This document shows, one piece after another, positions 1-64,000 of a stretch of 64,000 nt of DNA. The notes below the pieces were generated by a model. It saw only the letters and a program-made list of their open reading frames with translations. It was not told where the DNA came from and did not search any database. The stretch spans positions 23,014 to 87,013 of the forward strand of contig NIVC01003621.1 in assembly GCA_002269645.1 (NCBI GenBank). Reading direction: 5' to 3'. The stretch is from Macrostomum lignano (lineage: Eukaryota). Position 1 is the stretch's first letter. The number at the start of each line of letters is the position of its first letter. Position numbers and translations under genes: made by a program.

Positions 1-757
1 GAAAAAAAGTATTTTAAAGTTTCTTGGTTTTAAATCAGTTAATCTAGAAAAGTTTACTTAACTTTATAAGGCCTATCATTAAATTGCGTGTATTTGTACT
101 TTTATATCCGCCACCAAGTTTCCGTTATAACTAGTGCGGAAGCTCATAATGAGATATGCAGGTGAAACCAATTGACAAAGCCAGGGCAGTGCACTATGCT
201 GTACAGAGGAAGCCTACAGGGCAGCAAAAATCAATGCCGAACCTTCCCTACGCCTACCGCGACCCGCTCCAACTCGGCCGAAAGTGAAGGAAGTTAGGGG
301 GGGGAGTGAGGGGAAGGAGGAGAATTGGGCAGTAAGACCGAGTACACTGGCTAATGGAATGGAACAGCTCGCAGGTAAGGCAGGCGGAACCGATGTAGCA
401 GTGGTTCGGTTGTTGGAACATTTGAATTTTTCGCCTGGCCTTCTGCTGCACGGCTCGGTTGGCTCGCGCGGAAGGTTAGAAAGTATAGAACGAAAGAAAT
501 ATGGGTTGGAATCCGATGGCTTCAGCTCCCCTAAGTCAGAGGGAAGGGTGAGGGGCCAGATGGCGTGGCTAGTTAACTGCGGACACGGTCTGGTGGCTAA
601 AAACGAAGAACGTCCAGCGCAGGTTTTTTTAAGGCTAGCAGTTTCTTCGCAACCATTTTTTGTTTCGTCTCTTTTCTGCAGATCCTTTTCGTTTTTCTGA
701 TACTCTTTTTTAAAAATTAATTGTGCTCTACCCGACCGTAGAACTACTGAGATCACG

Positions 758-3700
758 ATGAGTTCCGGAGGCGGCAGTAGGAGCTCCAGGATGGAGTCCA
801 GCACCACAACGCTGTCTCGACAGGTGTACAGGGGACTGTCGCCCAACAGCCAGTCGAGACTGGAGGTAATTCTTGGTGGTACATTTCCTAACTGTAAAAC
901 TCGCAATACTGGTTTTAATGCGTGGGTGACGAATAAACTGACGAATAGAGTAACTAATAGATTGACGAATAGAATAACTAGTAGAGTGACGGATAGAGTA
1001 ACTAGTAGAGTGACGAATAGAACAACTAGTAGAGTGACGGATAGAGTAACTAGTAGAGTGACGAATCGAGTAACTAGTAGAGTGACGGATAGAGTAACTA
1101 GTAGAGTGACGAATCGAGTAACTAGTAGAGTGACGGATAGAGTAACTAGTAGAGTGACGAATAGAACAACTAGTAGAGTGACGGATAGAGTAACTAGTAG
1201 AGTGACGAATCGAGTAACTAGTAGAGTGACGAATCGAGTAACTAGTAGAGTGACGAATCGAGTAACTAGTAGAGTGACGAATCGAGTAACTAGTAGAGTG
1301 ACGAATCGAGTAACTAGTAGAGTGACGAGTAGAGTAACTAGTAGAGTGACGAATATAGCAACTAGTAGAGTGACGAATATAGCAACTAGTAGAGTGACAA
1401 ATAGAACTATTACAGTGACAAAGTCTGTGATCGTTAGGGTACCAACAAGAATAGTAGTGGAGCTAGTGGCGTGCAAAAAGAGTGACCAGTAGGTCAAAGT
1501 GTCAACACCCTTTAGACAAAAGGATTAACTTCTTATTCTGCAAAATTGAACGCCCAACACCGCCACCGCAGACGAGGATCAAGGAGCTGGAGGATTTGCT
1601 CCAATTTGAGCGCGACGCGAGGGTTCGGGTAAGAAACTTCAGAACCGTATTTGTTTTTTGAACCTGATCTGCGAGCAGCATTCAAAGCTCGTAATATGAA
1701 TATTATTTTTTTCACCTTTCAGTCCGAGCGAGTGATCAACGAGTACAACTTCCAGCTGGAATCTGCTAACGAACGAATCGAAGAGGCCGACAACATCGCC
1801 TCTCAAGCTCAGGAGGCTGTGCGACGTCGCGAGCTTGATCTGCAAAAAGTTCGCAAAGAACTCGAAGCCGCGAACGCCCAGTTGGAGTCTCTCGAGGTCA
1901 GCATCAAGAAGAAGTACACCGTCAATATTGCCGAGCTCAATGACGAGGTTGACAGTCTGAGAAAATTGAAGACTCGTCTTGAGAAGGAGAAGACGGCGTT
2001 GCTGGGCGAGCTAGACAACCTGGGCGGACAGCTGGACCAGGCTATCAAGGCCAAGGTGAGACTGGATGGACAGGATCGAGGGACGAGTGGACAGGATGGA
2101 GTGACGGTTGGACAGGATGGAGTGACGAGTGGACAGGATGGAGTGACGAGTGGACAGGATGGAGTGACGAGTGGACAGGATGGAGTGACGAGTGGACAGG
2201 ATGGAGTGACGAGTGGATAGGATGGAGTGACGAGTGGACAGGATGGAGTGACGGGTGGACAGGATGGAGTGACGGGAGGACAGGATGGACAAGATTGGCA
2301 GACAAATGGGCATGACAAAGACTTGAATAGACAAGATGGAATATATATGCCAAGATAAGGTTCAGATTAGATGCACGGATGGACGTTAATGCACATTGGT
2401 CAATGACTCATTCAGACAGCCTAATTACCTTCACCCCCAACCCAGAACACCGTGGAATCCAAGCTGGAAGGCTACGATGCTCAACTGTCTCGGCTTCGTG
2501 CTCAAAACGACGAGCTGGCTGGGCAGCTTCGCTCAATGCAAGAGTCCCAGAGCCGGCTGCAGGCCGAGAACAGCCAACTGCAGCGAGCTGCTCACGACGC
2601 CGAGTCGCAGGTGTCCGGACTGTCCAAGGCCAGGTCGTCGCTGCAGGCCCAGCTCGAAGAGATGAAGAAGACGCTGGATGAGGAATCTCGAGTGAGTTTA
2701 CCTGGGTTCGATTTCCACACGAATTTGACCATCCCTAGGTACATCTCATCCCTATACTGCTTGACATGACTCCTATCTGGCTGCGGGTCGACTGACTTGT
2801 TTTCTATACTCTATACTTTCTACTTATTAGTAGACGAACTCCGACATTATTCACCGCAAGGTTAAGCTATTTGTCTTCGGTTAGTCTGCCGCTAAAAACG
2901 CTGCTTGCGTCAATTATTCTTTAAGCTTAAGGCATCCTGAGCGAGTAGCTTATTTATAGTGATTTTATTAAAATTCTAGAGACAAAATGAAGAACTACTT
3001 AGCTCATAGTAAGAATCTCTTCGGCTTGTTACGATTACCACTTTAGTAGTAAACGGAGCCCTACTAAAATTCGATTTCCAGTCGCGAAGCAACCTGCAAA
3101 CGCAGTTTATGACGCTGCAGCAGGAGTATTACAATCTGCAGTCCAAATACGACGAAGAAAGTGAAGAGGCCGCTTCGTTGAGGGTGCAAATCAACAAACT
3201 CAACTCCGAGTTGACCACCCTACGTTCAAAGTACGAGAGGGACTTTGTTAGCCGAGTGGAAGAGTTCGAGGAAGTCAAGTGAGTTTGTTTTCAACTTGTC
3301 CAGCTTCCAGTTGTCCTAGACTAGTAGCCCTTCAACTTGACTTTGACTTGAGTGCTACGAAATTTCCCTGCACCTCGCAGACGCAAGCTGACAGTGAAAG
3401 TCACCGAGCTGGAAGACGTCGCCGAGCGCGAGCGCAGCCGGGCGAACAACATGGACAGGTCGCGTCAGCAGCTGCTAGCCGAGCTCAAGGCCTTGCAGGG
3501 AGACACGGACGCGCTACAGGTTAGCTTACGTGGATTATTGAAATCGTTGATGCTCTAAACTGTCACTAAAATTTGTCGATTCTCCAAAAAACACGCAGGC
3601 CGCCAACGCTGAGCTGGCCTCCCAGGTGAAACAGTCGGAGGCCACGGTGAGCCAGTTGACGGTGCGAATCGAGGAGCTCACCTCCGAGAGCGCTTCGCTG

Positions 3701-6700
3701 CAAGCCACTCTGCAGTCTCAACAAGCCGAGCTGGCCAAGCTGCGCAAATCGTTGAAATCGGCAGACGACCGCATCGCCCAGCTGGAGCGGGACAATGCCC
3801 AGCTGGCCGGCAGCCTCAAGGAGGCCAACTCGGCCAATCGCGACCTGACCAGACGCCTGGCCGACTCCGACGCGGCCAGAGCCGAGGCCGAAGCGGCACG
3901 AGACTCGTTCGCCAGCTCTCTGCGCGACGCCGAGGAGGCTGTGCGCGAGCTGACGCAGAAGCAGGCGGCCACCGCCGATGCCCTCGCCCGCCTGCGCTCG
4001 GATCTGGAAACTCGCCTGGCCGAGAAGGAGTCCGAGCTGGAGAGTCTCCGGCGGAGCAGCCAGCGCACTGTTGAGGAGCTGCAGGCGGCGTTGAACGACT
4101 CGGATGCGAAGCACAAATCGGAGGTTAACAGGCTGAGGAAGCACCTGGAATCTACCGTGCTGGACTTGGAGTCCCAGATTGACGTGGCCAATCGTGCCAA
4201 CCAGGTTGGTAACTAGCAACAAAATCTTATACGATCAAGCACCTATGATTTCTTCAACACATTGAGTTGATGGGGTTTTAGTCTTGTGGATAGAGCGTCG
4301 GACTCACGACTGAAAGCTTGGAAATTCGATTTTCGACCCACTTAGAACAATTTAAGTCCTTGAGCAAGACACTTAATGCCAGCATTAGCTGAGGTAATTG
4401 AAAGTGGGTGTGGAGACCCACCAGTCCTTGGACTGAACAGCCGTATGCAGCCTTTAGATGCGCCACGCAATAGCTGCGGCTGAGCTGTCGGTTGAACATT
4501 AAAGCAGACGTAATCAATTATTATCATTATTACTTATGTGTTACTTCTTGTTCTGATTTTATTGAAATCTATTATTTTACAAGATAGCCTAAAAAGGCCA
4601 GACACTCTGCTTAGGGAACTCGTGGTTTGGTACATCACGAGGAGCCTCTCGTGTGTTTGATTTGTTAGTTGCGGCGAGGGGATGTTAAGTTCTACAGGAA
4701 CTGTGCTGGACGCGTGGTTACCAAGAAACTACTGTGCACTTTACCATTCTCAACACAATCGCAGAACCTGGCCAAGGAGAACAAGACCCTGCTGACGCGC
4801 ATTCAGGAGCTGGAGGCTCTGCTAGAGGATGAGCGACGAGCCAACGAGGTGTCCCAGGGCGCGCTCTCGGCCAGCGAGAAGCGTCGCTCGGCGCTCCAGT
4901 CGGAGCTCAATGAGCTTCGCACAATCTGCGAGACAGCCGAGCGCGGCCGGAAGAAGGCCGAATCCGAACTGCAGGACGTCAGCGTTCGCATCAGCGAGCT
5001 GACCATGCAGCTGCAGACGTCTGGCAACGAGAGGCGCCGGCTGGAAGGCGAGCTGGCCTCGCTCAGGTCCGAGCTGGAGGACGCTCAGAGCGGCCGGGCT
5101 GCCGAACTGGACCGGGCCAACCGGCTCGCTGGAGAGGTGCAACGCCTGGCCGACGAGTTGCGGGCCGAGCAGGAGAACTACCGGGTGGCCGAGGGGCTGC
5201 GGCGCCAGCTGGAGGTGCGCGGAAAATCGTTTGCTTCGAGAAGAAACACAGCTTCTAGAAAAATAGACTGCTTTCAGAAGCAACTCCGATAAGATTGGCA
5301 AAGGATACTCTTCTGATGGAATCCTTTCTATGAATCCCCCTTAGAAGAACCCTCACGGAGTTGCTCACGAAGGGAGCTCTCTTCATTCTTTTACTCGTAA
5401 AAAGCAATGTGTTTCTTTTGGAAGCAGTGATCTGGTTCTTCTAGAAATCAAGTATTGCTTCTTCTGGAAGGGGAAAGGATTTTTTTTCAAAGGCCGAGTA
5501 TACTATAGCAGAGTCATCAGGTTCCAATCCGATCCCGCATAAAGCATTTTCATACGCATATCCAACTGGCATCCGTGTATTCGTTTTTAATGACATATTC
5601 TAAAACCGGAAGCAAGCCGGAAGCCAAAAATGGACGAGTGGGTAAAAGGCGGATGTTCGATTTCGTCTAACGACGTTTCTGGAATATAATTCAGAAAAAC
5701 TTCAGAATCCAAGAGTCAATGCGTCATACTCACGAAAACTAACCCCCCTTCCCCTACCAAAAAGATTGAAATTCGAGAAGTGACGGTCAAACTCGAAGAG
5801 TCGGAGTCGCTAGCCTCGCGCGAGAGCAAACGCATCGCCCAGCGACTGCAGGAGCGAGTCCGGGAGCTCGAGGCTGAGCTCGAAGCTGAACAGCGACGGG
5901 CTCGCGAGTTCCAGGCGATCGTTAAGAAAATGGAACGCCAGGTTAAGGAGGCCCTCGCCCAAGCTGAGGAGGAGCGGCTGGTTAACATCGAGTTGCACGA
6001 CCTATTGGGCAAGGCGCAGCTTAAGATCAAGGCTTACAAACGGCAGGTGGAAGAGTCGGTAAGTGCGGGTTGGGCGACTGATTAGCTCCAGAAAAGAGGG
6101 GTATCTGTAGAACTAAAGAAAATAAACAGCATTCGTGCCAGAAAAGCGCCTGTACGACGTAAAAAGCAAGAATAGCGTGTCAATGTCAGGAATGTTAGCA
6201 TCAGACGCGGAAGCGTCAGTAAAAACTAACATTAAGCGTCGAAATGAAACGTCAGGAAAGCGCAAAATTGTGTCAGAGGCAGGAAAGTGCCAACATAAGG
6301 TGCCAGGAGTTCCGTGTCAGAGGCAGGAAAGTGCCAACATAAGTGTCAGGAGTTCCGTGTCAGAGGCAGGAAACTGACAACAGGAAGCGTTGCTTTCAGT
6401 TGTCAGGCAGTTCAAGCATGTTCTAGTAAAAGAATATTCAATAGCAAAACCATCCCAACTCGCTGGAATATCCACCTGGAACTCCCAGGAGGAGGCCTCG
6501 GCTGCGGCCATCAGCAAGTACCGCAAAGCGCAGCAGGTGGCCGAAGAGGCCGAGCACCGAGCCGAAGTGGCCGAGCGCACAATGTCGGTGCGCAGCGGCG
6601 GCAGCGGCGGAACCGTCATCAGGTCGATCAGCGTTACCCGCGAGATGAACAGCAGCAGCTCGTCCGGGCACAAGCTGAGCAGCCGGGCTTCCAATGCTGT

Positions 6701-6704
6701 TTGA
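758..6704 (+). CDS. Prm: Paramyosin, 10 exons, 881 aa
   Basis: Exons 758-865, 1572-1628, 1723-2055, 2446-2691, 3082-3278, 3381-3519, 3599-4204, 4765-5214, 5765-6058, 6489-6704. All introns are GT-AG and the exons sum to 2646 nt in frame. N-terminal VYRGLSP..SRLE-TRIKELEDLL, a long coiled coil and C-terminal KYRKAQQVAEEAEHRAEVAER match flatworm paramyosin as I recall it. Confidence 0.93.
925..1410. repeat. 24-bp (2x12) minisatellite in paramyosin intron 1
   Basis: Tandem agagtaactagt-agagtgacgaat variants; produces the spurious ORFs 214..1497 and the tail of 758..1492. Confidence 0.9.
2060..2295. repeat. 21-bp minisatellite in paramyosin intron 3
   Basis: Tandem ggacaggatggagtgacgagt, about 10 copies. 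Confidence 0.9.
4279..4532 (+). mobile_element. tRNA-derived SINE, copy 1 (internally deleted), in paramyosin intron 7
   Basis: tRNA-like head gtggatagagcgtcggactcacgactgaaag..ttcgat, then ccttgagcaagacacttaa and an (ATT)-rich tail. Homologous to the reverse complement of 46780-46992. Confidence 0.75.
6265..6380. repeat. Short imperfect tandem repeat in paramyosin intron 9
   Basis: gtgtcagaggcaggaaagtgccaacataag recurs 2-3 times. Confidence 0.6.
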
Positions 6705-8154
6705 GCTTGCTCGTTAAAGCTAAAAACATCACGGTTCGAACTTGGCCCAGATCTTTTGCTGTACCTTTCAAAATTTAATCAACTAATTTATTATTTATTA
6801 TCCTTTTAATTTCTGTCGCGTGCTTCGCGATCCTCTTTTTCATTTTTCTTAACCGATTTTGGTCAAAACTACTACATGTATTATTTATTATTAGGATATT
6901 AATCCGTTTAACCGCGCTACTAACGAGTAGCGAGAGTTGAAAATTTCGTTTGAAAATTTGCAAATTTCTTCATACAAATGAACATATTTTGCAGTACTTT
7001 TCGAAGGTCGAACTGTTCTAATTTTATCTATGCTCCTAAATAGCTGTAATTCTATCATCCACCTTTAGCTAATTATTCAAAACGAAAATTTTCGCTTGTC
7101 CGTTACCTTGTAATTCTGATCCTCTTAATACCGTCGATATAGCAATTCTTTTTATTAAAACTGACAAATTAACCAACGTTTGTGCCCAATTAATTAATGC
7201 TCCCGACGCGCCCGTTTAACTTTGACCGTTTATATTTGCGCTCGCAGTTCAGGATCTCTCGCTCATCTGATATTGGTCGTCTCTCAATACAACTGTTTTT
7301 ATCTTCCTTCTTTTCTATTGGCTGCGAGCTCTTCGTTGCGTCTTTTTACCCTTCTCACCCTCTAGCCAATGAATGTCCACCTAGGGCCGGAGATAGATTG
7401 CTGAATTCTCATTGGCTGGAGAAGGAAGAAGTTGAAGTCATAGCACACTAGGATTTCGCAGCCAATCAAAATGAAGCGTAACGGTTCAGAAGAGACCTAC
7501 CTTTGAAGCCTTTGTATTGATCGCTGACCAAGGAGAGACCAAAAACTTTTTAATCAGTTTGCTGCTCTACAAAATGCTCATCTTACAATATGCTTTTCAC
7601 TGCAAACTACGGCTACGCAAAAAGTTTAGCTTATTATATTTTTTAATTTGCTAATTGCTTAAGTTTCCTACCGCTAGTCAATTTTGAACTTGCCGTAACC
7701 ATAGTTACTGAAAAATATTCACTCATCTAAGACACTATAGTCAATTGCTTTTGTATTACACCCTTAGACAGTATTGTACTGGTGTATCAATTATAGTAAT
7801 ATACGGGCTTATAACTAACTAACTTTTAGTTATCTAATGTAGCATCAAACAGATAATTTAATAAAAAACAAAATTTACAGCTTCATCAATTGCCCCTTAG
7901 ACCCACCCATTCAATTAGATTTTTTTTCTTTTTTAATCCACTTAATCTACATGTAATACCTGCCTTTTAGAAATAAACCAAATTCATGCTTAAACGATAA
8001 TAAAATTACTATCTAGTCTTGTCTTTTCACCGAATTAATCACTTTATCACGTAGTTTGATTTCTTGTGCCATTACATACATAATAGTTATTGTTTTAGAT
8101 AGCTTTATTCAGTAGTACGCGTAAGTGAAAAGAGTTGCAGGTGTATGAAGAAGA

Positions 8155-9710
8155 CGATGAGATTATAGAATAAGAGGATGAGATTATAGGATAAGAGGAT
8201 GAGATTATAGAATAGGAGGATGAGATTATAGGATAATAGAATGAGATTATAGAATAGGAGGATGAGATTATAGAATAGGAGGATGAGATTATAGAATAGG
8301 AGGATGAGATTATAGGATAATATAATGAGATTATAGAATAAGAGGATGAGATTATAGAATAGGAGGATGAGATTATAGGATAATAGAATGAGATTATAGA
8401 ATAGGAGGATGAGATTATAGGATAAGAGGATGAGATTATAGAATAGGAGGATGAGATTATAGAATAGGAGGATGAGATTATAGAATAAGAGGATGAGATT
8501 ATAGGATAATAGAATGAGATTATAGAATAAGAGGATGAGATTATAGAATAAGAGGATGAGATTATAGAATAGGAGGATGAGATTATAGGATAAGAGGATG
8601 AGATTATAGAATAGGAGGATGAGATTATAGGATAATAGAATGATATTATAGAATAGGAGGATGAGATTATAGAATAGGAGGATGAGATTATAGGATAATA
8701 TAATGAGATTATAGAATAAGAGGATGAGATTATAGAATAGGAGGATGAGATTATAGGATAATAGAATGAGATTATAGAATAAGAGGATGAGATTATAGAA
8801 TAGGAGGATGAGATTATAGGATAATAGAATGAGATTATAGAATAGGAGGATGAGATTATAGGATAAGAGGATGAGATTATAGAATAGGAGGATGAGATTA
8901 TAGAATAGGAGGATGAGATTATAGAATAAGAGGATGAGATTATAGGATAATAGAATGAGATTATAGAATAAGAGGATGAGATTATAGAATAAGAGGATGA
9001 GATTATAGGATAAGAGGATGAGATTATAGGATAAGAGGATGAGATTATAGAATAAGAGGATGAGATTATAGGATAATAGAATGAGATTATAGAATAGGAG
9101 GATGAGATTATAGGATAAGAGGATGAGATTATAGGATAAGAGGATGAGATTATAGGATAAGAGGATGAGATTATAGGATAAGAGGATGAGATTATAGAAT
9201 AAGAGGATGAGATTATAGGATAAGAGGATGAGATTATAGGATAAGAGGATGAGATTATAGGATAAGAGGATGAGATTATAGAATAAGAGGATGAGATTAT
9301 AGGATAATATAATGAGATTATAGAATAAGAGGATGAGATTATAGGATAATATAATGAGATTATAGAATAGGAGGATGAGATTATAGGATAAGAGGATGAG
9401 AATATAGAATAAGAGGATGAGATTATAGGATAATAGAATGAGATTATAGAATAGGAGGATGAGATTATAGGATAAGAGGATGAGATTATAGGATAATAGA
9501 ATGAGATTATAGAATAGGAGGATGAGATTATAGGATAAGAGGATGAGATTATAGGATAAGAGGATGAGATTATAGGATAATAGAATGAGATTATAGAATA
9601 AGAGGATCAGATTATAGGATAATAGAATGAGATTATAGAATAAGAGGATCAGATTATAGGATAATAGAATGAGATTATAGAATAGGAGGATGAGATTATA
9701 GGATAGAAGG
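8155..9710. repeat. 21-bp minisatellite, about 1.55 kb
   Basis: Tandem gagattatagaataagaggat variants; source of the spurious 556-aa YNLILL ORF. Confidence 0.95.
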
Positions 9711-10217
9711 AGGAGAGTATTGAATAAGAGGATGATATTAACTGTGACTAGCCATCTGCAGGTAAAACAAAACAAATAAGATTAACTAAAAGAATCATCA
9801 AAAGTTGCACTATTGGTTGAGAAGCTTATTAAAACAAAATCAAGGTGTTTTTATTAAATTTGACAAAGTTAGTAGTGCACTAAAGCGAAAAAAACTTATT
9901 CAAACGTTCAGACAACGATACTATACTACTGTATGATACTTTGAAATTGATAAATAGTTTCATAATTCTTAGTATATGGACATAAAAATCAAGGGAATAC
10001 TCGTAGTTAAGAAATTCTTAGTTAAAAATTCTTCTTAAAATTTGCGATGGTAATGAATGTTCTGACAGGATCTCACAGTAGACTTTTTAAAGCAGCGTTT
10101 TTTAAAATGCTTTGTATTAAAGCAAATACTAAAAGTGACTCTTAATCACTGGTTTAATTTAGCAGGATTTGTACTAAAGCTACGGCTTTAATTTTTGTAG
10201 TACAGTAACCGGCAATC

Positions 10218-13215
10218 TACTGTAACACACTCTGTAACTATCCACTGTAACACATTCTGTAACTATCCACTGTAACACACTCTGTAACTATCCACTGTAA
10301 CACATTCTGTAACTATCCACTGTAACACACTCTGTAACTATCCACTGTAACACATTCTGTAACTATCCACTGTAACATACTCTGTAACTATCCACTGTAA
10401 CACATTCTGTAACTATCCACTGTAACACATTCTGTAACTATCCACTGTAACACATTCTGTAACTATCCACTGTAACACATTCTGTAACTATCCACTGTAA
10501 CATACTCTGTAACTATCCACTGTAACACATTCTGTAACTATCCACTGTAACACATTCTGTAACTATCCACTGTAACACATTCTGTAACTATCCACTGTAA
10601 CATACTCTGTAACTATCCACTGTAACACATTCTGTAACTATCCACTGTAACACATTCTGTAACTATCCACTGTAACACATTCTGTAACTATCCACTGTAA
10701 CATACTCTGTAACTATCCACTGTAACACATTCTGTAACTATCCACTGTAACACATTCTGTAACTATCAACTGTAACACATTCTGTAACCATCCACTGTAA
10801 CACACTCTGTAACTATCCACTGTAACACATTCTGTAACTATCCACTGTAACACATTCTGTAACTATCCACTGTAACACATTCTGTAACTATCCACTGTAA
10901 CATACTCTGTAACTATCCACTGTAACACATTCTGTAACTATCCACTGTAACACATTCTGTAACTAATCCACTGTAACACATTCTGTAACTATCCACTGTA
11001 ACACATTCTGTAACTTTCACTGTAACATACTCTGTAACTATCCACTGTAACACATTCTGTAACTATCCACTGTAACATACTCTGTAACTATTCACTGTAA
11101 CACATTCTGTAACTATCCACTGTAACACATTCTGTAACTATCCACTGTAACACATTCTGTAACTATCCACTGTAACATACTCTGTAACTATCCACTGTAA
11201 CACATTCTGTAACTATCCACTGTAACACATTCTGTAACTATCCACTGTAACACATTCTGTAACTATCCACTGTAACACATTCTGTAACTATCCACTGTAA
11301 CACATTCTGTAACTATCCACTGTAACACATTCTGTAACTATCCACTGTAACACATTCTGTAACTTTCACTGTAACACATTCTGTAACTATCCATTGTAAC
11401 ACATTCTGTAACTAATCCACTGTAACACATTCTGTAACTGTCCACTGTAACACATTCTGTAACTTTCCACTGTAACACACTCTGTAACTATCCACTGTAA
11501 CACACTCTGTAACTATCCACTGTAACACATTCTGTAACTATCCACTGTAACACACTCTGTAACTATCCACTGTAACACATTCTGTAACTATCTACTGTAA
11601 CACACTCTGTAACTATCCACTGTAACACATTCTGTAACTATCCACTGTAACACACTCTGTAACTATCCACTGTAACACATTCTGTAACTATCCACTGTAA
11701 CACATTCTGTAACTATCCACTGTAACACACTCTGTAACTATCAACTGTAACACATTCAGTAACTATCCACTGTAACACATTCTGTAACTATCCACTGTAA
11801 CATACTCTGTAACTATCCACTGTAACACATTCTGTAACTATCCACTGTAACACATTCTGTAACTATCCACTGTAACACATTCTGTAACTATCCACTGTAA
11901 CACATTCTGTAACTATCCACTGTAACATACTCTGTAACTATCCACTGTAACACATTCTGTAACTATCCACTGTAACACATTCTGTAACTATCCACTGTAA
12001 CACATTCTGTAACTATCCACTGTAACATACTCTGTAACTATCCACTGTAACACATTCTGTAACTATCCACTGTAACACATTCTGTAACTATCCACTGTAA
12101 CACATTCTGTAACTATCCACTGTAACATACTCTGTAACTATCCACTGTAACACATTCTGTAACTATCCACTGTAACACATTCTGTAACTATCAACTGTAA
12201 CACATTCTGTAACCATCCACTGTAACACACTCTGTAACTATCCACTGTAACACATTCAGTAACTATCCACTGTAACACATTCTGTAACTATCCACTGTAA
12301 CACATTCTGTAACTATCCACTGTAACATACTCTGTAACTATCCACTGTAACACATTCTGTAACTATCCACTGTAACACATTCTGTAACTAATCCACTGTA
12401 ACACATTCTGTAACTATCCACTGTAACACATTCTGTAACTTTCACTGTAACATACTCTGTAACTATCCACTGTAACACATTCTGTAACTATCCACTGTAA
12501 CATACTCTGTAACTATTCACTGTAACACATTCTGTAACTATCCACTGTAACACATTCTGTAACTATCCACTGTAACACATTCTGTAACTATCCACTGTAA
12601 CATACTCTGTAACTATCCACTGTAACACATTCTGTAACTATCCACTGTAACACATTCTGTAACTATCCACTGTAACACATTCTGTAACTATCCACTGTAA
12701 CACATTCTGTAACTATCCACTGTAACACATTCTGTAACTATCCACTGTAACACATTCTGTAACTATCCACTGTAACACATTCTGTAACTTTCACTGTAAC
12801 ACATTCTGTAACTATCCATTGTAACACATTCTGTAACTAATCCACTGTAACACATTCTGTAACTGTCCACTGTAACACATTCTGTAACTTTCCACTGTAA
12901 CACACTCTGTAACTATCCACTGTAACACATTCTGTAACTATCCACTGTAACACACTCTGTAACTATCCACTGTAACACACTCTGTAACTATCCACTGTAA
13001 CACACTCTGTAAATATCGACTGTAACACACTCTGTAACTATCCACTGTAACACACTCTGTAACTATCCACTGTAACACACTCTGTAACTATCCACTGTAA
13101 CACACTCTGTAAATATCGACTGTAACACACTCTGTAACTATCCACTGTAACACACTCTGTAAATATCGACTGTATCACATTCTGTATTTTTGCACTGTAA
13201 CACATTTTGTAACTA
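10218..13215. repeat. 25-bp satellite, about 3 kb, with higher-order duplication
   Basis: Tandem tccactgtaacacattctgtaacta, about 120 units; rare variants recur at a 1425-bp offset. Confidence 0.95.
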
Positions 13216-13351
13216 TTAATCATTTACACAGCATTTTTAGTCGAAATATTTACTGCATGGCTTTAAAACTGCATAGCTTTAATATGATCATTATTCGTAT
13301 TAGAATGCTAGGAACATTCACTTTCAATGCAATACCTGAAAGTCACAAGCT

Positions 13352-16300
13352 TTACTCACAGTCACTATCATCTTCTTCAGTAAGATCCAACGACATTAAT
13401 GGTTTCTTGTTGGCGCTGGCGGTGGAATTTTTCCTCGAAGTCGGTAGCAAGTTTCGACGCTTCGGTCGCTGTTTGGTGATCGAGATTGTGGACTTAGTCG
13501 TCATATCGGATTTGTCCACTTGAACTATTGGCGTTGGCGTTGCCAGGCGCCAAGTCTGCGTAATCGCTAACGGAGGTACAGGCAAATCCTGAGTGGTGGC
13601 TACCGGAGCTTGAGGCTGATTGAAAAGCGAAAGACTCAGTGGGACCTCATGGCTCTCCGAGTCAACTACGTAGCAATTGTTGTTGTTAGCCAGAAGGCCA
13701 ACAAGTCTTTCAAACAGGCCCTCGCGATAGTAGCTACGAAAAGCTTCAACGACCAGTTTAGGATCTGCTCCGGTCTCTAGTTGAGCAATCAGGCTGTACA
13801 GTTTGCCAACGCCCGACTGCAGGACCTCCTGGATGCTGTCCAGTGCACCACTGATGCTGCTAACGTTGACGGATTCGATGTTGGACAGGATTGAAGCTAC
13901 GGACAGCGAGGTGGAAAAGGTCTGCAATGGCATTGCAATCACGCACAGTATAGCGCACAGTCACGCACAGGGTGGCACTGAGGTGGCAGTGGTTTCAGGG
14001 GGTGGCACTGAGGTGGTAGGGGTTCAGGAGGTGACACTGAGGTGGTAGGGTTTCAGGAGCTGGCACTAAGATGGTAGGGTTTCAGGAGCTGGCACTAAGG
14101 TGGTAGGGGTTTCAGGAGATGGCACTAAGGTGGTAGGGGTTTCAGGAGATGGCACTAAGGTGGTAGGGGTTTCAGGAGATGGCACTAAGGTGGTAGGGGT
14201 TTCAGGAGATGGCACTAAGGTGGTAGGGGTTTCAGGAGATGGCACTAAGGTGGTAGGGGTTTCAGGAGATGGCACTAAGGTGGTAGGGGTTTCAGGAGGT
14301 GGCAATAAGGTGGTAGGGGGTTCAGGAGGTGACACTGAGGTGGTAGGGTTTCAGGAGCTGGCACTAAGATGGTAGGGTTTCAGGAGCTGGCACTAAGGTG
14401 GTAGGGGTTTCAGGAGATGGCACTAAGGTGGTAGGGGTTTCAGGGGGTGGCACTGAGGTGGTAGGGGTTTCAGGAAATGGCACTAAGGTGCCAGGTGGTA
14501 GGGGTTTCAGGGGTGGCACTAAGGTGGTAGGGGTTTCAGGGGTGGCACTAAGGTGGTAGGGGTTTCAGGGGTGGCACTGAGGTGGCAGTGGTTTCAGGGG
14601 GTGGCACTAAGGTGTTTAGGGGTTTCAGGGGGTGGCACTAAGGTGGTAGGGGTTTCAGGGGGTGGCAATAAGGTGATAGGGGTTTCAAGGGGTGGCACTA
14701 AGGTGGTAGGGGTTTCAGGGGGTGGCACTGAGGTGGCAGTGGTTTCAGGGGGTGGCACTAAGGTGTTAGGGGTTTCAGGGGGTGGCACTAAGGTGGCACT
14801 AAGGTGTTAGGGGTTTCAGAGGGTGGCACTAAGGTGGTAGGGGTTTCAGGAGGTGGCAATAAGGTGGTAGGGGTTTCAGGGTGGCACTAAGGTGATAGGG
14901 GTTTCAGGGGGTGGCACTAAGGTGGTAGGGGTTTCAGGGGGTGGCACTAAAATGTTAGGGGTTTCAGGGGGTGGCACTAAGGTGGTAGGGGTTTCAGGAG
15001 GTGGCAATAAAATGTTAGGGGTTTCAGGGGGTGGCACTAAGGTGTTAGGGGTTTCAGGGGGTGGCAATAAAATTTTAGGGGTTTCAGGGGGTGGCACCAA
15101 GGTGATAGGGGTTTCAGGAGGTGGCAATAAAATGTTAGGGGTTTCAGGGGGTGGCACTAAGGTGTTAGGGGTTTCAGGGGGTGGCAATAAAATGTTAGGG
15201 GTTTCAGGGGGTGGCACTAAGGTGATAGGGGTTTCAGGGGGTGGCACTAAGGTGATAGGGGTTTCAGGAGGTGGCACTAAGGTGGTAAGGGTTTCAGGGG
15301 GTGGCAATAAGGTGGTAGGGGTTTCAGGGGGTGGCACTAAAATGTTAGGGGTTTCAGGGGGTGGCACTAAGGTGGTAGGGGTTTCAGGGGTGGCACTAAG
15401 GTGGTAGGGGTTTCAGGGGGTGGCAATAAGGTGGTAGGGGTTTCAGGGGGTGGCACTAAGGTGGTAGGGGTTTCAGGGGGTGGCAATAAGGTGGTAGGGG
15501 TTTCAGGGGGTGGCACTAAGGTGGTAAGGGTTTCAGGGGGTGGCACTAAGGTGGTAAGGGTTTCAGGGGGTGGCACTAAGGTGGTAAGGGTTTCAGGGGG
15601 TGGCACTAAGGTGATAGGGGTTTCAGGGGTGGCACTAAGGTGGTAGGGGTTTCAGGGGGTGGCACTAAGGTGGTAGGGGTTTCAGGGGGTGGCACTAAGG
15701 TGGTAGGGGTTTCAGGGGGTGGCACTAAGGTGTTAGGGGTTTCAGGGGGTGGCACTAAGGTGTTAGGGGTTTCAGAGGGTGGCACTAAGGTGGTAGGGGT
15801 TTCAAGAGGTGGCAATAAGGTGGTAGGGGTTTCAGGGGGTGGCACTAAGGTGGTAGGGGTTTCAGGGGTGGCAATAAGGTGATAGGGGTTTCAGGGGTGG
15901 CACTAAGGTGGTAGGGGTTTCAGGAGGTGGCAATAAGGTGGTAGGGGTTTCAGGGGGTGGCACTAAGGTGGTAGGGGTTTCAGGGGGTGGCAATAAGGTG
16001 ATAGGGGTTTCAGGGGGTGGCACTAAGGTGGTAGGGGTTTCAGGGGTGGCACTAAGGTGGTAGGGGTTTCAGGGGGTAGCACTAAGGTGGTAGGGGTTTC
16101 AGGGGGTGGCAATAAGGTGGTAGGGGTTTCAGGGGGTGGCACTAAGGTGATAGGGGTTTCAGGAGGTGGCACTGAGGTGGTAGGGGTTTCAGGAGGTGGC
16201 AATAAGGTGGTAGGGGTTTCAGGGGGTGGCACTAAGGTGGTAGGGGTTTCAGGGGGTGGCAATAAGGTGATAGGGGTTTCAGGTGGTGGCACTAAGGTGG

Positions 16301-17236
16301 TAGGGGTTTCAGGGGGTGGCACTAAGGTGGTAGGGGTTTCAGGGGGTGGCACTAAGGTGGTAGGGGTTTCAGGGGGTGGCAATAAGGTGGTAGGGGTTTC
16401 AGGGGGTGGCACTAAGGTGGTAGGGGTTTCAGGGGGTGGCACTAAGGTGGTAGGGGTTTCAGGGGGTGGCAATAAGGTGGTAGGGGTTTCAGGGGGTGGC
16501 ACTAAGGTGGTAGGGGTTTCAGGGGGTGGCAATAAGGTGGTAAGGGTTTCAGGGGGTGGCAATAAGGTGATAGGGGTTTCAGGAGGTGGCACTGAGGTGG
16601 CAGGGTGTTTTCGAGGGGAAGCATTGCACTGGAAAGGATTTATAAGGGTGGCACTGACCACTGACTTAGGAGGGTTTGGGGCACTAGCATAAATCACTAC
16701 TAAAACAAACAACTACTAAAAACGAATATACGTTGTTTATACAACCTATCTGGATAAATCTGCAATCAGTAAATACTGTGCCACGCCAACCCCAAGCCAC
16801 GCATGATTTATGACATTTTAAAAAAAACGAATTAAACGTCAAGGCAACCCAAATGGCCATGCAAGTTTACATTTTAGAGCCTCACTAAATCATCTGCCGT
16901 ATTTTTGTTACAACGACTTATGGATCTCGGGCACAAATCAGCTAATTTGCTAATTTATCTGATTCTAATGGTCACATTCATTTGTCTTCCTGTGTTAGTT
17001 TAAAAAACTTGAAAAAGAAAGTATGAAATAAGCGACTGTACCTGGCAGGGTCTAGCGATGGGCGGAGTAGAGGTAGAGCTGCACAGAACCGAAGTAGCAT
17101 TGCAGGCGCAGCATGTCCAGTTAACGTTTCGCAAAACTGTTTGAACCAATTGCGCCGTGTTACAGTTGCTGCATTGCACTATGCTGTACACGGGAATCAA
17201 TATCGATTCTGCAGACGAGTGGCCTTCGTTATTCAT
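13352..17236 (-). CDS. Two-exon uncharacterised protein, 254 aa, with N-terminal CxxC..CxxC zinc ribbon (MRNIP-like, tentative)
   Basis: Exon 1 17236-17042 (MNNEGH...QCSNCNTAQLVQTVLRNVNWTCCACNA...PCQ|gtacag) joins exon 2 13921-13352 (ttgcag|TFSTSL...EEDDSDCE*). Both junctions are phase 0 and GT-AG. Confidence 0.6.
13970..16620. repeat. G-rich 30-bp minisatellite filling the intron of the zinc-ribbon gene
   Basis: Tandem ggtggcactaaggtggtaggggtttcaggg variants with 29/30-bp slippage; source of the VVGVSGGGTK and PPPETPTT ORFs. Confidence 0.95.
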
Positions 17237-18800
17237 AGGCTTATCAAATATCAATGCCTGTTAATTAATTAGTTATCAGTAATTAATATAATATCCAATT
17301 TTAATTGCAGGTACAGATTACCCTATAATCTTAACTTATGAGTCCTTTTGTAACTCTATTAGGGCCTCGGCATGCTAGATGTGCATAGTAAGTCCGGACC
17401 AAGAGAAGGAAAGGAACTAAAAAGGAAGGAAAACCCCAGGATTGGATTTTGGGTTGGGGGTTGGGGGTTGTGGCGGTGTGCGCTTCGTAGAGGGACATAT
17501 TGGGGTGGTTGTTTTATTTTTAACCTATAGGAAAATGTGGGGTAGGGTTTAAGACTTTAAGGCCTAGAGTTTTAGGGCGGCTAGGACAGAGGGCCGGGCC
17601 TGCCTGGCTGGCCGTAAGGGCAAGAGGGATTTTCCTAACCCTCCTCGTTTTATTGCCCCTCAGATCGGAGTGTACACTAGCGATGACTCATCCAAATACT
17701 TCCTCCAATCAAGTGTCTAGCTTTAAATTCCGATTAAAGTCAAGCCAATTAAAAACTAACGATTTCGATCCACTGAGCAGTAGAAACCGAACAACTTTTA
17801 ATTGACCGTTTAACGGCAATAGCATTCATTCTTCCAACTCCTCAATTCCTAATTTACTAATCAGATCGTTTCAAATTTTGAGTTAACGGTATCCGTTCAG
17901 CTTTACTATATATTGCGGACGGACGGGCTCAGTAGCGGTATGGACAACTTAATGACTATTATTACGAGTTTGTCCTTGCTCTCTGTAGAAGCACGTCTGT
18001 TGATTTAAAATTAGCTGGATAACTATAATGCACTAATAAATTAGGCAGATAACTCGTATAGAAGTATGTATCAGTTCAAGACAATCCTTCACAAAAGTAC
18101 AGAATGTACTTTTTACTTTTTTGCTCGCTATAGGATCTAGAGTCCTGACCGGTTTTCAGATGACCCGAGATATCAGATCCTTCCCAATAGACGCGTCTGT
18201 GCGCATTACCCACTTTTCATTCCTAATGAAATGAAAGTCACGCCACCTATAGAAGTAACAATAAGTGAGCTTGATAGCAAAATAATTGGACCACTTGTTC
18301 ATGCACATTTAACATATTGTGCACCCCATATGAGCAGTGTTAGTGAATGCTTAACATTCGTTCCAATTCGTGTGGATCGCTATATAAATGAGGCATGAGT
18401 ATGACAAGACTGCCCCATCGATCAGGTTTCAGGTCAGGTGACAGCTTCCTAAGCTACGGATTTAGATTACTTGATTGGTAAGCTCAGCTGATGGACTACA
18501 TAAAAATGGCAGTTCAAATGCCGTTTAGCAAAGTGTATCTATAAAACTGCATGGGGCAGAGAAAAAGCAAGAGAAGAAGAACAGCAATTGTACGTACGCA
18601 GAGCGCAAAAAACGCATTGTACAGTAGCGCTACACAGGCAAGGCCGGCCTTATAAAAGCTCTGCAGTTTCAGAACACAGACAGCTTCGTAGATGGAGTTA
18701 TAAACAATAGACCCCTAGCTGTGCAGCTCATTATAGCGTGTGACTGAGAACCGCCATTGCTTAAATTTTCGCCCTAGATTCATCTAGATCAGAGTAAATC

Positions 18801-21800
18801 ATGCCAGAAGAAACTTCACTGGAACGGGAAGAAGTGACACCGTTAAGTGAACAAGACAGCGAGATTAATTCTGCGAATGAATGCGGCGTCGCCTACAAAG
18901 CCCCTGACGGCGGCTGGGGCTGGGTTGTAGTGTTCAGCAGCTTCTTCATCCACGTACTCATGGACGGCTTCACTTTCTCTTACGGCGTCATCGCGGCCGA
19001 GCTAGCCCTGGACGAGGCGATGGGCGTCTCCAGACAGTTGAATGGTTGGACATCCTCGGTGCTGACGGGCATCAAGCTCGGCGGGTCGCCTCTAGTCAGT
19101 TTAGTTAGTAGACGGTTCGGCAATCGGCCAGTGACAATGGTCGGAGCCTGCGTTGCTGCTGCAGGCCTGGCGCTGTCTTATTTTGCTGTCAAACCGTGGG
19201 TTCTTCTCATCAGCATCGGAGTGATCACGGGCAAGTTGGCTGTGAGAAATTTAACGGGCCTGGTAGTAACCAAGGATTCACTTAAATTCGTCTTCGGTAG
19301 TAACTTAGCACGTAGCAAGGCTTACAAAGGCCCAAAACCTGCTAGCACGGAGCTAGGAGTCAAAGAGACTTTTTTACGAGGTCCTTGTAGGTCAGGCCAC
19401 ATGCGGCCCGCCAAGCCTCTATCCGGCCCTCGGGCCTTTTGAAACTTCAGAATAGCAATCCGGCCCGCTCAAGGTATTTTTTCATTTTCCTCTCTCATTT
19501 TCCCTCTCTCCCTCTCGCCTCTTCTCTCTCTTCTCACTCCTCTCCACTCCCTCTCTCCTCTCCTCTCTCCTCGATCCTCTCTCCCCTTTCAATCCCTCTC
19601 TCCTCTTCCCTCCCTCTCTCCTCTCTCATCTCGCTTCTCTCTTCCTCTCTAATCTCCCCTCTTCTCTCTTTGGCTTGCAGTCTTTCGCTGGATTCTATAC
19701 CTGGCCCTTAGGTTGAATGCAGAAACCTTTTAGAAAAATGCCGTCTGCAGGACGCGTGAATTAAGTAGCAGTACGTACGTACATGTACATGCATGCGCAC
19801 ATAAAGAATAAAACTGCTAACAAATGAATATTACGAGTAACTTATACGAGCCCTTTTAACATTCATTTATTCAATAACAGATTTTCTTGTAACATACATG
19901 AACAGGCATCGGCACTAGCCTGATGTACTTACCATCAATGGTCATTGTTGGCTTATACTTTGACAAGCGTCGCTCTACAGCAATGGGTATCGCGTTTGGT
20001 GGCTCTGGACTTGGTAAGCTAAAGAAGCTATGCATGCACACCAGGGTGTGGGATCAGACAGTCCACTGTACAAAGATGGTTTTAGAGTAGCTGGTAGTAA
20101 ACTACTGATGTGTAGTCAGATATTCTGCTGGTTAGTCAACAATGTGATAAGCGACACTTGTCCCTTGAGCGTGCAACTCAAGCAGAGGTAAAGGGCCGAG
20201 AGTGCATAGTGTTTTCAGAGGATCGGAGAGAGTTAAGGGATGGAGGGATCTAGTGGAGAATTCGGGTTGCTCAAACTGACTCGCAACACATATTTAAGGT
20301 ATGTTTGCACTCGGCCCTCTCATGGAGTACCTAATGGACGTATACTCATGGCGCGGAGCACTGCTTGTCCTAGCTGGCATCATGCTCAATGGTGTCGTGT
20401 TCGCTAGTCTGATGAGACCGCTGCCAAAAAGACCAAGAGCAGCAACAGAAGCAGCATCGTCAGCATCAGCAGAAAATAAATCCTCTTCAGACCATCTATC
20501 GAGGCTGAAGACGCTGCTAAGCGACAGGAATTTCCAACTGTTCCTACTGTCCCAACTGGTGTTCGATTTCGGCTTCGATACGCCATTTCTGTACGCCCCG
20601 GACAGGGCTAGGAAAGCCGGACACTCGGGCCTGTTGGCGGCTCTGCTCATCTCAATCATGGGCGCGTCCAATGTAGCTGGTAGATTTGGCTTTGGATTTG
20701 TGCTAGACCGACTGGCCAGGTGCAAGTGCGCCGTTGACAAGACCGCGATGCAGGGCGTCACGATGCTTGGCGCTGGGCTAGCTGCACTGGGAGCCGTGCT
20801 GTCCGAGTCCTACGTAGTTATGGTGGCACACGGCGTGGCCTATGGGCTGTTTATTGGTGAGTTTGCAATTCTCATCGAGCTTAGGGTCTGAGGGCTTGGC
20901 TCTGCTCGTGCAGTTAACGGCTTTGAAGGCCACCCCCCCCCCCAAAGGCACAGTGAAGTGTACATGCCTAACGATAAATAAAGTCGGGGCCGCTGTACAC
21001 TCTTGTGCGAGTGTGTGCCTGCTTAATTACTCGTATGTACCTGCTCATGGGAGTCGGCAGAATGGGCAGTAATGCCTCTTGCAGGTGGTGTACGTGACAA
21101 TGTCGCTTGAATTGCGCCAGGGCGCAGACAGCCCGGGCGCAGACAGCCCCCTGCCTCTAATAATGAAAAATAATAAATTCGTCTTCCTTGTTAGCTAGTC
21201 AGTTAGCGGTCAGCTTTGAGCACTGTCAATACAGTAGTAATGGGTTTTACTTTAGATTGAGGGTCAGAGGGGCAACCCCAAGCTATTCTGGCTTGAGCCA
21301 ATAAAAAATTAACATTAACAACAGTTCTCCCGTCGTTTGACTCTTCAGTCAATGGGATCTGAAAGTGATGCCACCAAGGACTTCTAGACTAACTAGTCTA
21401 GTCTAGTAGTCTACTAGTCTAGAAGTCCTTGGATGCCACTAGAACCAATTGATGTGTACCTGTGTAATAATGCATACATTGTGTACATATGCTGCTCATC
21501 TCTCTACTTAACCTTACGTGTATAGGTGGATTCATTTCTGTTACACCTGCCGTTTGCGCTCACCTGCTGGGACCGGAGAATCTGAGCTACTCATACGGCG
21601 TTACTCTGCTCTGTCAGTCTGTCGGCGTTGTGCTGGGACCTCCATTAACAGGTGCAACTACATTTAATTGTCTGACCTACAGGCAATTTAGATTAGGGTA
21701 CCAATATCGGTTCACAGAATTTATGCAAACTTGTGTGGGAAGGTGTGTTGCACAGAAACTCATCTATGAGCGCGTCTGCTGTGTGGAAATAAAAATATGG

Positions 21801-22153
21801 ATGAGACTAAAAACTTGTGTTCTGTAATATTTTGAGTAGGCCAGGCCAGTGTCGCTACCTTAGGTACCTGGCAAGCGAAGCGAACAATAAGATACCCACC
21901 GCTAACACCTGTATCAACAGGAGCCATTTTTGATGCCACCCGTTCGTTCGACGCCTCCTACCTGACGGCCGCCGCCTTCATGCTAATCGGCAGTTTCATT
22001 GTCATGCCGTTGCCATGGCTGGTCAAACAGCAACGCGCCACCGCGGAAGCAGCAACAGCAGCTAAAGCCACAGCCGCCGCCGCCGCAGCAGCCGTTGATG
22101 GAGGCGTCCCTCTGATCGACTCAACCTTAGTTGAGCTGAATACTAGCGCCTGA
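18801..22153 (+). CDS. SLC16A: Monocarboxylate transporter family (SLC16/MFS), 5 exons, 484 aa
   Basis: Exons 18801-19230, 19906-20013, 20299-20856, 21526-21651, 21921-22153 (1455 nt). Carries the MCT signatures APDGGWGWVVV and YFDKRRSTAMGIAFGGSGLG. Intron 1 needs a GC donor. Confidence 0.9.
21040..21170 (+). repeat. Interspersed repeat fragment, copy 1
   Basis: cctgctcatgggagtcggcagaatgggcagtaatgcctct...acaatgtcgctt...cagccccctgcctctaata matches the reverse complement of 45698-45803. Confidence 0.65.
21375..21431. mobile_element. 57-bp hAT-type MITE with 8-bp target-site duplication
   Basis: Perfect 16-bp TIRs caaggacttctagact / agtctagaagtccttg, flanked by gatgccac at 21367-21374 and 21432-21439. 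Confidence 0.75.
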
Positions 22154-22466
22154 CCGAACCCAGAAAATGTTGACTCAGGATATTTCTGCCCTAGTAAATC
22201 TCGCCATTTATTTTATAAGACCCATATACATATTGATCAAATATTTATAAATGCCTCAACTAGATAGCTGAGCGAAAGCAAAGTTTGTCGAGCGCTCTTC
22301 TATATGTATATGAACTTCTAAACATAGAAATACAATGTTTATAAGATGAGGGGTGCAATTTGCTCACTTAGATTTAGAGGCATCGACAGTTAAACCGCTA
22401 TAGGCATGCTGAAAACTTTTTTCTAAATGCACTTATTAGAATAGATAGGCTCACGTTTTCGTTCAG

Positions 22467-22556
22467 GCTGTCTGTCTGTCTGTCTGTCTGTCTGTCTGCC
22501 TGTCTATCTGTCTGTCTGTATGTTTGTCTGTCTGTCTGTCTGTCTGCGGTCTGTCG

Positions 22557-22612
<56 letters not shown>

Positions 22613-22703
22613 TTCTGCCTGTCTGTCTGTCTGTCTGTCTGTCTGCCTGTCTATCTGTCTGTCTGTATGTTTGCCTGTCCGTCTGTCTTTCTGCAGTCTG
22701 TCG

Positions 22704-22745
<42 letters not shown>

Positions 22746-22752
22746 CTGTCTG
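22467..22752. repeat. (GTCT)n microsatellite
   Basis: Long (gtct)n tract with an internally duplicated variant block. Confidence 0.95.
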
Positions 22753-23299
22753 CTAATTTCTCTAAGTTATCAATAAAGATAAACAAATTCGTCATTATCA
22801 AACTGTCGTTTTCGTTACATCAGCATAAAAAAGACACAGAATTGCACTACTTACAGTGTCAAAAGTCTATCTATTTCTTGAAAGAATAAAACGAATTAAT
22901 AACCGCAGTCGGTGCACAAATATTGCGACTTCAGTCAAACAGTCCTACTTGTAAGTAGTAAAGTAAGAGCATGTTTTCGGTAGACAATAAGAGTAAGAAA
23001 AATATTAGAAGAAAAAGCTGAACTGCGTTGAAATTTGCGTCGATGTATTTTACAACTTTAGCTTAAAGCTTTCACAGTGCTAGTAAAAAATTATATACTA
23101 TAAAGAGGAATAATAAAAACAACTACACTGACTATAATAAATATGAACACAATATCTATAGATAAGGAAAGAGCAGGAGTTCAAGTTGACGATTTAAACA
23201 AATGACAAGCTGTACACACAGATTCACAGATTCTTTAAAGCTCTTACGGGTGTACCATCAGAATTGAAAGTTGGCGGAGCCGGTTTATATCGAGCCTCT

Positions 23300-26157
<2,858 letters not shown>

Positions 26158-26204
26158 AGGCGCATGAATGCGAAGGCAGAGGAAGTGGAATCCTAATTTA
26201 CAAT

Positions 26205-26680
26205 GAGGGGATTAAGAGATCAAGGATCAGGATAGGGGATTAAGAAATCAGGGATCAGGATAGGGGATTAAGAGATCAGGGATCAGGATAGGGGATTAAG
26301 AGATCTGGGATCAGGATATGGGATGAGGAGATCAGGGATCAGGATAGGGGATTAAGAGACCAGGGATCAGGATAGGGGATTAAGAGATCAGGGATCAGGA
26401 TATGGGATTAAGAGATCAGGGATCAGGATAGGGGATTAAGAGATCAGGGATCAGGATAGAGGATTAAGAGATCAGGGATCAGGATAGGGGATTAAGATAT
26501 CAGGGATCAGGATAGGGGATTAAGAGATCAGGGATCAGGATAGGGGATTAAGAGATCAGGGATCAGGATAGGGGATTAAGAGATCAGGGATCAGGATATG
26601 GGATGAGGAGATCAGGGATCAGGATATGGGATGAGGAGATCAGGGATCAGGATACGGGATTAAGAAATCAGGCATCAGAA
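26205..26680. repeat. 28-bp minisatellite immediately upstream of TMUB
   Basis: Tandem ggggattaagagatcagggatcaggata, about 16 copies. Confidence 0.92.
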
Positions 26681-27974
26681 CAGAGGATGAACTTCTGAGT
26701 GTAAAGATGTTAAAGAGCCTGACAAAGGTTACCTGACAGAAATAATCAGGCAAATAAAAGGACGAATAGAAAAAATAATAAATGAATATTATTATTAATT
26801 AGATAAAACAGAGTACATACTTGTTGGCCCTTACCCTACAAACAGCAACGCCCACACAGACACACACACAGACACACACACATACGCGAATAGGCAGCTA
26901 TCTTTTTTCAAGTCAACTCGGCGAGGTCGCTGCTGTGACTCATTCTCTCAGAGAGAAACTTGTTTAGTAAAAATGGCTGACTCATAGCGCCTTTTTGATG
27001 ATACGCCTTAAAAATTCAAGCAATAAAATGAAGTAAAGACAGTCATCAAATCATTACTAAAACTATATATATATATTTCCCTAGATTTAACAAACCCCCT
27101 TCTTGTATGAATAAATATAAAATTGACAAGCTTATACATTTAGAAACTGCTTGAAAAAACAAAGATATTTATATTTGAGCACATTATATACAGTGGCCAA
27201 TATTCCAAGCAATATTATTTTCTACTAGTAAACAGTATGCATAAACAATTATTAATAAAGTATTTGGCAGGTGACACTTGAGGTCCAGTTCTGCAAATCA
27301 AATAAAACAACAACAAAAACATCGTATTATTAATTATCAAAAATGACTCTGAGAACTTTATTTATCTCATTGGAAACTTGACAAATTTCAAGTGTAAATA
27401 TGACATTTTTTAATAACTCATATTTACTTACCAGTGCAGTATATACAGGTACAAAATCAATGAAAAAAATAACACAGAAAATTATATAAAAATATATAAT
27501 GAATTTTTACATACTTATGTAACAACAACAGAAAAAATGACACCGATCTACTACTAATACTAAAAACGACCTAACAACAAACTTTCGTAATACCTTAATC
27601 TACTTTGCAATAGAATTGTAATTCAAGAGACTCTCTGCTCAGAAAAAAATGAGTAAAAAGTCATCCTCACTTCCTTATCATCATTACTGATATGATAAAA
27701 TAGCATTAGTAAACCAGTAACAAGACACAGCTACAGAGAGCCAATGAGAATTAAGTAATTTCAACAGAGAAAAATAATCACAGACTTGAGTGAGCAGTAT
27801 TAACTCACAGCTGATGCAGGAACCAAAATTAACATTGACAGACTTACTTGATCTGAATAGAATAGTGCGATTGAGAACTTGAATTTTATTAATCATAAAT
27901 CATTGAGATCGACAGGCAAAATTAAAAACAAAGACCTTCACGAAAAAAGCAGGTAAGTTACTAAGTCATTAAAA

Positions 27975-28945
27975 ACTCCTGACCAATCAGAGCATAGCAG
28001 TTTGTTATCATACAATTCCTGACCAATCAGAGCATAGCAGTTTGTTATCATACAACTCCTGACCAATTAGAGAATAGCAGTTTGTTATCATACAACTCCT
28101 GACCAATCAGAGCATAGCAGTCTGTTATCATACAACTCCTGACCAATCAGAGCATAGCAGTTTGTTATCATACAACTCCTGACCAATCAGAGCATAGCAG
28201 TTTGTTATCATACAACTCCTGACCAATCATATCATAGCAGTTTGTTATCATACAACTCCTGACCAATCAGAGCATAGCAGTTTGTTATCATACAACTCCT
28301 GACCAATCAGAGCATAGCAGTTTGTTATCATACAACTCCTGACCAATCAGAGCATAGCAGTTTGTTATCATACAACTCCTGACCAATCAGAGCATAGCAG
28401 TTTGTTATCATACAACTCCTGACCAATCAGAGCATAGCAGTGTGCTATCATACAACTCCTGACCAATCAGAGCATAGCAGTTTGTTATCATACAACTCCT
28501 GACCAATCAGAGCATAGCAGTTTGTTATCATACAACTCCTGACCAATCAGAGCATAGCAGTGTGTTATTATACAACTCCTGACCAATTAGAGAATATCAG
28601 TTTGTTATCATACAACTCCTGACCAATCAGAGCATAGCAGTCTGTTATCATACAACTCCTGACCAATCAGAGCATAGCAGTTTGTTATCATACAACTCCT
28701 GACCAATCAGAGCATAGCAGTTTGTTATCATACAACTCCTGACCAATCAGATCATAGCAGTTTGTTATCATACAACTCCTGACCAATCAGAGCATAGCAG
28801 TTTGTTATCATACAACTCCTGACCAATCAGAGCATAGCAGTGTGTTATCATACAACTCCTGACCAACCAGAGAATAGTAGTTTGTTATCATACAACTCCT
28901 GACCAATCAGAGCATAGCAGAGTAATCTAACTCCTGACCAATCAG
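27975..28945. repeat. 40-bp minisatellite, each unit with a CCAAT box
   Basis: Tandem actcctgaccaatcagagcatagcagtttgttatcataca, about 24 copies. Confidence 0.95.
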
Positions 28946-29013
28946 AGCACAGCAAGCCTATTACTATTAAAACACACTGAGCAAAGACAAACTCATACAA
29001 GCATCATACAAAG

Positions 29014-32000
29014 CTAAAAGTGCACAGCAGCCAGAAGTTCATTCAGTCGAGCCTCATCGGGCGATCGATCCAGCACGCTGCAGAAGTAGGCAGCAATGTC
29101 CACGGAGTCCTGGGCGCACTGTTCTAGAAACGGCTGCTGCAGTAACTGCCGATATTTTGGTCGCTTTTTAACGTCTTTGCTCAGGCAGAGGTTGACAAAA
29201 TTGCGAGCCTCCTCTGAGAAGCGAGCGTCCGTTAGACGGGGAGGCTCGCTTTTAACAACCTGCGGATGGGTTCAGGCCGGTTCTTTGCACTGTACAGGTG
29301 GCCTGAGAGTGATTCTTTGTACTGTACAGGTATATTGAGGGTGATTCTCTGTTCTATACAGGTGGGTTGAGGGGCTGATGCCTTGTACTGTACAGGTGGG
29401 TTGAGTGGCTGATTCTTTGTACTGTACAGGTGGGTTGAGGGCGATTCTTTGTACTGTACAGGTGGGTTGAGTGGCTGATTCTCTGTACTGTACAGGTGGG
29501 TTGAGGGGCTGATTCTCTGTACTGTACAGGTGGGTTAAGGGGCTGATCTTTGTACCGTACAGGTGGGTTGAGGGGCTGATTCTCTGTACTGTACAGGTGG
29601 GTTGAGGGGCTGATCTTTGTACCGTACAGGTGGGTTGAGGGGCTGATCTTTGTACCGTACAGGTGGGTTGATATTTTAATAATAAACTTCTATTATATTC
29701 AGCAATTCCCAAACGAACTCTCTCACCTGCTCCAGCTGCTCAAACATGGTGCCCCACTGTTTGTAGGGAAACCGGCCGGTACACAGTTCGTACAACGAGA
29801 TGCCCAGCGACCAGACGTCGCTACGAACGTCGTAGCCTTCGCCGACGCGTTGATAGTCGATTCGTTCCGGCGCCATGTAGGGCCGGCAGCCGGCGTCCCG
29901 GGTCTTGGCAATGCTGTCCACCAGCTTGCCGGCGATGCCGAAGTCGCACAGCTTCACCCGGCCCGACCGGTCCGCCAGGATGTTGCTGGGCTTCACGTCT
30001 CTGAGGGGGGTGGGTGGTGAAGTCGGGATGGCCACTTGAAGTACCCGCGTCTGGATAGGGATCGGGTATTCGATGGGGAGTTATGGGGTCGGGAATCAAT
30101 GAGATCAGGGATTGCTATGGGATCGAAGATCAAAATGGGATCAGGGATTTTAATGAGATCAGGTATTACAATGAGATTGAGGATTACAATGAGATTGAGG
30201 ATTAGAATGGGATGGTGGATAAGAATGGGATGGTGGATTACAATGGGATGGTGGATTAGAATGGGATGGTGGATTACAATGGGATCAGGGATTACAATGG
30301 GATCAGGGATTACAATGGGATCGGGGATTACAATGGGATCAGGGATTGCCATACCGGTAGCATCGGGACCGCACTAGGATCAGAAGAGACTGGAAATTCC
30401 GATTTCCAGTTGCATAAAAAAGACCCCATTCTTCAACACGCCCTCTCACCTGTGCATCATGCCCAATTTCTCCTTGAGATAATTCAACGCTTTGACAGTT
30501 GCTAAGGAAACCTGGGCAATTACCACCTCGGGTATGACCTCGTTGAGATGATGATAGACAACCCGGTAGAATTTGTCTAGACTGGTGTCCATCAGCTCCA
30601 TGCAGATCCAACAGTCGCCCTCTTTGAATAATGCGCCATAGGACCTGGCCAAGCAAACGGTTTAGGGTTCGATGTTCGTTTTGTACACTTACAAGCGCTT
30701 TCCTAATCTGGCTCCACTTTTACTTCGCAATCTCACCAGTCACTCCCAATCTCACCAGTCACTCCCAATCGCAGTCAGTCACTCGAAATCTCACTCAGTC
30801 ACTCCCAATCTCACTCAGTCACTCCCAATCTCACTCAGTCACTCCCAATCTCACTCAGTCACTCCCAATCTCACTCAGTCACTCCCAATCTCACTCAGTC
30901 ACTCCCAATCTCACTCAGTCACTCCCAATCTCACTCAGTCACTCCCAATCTCACTCAGTCACTCCCAATCTCATTCAGTCACTCCCAATCTCACTCAGTC
31001 ACTCCCAATCTCACCAGTCACTCCAAATCTCACTCAGTCACTCCAAATCTCCCTCAGTCACTCCCAATCTCACCCAGTCACTCCAAATCTCACTCAGTCA
31101 CTCTAATCTCACCCAGTCACTCCAAATCTCACTCAGTCACTCTAATCTCACTCAGTCACTATAAATCTCACTCAGTCACTCCCAATCTCACCCAGTCACT
31201 CCAAATCTCACTCAGTCACTCTAATCTCACCCAGTCACTCCAAATCTCACTCAGTCACTCTAATCTCACTCAGTCACTATAAATCTCACTCAGTCACTCC
31301 CAATCTCACTCAGTCACTCCCAATGGCAGTCAGTCACTCTAATCTCACTCAGTCACTCCCAATCTCACTCAGTCACTCCCAATCTCACTCAGTCACTCCC
31401 AATCTCACTCAGTCACTCCCAATCTCACTCAGTCACTCCCAATCTCACTCAGTCACTCCCAATCTCAGTCAGTCACTCTCAAGCTCACTCAGTCACTCCC
31501 AATCTCAGTCAGTCACTCCCAATCTCACTCAGTCACGCCCAGTCGCAGTCAGTCACTCGAAATCTCACGTCAGTTACTCCCAATCGCACTCAGTCACTCC
31601 CAATCTCACTCAGTCACTCCCAATCTCACTCAGTCACTCCCAATCTCAGTCAGTCACTCCTAAGCTCACTCAGTCACTCCAAATCTCACTCAGTCACTCC
31701 CAAACTCACTCAGTCACTCCCAAACTCACCTAGCAATAAACGGACACTCGCAATTGACCACAACATTCAGTTCCAGCAGCATATTCTTCTGCTGGCGCTG
31801 ATCGACAGTAGATCGAATTCGTTTCACAGCCAGCACTGATCCTGTGGGCTTGAACCGCATCCTATTCACTGAGCCAAATGCTCCCCGACCGATCTCTCCC
31901 AGATCTTCCAGATCGTCAACGCTGAACTGTCGTTCCGGTTGATCTGGCAGCTTCAATTGGCCAACAGGCGGCAGACCGGGCAAGCCTGGCTGCGTCTGCA

Positions 32001-32118
32001 GCTGGCCAATAGGAGAGGCCGACTGAGGCGCAGCTCGATTCTGATTGGACGCCGTCAGTGGAAGCACAAATCGAGGCCGAGAAGTGCCTCCGCTACCAAT
32101 TCTGTTATTGTCTGACAT
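29014..32118 (-). CDS. MAP2K4: MAP kinase kinase 4 (MKK4/SEK1), 4 exons, 367 aa
   Basis: Exons 32118-31730, 30644-30450, 30000-29727, 29259-29014 (1104 nt). Motifs GEIGRGAFGSV, AVKRIR, HRDVKPSN, DFG and the MKK4 activation loop LVDSIAKTRDAG. Confidence 0.92.
29290..29670. repeat. About 34-bp minisatellite in MKK4 intron 3
   Basis: Tandem gtactgtacaggtgggttgaggggctgattctct variants. Confidence 0.9.
30060..30350. repeat. 18-bp minisatellite in MKK4 intron 2
   Basis: Tandem ggattacaatgggatcag variants. Confidence 0.85.
30743..31729. repeat. 20-bp minisatellite in MKK4 intron 1
   Basis: Tandem cactcccaatctcactcagt; the first unit on the minus strand coincides with the splice donor. Confidence 0.95.
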
Positions 32119-35100
32119 TTGATTTCTTTATTTGATGTTTAATTTTGTTTACAATCAAGTGTATTTTTTCAACAGAAAATCACAATAGCTCTCGAAGAAA
32201 TGGCTCATATGGCCATGTTGTTTAACTGAATAAACATGAATTCAATTAAAGATTAAAATAGACAAACAATTTAGAATTTTTACATTCTTTTTATTTATAA
32301 CAATCGAATGTTGTACATAAATATGGTAATGGTATCAGAATATTAGAACTATTAAGTGTAGAATAGGCCTATAGAATAATTAATATTTAAAATTAACCAC
32401 AAAATTATCTATAGCCTATACTAAGTCTATATTGGTGCATTCTACTAATTTCAAGAAGGTTATGGATACCTTTTGGCAACATTGTTCAACTACATCAGTT
32501 CTAAGGCAGTTCTGCCTATCATGTTGACTCCTGAGGTATACATACAATTGTATGGATAATTTAATTAAGTATGCCTTTACACATATCATTAGTATATTTA
32601 TACTTAGTGCTCACATAAAATTAAAAAAATATAAGCACTAAATAGTTAAAAACAAAGAGAGACTTAAATGGCATGCAAATCAATAAAATAATAGCAATGT
32701 CTTACTTTCCTGCAATAAATTCTTTTGACACCAAATTTTAACAAACTTAACAAGTTAAAGACAAAGTGAACAAAAGCAAACAAAGTTAACATATATTAGT
32801 TTATTAAAACAAGTCTATTAAAGTATAATTGAGCTAAATGCAACTCTTAAAAATAGCATTATGTGGCATTGTAATGGGTTATCTAATATAGGAAACTTTT
32901 AAAGCAAGCATTTAGATAGTCACTGCCTGAGGAACTTGCTTAATTGGGGCCAACATTTTCAAGATTTGCATAAATTTCAATTATACTTCTAATAAACTTG
33001 ATAAAGTTTTTTGTTAAAAAATTATAGAATTTCTAGCTATAGTTATGTCACTATTATAGAAAGTATAATAGTGATAGTTATAATTGTAATTGCAATTCCA
33101 TTATAATTGCCAGGTAAAATTAAGGTTGCATAGGAGCCCAACAACTAGCTTTTACAACCAATGCCTTTTTCTTTTAAATACTAGTTTCATGAAAAAATTA
33201 ATTATAATGCATATACAAGGTTATGTGCTGGTGCTCTGTCTACTCTCTATAAAAAATCCCACCACTAAGTCACCAAGCTGTGCTAGTTCTCTTCCCTGTA
33301 CACTGAGAATCCCACCGGTTAGCCACCAGCTGTTGTAGGGCTATTTTTTATTCCTATTATTGACTGTTCTAAAGCTGCCACAAAGTTGTTACAGGGGTTA
33401 TTCCTTCTTGTTAATATTGCTGGTTATTACTTGCCTTTTACTAGTAGCGTATGTACTTCTATTGGTAGTGTATGTACTTCTATTGTACTTTTTGGCCTGA
33501 GCGATCTTTAGGCACTGTCTATTCTATTTCTATACTCTAAAGATATTATTATCAGTCCTGGGCGTTCCCAGGATCAGAGGGTCACAGTGCACTTCGCTGG
33601 GTATTCTGCCCTAAGGCAGGTTTCTCAGACTCTAAGCCTGGATTTCTCTACCCTGTGGTAGGAATTCTGCCTTTTAAAGGCGGGTTACTAGACTCCTAAG
33701 TCTAGGATTTCTTGTTCTCTAAGAACGGACTGAACTCCCAATCTTGGGGCGACTCTTTTGTCACTATCCACTACTCGAAATAAGTAACACAAGTGATCAC
33801 AAGCCCAAGGCTGATTTAAAGCTTGATCAATGTTCGAAACAATGGTACAAGAAAAGGTTCACAAGGTTATTTATTTTTGCTCCCAGCTGACTCCTATTTA
33901 TAGTAAAATTTTACTAGTATTTAAAACAAAGTATTAATACATAGAATATTCAGAATATTTTGCATATAATACTATACTATTATATATAATATAATACTAT
34001 ACTATTATATTATATATAAAAGAAATATTTTTAATATTCGCATGGTATAACAACAGTAGTACATTTTTGAAATGCAACTTTTTCTAAGAAATCGTTATAA
34101 AAACTGGAGGCCTATTATAGTTAGAACCTATAGTATTGATGTAGTACACTTTGTAATTTATATACTTGTATTCCTATATTTTATGAAATATCAGTCTATT
34201 CTTTCTTAGACATTTGCACATTTTAAAATTTCACCAAGTTTTTGTTTAAATATTGTGTCATTGAAAAATATTCTATTATTATATATTTTTTAAATTTGTT
34301 TAAAATTGTTCCAAAATGCAGGATGAATAGAATGTGAAAAAGGCAGAAGGAATCAACCATTTATGAAATCATATTTTGTTCTTATGTTCAATACTATGGT
34401 TCTTCTATTTTGTGAAGTATTCAAGCTAAATTGCCTTGACAGATTTGAATTGGCTTATTGATTTCTATAGGACTATAAGACCCAAGCATTGGGAGAATTT
34501 GAAACCATTTAGAAACGAGACAAATCTCAGTAGTCTGGGGTAAATTTCTATAGAGAAGTAAAATTGCCTTAGAATAATGTAAATGCTTAGAATCTGTAAC
34601 ACTCTGATCCCAAAAATGCCTAGGACTGAGATATATCCCTTTATAGGAATAACTGAAATATAGAAATAGGGTAGACAGTGCCAATAACTGCTTAGGCCAA
34701 GAAATAGTATAGTAAAAAGTATATATGCTACCAGTGGGTATATTCATGTACTACTAGTAATATCTATCATTAGTAAGAGTACATAAGTAGTAAGAACATT
34801 AAAAACCATTGAAACAGCTTGGTGGCAGTAGAGGCCAAATGAGCAAAGATTTTTGGTCAAGCCAAGTATTGAGTCAAGACTTGGTGCTTATATCAAGTAG
34901 GCCAGTCAAGAAATGTTGAGTGAGTAATCTGCACATTTTATATATAGCACTTTCTATAACTAAACTGTCAATGTCATTTTATACAAAGATTTATATGAAT
35001 ATATTCTATCATAAACAATTAATATTTAATGTTTTTAATATTTTATTTATTAATAAAAAATATTAAAATTTACTAATTAATGTTTGTTTATATTGGTCAT

Positions 35101-38100
35101 TCCACGAGAGACTTGAAGACATTTCAGGACGTTTTATACAATGTCAGATCAAAAGGAGAAGAGTATATAAAGACTTAATTATGAACTTATAAAGAAATGA
35201 TAAATGAGTTAAAAGTACAATTGTTAAAAATAAATTTAACAATTAATTCTATGAAACAAGGGCTGCAGAGCTGAGTTGTCTAGCTGACTGCCAAAATATG
35301 ACATCCACATCTCCAGGAGTGTCCAGCCATAGTTGCAGCTTGTTAGCCAGCCAAATTCTTGTATGAGGATTTGAAGAAAGGTGATAATATTTCTAGTTAG
35401 TGTTTCATTCAGTTATTTTTGTATAAAAATACCAAGATTGTGGGCAACAATAAAACTGATCCAACTATTAAAAAAGGGAAATGCCATGCTGATATTTCTT
35501 TCTTAAGAGGCATATTTACCCTATATTATCTATATACAGACCCATTAAAAATACTCAACTTCTTGAATTAACCAAAGTAAAATTTCTTGACAGTTGAATA
35601 GTTGAAAAAATAGCCTATCACTTGACGTGTCAAGTACTTGTTTGGCTTCTAGGTGGCAGCAATAATAATAAACAGCCTTAATACAACTTTGGTAATAGCT
35701 TTTAAGGTTATTATATAGACAGAAGACAACTTCTATTATAACTTTGGTGGCATTAGTGAAATTTTAATAAGCCAAGCAAAGTCCTATCACAATTTGGTAT
35801 TAGCATAAGATCATTTTTGGATGGAAGAAGTTAGCCCTACCTTTAGGATAATATAGTTTTTTTTTAAATCTTCTTTGTTACCTTTATAATACTAATAGAA
35901 TAGCAATATAGATTGCTAGTGTAAGCTAATTTTCTTTGATTATATATATTAAAGTATTTTAGGCTTATTAACATTGCATTTTGATGTATTTTTTCTAAAA
36001 GATTAAATTTCTATAATATTGCCTAGGCTTTTATAATAATTTACCTTACATTAACTTATTGTCTATATAAACTAGCCTAGTTAAATAAGGTAATCCAGAT
36101 AAAAATGAAAGGTCCTGAATATTAGGGCCTATTAATATTACCTTTAAATTAAAAGTAAATCAAGTCACAATATAATTCATATAATAATAGGCTAATTTAA
36201 TTTAAAATATAATGTTGTAGGCCTAGTTTTAATATAAAGAAAATGAATGTCAAAATTGGCCCAATTTGCATACACTAAAGCATAATGGTTTTATAGATAG
36301 GCCCCTTTAAATTTTAAATTAGAAAATCTCCATTTGAATAAAAGAAAGAGTAGGGCCTAGGCCTATCTGACTCTGAGTATTTATGATTGTTTAAACATAC
36401 CACTAGGCTTCTTGTTTAATCCAGGCATATATAGATATAGGCCTATCTATGCCACACCCACAGCCACCTATAATTTTATTATAAAATTATAAAAAAATAG
36501 ATAGGGCCTAGTCTGTGACCCTACATTTCAGTTCTGAATTAAAACATTAGCAGATTAGATTGTGATTGCAATGATGCCAATTTATTTTAAATAAACCATA
36601 AAAATGAAGTCAATATTTATGGACTGGAGTTGTACAGAACTTAAGGCCGACTAAAATCGATGAGACTTGTTGATCGTTGCAGGTTAGTTAGGACTCAGTT
36701 AGCCAAGTCAGTCGAGTTCACTTTAAAAATCACCTTTGCCCTTTGCGCTGTTTTAAAGTAGGGCTTAGTAGTAGCTGTACTAAGAGTTTTGGCTCCGGCA
36801 AATAGCCTGTTTTTAATTCCAATGCCAATGTTTAATTCGAAAAAAAAGATTTATGAGTGATGATAAAATTCCGATGTTTGTAAAAAATATAGTTTTTTGA
36901 AAGCGCGTCTGATACATACGTCTGAAAGCACATCTTTGGGCGTCGGGACGAAGAATTCTAATATTCTAAAATTCTAAGGATTTTTTAATTTTGAAAGTGT
37001 GCAAAACAATTTTGTTTTGCTACATGATTTACTTTCTATTCACTAATGGAAAGTAGTACGTAGAAAGTTAAAATAGCAAGTTAATGTGTGTGAAATGAAA
37101 TGCGTAGCATTTAAATTTAACATCAAGAAGGACCATGTAGTTGAAGGACTCGGCCCTCACGAAGCACGGAAAAAAAGTTTTTAAGGGCTGATTTTCAAAG
37201 CTTGATGCTGCCTCTTCAGATACAGATATTAAGATGATTATAGCCATCCTTGTTTAAAATGTGGGTGTTTTTAAGCTGTATAGTTGTCTTACTGCTAAAG
37301 GTATTATTTTTTCTGGATAGAGCATTATTAAATTTTGTGTCATCTTACCTTTTCTTCTAGTAACGGCATCTATTAAAGCTAAAATTTAGTTTATTTGCTT
37401 AAACTGCTATAAATACATGTTCATTTTGTATTTATATAGCCTTATATTTTGCTTGATGCATATAAGGATATTAGATCAAGCAACTGCGTTCAACATCTAA
37501 TTAACGTCGACCCACAAATAGGTACATGTAGTGTAAACGAGATATGATCGTGTCATTGTAGTCGGGGCATAGAGAGTATTATATTTTATTAATACGTTGT
37601 ATAGGGTTTTATAATACCTGGTATTAGGTAATAAGAAAGTCATACGCATCATGCTAGCCAATCAGCAGCTTTTTCTATTTTGTTTCTACTTCAATTCACA
37701 GTGGTGCGCAACCATAGGCGTCACCATATCCTGCATGGGGAGGGGGACGAGTGAGAAATTCTCGGTATTACGAGTTGGGCCGAAAGGAAGACGTACATGT
37801 ACATCGACAGAATTGGCTGCGCCGACGGAATCGGAGGAGCTGAGCTTGATCGTGTCCGGAGAGTTACTCGTCGAATCTCCCATCTGAACAACTCTATCAC
37901 GCATTTAGCCATCATCAGAGAAGTTTTAACAGACAAAGCGTCGCTTATTTCTACGCTACCGAAGTCGACATGGTTGATCATGGCGGTGGCGGCCCGTCAA
38001 CGCGGTCGGCATTTCCTCTCGTGATCATGGACCAGTAATTCGAAATTTGTGTAGGGGACAGATGTTTGTACTCTAGTATTCTACCTTGCGCGTTGCGCCC

Positions 38101-38479
38101 TTGTCTATTTATGCGAGTAATATACATCAAACTAATGCACGCGCGTTGCTCTCGGAGCGAACCCTAGCTTAGATCTCAAATATAAGTATCTCGATGAATT
38201 GCATTCAATGCCGGCCCAAGTGGCGCTAAACTAAAAAAATTCTACTGGCCTTTCGTCGACTACTACAGTTGCTGTTGTCATTAATTATTTGTTCAAACGC
38301 ATGCTCAAACGCAGACTCAAATTTGTAAGTCGTGAAGGATAATAGTAGGGTAGGAACTAGGCGAATTGGGCAAAATAGGATAAAATTTAATGGCCTACGA
38401 CAACTTGGTGGCATCTTGGTGACTGATTGACTGACTGACTGACTTAAATTAAGAAATTAAGCTAGAACAACAGAAATGG

Positions 38480-38760
38480 GCAAATAGTCAAAGCCTACAA
38501 TAGTACAAGCAGTGCATGGCAAAGCTCCCATTAATTTCAGACAATATCATGCGAGGCGGCAATTGACTCAGGCGGTTGACAGGCGGAGACAGCCGGTCGC
38601 AGAATTCTAAATGAGCCCGGCGCGGAGGCCGCTCCAGGGGAGGAGCTGCGATCACGTCCGGGACCGACGGCCAACCCCGACCGGCGTAGCAACGGAGGGG
38701 TGGACATGTGAACCGGCCCGCATAAGAGGACTGCAAAGGAGCGCAGAACTACTGAGCTCC
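38480..38760 (-). mobile_element. Possible degenerate non-LTR retrotransposon fragment
   Basis: GC-rich island whose minus-strand translation (GWPSVPDVIAA...RRAHLEFCDRL...LPPRMIL) loosely resembles the post-RT region of LINEs. Weak. Confidence 0.25.
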
Positions 38761-39102
38761 CCCCCAGATGCTCTAACTCAACCAGAGTAAAACCGTTAAG
38801 TCTAACCGCCTAACCCTCGCCCCCGTAGTAACGGGCATGTCTAGTGCTTATTTGATTGCATCCGCTGCTGTGTAAACCCTGCCATCGTTAGGTAAGCTGT
38901 ATCCCACCTCATCGGCAGCTGGGGGATGAGTTAGACAACTCATTTAATATAACACGATCTTGAAGCCCAAAGAGGCAATGCTTGTTTTGAGATCTAAAGT
39001 GTGACGTCAACGAAAAGCATCTCAGGTTTTGTTGTCTGTTCCACCGCTGTCTGAAGGCAGAAGATAACCGGCGTTTAGAACATCGAAAACATCGTGTTAT
39101 AT

Positions 39103-39390
39103 GACTGACTGACTCACTGACTCACTGACTGACTGACTGACTGACTAACTGACTGACTGACTGACTGACTGACTGACTGACTGACTGACTGACTGACTGA
39201 CTCACTGACTGACTGACTGACTGACTGACTGACTGACTGACTGACTAACTGACTGACTGACTGACTGACGGACTAACTGACTGACTGACTGACTGACTGA
39301 CTGACTGACTGACTGACTGACTGACTGACTGACTGACTGACTCACTGACTGACTGACTGACTGACTGACTGACTGACTGACTGACTGACA
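39103..39390. repeat. (GACT)n microsatellite
   Basis: Direct reading. Confidence 0.95.
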
Positions 39391-39656
39391 CAGACAAATT
39401 AGATACATTGCATGGTTAATGCAAAGAGAAAAGAGAAAAGTAAAAAGCTTTTGCTGCCACGGTAGAAATTTGTTTAGTTTATATTTGGGCATTAAGATAA
39501 TAACAAATTTTTGAGAGTAGCTTGTTTTAACAAGTTCTTTAAAATTCAAAATAGAATAAATTTATAAATAAACTATTGATTGGAGTAATTTTTAAAACAA
39601 TCGGCCTTTTCTCTTGTTTTAATAGTATCTGAAATCTGATTATTCTCAGAGATTTC

Positions 39657-40374
39657 TCAGAACACCTTGACGAATCTGCTCCAGGCGGGGTCCTTCTCGA
39701 TGGCGTCACCAACACTGGAATCCGAGTAGTCCAGCATGCGGCAGAGCCCAGCGTCCGTGTTCACCAGAGCCGCCCGGCACTCCCAGCGGGAGGCGCACGC
39801 GTCCAAACAGGTGAACTGCTCCTCGATCGTGATGTCGGTGTAGCAGTAAGTTGGCGTGATCTCCCCCAGCTGCAGGAACTCGGACCGCTTAAACACGCCG
39901 CTATTCGGGGTCTCGATCGGCTGGCACAGACAGAGCTTCGTCCCGCCAGACGTGGCGTCCATGAGTCCCGACTGCCGAATCGCCAGTCCGTCGTCGCTAT
40001 CGTTGATGTCGTCTGGACAGTCGTCCGACCAGTCTTCGTCGCCGAGCACGGGGAACTCGGTGCCGTTGGTCATCAGCCAGCCGGTTCTGTTGCGGTACCG
40101 CTCGACCAGAAAATCGGTGCCGCCCAGCCACAGCAGCCTCGGCCACAGGTGACGAGCAGCCCGCGCCCGCTCGATCCCGAGCGCCAGCTCTCCGTTGATG
40201 CCGTGGCAGAACCTGGCCGCGTCGCACCATGCAGGTCCTCTTGATGTCCGAGAGGTTCCAGAACAGGCAGAATCCATTCAGAGTGGTGTAGGGCGGCGGG
40301 CAAGCGAACAGAGGGTAACTGCAGATTACAGCAAATGCGAAGCTTGCAAAGAGCAGGAGGCCTTTCTTAGCCAT
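39657..40374 (-). pseudogene. Secreted C-type lectin plus PAN/apple-like domain protein with one frameshift
   Basis: Signal peptide MAKKGLLLFASFAFAVIC and CPPPYTTLNGFC lie in one frame. WCDAARFC, LWLGGTD, GWLMTNG and CLDACASRWECRAALVN..GLC lie in another. Removing TGCA at 40230-40233 restores KRTWCDAARFC. Confidence 0.7.
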
Positions 40375-41043
40375 TGCTTGCAGTTGGTCCTGTTCGGCGT
40401 CAGAGGCATGTCTTGTCGGAATGGGTTCCGACAAACGCTATTTAAGCGCTTCTTCTAGCAACCAGCAGATTTCCCTGAGCAGATAAACGATTCAGCAACT
40501 TAATCGCGATAAGGATAATGCATGGGACCTAAAGCAAAACCTGGGTTTTGCGATCCAGTCTGATTTTTTGAACAGTTCAATTTCAATAGAGACAATGAGG
40601 CTGTTTGAAATCATTTTGTCGGCATCGGTAAACAGCAAAGCAGCTTAATTTATAAAATAAAATCCAGCTCGATCGCTTATCTATCTTGCTCTATAGAATT
40701 GGAAAAAATATTCGATTTTAGAGGATTCAATTCCAATAAAATAGTTTTTATATTTCACGTACTGGGAGCAGATTAAATCCAGTTAAACACTGCTGAGAAT
40801 TCGTCAAATGAAATTATTCAGAGATGAATTAGCTTAATGATTAATTAGCTAAAGCATGAATTAGATTAGGGATGAATTAGCTAAGGGATGAGTTAGATAG
40901 ATAGATAAATAGATAGATAATGCGAAATGAAACCACGCACACAGTTGAAGCAAATTCACAATTTCTTTAACTCTAAGAAAAGAACCGAATTTTCGACCTA
41001 AACAGGGTCTTCGTCAGGGTATATTGTAAATAAAAAACTGTAG

Positions 41044-42567
<1,524 letters not shown>

Positions 42568-42838
42568 CAGAAAACAAATTTGCTCTCATTGGGCCGTCTG
42601 CTGAGCCAGTAGTTGTTTGTCGCTGAGTTGCTGCTAATAATGGTCAAAAGAAGAGTTTCTGCTTTTATTGTGCAGCCCTCTTAGCCCATGAACGCATATT
42701 TGTTTCAAAAATTGCCTTTTTGCTGAAACAAACCATTTCAACTTCCTTTGATAGCTTATCTTTAGATCCTGGCACTGGAAGAACGAAGATTAAACCCAGT
42801 CGCATCATTGATTATTTAGTACAAATTTATCCGCCTAA

Positions 42839-44502
<1,664 letters not shown>

Positions 44503-45697
44503 TTCTCGGCAGCGTCTGATAAAGCAGTTACAATGAAGAAAATAACGATTTTTGCTATATGATTCCAAACAGTTGTGTAATACTGACTATAAATTATACG
44601 AGGGCTCACAGAAAAGTCTATAAAACACCAGAATCACTACATTGTTTCTAGTGCCTATATGTTCATGACTCATTCATTTTATCCTGTAATAAAAATAATC
44701 AATGAAAAGCAACATGTACTTTTGATTGTCTTGATTGTGGAACTATATTGACTACTGATAGTATAACATCTAGCAAATGCAAAATAGGTAAAGGATTTTA
44801 CTGTGTAAATTGAATTCAACTAAACAAAGGACGCTTGCAACATATGCAATGAAGTATAGAAACAGAAGCTCCTTCTAGAAATGTACTGCAATGCATAACT
44901 TCAATGAGAGCAATGATTTGAGTACTATTGGGTTTAGGACATTTCGTCTTATGAATTTTCGTCCGGATCACTCTGTCCGCTACGTCTGGTCCAGATAGGA
45001 CCCATATTCCAAGATAAATCTGACGGATCAAATACAGTTTCAATGTGACTAAGGACTTTTACAGACTACATATTATCTCGTGTCGTTTTAATGATTTCAC
45101 TAAACAATGATCGCTAAATATAAAAATTCGATGATTTATAACAAACTTACTTGAATGTAACGATCGTGATGCATTAAGATCATCTTCGGTAACTTTTCTC
45201 TTCAATCAACCCAAATGCGCTGTAACTACTTATCATCTTTTTCCGATTGGAGTTGAAACATGATTGATCGAAGAGACGAGGGGAGTCGTATAATCGATTT
45301 TAGCTTCAATTCTTCTAACCAAAGCTGCATTGTCTTCAAATAGAATCTTGTCAGTTGTAGTTTTGTCTGCATCGTTAGTAAAAAAGAATTAACCAAAAGC
45401 AATGTTGATACACATGCTGAAGAGCCAATGTAGGCCTAAAGTGCATGTATTTTAAAACAATAAGGTTGAAAATCCTACTAGAAACTGCTAGACGAGACTA
45501 CAAGAATTACCTTGTCGAAAGATACCAAAAGATGTCAACAGAGCAGTAAACTTCACCAAGAACTATAATTAATTAGTAGGTTGAGTTGTAAATAACTTCA
45601 AGTTTTAAGGGACATCAGCTTCATCCGTAGAAGGAAGTGGTTTTATCTGATCGTTAAAGGAGAAAATCCCATCATCTAGTTGAACCTCGGACATGCG

Positions 45698-45803
45698 TTT
45701 TCATATTAGAGGCAGAGGGGCTGCGCGCACTATAAGCGACATTGTGGCACAACCGGCGAGAGGCATTGCTGCCCATTCCGCCGACTCCCCTGAGCAGGCA
45801 CAC
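45698..45803 (-). repeat. Interspersed repeat fragment, copy 2
   Basis: Reverse complement matches 21040-21170. Confidence 0.65.
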
Positions 45804-45978
45804 TGAATCGTTCAGTGGCAACATCCTACTCTAGCAGATCAATATTCTCTGTAATTTTTGTCTGTGCGTCTTTAACGTCAAAAGTCGTTACTGGAAACTA
45901 CTCAAGAAGGCACACAACAAACATTTTGGAACTCAAAATTGCGTTCATCTTCGTAGACTACTCAGACGCTGCCGAGAA

Positions 45979-48900
45979 CTACTCAAGAACGGCGACGCAG
46001 CGGAAGCAGCTGCCGCCGATGAAGCCGGCCAGGCCCCCGCTCGGTCCGAACAGAAGGCAGTCGCCGTTTCCAGGAATGACCAAAGCGAACAGGCAGGCCG
46101 GCTGCGCCGTGCACTTGAAGATGCAGTCCAGCCGAGGGCTCTTCAGGCCGGACCATCGGGTCAGGAGGGCGCTTGATGCAGCTGGGAAGCTGGACTGAGC
46201 ACTGCTGACGCACAGGGAGGCTCCCTTAGCCACTGAAAACAAATATTTTGGATTCGTTAGCTACAGAAAAGCAAACTGGATTTACAATCTTCAGAGGTGC
46301 TCACTTGCTAAGATATCAATCTCAAATATGTTGATGTACTGTTGCGATGAAGAGAGTCCAGTAATGTTCTTGTAAATAGCGAAATACCTGCCCACAATGG
46401 GCTTGGAACAGTTGACTTTGATCGGGTTGTCAGCAACAGTGGGCACATCGGTGTAGTAGAAGCACAGTTGGAACAGGTGTGAATTGAATGCAGTCCACAC
46501 GGCGGGGTTGTTTGTCACACCTGTGGTGGCAGAGGTGGGATAGCGACAACTTCAAAGTCTTAAAAAGAAATTAAATAGGTTAGGTAGGCAGGCAACCGAA
46601 AGTTGAAAATTCATATCTTAGCACTTATTCTGAAACATGTCTCTAACGAGTTCAACCCCATGCCCAGAAATTATTTTAGCTGTAAACTAGCAACCTTCGC
46701 CCCCGGGAGGCAACAAAGAAAGGAATAAACTCTTTAATAAACTGCAAGTAGCTTTTGAAAATGTACGGTCACTATTACCTGAGGGCTGCGTACGGCTGTT
46801 CAGTCCAAGGACTGGGGGGGTTATCACACACTAAATTACTCCAGCTAATGCTGGCACCCATTTTACAGCTGGATGAACTGAAGCAATGCAGAGTTAAGTG
46901 TCTTGCTCGAGGAAACAAATCGTTCCGAGTGGATCGCGAATCGAACCCCTAACCTTTCAGTCGTGAGTCAGACGCTCTAACCACTAGGCTGTAGCCTCTA
47001 CCAATTGCTGAGATATCAAGGCTTATTGGGAGGTGTAACGACCCATGGTTTGATTGCTGAAGTGCTGTGGCTCATTGTGGGTTGCTCGATCAGAAGCCTT
47101 GAGCAAAAACTCAAATAGGATGCTGATATCTTAGGTTAGGTAGCTGAATTTCATAGCATTTTGCTTTAAACATCATTTTCCTTAATAAATTAGCAATGAT
47201 AATCTTCAAAGTCAAATTCAACATTCAGTTTGTTTTTCGCGCCTCCTAAATAGTCTCTAATAGTTTTATAGAACATGCAGACATAGTCTCGCCATAAAAC
47301 TTGTTACGTTACGCGTTTACTAAATTAATAAGCCTTTTGACCATAGACACCATAAGCTTGGCGCTGCGCATTTCAATCTATAGTTTTATTTTCATTGGTT
47401 CCAGGTGTTGTGCAGCCAGGACTTGAGGTTTCCAGTTGTTGGTGCGCACAGTTGCTTTATTTACGTTATACCATACTATATTAGAAATATCAGCGTAACA
47501 ATATTATCATTAAGTTGACCCGTCAAGTTACACGACACAACACCAGGTAACTTAATTACTTGGCCGGAGCTATTGGCAGGGCGGAGGGAATTAGAGTACT
47601 TAAGTAAGTACAAATAGATTAGGTCAAAATCGAGACAATAAGCAAAGACCAAAGACCAACTTCACTCACCAAAGCTGATCTGCGTAAATCTTTCGTTCCA
47701 GGTGTTGTCAAGCCGGTTCCAGACACGAGCACCGAACACAACATGCGGCTGATCCATGTCCAGCATCACCCACGGCATTGGGTCTCCAGCTGCTGAATGA
47801 ATCATGAATCTATTGGTGACGCCATCGTTGACATGGATGGGATCCGGCGTGCCCGAGTACCTTGATGATGTCTGGGCCGATTTGTTCTTGCCAACAAACA
47901 CCAGTTCGAAGTCAGAGAAATGCTGCACAGCTGTGTAATAAAGGTTTTTCTTTTGAATGTATTAGCTGTTTGATGAATTCAAAAAAATCGTAGTTAACAT
48001 CCATATTTTATTTTAGAAGTATTTTAGACGCTCCACTGCGTGTCCAGGGGCTAGTCAAGGAAAAAATGATGTGGTTAATCTTGCTAACATTTAGTAGATG
48101 CTGTTTGTCATCCAATTTTTTATGACAGCTCAATTAGCTCCCAAAGGTAAATCCTTTGAATCCATGAGCAACCCTTAATGTTGAGGGGAAGTTGAGGGAG
48201 GCTTGTTAGCAAGACAATTAAAAATTGATGATGCTATAGGCTAGAATTACAGGAAGACTGCCACCGGCAAGTGTTGTCTGCTGCAAGTTTAGCGAATGCT
48301 TTTCTCATTACTTTGACAAAAAGACAAAAGGTATTTTACTTGCAGCTGCTGGGACAGTCTAGCTTTATACTAATTAGCTGTTTGGCTTCCACCTCAAAAA
48401 CGCTATTGCATCCTGTCTTGCCTACAATTTTAGCATTGTGTGCCAGCTCTCTGTAGTAATGAACAAAATGCCACTTATACTTGGGGCAAATGAAAATGCA
48501 TTCAAAAGCATTCTCCGTGTTACTATGGCTGTGACTCTTCTTCTTACATGTAATTCACCTAACTCAAAAAACGTTTTCAGGCAGTGAGCTAAGCTTCTTT
48601 CAGAAATTTTCGGTTCAAGCTAACTGACAACTGAAGATCAGAAACTTTTAATGCACAAATGAGCAGTGTTACATGCAGGCATCCGTTAATGAAAATCTAA
48701 ACAATTCTATCATAACAAAAGGGATCATCGTTCAAAATATCCGTTTACATTCAATTTAAAAATAATTTAACGAACCCTTCTGACCCAGATACATTCTGTC
48801 TATTGATTTTACTGGTTTACCCAACAAAATTGGTCCTTTGTACGAGCTATTCCATTTTTATGATTTTTAGGCAACAGTACATGTATGTAGGATATAAAAT

Positions 48901-49299
48901 TAATATGGAATCCTAAATTTTCCTAACGAAAAGTTCTATGAATGCGACACTAGATCTCTTAGAAAGGCAGGACATATCGAAAGATGAACATTGGAATGAA
49001 CGCTTTGAACGCAAGATCGGGGATAGAATCCCACAGCCTTGACTACACTGTATTCAGAAAAGTCAATGCCAGTTATAAAGTTCATGCCCACTTCATGGCT
49101 AACGCGTGGCACCTGCGGAGTAAAGTGGAGATGAGTCCCGCCTAGATGTAACTTCCATCACCACCATGCATTTTACATGCACTACTTTATGGCCTGTATA
49201 CAGTATGTGAAAAATTAAAATACCGGTATAGTTACCAGCAACTAGCGTCAGACACAAGAGCAAGGCAACCGTTGTGATGACTGCAGTTTTACAGGCCAT
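45979..49299 (-). CDS. Secreted F-type lectin plus PAN-like domain, copy B, 4 exons, 264 aa
   Basis: Exons 49299-49236, 47930-47670, 46520-46305, 46232-45979. Exon sizes are 64/261/216/254 versus 64/264/216/254 in copy A, with the same phases. Confidence 0.78.
46780..46992 (-). mobile_element. tRNA-derived SINE with CORE-like segment, copy 2
   Basis: Reverse complement gives an A box (agcctagtgg), a B box (ggttcgattc), then cctcgagcaagacacttaactctgcattgcttcagttcatccagctgtaaaatggg, reminiscent of the MIR/CORE segment. Confidence 0.75.
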
Positions 49300-49959
49300 T
49301 TCGCTGCACACAAATGGATTGTTGAAAGAATTTGTTACTGGCAATCTAAAGCCTATATAGAACGGTTCTTTCTTAACCAAAAAGATTGCCAGTGCGTTGC
49401 CACTAGGGCTTGCTTCAATTTCAATGTGAGGCACAATTTTTCAGCAGCAATGGACTCATGTATATTTCATGGGCTGAATGAGCTGGGCCGAAAATCCCTA
49501 TTTACACTATAACCAGAAGAACTTCCCGGCGACAAACACTTAAACTGGCTAAGAAGTTGGACGGCCCAATGAGAGAATGCTAGATGTTGAAAAAATGGGC
49601 ATTGGGAAGAGACGACAGGGTGATGGCATACCCAAAGCTGTTGTCTTTCAACCTGGCTAGGTTGAAGGAAGCTCTTTCAGTGTGTGCTTTAAAAAATTGC
49701 AGTAAGTGCAGTTCATGAATACTAGGCCTATACTTTATATTTAATGTGTTTGTTTTTGGCTGCTCGTGTGTCACATTTGCTGTGCATGCTAAGCCGGCTG
49801 TGAAAATGAAAAGTGAAACCTCCAAGTCGAAGACCTGACTAAATATAAACCTTGTAAAACACGAAATTTTGTCTTTGCAAGGCTGCTCTGAATAAACATG
49901 GACTGGATGCTTTTCTTGCTAGCTTATTGTCGTAGCACAAGCAGCTTTGGGCTTTTCGC

Positions 49960-50240
49960 ACCAGGGGCTGTAGCAGCAGGGGCTTTAGCACCAGGGGCTT
50001 TAGCACCAGGGGCTTTAGCTCCAGGGGCTTTAGCACCAGGGGCTTTAGCACCAAGGGGCTTTAGCACCAAGGGGCTTTAGCACCAAGGGGCTTTAGCACC
50101 AAGGGGCTTTAGCACCAAGGGGCTTTAGCACCAAGGGGCTTTAGCACCAAGGGGCTTTAGCACCAAGGGGCTTTAGCACCAAGGGGCTTTAGCCCCAGGG
50201 GCTGTAGCAGCAGGGGCTGTAGCAGCAGGGGCTTTAGCAC
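49960..50240. repeat. 15/16-bp minisatellite
   Basis: Tandem ggggctttagcaccaa / ggggctttagcacca. Confidence 0.9.
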
Positions 50241-51185
50241 CAGAGACGCCAGAACATTTTCCGAGTGCCCTCGACTCAGTGCTATAAGATACTATCAGGA
50301 AGATAATGCAGAGTTTACTAGTAACAGCGTTTGTGTCTTGAAGATTTCTTGAAACTGTTTTAAAATTTCAAGCGGCCTTTGAAGAAGACCACCGAATATC
50401 TCTTTAAAAATTGATAACCAACAATTAAATAATCTTTTAGAAAATGTTACATGTAGCTAAATGTAGAAGAATTTAATGCAAGTCGATCCATTGCAGCTGC
50501 TGTTCCCACTACTAAAAGTAGTCAGATCACTCTCTATTTACCGTCGGCATAGAAAAAAAATCCTTGAACTCCAAGCAGTCGAATAATTTGCATAGATCAA
50601 ATTTTTATTGAATCGTAATTATTTTCATGTATATTTTTAATTTCATCAATACTTTTTTCGCTTATTTTTGCCAAGGACTACTTAAGTTGAAAGACGATCG
50701 ATATCCTTGTGTTACACTTTTACACAGTCAACTGCATGTATAAGAAATGAAAACCACCATTCTGCGGTGGTGGTTTTATTTATTTATTTATTTTTGAATA
50801 TTTATTTACTAAATAATGAAAAATTATTTAATAAATAAATAATTTCATTTATTCAATATTAAATATTTGAGGCAGAATCCTTATAAACTATTTATATTAC
50901 TTATAACAGTAGTTAAACCGAGTTTTAATCACAGCCAATCAGAAATTTTCTTCCCATTTGTTTAAATTTCCTAAACAAATCAAATTCTTTTGTTATAATT
51001 TTAGTAATTGTTAAAATGCGTCCCACCTTGCCCAAATTTTTCTGTATAAAAGGAATCAGGTTAACGCTAAAAAATATAACCTCGGCGCTCGATCTCAATA
51101 TTTGCTTTTAACTATTCTTGCGAGAATCTTTTAGCGAAACCAATCTAAATTTGGCTAAGACTTATCTCGTTATTTCTTTCATAAG

Positions 51186-51365
51186 ATAGGGAAACCAGAG
51201 GTCGTGGAGACCCAAAACCAGGATTCTAGATAGGGAAACCAGAGGTCGTGGAGACCCAAAACCAGGATTCTAGATAGGGAAACCAGAGGTCGTGGAGACC
51301 CAAAACCAGGATTCTAGATAGGGAAACCAGAGGTCGTGGAGACCCAAAACCAGGACTCTAGATAG
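51186..51365. repeat. 44-bp tandem repeat, about 4 copies
   Basis: tagggaaaccagaggtcgtggagacccaaaaccaggattctaga. Confidence 0.9.
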
Positions 51366-52052
51366 GAAAATTTGAGGTCGTAAAGACCCAGGACAGAGGC
51401 CAAAAAGGGGGAATCTCGAGGTCGTACAGACCCTAAGAAAGCCGTACAGGCTTACAATAGACATTAGGCATTAAGAGATTAGGTATTAGGGAAGTAGATT
51501 AGATACCGCTGGGCACCCTTGATCCCCAGAAAACGCTAGACTTTCGGACTGAACTAGAGTAGTATGAGTTTATGCAACTCTGCCGCACTTGCACTGCGGA
51601 GATAGGCGGTAATGTAAAAGGATAGGAGGGCGTAAAAGAGCCAGCTGAGATAGCCAATGGAAATAAGGGCGTGGGGTGGGTGTGATTGGCTGGGTGGTGA
51701 AACGCTTATGCAACTCTGCCGCACTGGGGGAGGCAGGTAGCAAAGCAAAGCATCGGAAGGTTTTGGAATAGCAGAGTAAACAAATTAAAAACAAGGTAGG
51801 CATGGCGTGGAAACGTCCACCTCAATTTGTGCCTGGCCTATGCAACTCCTCGGCGTCCCCCACTGTGTTTATCCTATAGCATGCTTATGCAACTCTGCCG
51901 CACTATTTGTCAGTGCGGAGTGAAATAGATAAGAGAGAGGCTCTGGTCTTCTTGGGTGTCTGCCTCTGGCAATTCTAATAAATGGGCAATAAACTTTGTA
52001 ACGGGTGCGGGGCTTGAGTGGAAAGGGTAGGGTTTGAAGTGGAGGTGAGGTT

Positions 52053-53299
52053 GGTGAGCTCTAAAACAGTTGTTCAACTCTGCCGCACTTTCACTGTGCA
52101 GGGACAGAGAGGTGAGCTCTAAAACAGTTGTTCAACTCTGCCGCACTTTCACTGTGCAGGGACAGAGAGGTGAGCTCTAAAACAGTTGTTCAACTCTGCC
52201 GCACTTTCACTGTGCAGGGACAGAGAGGTGAGCTCTAAAACAGTTGTTCAACTCTGCCGCACTTTCACTGTGCAGGGACAGAGAGGTGAGCTCTAAAACA
52301 GTTGTTCAACTCTGCCGCACTTTCACTGTGCAGGGACAGAGAGGTGAGCTCTAAAACAGTTGTTCAACTCTGCCACACTTTCACTGTGCAGGGACAGAGA
52401 GGTGAGCTCTAAAACAGTTGTTCAACTCTGCCGCACTTTCACTGTGCAGGGACAGAGAGGTGAGCTCTAAAACAGTTGTTCAACTCTGCCGCACTTTCAC
52501 TGTGCAGGGACAGAGAGGTGAGCTCTAAAACAGTTGTTCAACTCTGCCGCACTTTCACTGTGCAGGGACAGAGAGGTGAGCTCTAAAACAGTTGTTCAAC
52601 TCTGCCGCACTTTCACTGTGCAGGGACAGAGAGGTGAGCTCTAAAACAGTTGTTCAACTCTGCCGCACTTTCACTGTGCAGGGACAGAGAGGTGAGCTCT
52701 AAAACAGTTGTTCAACTCTGCCGCACTTTCACTGTGCAGGGACAGAGAGGTGAGCTCTAAAACAGTTGTTCAACTCTGCCGCACTTTCACTGTGCAGGGA
52801 CAGAGAGGTGAGCTCTAAAACAGTTGTTCAACTCTGCCGCACTTTCACTGTGCAGGGACAGAGAGGTGAGCTCTAAAACAGTTGTTCAACTCTGCCGCAC
52901 TTTCACTGTGCAGGGACAGAGAGGTGAGCTCTAAAACAGTTGTTCAACTCTGCCGCACTTTCACTGTGCAGGGACAGAGAGGTGAGCTCTAAAACAGTTG
53001 TTCAACTCTGCCGCACTTTCACTGTGCAGGGACAGAGAGGTGAGCTCTAAAACAGTTGTTCAACTCTGCCGCACTTTCACTGTGCAGGGACAGAGAGGTG
53101 AGCTCTAAAACAGTTGTTCAACTCTGCCGCACTTTCACTGTGCAGGGACAGAGAGGTGAGCTCTAAAACAGTTGTTCAACTCTGCCGCACTTTCACTGTG
53201 CAGGGACAGAGAGGTGAGCTCTAAAACAGTTGTTCAACTCTGCCGCACTTTCACTGTGCAGGGACAGAGAGGTGAGCTCTAAAACAGTTGTTCAACTCT
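52053..53299. repeat. 58-bp tandem array, about 21 nearly identical copies, subterminal in the Polinton
   Basis: ggtgagctctaaaacagttgttcaactctgccgcactttcactgtgcagggacagaga; period checked between 52081 and 52139. No spacers. Confidence 0.95.
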
Positions 53300-54172
53300 A
53301 GTGGTGAAACGCATATGCAACTCTGCCCTGGGTTTTTTCGTCCATAACTTGGGTGCGATTTCGCACCCTGTGCTAGATTTCAGGGTGCGATTTTCAAGAC
53401 CAGGATGCGCTGCACTGCTGCAGACAAAAACTGGTCTAACACTAATAACACTAAAGACGTACATAACACTAAATTGTGAAATCCGCATCACATCCTTTCT
53501 GGTGCGCTTTTCACACCCTGAGTCAAATTTCAGGGTGCGATTTTTAAGACCAGGATGCTATTCGCACCCATTCGCACAAAAAACCCAGACTCTGCCGCAC
53601 TTGCACTGCGGAGATAGGAGGGCCATGGTAGTATAGAGCCCTATTGCATTGGGTTTGAAAGTGGGATGGGGGAAATCCGAGAGGAGGGGATTAGGCGTTG
53701 TATGTGTCTGAGGTTGGTTAAGCAATGGCTCAGGCCTACGCACCTATGTCCCCCCCCTCCCCATTGTACACTGAGAGATATAAGGGGCTAGGCAGAGCTG
53801 TGGTTAGTTCAAGTCTTGCCGGCGGTGTAAAGGGAAAAATATAGGTATGAAAATCGGAAGGGTTGGATGATACAGTGTTCGGATCATAAAAGCTAGTTGG
53901 GGCTCACGACGCTCTCACTGCTAGGCTCTTCCGTTGATCTCAGTTTTACAACTGTATAGGCGGTTTATGGTACAGAACGAAGCCCAATTAATATAAAGTA
54001 AATATTGTGGGAAATTTTATTAGATAAAGGTCTGGGGTCTACTAAGCACAAAGTTTGTTATTGCGCCAGAATAATATCGGCGTGTACGAGTAATTATTAT
54101 TATTCTTCTAGTCTACCACAACAACTGCGCTGTGTACACCGTTCTTGGAAAGAAAATTAGGGAGGGGGGTTC

Positions 54173-54374
54173 GATTGGTCGGTTTGAGGAACAACTGGAT
54201 TGGGGTTGGTGGAAACAAATAATGATGTACATTTTATGCTGATTGGAGAGGATTGGTCGGTTTGAGGAACAACTGGATTGGGGTTGGTGGGGAACAAATA
54301 ATGATGTACATTTAATGGGGATTGGAGGGTACTGTATTCAGTGGTCAGTGTTCCGCAAATTGTATATATATAAA
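54173..54374 (+). promoter_or_regulatory. Candidate Pol II promoter: duplicated 78-bp unit with six inverted CCAAT boxes plus a TATA box
   Basis: Units 54173-54250 and 54251-54329 each contain three ATTGG. TATATAAA lies at 54367-54374, about 50 bp before ATG 54425. Confidence 0.5.
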
Positions 54375-54424
54375 TGAAGTGAAAAATAACTGCAGTCTTC
54401 CGAATTCTCACTTCCGCCGCAACA

Positions 54425-55591
54425 ATGAAGAAGATTAGCGACTCATATGCTACCTTTGAAGTCTGCCTAACTTGCAACAAGTGCGTTGTTGGATTTTTAA
54501 AGCCTGGCCATCACAAAGAGTGCAACAAGAGCACTTTCAACGTTTGCTGGCAGTGTGGCGTTGTAATGAAGCGTGAAGGAAAAGCGGGAAAATTCAAAGC
54601 TCACCGCGGGCATCAGCAGCTGCCTACTGGAGACAATGGAATGAAAAATTTAAGACGCATAGTTATGCAGAAAGCGCATCAAATAGCCGGAGAGCAAACC
54701 GCTGCACGACAGGCTCTCAGCCAATTAATAAACGGTGTAATTAGAGACGGCTGTAGCAGCGATGATGACTTTGTTGAGCAGCCGCAGCAGTCACAATTCC
54801 AACGCCCACTCGCTGCTCAGTCGGCTAGACATCCCCCGGATATCAGAGGAAAGCAGATCCGCATGGACAGTCCCGACAGCCTTCTGTACGAAGAGCCAAC
54901 CGATGAGGAGACTGAGGACAGCGACATTGCTATCAACAATGAGCAGCCTCCCAGCATCAGCGAGCAGCAGCAGCAGCAGCAGCCTCCATGCATCGGCGAG
55001 CAGCCTCTTAGCATCAGCGAGCGGCAGCAGCAGCAGCCTCCTAGCATCAGCGAGCAGCAGCAGCAGCCTCCAGGCATCGGCGAGCAGCAACAGCAGCCTC
55101 CCAGCATCAGCGAGCAGCAACAGCAGCCTCTTAGCATCAGCGAGCAGCAGCAGCAGCCTCCAGGCATCGGTGAGCAGCCTCCTAGCATCAGCGAGCAGCA
55201 GCAGCAGCCTCCAGGCATCGGCGAGCAGCCTCCTAGCATCAGCGAGCAGCAGCAGCAGCCTCCAGGCATCGGCGAGCAGCAACAGCAGCCTCCCAGCATC
55301 AGCAAGCAGCAACAGCAGCCTCTTAGCATCAGCGAGCAGCAGCAGCAGCCTCCAGGCATCGGCGAGCAGCTTTCAAGCATCAATAACATTGGTGAACAGA
55401 TTGCTCAGCCAAACATTATTGAAGAACCGGCTGGATTGGATTCCCTGATGGAGGTATTGGGAGACGGGGAATTTGAGGCGGCTAATAATGTCGTACCTCG
55501 ATACCAACTGCAACTGGTGCTGCCACCAGTAATTGGAGCAGGATATATTGTGAAAATTGAAAATGACAGCATTATTTTTGTGTCTCGTTGA
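54425..55591 (+). CDS. Polinton ORF, 388 aa, Cys/His-rich N-terminus (possible zinc finger) and Gln/Pro-rich repeats
   Basis: ATG-initiated ORF with CLTCNKC..HHKEC..CWQC..HRGH, an acidic stretch and QQQQPPSISE repeats that keep the frame. Confidence 0.6.
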   Translation: MKKISDSYATFEVCLTCNKCVVGFLKPGHHKECNKSTFNVCWQCGVVMKREGKAGKFKAHRGHQQLPTGDNGMKNLRRIVMQKAHQIAGEQTAARQALSQLINGVIRDGCSSDDDFVEQPQQSQFQRPLAAQSARHPPDIRGKQIRMDSPDSLLYEEPTDEETEDSDIAINNEQPPSISEQQQQQQPPCIGEQPLSISERQQQQPPSISEQQQQPPGIGEQQQQPPSISEQQQQPLSISEQQQQPPGIGEQPPSISEQQQQPPGIGEQPPSISEQQQQPPGIGEQQQQPPSISKQQQQPLSISEQQQQPPGIGEQLSSINNIGEQIAQPNIIEEPAGLDSLMEVLGDGEFEAANNVVPRYQLQLVLPPVIGAGYIVKIENDSIIFVSR

Positions 55592-56277
55592 GCAAGCGAA
55601 TTCTTGGTCACTTGGTCATTCTTGGCTATTGTGTATCTTAAAAATTCAGTTTAACTTACATTTTTTACTTTAATTTGTACTTTAGCTTTTTTATTTACAA
55701 TAAGCCAAGAAGTGTTTTTTGTTTAAATCAATAGCGATTAGCAAAGCTAGATAGAATATTTCGAGCATCATAGCTTTTAGTAGTATCAATCTACAATTAA
55801 ATAAGCCAATCATGTAATTGTTGACTCAAATATGAATACAAGTTTTTGAAAATCTAGAACTGCCTCAAGCAGCACCGGTCGTAGCCCCAGTTTTCAACCT
55901 TTTTTGGCAGCACCGGTCGTAGCCCCAGTTTTCAACCTTTTTTGCCTGCGGTAACTGGCAGGGGCTATGAAATTCATTTTGACAATCAAAAGCTTACCCT
56001 GATAGCATTGTAATTGTAAGTCTAAATACTTTGATGCAGAAAAATTGAAGTAAAAATATACTGCTAGCATTCGATTTTTTACTTCATTATGACTGGATAA
56101 GTTGGAATTTCGTTTCTATTTAATCAATTTCAATTAGTTTAGTAAAATTAGTAAAACTAATTTCAATTAGTTTCTCGCATGAATAAAATAGTTTGAAAGT
56201 TTAATTTGTATCCATACTTTGTATTAGAGATGTATTTGACCACTCAACTAATTACAGCTAAGGGAACCAAATAACAG

Positions 56278-58236
56278 GCAAAGTGGCAGAGCAGGACTCA
56301 AGCGAGTTTTCAGAGTCCGATTGTGACTGCTGGTCAGAATCAGAGAGCGAAGATAATTGGTCTGAATCAAGTTCCGGGGCAGACTACTCGGAGAGTGATT
56401 TCGATGGGCTCTCTGAAACCGACACCAACAACACTAAGCAAGATTGTGCTAGTAGCGGTTCCAGTCTGATCGACACCGGCGGTGGTAGTGCAGGAAGCGA
56501 TACCGGTGGCGGCAGTGCAGGAAGCGACACCGGCGGCGGCAGTGCAGGAAGCGATACCGGTGGCGGCAGTGCAGGAAGCGACACCGGCGGTGGTAGTGCA
56601 GGAAGCGACACCGGCGGCGGCAGTGCAGGAAGCGATACCGGCGGCGGCAGTGCAGGAAGCGACACCGGCGGCGGCAGTGCAGGAAGCGACACCGGCGGCG
56701 GCAGTGCAGGAAGCGACACCGGCGGTGGTAGTGCAGGAAGCGACACCGGCGGCGGCAGTGCAGGAAGCGACACCGGCGGCGGCAGTGCAGGAAGCGACAC
56801 CGGCGGCGGCAGTGCAGGAAGCGACACCGGCGGCGGCAGTGCAGGAAGTGAACTCAGCTTGATCGAAAACAACGGTGCCAGCAATATTCATCCTTATCGT
56901 GAGTCAACAACATTTTTAATTTCAGCCTTAAGTTATTTAATTCCTGGGTGCATTCGAAGTTTTGTATTTAAAAATCGAGAAATTCGATTTAAGTGTGCTT
57001 ATTGAGTCTAAATTTCATTATCATGGAATACCATCTTTTGAGTAACAGAAAATAAGCAAAGCTGTTAATTTTTCATTTTAGACATTCAGCAAGTAGCAAG
57101 TGCGCACAACGAAACTCTGGTGGTGTATCGAATTTCCGTGCCAAGCGATGCACCATGTGACCCATTTGAACTCGCCCGACGGAGCAGGGAAGCAATACAG
57201 CGAATTGTATTCGAGAAGATGGTGAATCCAAATCTTTTAGTTAGAGCGCAGCTAAAAATGAGCATCCGAATGAACAGAATCCAAGCTGGTGAAGTGGTGA
57301 ACCAGGAAGAAAGATGGGTAAGCACTCGTTTGCAACCTGTCAATGACGCCGCTTGCTTTGATGATTGGTGGAAGCAGCAGATTGATGGTTGCGAAGGCAT
57401 CATTGAGAAGATGAACACAAATGGCAGTGGTTGGGTGATTGTGCGCGTCAACTGCATCGACTTGAATATTGCGGTTGGTCAAAGACTGCGCTTCTACTCT
57501 GGTCACGCAAGCAATTTTGAATTACCTCCTCTGCTGAAGGCAAAAAAGCCGTCATCAATCCTCCTAGTACTGGCTCTGATTGTTTTTTGTATGCCTGCCT
57601 TGCAGTGCTGCATCACGGTGATGAGAATTTGAGGAAAAACCCTCAAAGGCTTTCTACTTACAAGGACTGGTTGAACGATATCAATCTTTCAGGAATTTCC
57701 TTACCCGTTGGACTCAACCAGCTAAATCGAATCGAATTACTGAACCCGAGGTTATGTTTTGTAGTTTTTTCTTGGTCAAGCAGTAACGGTGTCAGTGTGC
57801 TGAGGCAGCCACGAGTTGAAGTCGCATGCAGTCGCAAAGTAGTTCTTCTCCTACTATTGAACAAATCAGCTAACAAGGATGAAGAGGATAAACACTGGTG
57901 CGGAATTGTGAGATAGGCTACTAAACAGTAAAAGCGGTCTTTACCACAGAAAATGGTGTGAACGCTGCTTGAGCTCTTTCGTAACTGATCAGAAGCTAAG
58001 TGAGCACAGAGAGCAGTGCTATCGCTCTAATGAGTTTGCTGTCAAGGAACGAGTTCCTACTGAGAAGCGCAGCGTGCTGTCTTTTCAAAACTACTTCAAA
58101 ACTATTGAAGCACCGTTCGCTATCTATGCTGATATTGAAGCATTTAATTCTCCGCTAGGCCCCCACACTCGAGAGGTCATGCATCAGAAGGTTGAGGAAA
58201 TGGAGGTCAGCGACAATGAGCAAGTCTGCAGCACAC

Positions 58237-58271
<35 letters not shown>

Positions 58272-60921
58272 CATGTACAAGCAAGACCAGATGAGGGCAT
58301 GGTAACTGGCAAAACCGTCTTTATTTCCGAGCATCTGCCTGCAGCGGGTGGATTTCTACTCGTTGCTCGTGAAGGCATGAAGGGACCACCACTCAAGGAT
58401 CAAGGTCATGTGAAGTTGGTCTCCAGTTCAAATCCATTGGAGTGTATGGAAACGTTTCTTCATGAGCTGGAACGCGTGGCTCGAGAAGTCTATGACTGGA
58501 ACAGAAGGCACAGCTACCAAACGGCTGAAGCAGACACTACTGCTAGTCAAATCTTCAGTGAATCCTCCAACTGTCATTACTGTGATCGACAGTTTACTGA
58601 CACTAATGACAAGCACTATGACCATGATCATCTGACTGGAAAATTCAAAGGCGCCGCATGTTCACGGTGTAACAAATTAGCGCAACTTCGCCGAAGATTT
58701 CTGCCGATTTTCTTCCATAATCTCCGAAATTATGACATGCACCTCCTGTTTTCAACAGCGTTAGGAAATATGAAAAACTGGAAGCTGAGTGTCATTCCTC
58801 AGACTTCTGAACGCTATATGTCTCTTCGAATAGATTTCCAATCGCCGAAATCACTCTACCGAAAGGCAAAAAGAAAACAATTTTCTTCACTCTGCAGTTC
58901 CTCGATTCATTCCAGTTTTTAAACGCGGGTCTAGACAAACTGATTCGCAACTTACCTCTCCAGGACAGAAAATTCACTCAGCAAATGAAAAGCTGCTTTC
59001 CAAAGTTAACTAATGAAACATTGTCTATCAAGGGAGTCTTTCCCTATGATTTCGTCAAATCCCCCGCGAATTTGGCAGTGACCGAACTTCCGAGCAGAGA
59101 AGAGTTTTTCAACTCTCTGACAAAGACAGCTTGCAGTGAGGAGAGCTGTGCTCATGCGCGCAAAGCCTGGGAGCAGATCGAAGCAAAAAATTTGCACGAC
59201 TACATGCTTGCCTACCTGCAGCTTGACATCCGTCAACTTGCCGATGTTTTCAGAACTTTCGCCGTTTGAGTCTCCATGATGACGGTCTTGACCCAGCCCA
59301 CTACTTTACTACACCAGGTCTATCATTTGATTCCGCGCTGAAATCCGCGCCAACACCGCTCCAGTTGCTCGACGATGCTGAGAAGTACAGACTCTTTGAG
59401 CTTGGCATTCGTGGAGGAATGACCTTCACGAACGTTCATCATGTTACTGCCGGACCAGTCACCAGTCACCAGTCGTCAGATGGTGCAGATTCATCAAGCG
59501 CAGCTTCTAATGCCGAGACAAATTCTTTGCTCCCCGTAGACATGAATAATCTCTACGGGCAAGCGCTGTCCGAAAAACTACCCGTCAGTGACTTTGAGTG
59601 GCTTAGTGAAGAAGAACTGTGTGAATGGACAGAAGAGAAGCTACTTAAATTGGATGACGATGGTCCAGTTGGCTACCTATTTGAGGTTGATTTGGAATAT
59701 CCAGATGTAATCCACACGCAGACACAAGATTTGCCATTTGCCCCCGAGAAGGCCGCGCCTAAGCTCGAAGAGTTTCCGCCATTCATGAAACGTCTTTGGG
59801 GCGAATTGAACACTCGCAACGAGCCGTACAAAGGCTGTGTGAAACTTTTACTCACATGTCATGACAAGGAATCCTACGTCGTACATTTCCGAATTTTGAA
59901 GTTCTACTTGCGTCACGGTATGCGACTAAAAAAGATCCGAAGAGCTATTCGATTTTGTCAAGCTGCAATTTTCCAAGCCTACATTGACAGAAACAGCAAA
60001 AAGCGCTCAGTGGCTACAACGGAATTCGAAAAAGACTATTACAAACTGAAGAATAACTCCCTGTTCGGCAAAACGATGGAAAACGTACGGAAGAGGCTCA
60101 GTGTTCGAATTTCTAACAACGAGGAGCAGTCCGAAATCTATTCATCGCGTCCGAATCTTAAGGACTTTACGATTGTGACTCAAGACTTAGTAGTTTTTCA
60201 ATTTTTCAAGACATCAGTCACTCTTGACCGCCCAATCTACGTTGGTCAATGTGTTTTAGATGACTCTAAGCTGGCGATGTACCGATTGTACTATGGAAAG
60301 CTAAAGCCAACATTTGAGAATCCTGCTCTCCAACAAGGAGTTTCCCTATGCGGTGGGGACACCGATTCCTTCTTTCTGTGCTTTAAAAACATCGATGTTC
60401 AGAGTGCTGTTCTACCAGAACTCATTCGCCAGCGATTGCTAGATACCTCAAACTTCCCGGCCGACCATCAATTCCGATCCGATGATCTAAAAGCCAAGTT
60501 AGGCTGCATAAAGGACGAATCTGCAGGCAACCCCCATCGTGAATGGATCCTTTTGAGACCAAAACTATACTCGATGAAGGCCGAGTCTGGAGGGAAGAAG
60601 GCAGCCAAAGGTGTTCAGAAGAGTGTGCTGCGGGCAGAAATCACACACGATGACTACATGCAGGCGTTTGCCAGTTTGAAGGAGCTTCGCGTCTTGACAC
60701 GCAGAATCGCTAGCCGACGACACAGAGTAGTCACTTTAGAGCAACAGAAGCGTGCTCTGACTGTATGGGAGGACAAGCGTGCGTGGACTTCCCCAAACCA
60801 AAGTCTTCCGTATGGGCACTTTGCTTTAAGAGACCCCTGCCGCCACAGCTGCCGCCGTTACAATCAAGAAGCACCTCAACTAGCTGCTGATCAGGCTCCC
60901 AAGCAAATGAGGATGCAATAA
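56278..60921 (+). CDS. polB: Protein-primed DNA polymerase B with endonuclease VII-like insert; predicted upstream exon; 4 frameshifts
   Basis: Motifs YADIE (Exo I), FFHNLRNYD (Exo II), DMNNLYG, KLKNNSLFGKT, GDTDS, and CHYC..DHDHLTGKFKGAACSRCN. Frameshifts near 57545, 57910, 58870 and 59257. A predicted intron 56899-57081 joins the acidic/GS-repeat exon in phase. Confidence 0.9.
56472..56849. repeat. 27-bp coding minisatellite (DTGGGSAGS x about 14)
   Basis: gacaccggcggcggcagtgcaggaagc units; variants are synonymous in the plus frame. Confidence 0.9.
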
Positions 60922-61276
60922 CATACATTTGACTAGTGCGTACTTTGAATTGAGCATTTGCTCAGCTTTGCATTTTGGTTTTTGGAACGCAATGTACATT
61001 TTGTCTGCATAAATGCTATAGTACTTTTCTTTAACGTGCCATTGCTTTTTCAAAACTTGCTTAACTTTTATGAGTGTTAGCATTTTCATTTTCTTTCTTT
61101 TCCTATGTTCTTTTAATATTAGTATCAATTTTCGCTGTGTTGCAGTTTGCTGACAATTTTTTTAGCATCTTTTGTAGCCAAAAAATAAAACTAGTAAACA
61201 AGGCATATTAAAGTTAAATTAAAGTTTTTTTCTGCTAGTTCTTGTCGGAAGATTAAAGACGGGTAATTATTGTGCT

Positions 61277-61861
61277 TTATTTTAGTTGCATAAGTGTGTT
61301 AACAGAGCGAAACAGGGAAGAACTGTCGGATTTTAGCATACGCAGAGATTTTGCCCCACTTAGAATATAAGAAGCATTATGAAAAAGCAAGCATTTACAA
61401 TACTTAAGTTGACAAACTAAAGCTGAAAATGTTTCTGGTTCATACTGGGCTTTGGGCAAAACTTTAACAAGTTCAGTAAGCGGTAGCGCATTTTGGAGCT
61501 TAAAACGTCCATGAGCAGTAATAGTTTTAATTCGAACACAAATAGTTTGATGAGGCAGCAGTTGATCCGGCACTCTCCGATGCAGCATAGCCATGAAGCG
61601 ACGGGCAGCCCTTTTGGCGTCTGCGTGGGTCTTGGCGCCACAGATGCTCAGTTGCCCAGTAGGGTAGAGTAGCAGAGTCACTCTGGGACTTCGCATCCGC
61701 TTGATGAGCACCCGGGGCCAGACGGGCCGGTAGATCACATGAGCCATGCTGAGAGCCAGTTCCCGTAGAGGCAGCTGGGCGCCCCTGCCACCATCCAGTC
61801 TCAGATCCACTCCGCCAACCAGATTGCTCACTCTTAGGGCTGTAGCTGCAGGTGGACTCAT
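61277..61861 (-). CDS. Divergent TATA-binding protein (TBP-fold) homolog inside the Polinton
   Basis: Two TBP repeats: VSNLVGGVDL..LPLRELA..VIYRP..MRSPRVTLLLYPTGQLSICGAKTHADAKRAARRF and LPLTELV..AQYEPETFSALV..CLLFHNASYILSGAKS. These align by eye with TBP LQNIV..[29 protein letters not shown]..AARKY and YEPELFPGLI..LLIFVSGKVVLTGAK. Intact and intronless; ATG at 61861. Confidence 0.85.
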   Translation of the reverse strand: MSPPAATALRVSNLVGGVDLRLDGGRGAQLPLRELALSMAHVIYRPVWPRVLIKRMRSPRVTLLLYPTGQLSICGAKTHADAKRAARRFMAMLHRRVPDQLLPHQTICVRIKTITAHGRFKLQNALPLTELVKVLPKAQYEPETFSALVCQLKYCKCLLFHNASYILSGAKSLRMLKSDSSSLFRSVNTLMQLK

Positions 61862-61934
61862 TTTGATCCTTGACTTCTTCACCAAATCTTCTGCCAACTT
61901 CACTGCCCCTGTGCCACGGACACTGCTCGCTTCT

Positions 61935-62376
61935 TAAGTTGATGCAGAACTTTGGCTTAAGCCAACTGTAGTGCAGCAATGAATTTCTCACTGCACAGCC
62001 AGTATCTGAATCTTTAATCGAGGGTGCTCCCAAATCTTCTAGGTTATAAACCTGTCTACCAAGCAGCTCAGTCAGGAAAATAGACTTCCTTTCCCCATTT
62101 GTCCATATCGGACCACTGGCAATCCTCAGAATGTCTTCCGCCAGTTCCATGTACGGACGGGTTCCATCACTCCACTTAAACTGGTGCAGACTCTTTGATA
62201 GCTGTCTGTAGCAAACTCGCATGTCAGTGAGACTCTCTCCATGGATACGGAGGTGCGTACACATGGTGAGCAATTCGGTAGCTTCCCGCTCTGACTTGAA
62301 CAACTGCCAACTCTTTCACAACAAATCTTTTGCTTGTGCTGTTGCACGGGAATCCTTGGAAGTCAATGTAGTTCAT
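61935..62376 (-). CDS. Conserved Polinton ORF with DEDD/DnaQ exonuclease-like motif; one frameshift near 62240
   Basis: MNYIDFQGF..FVVKELA..HHVYAPPYPW / ..LHQFKWSDG..IWTNGERK..VYNLEDLGAP..CAVRN. I recognise the pattern from Maverick ORFs. The 3' end is uncertain. Confidence 0.55.
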
Positions 62377-62500
62377 GATGCAGCTTTCCCTCGAAATTTC
62401 GGAGTCAGTCCCCTTCTTATATACTTTTCTGGCAGGCAGTTTCAGCCAGGCTGTGTTGCTCCCGTACCCCTTGACTAGACTCTCCTGTTCTTTCTCCAGT

Positions 62501-63095
62501 TCACTCCCTCTGCTGTTGCCATTTTTTTTTAACTGATTTACCAACAGCGGAAAGCGGAACATTAAGCTTTTTCTGCTGCAGCAAATCGATGAACTCGTTC
62601 CACCCAACTGGTTCACGCTCACATGGCGAATCCCTCACTGCGTGCTGAATCAAGTCCAGTATGTTTGAGGAAGGATTGACGTGCCTGTGATTTCCACCTC
62701 CCCGTTTTCACAAACTCGAATCAGCTCTGGATTGGTGGACAGGATCGTCCATAGACTGCGAGCCCTGGTTTTGAATTTCTGTGGCACCGACTTGCTGATC
62801 TTCTCATCCCAGGTGTTCATCTGTGGTGTCTCTGTTTTCATCAACTTGGCTTCAGTATTGCGTGCTCCTTCTTTTCCAGCGTGCTTGCGTCTGGCCAGCA
62901 AACTTTGCATTGCACTTTGATACATGGTGGTTTTCACATCTTCTGGACAATCTTCGGCATATACAAGATATCATCGCATTTCTTCTGAGCCTGCTTCAAG
63001 TTAGCGTCAGTGCTATTCTCATTTGGCTTCAAATTCTGCATCAACATCTCATACTCTGCTTTAGGAATCAGAACCATTTCTGAAAATTTGTTCAT
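62501..63095 (-). CDS. Conserved Polinton hypothetical protein, 2 frameshifts
   Basis: MNKFSEMVLIP.. / ..KISKSVPQKFKTRARSLW..GEVEITG / SSNILDLIQ..PVGWNEFIDLL..NVPLSAVGK*, reconstructed across three frames. Confidence 0.55.
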
Positions 63096-63398
63096 TTTGC
63101 TTCTTCTTCTTTACCAGCTTAAGCAGAATCGGGAGTATTTTAATGAAGCCAGCCTTCAACAAGTCTGTCTTTCTTCTTTTGTGAGTAATCTTTCGAATTA
63201 TCTCTTTTGACTTTGCAAGAACAGCTTTTCATCGAGCGAAAACGATATATTGTTTTGTAAGAGATTATGGCAGGCCTCGACAAGAAAATAACGCACTTCT
63301 TTTGGACAATTTTTTATCAACAGCCGCTTGAAGCGCACGGTATATTTAGGTGACGCAAGAACCGCAAAAATACTTGCATGTGAATCAAGCACTTCCAT
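63061..63398 (-). CDS. Small conserved Polinton/adintovirus protein next to the ATPase, one frameshift near 63205
   Basis: MEVLDSH..KRLLIKNCPKEVRYFLVEACHNLLQNNI..FLQS / KEIIRKITHK..LLKAGFIKILPILLKLV; basic and amphipathic. Confidence 0.5.
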
Positions 63399-63439
63399 AG
63401 CGATGAAAACAATAGCTGATAAAAACAAGCTTCACTTTC

Positions 63440-64000
63440 TTAAGCAAATACAAGATGGGGTCGCTGGTTGGGCAGAATTCTGGCCCGCACTCGCAGCTCA
63501 TCGGGAGTTGATGGGTGAAAGTCTAGGAACAGGTAAGGCTCCCCTGCCCTGCGCGGTCACGTGCTTGAACACTGACAGCAGAAAGCCGGGCTTCTCTGTA
63601 AAGCACTGCCTGCCCAGTGCTGCAATCTGCAGCTGGTCTCTGGGGTTTTTCAAGATAGCTAAGTACATTACATTCAAGCTCATTGTTCGCGACTCTTTTC
63701 CCTTAAAAAATATATTCTGAGTCAGCATCACCAAGAAGCACGGCAAGTGATGTGCGATTCCTGTGAAAAAATTTCGCATTGAAGCAGAGTTTGAAGTTTC
63801 CTCTATTAAGTCATCGAAAAACAACCAGGTCATTGGGCCTAAGTGCTGCCTCGATGTTGGTGGGAAATCCCTGGCGCAGCTGCACACCTAGGCTGCTCAG
63901 TTCTGCATGGCCTGCCTGTGAGATCCCATAGTACACAGAACTCTGCCAGGCTTCACATCAAACATGACGTCTCTGTACTGGATCAGGTGTTTGATGAAGG
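63440..64000 (-). CDS. A32/FtsK-like DNA packaging ATPase, 5'-truncated by the window, with frameshifts
   Basis: Walker B region NDLVVF/DDL, FFTGIAHH..FLVMLTQNIF, RTMSLNVMYLAILKNPRDQLQIAALGRQ, and C-terminal YLFLDFHPSTPDELRVRARILP after a shift. At least three frameshifts. Confidence 0.85.

What the first reader, a model, noticed from the sequence alone, without database searches (positions are those of the whole stretch)
51558..64000. Endogenous Polinton-like virus arm with unusual gene content
Seen: gene order terminus - 58-bp array - Cys/His, Gln-rich ORF(+) - pPolB(+) facing TBP(-) - DEDD-like(-) - two conserved ORFs(-) - ATPase(-), tightly packed on the minus strand. Established: pPolB plus packaging ATPase is the Polinton/adintovirus core. 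Inference: integrase, protease and capsid genes should follow beyond 64000.
Basis: partly seen in the sequence, partly recalled or inferred. Interest (0 to 1): 0.75.

Follow-up and report, generated by a model that had tools for sequence, protein, structure and literature searches.

The report
Flatworm Polinton with its own TBP
This is the left arm of a virus-like Polinton element, likely in a flatworm genome, that encodes its own altered TATA-binding protein, a gene found in all ten long relatives examined, and likely uses it to switch on its own packaging and capsid genes from a private promoter box.

Summary
Confirmed. The stretch is the left arm of a Polinton/Maverick: AGTAGT end at 51558, 58-bp array, an intron-containing pPolB broken into five frames, then TBP, a DEDD-fold gene, two conserved genes and the packaging ATPase on the minus strand. 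The closest named proteins are from Macrostomum lignano. A sister gene model places a double-jelly-roll capsid gene before the ATPase. Integrase, protease and the right end were not seen for this copy.

The content is normal for its clade: 16 of 82 related loci carry TBP, including all 10 metagenome loci of 10 kb or more. All keep the TFIIB-contact glutamate and have Pro where TBP has its first DNA-wedging Phe. Sub-groups carry different boxes upstream of gene starts (TTAAGC or ATAAAC). Here TTAAG(C/A) precedes 3 of 4 starts, which is weak evidence. This copy looks recombinant inside TBP at about residue 118.

The likely mechanism is a viral TBP with changed specificity that drives late genes; this is inferred, not shown. 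The scan noted Polinton TBPs before in other genomes. In print I found only figure-legend labels.

The parts
51558..51563 (+). Left terminus, AGTAGT = the (AGT)2 end motif of Mavericks
   Evidence: Sequence; end motif as described in PMC8097293 (passages)
51558..53621 (+). Non-coding terminal region, probably the left terminal inverted repeat, built on a repeated 16-nt motif
   Evidence: 24 motif matches, all on +, 0.04 expected; a further partial copy at 53589. The inverted partner is not in the window, so 'TIR' is inferred
52053..53299 (+). 58-bp tandem array, 21.5 copies
   Evidence: TRF 99% matches
54425..55591 (+). ORF1, 388 aa: Cys/His-rich start, Gln/Pro repeats. It may be a 5' exon of the polymerase gene or a separate early gene. 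A TATATATA run lies about 55 nt upstream
   Evidence: no Pfam hit; atlas hits only 0.83, a lead at most; no LxCxE motif; TATA run
56262..56898 (+). Upstream exon of the polymerase gene (Asp/Ser-rich, 27-bp array); 5' boundary unknown
   Evidence: Open frame; in phase with the next exon
56899..57081 (+). 183-bp GT..AG intron
   Evidence: Skipped by one contig of run X11, whose RNA status is a guess; splice sites and phase 1/1
57082..60921 (+). Protein-primed family B polymerase with N-terminal region, OTU-type Cys/His pair, exonuclease with EndoVII insert, and palm; four frame changes in this assembly
   Evidence: motifs YADIE, DMNNLY, KxxxNSLFGK and GDTDS are present
61277..61861 (-). Intact 194-aa TBP-like gene, both repeats
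61507..61508 (.). Probable crossover point inside TBP (residue 118/119, start of the second repeat)
   Evidence: Identity to P0001 is 108 of 112 before and 33 of 72 after; contigs of 4 of 4 runs stop matching here and summed depth steps up to the right
61900..62376 (-). DEDD/Maelstrom-fold gene in two frames; the 3' end is approximate. First motif is D-x-Q, not D-x-E
   Evidence: 68-72% identical to P0010; atlas structure TM 0.64-0.68 to RNase_T clusters, Maelstrom feature score 0.88, all under the naming bar
62504..63095 (-). Conserved Polinton gene of unknown function, in three frames
   Evidence: Profile from 6 related loci hits three pieces, best E 5.6e-10, others 0.007 and 0.019
63064..63398 (-). 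Small basic gene after the ATPase, in two frames; probably the counterpart of the small gene at this place in relatives
   Evidence: Position as in L026, L028 and L051; the profile did not hit it
63443..64000 (-). A32/FtsK-type packaging ATPase, C-terminal three quarters, in several frames; Walker A lies just beyond the window
   Evidence: Profile E 1.2e-29 and 1.9e-7; P0011 residues 57-81 map to 63998-63924 and its Walker A precedes them
63439..63444 (-). Candidate promoter box CTTAAG, 45 nt before the small basic gene
63118..63123 (-). Candidate promoter box CTTAAG, about 27 nt before the first ATG of the conserved gene and 45 nt before the second
62416..62423 (-). TATATAAG, 47 nt before the DEDD-fold gene (a near-canonical TATA box)
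61933..61961 (-). Two CTTAAG boxes, 99 and 76 nt before the TBP start, inside the DEDD-fold coding sequence

Best explanation
This is the left arm of a Polinton/Maverick, likely integrated and multi-copy, whose TBP-like protein likely binds a non-standard box in front of the element's packaging and structural genes and would recruit host TFIIB and RNA polymerase II, giving the element its own late-gene switch. Shown: the gene identities, the TBP fold, the conserved residues, the spread of TBP through the clade, and the clade-specific upstream boxes. Inferred: binding of the box by this TBP, TFIIB recruitment, and early-to-late timing. This copy is likely a recombinant that joins a rarer polymerase arm plus the TBP C-half to a commoner module of TBP N-half through ATPase.
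For: (1) TBP is a regular gene of the clade. A TBP profile built without these loci hits 16 of 82 polymerase-selected loci, including 10 of 10 metagenome loci of 10 kb or more; Pfam confirms 3 of 3 tested. (2) The same long loci carry integrase (rve plus chromo by Pfam in 2 of 2 tested), capsid and ATPase. (3) The window and all 16 locus TBPs keep the E146-equivalent glutamate, the main TFIIB contact (PMC10005294, passages), and both C-terminal Phe. All have Pro at the Phe57-equivalent column. (4) Upstream boxes are group-specific and strand-specific: TTAAGC before 22 of 39 starts in group A (1.3 expected, 1 antisense, 20 not at a stop codon); ATAAAC before 18 of 37, 12 of 21 and 14 of 24 starts in groups B, C and D; the other group's hexamer before 0-2 starts. 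The residue before the Pro follows the groups: Arg in A, Lys in B-D, Trp in the flatworm type. (5) The distant locus L001 has no TBP hit and neither box. (6) Precedent: herpesvirus vTBP with TATT boxes (PMC7498053, passages). (7) Mosaicism.
Against: No binding or transcription-start data exist. In the window the box evidence is weak: 3 of 4 starts, P about 0.014, with the motif widened after inspection to TTAAG(C/A); all four sites lie in coding sequence, and CTTAAG is not enriched in the whole window (20 found, 24.5 expected). Two TBP-bearing loci tested singly show neither box (L021 0 of 12, L007 0 of 5). Loci within a group are related, so only about four groups count as independent. In groups A-D the box also precedes the integrase and other genes, so 'late' is not established. 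The window has boxes before TBP itself, and the DEDD-fold gene and ORF1 have ordinary TATA boxes. The tree does not join the flatworm TBPs with the 16 others under strong support. Integrase and the right end of this copy were not seen. Most genes are split in this assembly.
Confidence: 0.6

Rival explanations
1. The boxes are real promoters but are read by a host factor or another element protein. The viral TBP acts elsewhere, for example as a decoy that ties up host TFIIB or as a stand-in when host TBP is limiting.
For: The TFIIB-contact stirrup is the best conserved part, and one wedge Phe is lost. TRF2 lost such a Phe and does not bind TATA (PMC10005294). A divergent Giardia TBP prefers single-stranded DNA (PMC12209930, abstract and passages). 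L021 and L007 have TBP but neither box.
Against: Box type follows the TBP sub-group and its stirrup residue. The boxes are TATA-like and mostly lie 35-60 nt before the ATG. Three of the four wedge positions stay aromatic.
Confidence: 0.22
2. This copy is a decaying fossil, and its TBP and boxes no longer do anything.
For: The polymerase has four frame changes, and the ATPase and three neighbouring genes have further breaks. 96% of vertebrate Maverick loci are degraded (PMC8097293).
Against: The TBP frame is intact. The array is 99% homogeneous. Short-read contigs of four runs differ from the window by small indels at 23 places (12 listed, 11 not shown), so many breaks are probably assembly errors or peculiar to this copy. 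One contig shows a spliced intron.
Confidence: 0.12
3. It is a truncated arm or an integrase-less pPolB element rather than a full Polinton.
For: Integrase, protease and the right repeat were not observed for this element (no genome). In L026 and L028 the integrase follows the conserved ORF directly, a place held here by the DEDD-fold gene and TBP.
Against: The (AGT)2 end sits beside repeat-rich host DNA. A capsid gene adjoins the ATPase in a sister model. All 10 long relatives have an integrase hit, 3 of them outside the profile's training set.
Confidence: 0.06

Closest known systems
Polintons/Mavericks = adintoviruses (Starrett et al. 2021, PMC8502044; read: abstract, sections 3.1-3.2, start of 3.3, 3.4; its one text supplement had no TBP hit; figures not visible)
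   Same: pPolB with an OTU-type region, FtsK/A32 ATPase, double-jelly-roll capsid in sister copies, (AGT)2 end, and exchange of modules between lineages.
   Different: TBP appears there only as a label in the Fig. 5 legend for MELD viruses and related elements, in the section on non-animal datasets, without analysis. Intact vertebrate Mavericks were reported as intronless (PMC8097293, passages); this polymerase gene has an intron. Alpha or Beta class was not tested.
Nematode Polintons with swapped polymerases (Jeong et al. 2023, PMC10748475; passages)
   Same: The polymerase is exchanged between otherwise similar elements; some of those polymerases carry a nuclease insert (HNH or VSR).
   Different: Here the apparent crossover lies inside the TBP gene. 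That paper has no mention of TATA. Homology of the EndoVII insert to their HNH insert was not tested.
Cellular and archaeal TBP (PF00352)
   Different: Only 21-26% identity, no N-terminal extension, Phe57 to Pro, Phe74 to Tyr, second-repeat Asn/Val to Thr/Thr; not nested among cellular TBPs in the tree.
Beta/gamma-herpesvirus vTBP (ORF24, BcRF1, UL87) with TATT late promoters (PMC7498053; passages)
   Same: Works like: a virus-encoded TBP with a non-canonical box and host polymerase II.
   Different: vTBP is a large multi-domain protein that binds polymerase II directly within a six-protein complex. The Polinton protein is a bare core; no homology beyond the fold was tested.
Giant-virus TBP-like proteins
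   Same: Top fold hits in BFVD (E 1e-10).
   Different: 9-19% identity for the TBP-named and top hits. Those viruses encode their own RNA polymerase (recalled); none was seen in this arm.

Membership tests
Polinton/Maverick (adintovirus) | Protein-primed family B polymerase | tested here: met
   all pieces and catalytic motifs are present, in five frames
Polinton/Maverick (adintovirus) | A32/FtsK packaging ATPase | tested here: met
   E 1.2e-29; the profile's member L058 has a weak Pox_A32 hit
Polinton/Maverick (adintovirus) | (AG)3 or (AGT)2 end motif | tested here: met
   AGTAGT at 51558, directly before the first terminal motif; left end only
Polinton/Maverick (adintovirus) | Double-jelly-roll major capsid protein | tested here: inconclusive
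   Not in the window. It adjoins the ATPase in sister model P0011; P0279 folds like Sputnik, PBCV-1 and mavirus capsids (E 2.7e-13, model pLDDT 65.7)
Polinton/Maverick (adintovirus) | rve integrase | not testable with these tools
   No hit in the window; no genome; hits in 10 of 10 long relatives
Polinton/Maverick (adintovirus) | Adenain/Ulp1 protease and single-jelly-roll minor capsid | not testable with these tools
   No hit in the window. A protease profile hits 7 related loci, 5 of them its training set
Polinton/Maverick (adintovirus) | [quoted passage not shown] | not testable with these tools
   The right end lies outside the window
TBP family | Two-repeat saddle fold | tested here: met
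TBP family (canonical TATA-binding) | Four intercalating phenylalanines | tested here: not met
   Two of four kept (F145, F160); the other columns hold Pro49 (next to Trp48) and Tyr66
TBP family (canonical TATA-binding) | C-terminal stirrup glutamates for TFIIB | tested here: met
   E141 and E143 in YEPETF; binding itself not tested
TBP family (canonical TATA-binding) | Binds TATA DNA and supports initiation | not testable with these tools
   Needs bench work
DEDD 3'-5' exonucleases | RNase H-like DEDD fold | tested here: inconclusive
   Atlas model of P0010: TM 0.64-0.68 to RNase_T clusters, under the naming bar
DEDD 3'-5' exonucleases | First catalytic motif D-x-E | tested here: not met
   D-x-Q in the window and in P0010; D-x-E in four group A relatives

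The most novel reading that the evidence does not exclude
A whole clade of Polintons runs an orthogonal transcription switch: an element-encoded TBP, marked by a shared Phe-to-Pro change in its first stirrup, whose target box has co-diverged with it (Arg-Pro with TTAAGC, Lys-Pro with ATAAAC, Trp-Pro with CTTAAG). In this flatworm family the polymerase arms are swapped at a crossover inside TBP that keeps the specificity half with the structural genes it controls.
Probability: 0.4. Interest if true: 0.85.

Novelty: new variant of a known kind. Interest (0 to 1): 0.6.

Why it matters
How animal Polintons turn on their capsid genes, and whether they need a helper virus, is open. A self-encoded TBP with its own box would give a helper-independent switch that can be tested directly with one small protein and short oligonucleotides. 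Natural TBP/box pairs with different specificities would also show how TBP specificity can change. The element itself is an ordinary Polinton, and this scan has seen Polinton TBPs before. What this report adds is the clade-wide survey, the shared Pro, the second box type and the crossover inside TBP.

Full report
Setting. The window is repeat-rich animal-type DNA with host-like exons to the left. No genome is held. The closest named proteins to the element's TBP are Macrostomum lignano models, so the host is inferred to be a Macrostomum flatworm. Twenty public runs of one organism hold the stretch 56870-64000, fifteen of them with half or more of its words.

The observation. The element starts with AGTAGT at 51558, the (AGT)2 end described for Mavericks (PMC8097293, passages). 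A 16-nt motif begins 15 nt later and recurs 24 times, always on +, never to the left; 21 of these copies lie in the 58-bp array. ORF1 is real but unannotated. The polymerase is spread over five frames that together cover residues 40-1249 of a 1281-aa relative, with exonuclease and polymerase motifs intact and an EndoVII insert shared by most listed relatives. An upstream exon is joined by a 183-bp GT..AG intron, in phase, and skipped by one contig of a run guessed to be RNA. On the minus strand lie the ATPase, a small basic gene, a conserved gene of unknown function, a DEDD-fold gene and an intact TBP. All of these but TBP are split by frame changes. Contigs of four runs differ from the window by small indels at 23 places, so many breaks are probably assembly errors or belong to this copy alone.

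What lies beyond 64000. The gene model P0011 contains, in order, a capsid C-terminus, the ATPase N-terminus with Walker A, the conserved gene and the TBP N-half, and is 79-92% identical to the window pieces. Its first 45 residues retrieve two 427-aa proteins that align with the capsid proteins of related loci; P0279 folds as a double jelly roll. So a capsid gene probably follows the ATPase here. Integrase and protease were seen only in relatives.

The boxes. Earlier notes of this scan described a TATAAAC box in other genomes, which led me to test upstream regions. An unbiased hexamer scan found TTAAGC in group A (5 loci) and ATAAAC in groups B, C and D (4, 2 and 2 loci), and nothing significant in L021, L007/L074 or the TBP-less L001. 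The signal survives the removal of stop-codon sites, is absent on the opposite strand, and holds in 8 of 9 single loci tested with their group's motif (L049, with 4 starts, P 0.056). In the window, TTAAG(C/A) precedes 3 of 4 minus-strand starts (6 sites in 3 kb, about 2 expected; P about 0.014, motif widened after inspection), and the fourth gene has TATATAAG.

Mosaicism. The window's TBP matches P0001 at 96% up to residue 118 and 46% after it. The Logan relatives give 75-81% and 45-50%, and the closest C-half is that of P0010 at 58%. Contigs from all four runs stop matching at 61507-61508, and summed depth is several-fold higher to the right (X1: 64-96 against 300-891; not a copy number). The simplest reading is that several polymerase arms share one structural module and are exchanged inside TBP. 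This resembles the polymerase swaps in nematode Polintons (PMC10748475, passages) and the module exchange in adintoviruses (PMC8502044, section 3.1).

Mechanism. Shown: gene identities, fold, conserved residues, clade-wide spread and group-specific boxes. Inferred: ORF1 and the polymerase, with an ordinary TATA run before ORF1, are made first by host machinery; the viral TBP then binds the element's box, recruits host TFIIB through its intact stirrup, and drives the packaging and structural genes, as herpesvirus vTBP does at TATT boxes (PMC7498053, passages). Protein-primed replication, packaging and integrase-mediated insertion follow from established Polinton biology and were not tested. I put this at 0.6, a decoy or other role for TBP at 0.22, a dead copy at 0.12 and a non-Polinton or fragment at 0.06.

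Novelty. The element is a Polinton. In my searches (and the term searches listed under Tried and rejected), TBP in such elements appears in print only as figure-legend labels in Starrett et al. and its preprint. This scan has noted it five times in other genomes. Verdict: a new variant of a known kind, interest 0.6.

Noticed in passing
window 61527-61900 (-): The frame of the DEDD-fold gene stays open for about 110 codons across the first half of TBP and stops 20 nt from the crossover point; P0010 is also read in that frame over the start of TBP. Dual coding could be another reason why the TBP N-half is so conserved.
   Followed up: no
window 51570, 51706, 51885 (+) and 61293 (-): TTATGCAA occurs three times in the terminal region and once at the end of TBP; it resembles a C/EBP-type site (recalled, not tested).
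   Followed up: no
window 54173-54334 and 53359-53558: Two short direct duplications (about 78 and 150 nt apart) upstream of ORF1, in the likely promoter region.
   Followed up: no
window 51184-51390 and 49949-50242: A 44-bp array and a 15/16-bp array just left of the terminus, unrelated to the terminal motif; taken as flank.
   Followed up: no
P0008, P0009, P0011: Three M. lignano gene models fuse the TBP N-half to unrelated sequence and lose similarity at or shortly before residue 118; these may be truncated copies or gene-calling artefacts.
   Followed up: partly
P0160 and P0280: A related polymerase and a related capsid protein both list a longest contig of 14,411 bases, which suggests one near-complete element in a related animal; the contig could not be fetched.
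   Followed up: no
L058:7095-8158, L059, L052, L049, L050: Two small conserved ORFs (no Pfam hit in L058, the only locus tested) lie between the polymerase and TBP in group A; they are candidates for partners of the TBP and had no hit in the window.
   Followed up: partly
window 700-6100, 18800-21800, 23300-26200, 29600-32100, 39600-40400: Host-like exons: myosin/paramyosin-type coiled coil, a monocarboxylate-transporter-like gene, a ubiquitin-like membrane protein, a MAP-kinase-kinase-like gene and a lectin-like frame, among many tandem arrays (names recalled from the translations, not tested).
   Followed up: no

What the first reader, a model, noticed from the sequence alone, without database searches (positions are those of the whole stretch)
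56278..57130. pPolB appears to have a spliceosomal intron and an acidic, Gly/Ser-repeat N-terminal exon
Seen: the pPolB frame has no ATG at its start, but is preceded by a strong acceptor (tttttcattttag, ending 57081). A perfect donor C|GTGAGT lies at 56899. Both are phase 1, so removing the AT-rich 183-nt segment gives a continuous NIHPY-H-IQQVASAHNETLVVYRIS. Inference: a host-type intron in an element polymerase, adding a long disordered extension ahead of the region where the terminal-protein primer is expected.
Basis: partly seen in the sequence, partly recalled or inferred. Interest (0 to 1): 0.7.

Follow-up and report, generated by a model that had tools for sequence, protein, structure and literature searches.

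The report
Intron in a flatworm Polinton polymerase
The DNA polymerase gene of a virus-like mobile element in a flatworm genome very probably contains an ordinary host-type intron just before its primer domain, although such genes are usually described as intron-free; RNA proof is still missing.

Summary
In detail: donor C|GTGAGT at 56899, acceptor TTTTAG ending 57081, both phase 1, 183 nt, 28% GC, four in-frame stops. The element is a Polinton-type pPolB, 98% identical to Macrostomum lignano proteins. GC content and codon score drop and recover near the splice sites. The downstream exon folds as a complete terminal-protein domain starting at the acceptor. A second M. lignano Polinton family (38% identical) reads IEPT-x-IQ where this gene would read IHPY-x-IQ, and its gene models best fit a phase-1 junction at that codon.

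No transcript evidence was reachable. Rivals are the host's AUG-ending spliced leader joined at 57089, splicing from the upstream zinc-finger gene, or decay. Disordered N-terminal extensions are common in relatives (83 of 121), so the intron is the unusual part. Adenoviruses splice their equivalent genes. Verdict: probably real (about 0.72), new variant of a known kind.

The parts
54425..55591 (+). ORF54: upstream gene, CxxC...HxxH N-terminus, Q/P repeats, QLVLP near the C-terminus; TATA-like box at 54363-54374. Holds candidate donors 55170 (phase 1) and 55529 (phase 0). Probably a separate gene, possibly an alternative first exon
   Evidence: counterpart in family 2, N-terminal similarity p=0.011 and C-terminal p=0.15 against 2000 shuffles; no Pfam hit; Atlas hits only 0.81
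56182..56257 (+). AATAAA (56182), out-of-frame ATG at 56230 (14 codons to a stop), branch-like CTAAT (56248) plus TTACAG (ends 56257), which fits the host trans-splice acceptor motif but is out of frame with exon A
   Evidence: motif from PMC8629364
56278..56898 (+). Exon A: 206 full codons, acidic Ser-rich head (19 D/E and 18 S in 66 aa), then the repeat, ending ...NIHPY. No in-frame ATG. 5' boundary uncertain (phase-1 AGs at 56277 and 56313)
56471..56848 (+). 27-nt tandem repeat, 14 copies, reading GGGSAGSDT in frame 0; all 11 unit differences (4 sites) are silent in this frame
56899..57081 (+). Predicted phase-1 GT-AG intron, 183 nt, 28% GC, four in-frame stops; branch-like TAAC at 57043 and TTAAT at 57065
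57082..57482 (+). PRD1-like terminal-protein domain; first strand begins at the second codon after the acceptor; predicted priming Ser at 57426-57428 (GSGW loop)
57542..57910 (+). vOTU-like protease domain, Cys at 57581 and His at 57893 (assigned by motif and position; frame break just upstream)
57912..59260 (+). Exonuclease region with an endonuclease VII-like insertion (58551-58679); frame-broken
59248..60921 (+). Polymerase domain with motifs A (59539), B (60043) and C (60352)

Best explanation
This is the protein-primed DNA polymerase gene of a Polinton (Maverick/adintovirus-type) element in a Macrostomum genome, and 56899-57081 is a real U2-type intron. SHOWN: the splice signals, their matching phase, the composition step, and that the acceptor sits at the N-terminal edge of a terminal-protein fold followed by vOTU, exonuclease and polymerase regions. 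INFERRED: the host spliceosome joins exon A to the terminal-protein exon, giving a polyprotein of disordered acidic Gly/Ser tail, TP, vOTU, Exo and Pol. By the published model vOTU cuts behind TP, and TP primes replication from its Ser, so the tail would stay on the protein bound to the genome ends. Retention of the intron ends translation at 57003, so polymerase output would depend on splicing. The tail is most likely a tolerant linker whose repeat has expanded, since the second family has about 30 residues and no repeat there. UNRESOLVED: where translation starts (a fifth frame break after the ATG at 56230, an exon from ORF54, or the spliced leader's AUG). The intron probably predates the split of the two M. 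lignano families. This copy, as assembled, cannot make a full polymerase.
For: Signals, phase, GC and stops; shuffles; GC change-points 56883-57086. Codon log-odds are +0.35, +0.44 and +0.19 over the three parts of exon A, -0.25 and -0.67 inside the intron, +0.27 after it (the exon after the intron was in the training set, exon A was not). Donor matches the host's top motif GT[G/A]AG (PMC8629364). Exon B model pLDDT 92.5 with a strand from residue 2; topology equals the published TP; best solved matches are Y-family little-finger domains, Z 8.9, rmsd 2.9, 107 aligned; best viral match is an adintovirus protein, E 5e-7. Family 2: 14 of 15 M. lignano models read IEPT-S-IQ, 1 of 15 reads NSVT-G-IQ. 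Of 113 GT sites in 54425-57060, the one at 56899 has the best-matching preceding 4-mer to IEPT; exon-end match p 0.002-0.019 over five lengths, unspliced reading negative. Close relatives P0004, P0124, P0128 and P0141 have called starts inside or at the edge of TP, and P0005 has a leader that looks like intron read-through.
Against: No spliced read or transcript-derived protein was found: none of 267-2000 aa containing the start of exon B among 249 candidates, none matching exon A among 12 candidates of 135-433 aa, 6 hits and none spliced in the 50% library. Exon A has no start codon. The copy has four frame breaks, so it may be decayed or poorly assembled. The junction match is short and post hoc. 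The acceptor is TAG, while the host's top motif is CAG, and a CAG lies 8 nt downstream in another phase. Silent repeat changes are weak evidence (p 0.21 given C-to-T). P0006, in the same 99/99 clade, has a contiguous zinc finger plus TP.
Confidence: 0.72

Rival explanations
1. Trans-splicing: the host spliced leader, which ends in AUG, is joined at the phase-0 CAG ending 57089 and starts the terminal protein directly. Exon A is then a separate ORF or outron, as in an operon.
For: M. lignano leader ends in ATG, 30% of genes are trans-spliced, operon spacing about 100 bp; flatworm leader AUG can start ORFs (PMC9851317); 57089 is in frame for 180 codons and would keep most of the first strand.
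Against: An unpaired acceptor is required, but a consensus donor lies 183 nt upstream (passage). The first AG after the U-tract is 57081, which would give 4 codons. ATTCAG misses the [T/C]TNCAG motif. No AATAAA or ATTAAA lies between exon A and the acceptor. It does not explain the IHPY/IEPT match.
Confidence: 0.1
2. The zinc-finger gene ORF54 is spliced straight to the terminal-protein exon, skipping exon A (55170 to 57081 in phase 1, or 55529 to 57089 in phase 0), giving the zinc finger-linker-TP layout usual in the family.
For: 71 of 120 relatives carry a zinc-finger pattern in the first 260 aa; ORF54 has a TATA box and ATG; model P0127 has this layout in family 2; codon score falls after 55529.
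Against: 13 of 15 family-2 models keep the genes apart, and the two fused ones disagree. Both donors are weak or lie inside a repeat. Exon A is coding-like and ends in a consensus donor. As a three-exon form (ORF54, exon A, TP) this would complete, not replace, the best explanation.
Confidence: 0.1
3. No splicing: the 183 nt are an AT-rich insertion or spacer in a dead copy, and the splice signals are chance.
For: Four frame breaks, one per 960 nt; degraded Mavericks show insertions that gene finders call introns (PMC8097293); no RNA evidence.
Against: Both ends carry host-type signals in matching phase (shuffles 2-6% and 0.3%); the boundary coincides with a domain edge and with a junction in a 38%-identical family; the rest of the gene is 92-99% identical to sister proteins, so decay is slight.
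Confidence: 0.08

Closest known systems
Polinton/Maverick (adintovirus) pPolB with TP-vOTU-Exo-Palm order (10.1101/2024.03.18.585575; PMC8502044)
   Same: Domain order, TP topology with Ser before the last strand, vOTU Cys and His, polymerase motifs; an upstream CxxC gene recalls the 'Oncoid' position before PolB.
   Different: Core genes are reported intronless in vertebrate (PMC8097293) and nematode (10.1101/2022.07.12.499685) elements; here a GT-AG intron precedes TP, with a 206-aa acidic Gly/Ser exon.
Adenovirus E2B (pTP and Ad-pol), spliced transcripts (PMC11304566)
   Same: Terminal protein and protein-primed polymerase are made from spliced mRNA; pTP's ORF spans two exons in THEV. Adenoviruses are held to descend from polintons.
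   Different: There TP and polymerase are separate genes with shared leader exons and the vOTU is inactive; here one fused gene, a short intron and a long low-complexity exon. Common origin of the introns is not shown.
Introner insertions in dinoflagellate Maverick/Polinton-like elements (10.1101/2025.03.18.643946)
   Same: Spliceosomal introns inside polinton-like elements.
   Different: Those are mobile introns, mostly gained after integration; this one appears positionally shared by divergent families, and the window holds no second copy of it (self-BLAST).
Second M. lignano Polinton family (UniRef100_A0A1I8J9M7, A0A1I8J8Q7 and others)
   Same: Same clade (99/99), same upstream gene type, I-x-P-x-x-I-Q at the junction, Ser-rich N-terminal piece.
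   Different: 38% identity in TP; upstream piece about 30 aa with its own Met and no repeat; exon structure inferred from protein models only.

Membership tests
U2-type GT-AG spliceosomal intron (M. lignano) | 5' donor GT[G/A]AG | tested here: met
   GTGAGT at 56899; host motif
U2-type GT-AG spliceosomal intron (M. lignano) | Pyrimidine tract plus YAG acceptor | tested here: met
   10 of 11 pyrimidines then TAG at 57079-57081; TAG rather than the host's commonest CAG
U2-type GT-AG spliceosomal intron (M. lignano) | Branch point | tested here: inconclusive
   only loose matches, TAAC 57043 and TTAAT 57065
U2-type GT-AG spliceosomal intron (M. lignano) | Removed from mRNA | not testable with these tools
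   no RNA or host DNA collection; protein searches found no spliced product
[quoted passage not shown] | (b0)-b1-a1-b2-b3-a2-b4 fold related to the Y-family little finger | tested here: met
   (Z 8.9, rmsd 2.9, 107 aligned)
[quoted passage not shown] | Ser or Tyr beside Gly/Pro between a2 and b4 | tested here: met
   GSG loop, Ser conserved in 90% or more of 71 rows; priming itself not shown
Polinton/Maverick element | Protein-primed PolB with vOTU | tested here: met
   PF03175 E 1e-5, just under its cut-off; motifs; 538 relatives
Polinton/Maverick element | RVE integrase | tested here: inconclusive
   none among 12 ORFs scanned, but the element appears to run off the window end
Polinton/Maverick element | [quoted passage not shown] | tested here: inconclusive
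   no long inverted pair in 48000-64000; right end probably outside the window
Polinton/Maverick element | Capsid proteins, packaging ATPase, maturation protease | tested here: inconclusive
   no Pfam hit among 12 ORFs; expected beyond 64000
Beta-class adintovirus PolB | OTU-bearing PolB divergent from pfam03175 and grouping with Beta references | tested here: inconclusive
   weak PF03175 match fits; no reference Alpha or Beta sequence in the tree
SL trans-spliced gene | Acceptor without upstream donor, [T/C]TNCAG, leader reads | tested here: inconclusive
   56257 and 56313 fit the motif but are out of frame; 57089 is in frame but misses the motif and has a donor upstream; reads not testable

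The most novel reading that the evidence does not exclude
A phase-1 spliceosomal intron at the N-terminal edge of the terminal-protein domain is an inherited feature of a Polinton lineage, and 5' phase-1 introns occur more widely in this pPolB class, hidden because gene callers read through them (12 of 24 relatives with U-rich leaders show an acceptor-like triplet against 23% in controls). Polinton replicase would then depend on splicing, as in adenovirus E2B, with a swappable first exon, and in flatworms might take its start codon from the host spliced leader.
Probability: 0.3. Interest if true: 0.68.

Novelty: new variant of a known kind. Interest (0 to 1): 0.5.

Why it matters
Surveys call Polinton core genes intronless and use that to define intact elements (PMC8097293). 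A conserved intron in pPolB would mean that ORF-only annotation truncates these polymerases at the 5' end and may misjudge intact elements. It would tie replicase expression to the host spliceosome and offer a parallel, or precursor, to spliced adenovirus E2B. It is directly testable with existing M. lignano RNA-seq. The surprise is moderate: nuclear DNA viruses splice, introns are known in dinoflagellate polinton-like elements and in Maverick cargo genes, and disordered N-terminal extensions are ordinary in this family.

Tried and rejected
Searches for a spliced product found none: exon B, longer proteins, 1 hit among 249 candidates; exon A residues 1-72, 0 of 12; exact look-up of five window ORFs, 0 of 5; 50% library, 6 hits. 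Proteins with exon B under 267 aa, or with exon A outside 135-433 aa, were not covered by the word-index searches. The three sister proteins (P0001-P0003) begin inside TP after a frame difference and say nothing on the intron. ORF54 and exon A had no BLAST hit among 123 proteins; the Atlas gave ORF54 only 0.81, not used. The first family-wide read-through test was negative: 8 of 21 against 158 of 356 (p 0.65), and 36 of 120 against 33%. A second round of six patterns gave two phase-1 patterns enriched (16 of 120, p 0.01; 21 of 120, p 0.00045), one not (18 of 120, p 0.33), phase 0 p 0.55, phase 2 p 0.048, negative control p 0.93; these were chosen after viewing the data and relatives are not independent, so this is a lead only. 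Foldseek of the family-2 model against PDB had no match at E 0.001 or better; its residues upstream of TP were low-confidence, so they add no structural support. An automatic survey for other short AT-rich introns in 51001-64000 returned nothing, not even this one, since its pattern was too strict; discarded. The QLVLP match alone is not significant (p 0.15). Six of 43 candidate relatives were left out of the tree. Host genome copies, RNA reads, viral and metagenome contigs stayed unchecked; the prokaryotic genome scan was not used as it cannot hold this element.

Full report
Setting. The window is eukaryotic, repeat-rich DNA. From about 51 kb to its end it holds part of a Polinton-type element: tandem arrays, a gene at 54425-55591 (ORF54), pPolB on the plus strand to 60921, and minus-strand genes beyond, one TBP-like. 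The piece after the acceptor matched Macrostomum lignano BOX15_Mlig004794g8 at 98% over 35% of the query, with two sister proteins in its cluster. The host is therefore almost surely M. lignano (inference from named records). That annotation derives from a genome-guided transcriptome (PMC5730564, passages), so sister loci are probably transcribed over pPolB.

Observation. All stated features are present: GTGAGT at 56899, a U-tract and TAG ending 57081, both phase 1, 183 nt, 28% GC. Because 183 is a multiple of three, both exons lie in one genomic frame, separated by four stops. The first in-frame ATG is 57219. A change-point fit without splice information gave 56883-57086. A codon score trained on the element's own polymerase is positive through exon A, turns negative at the donor and positive at the acceptor. 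Shuffles gave a phase-1 donor of this kind in 2-6% and such an acceptor in 0.3% of 5000 trials (thresholds post hoc). The donor fits the host's top motif GT[G/A]AG (PMC8629364, passages).

Exon A has no in-frame ATG and is closed upstream by TAA at 56259. The polymerase has four frame breaks relative to sister proteins, about one per 960 nt, from sequencing error or decay. Three starts remain open: the ATG at 56230, in another frame, if this copy has a fifth break; an exon from ORF54 (phase-1 donor 55170 to AG 56277 or 56313); or the host spliced leader, which ends in ATG and can supply start codons in flatworms (PMC9851317, passages). The best trans-splice-like site, CTAAT...TTACAG at 56248-56257, lies 70 nt after an AATAAA but is out of frame (22 codons).

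What follows the acceptor. With 70 relatives, the 152 residues after the acceptor fold at pLDDT 92.5, with strands 2-7, 12-18, 51-67, 70-80, 117-133 and helices 27-45, 89-113. This is the topology given for PRD1-like terminal proteins, with the linking residue between the second helix and last strand (10.1101/2024.03.18.585575, section 6); the GSGW Ser at 57426 sits there and is conserved in at least 90% of 71 rows. The best solved matches are Y-family little-finger domains (Z 8.9, rmsd 2.9, 107 aligned), the fold that paper links to these TPs. The best viral match is a Drosophila adintovirus protein (E 5e-7). vOTU, exonuclease and polymerase motifs follow. The intron thus sits on a domain edge.

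Comparative evidence. The 50% library returned a second M. lignano family, 38% identical in TP. Of its 15 models, 14 read IEPT-S-IQ before the domain and one reads NSVT-G-IQ; another continues NSVT-V. If the copies are identical, the only arrangement fitting all of them is a phase-1 donor after NSVT and a phase-1 acceptor in the codon before IQ, the same codon and phase as here (my inference from protein sequences; no DNA seen; one Ser/Gly difference between copies would also explain it). Independently, exon A's end (IHPY) resembles IEPT: best of 113 GT sites, p 0.002-0.019 by length, while the unspliced reading scores negative. If family 2 is unspliced there, this match still marks the 183 nt as an insertion between homologous neighbours. 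Both families, P0004, P0005 and P0006 form a 99/99 clade. P0004 and P0124 start at an internal Met, P0128 and P0141 at a Val on the domain edge, and P0005's leader resembles intron read-through. P0006 has a contiguous zinc finger and TP, so the intron need not be universal in the clade.

The extension. Of 121 relatives, 83 have 50 or more residues before TP (median 76) and 71 of 120 a zinc-finger pattern. Exon A is 206 codons, 60 Gly and 48 Ser, with 14 copies of a 27-nt repeat. All unit differences are silent in frame 0, which is weak once C-to-T bias is allowed for (p 0.21 against 0.007). Family 2 has about 30 residues here. I read the tail as a tolerant linker with a repeat expansion, not a dedicated module (inference).

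Against. No spliced product was found. The family-wide read-through signal was negative at first and positive for two of three phase-1 patterns later (12 of 24 against 550 of 2409, p 0.005), all post hoc.

Literature. Ten searches found no report of a spliceosomal intron in an animal Polinton pPolB and no Macrostomum Polinton study (one unrelated paper, listing only). Seen as passages only: PMC8097293 (no introns in intact vertebrate elements), 10.1101/2022.07.12.499685 (core genes intronless, cargo genes with introns), 10.1101/2025.03.18.643946 (introners in dinoflagellate elements), PMC11304566 (spliced pTP and Ad-pol), PMC8502044 (its one 'intron' mention was not among the passages shown), PMC11071296 (likewise its 'splic' and 'intron' mentions), PMC10748475 and 10.64898/2026.10.13.758929 (self-splicing introns only), PMC11131425 (no mention). 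No supplements were read. Repbase entries, GenBank annotations of adintoviruses and subscription papers were not searchable and may already record such exons. The first-AG scanning rule, nonsense decay of retained transcripts and the AGTAGT terminus are recalled, not from a call.

Verdict. Intron probably real (about 0.72 for exon A joined to TP; about 0.8 that the 57081 acceptor is used in cis). Start codon unresolved, copy broken. New variant of a known kind; interest 0.5.

Noticed in passing
window 61277-61861 (-): The element carries a full two-repeat TATA-binding-protein-like ORF (Pfam TBP E 7e-21; PDB TBP E 3e-14), convergent with pPolB. No dedicated literature search was made; two papers checked had no TBP mention.
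   Followed up: partly
window 51184-51390 and 52053-53299: 44-nt x 4.7 and near-perfect 58-nt x 21.5 arrays near the presumed left end; the motif CAACTCTGCCGCAC recurs outside the array. AGTAGT at 50908 is a candidate terminus (motif recalled).
   Followed up: no
window 54425-55591: ORF54, with a strong TATA box, CxxC...HxxH head and Q/P repeats, has a counterpart before pPolB in the second M. lignano family, where the head reads LxCxE (P0138). It occupies the position of adintovirus 'Oncoid' genes.
   Followed up: partly
window about 57370-57390: Three sister proteins (P0001-P0003) share a frame difference from this copy inside the terminal-protein region and so begin at an out-of-frame ATG; they lack some of this copy's own breaks.
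   Followed up: partly
window 62227-62634 (-): ORF piece with IDFQGF...KELA, resembling a DEDD-type nuclease start (recalled; no Pfam hit).
   Followed up: no
window 55869-55944: Exact 38-nt tandem duplication, GC-rich, in the AT-rich spacer before exon A; possible regulatory element.
   Followed up: no
window 44000-44520 and 45970-46480: Inverted near-identical copies of a spliced host gene fragment, with a short GTGAG...TTTCAG intron at about 44177-44247.
   Followed up: no
relatives P0008, P0043, P0055, P0061, P0080, P0081, P0085, P0096, P0108: Gene-caller N-termini rich in F/I/L ending in F-T-D, F-S-E or F-S-G, as expected when an intron 3' end is read through in phase 1.
   Followed up: partly
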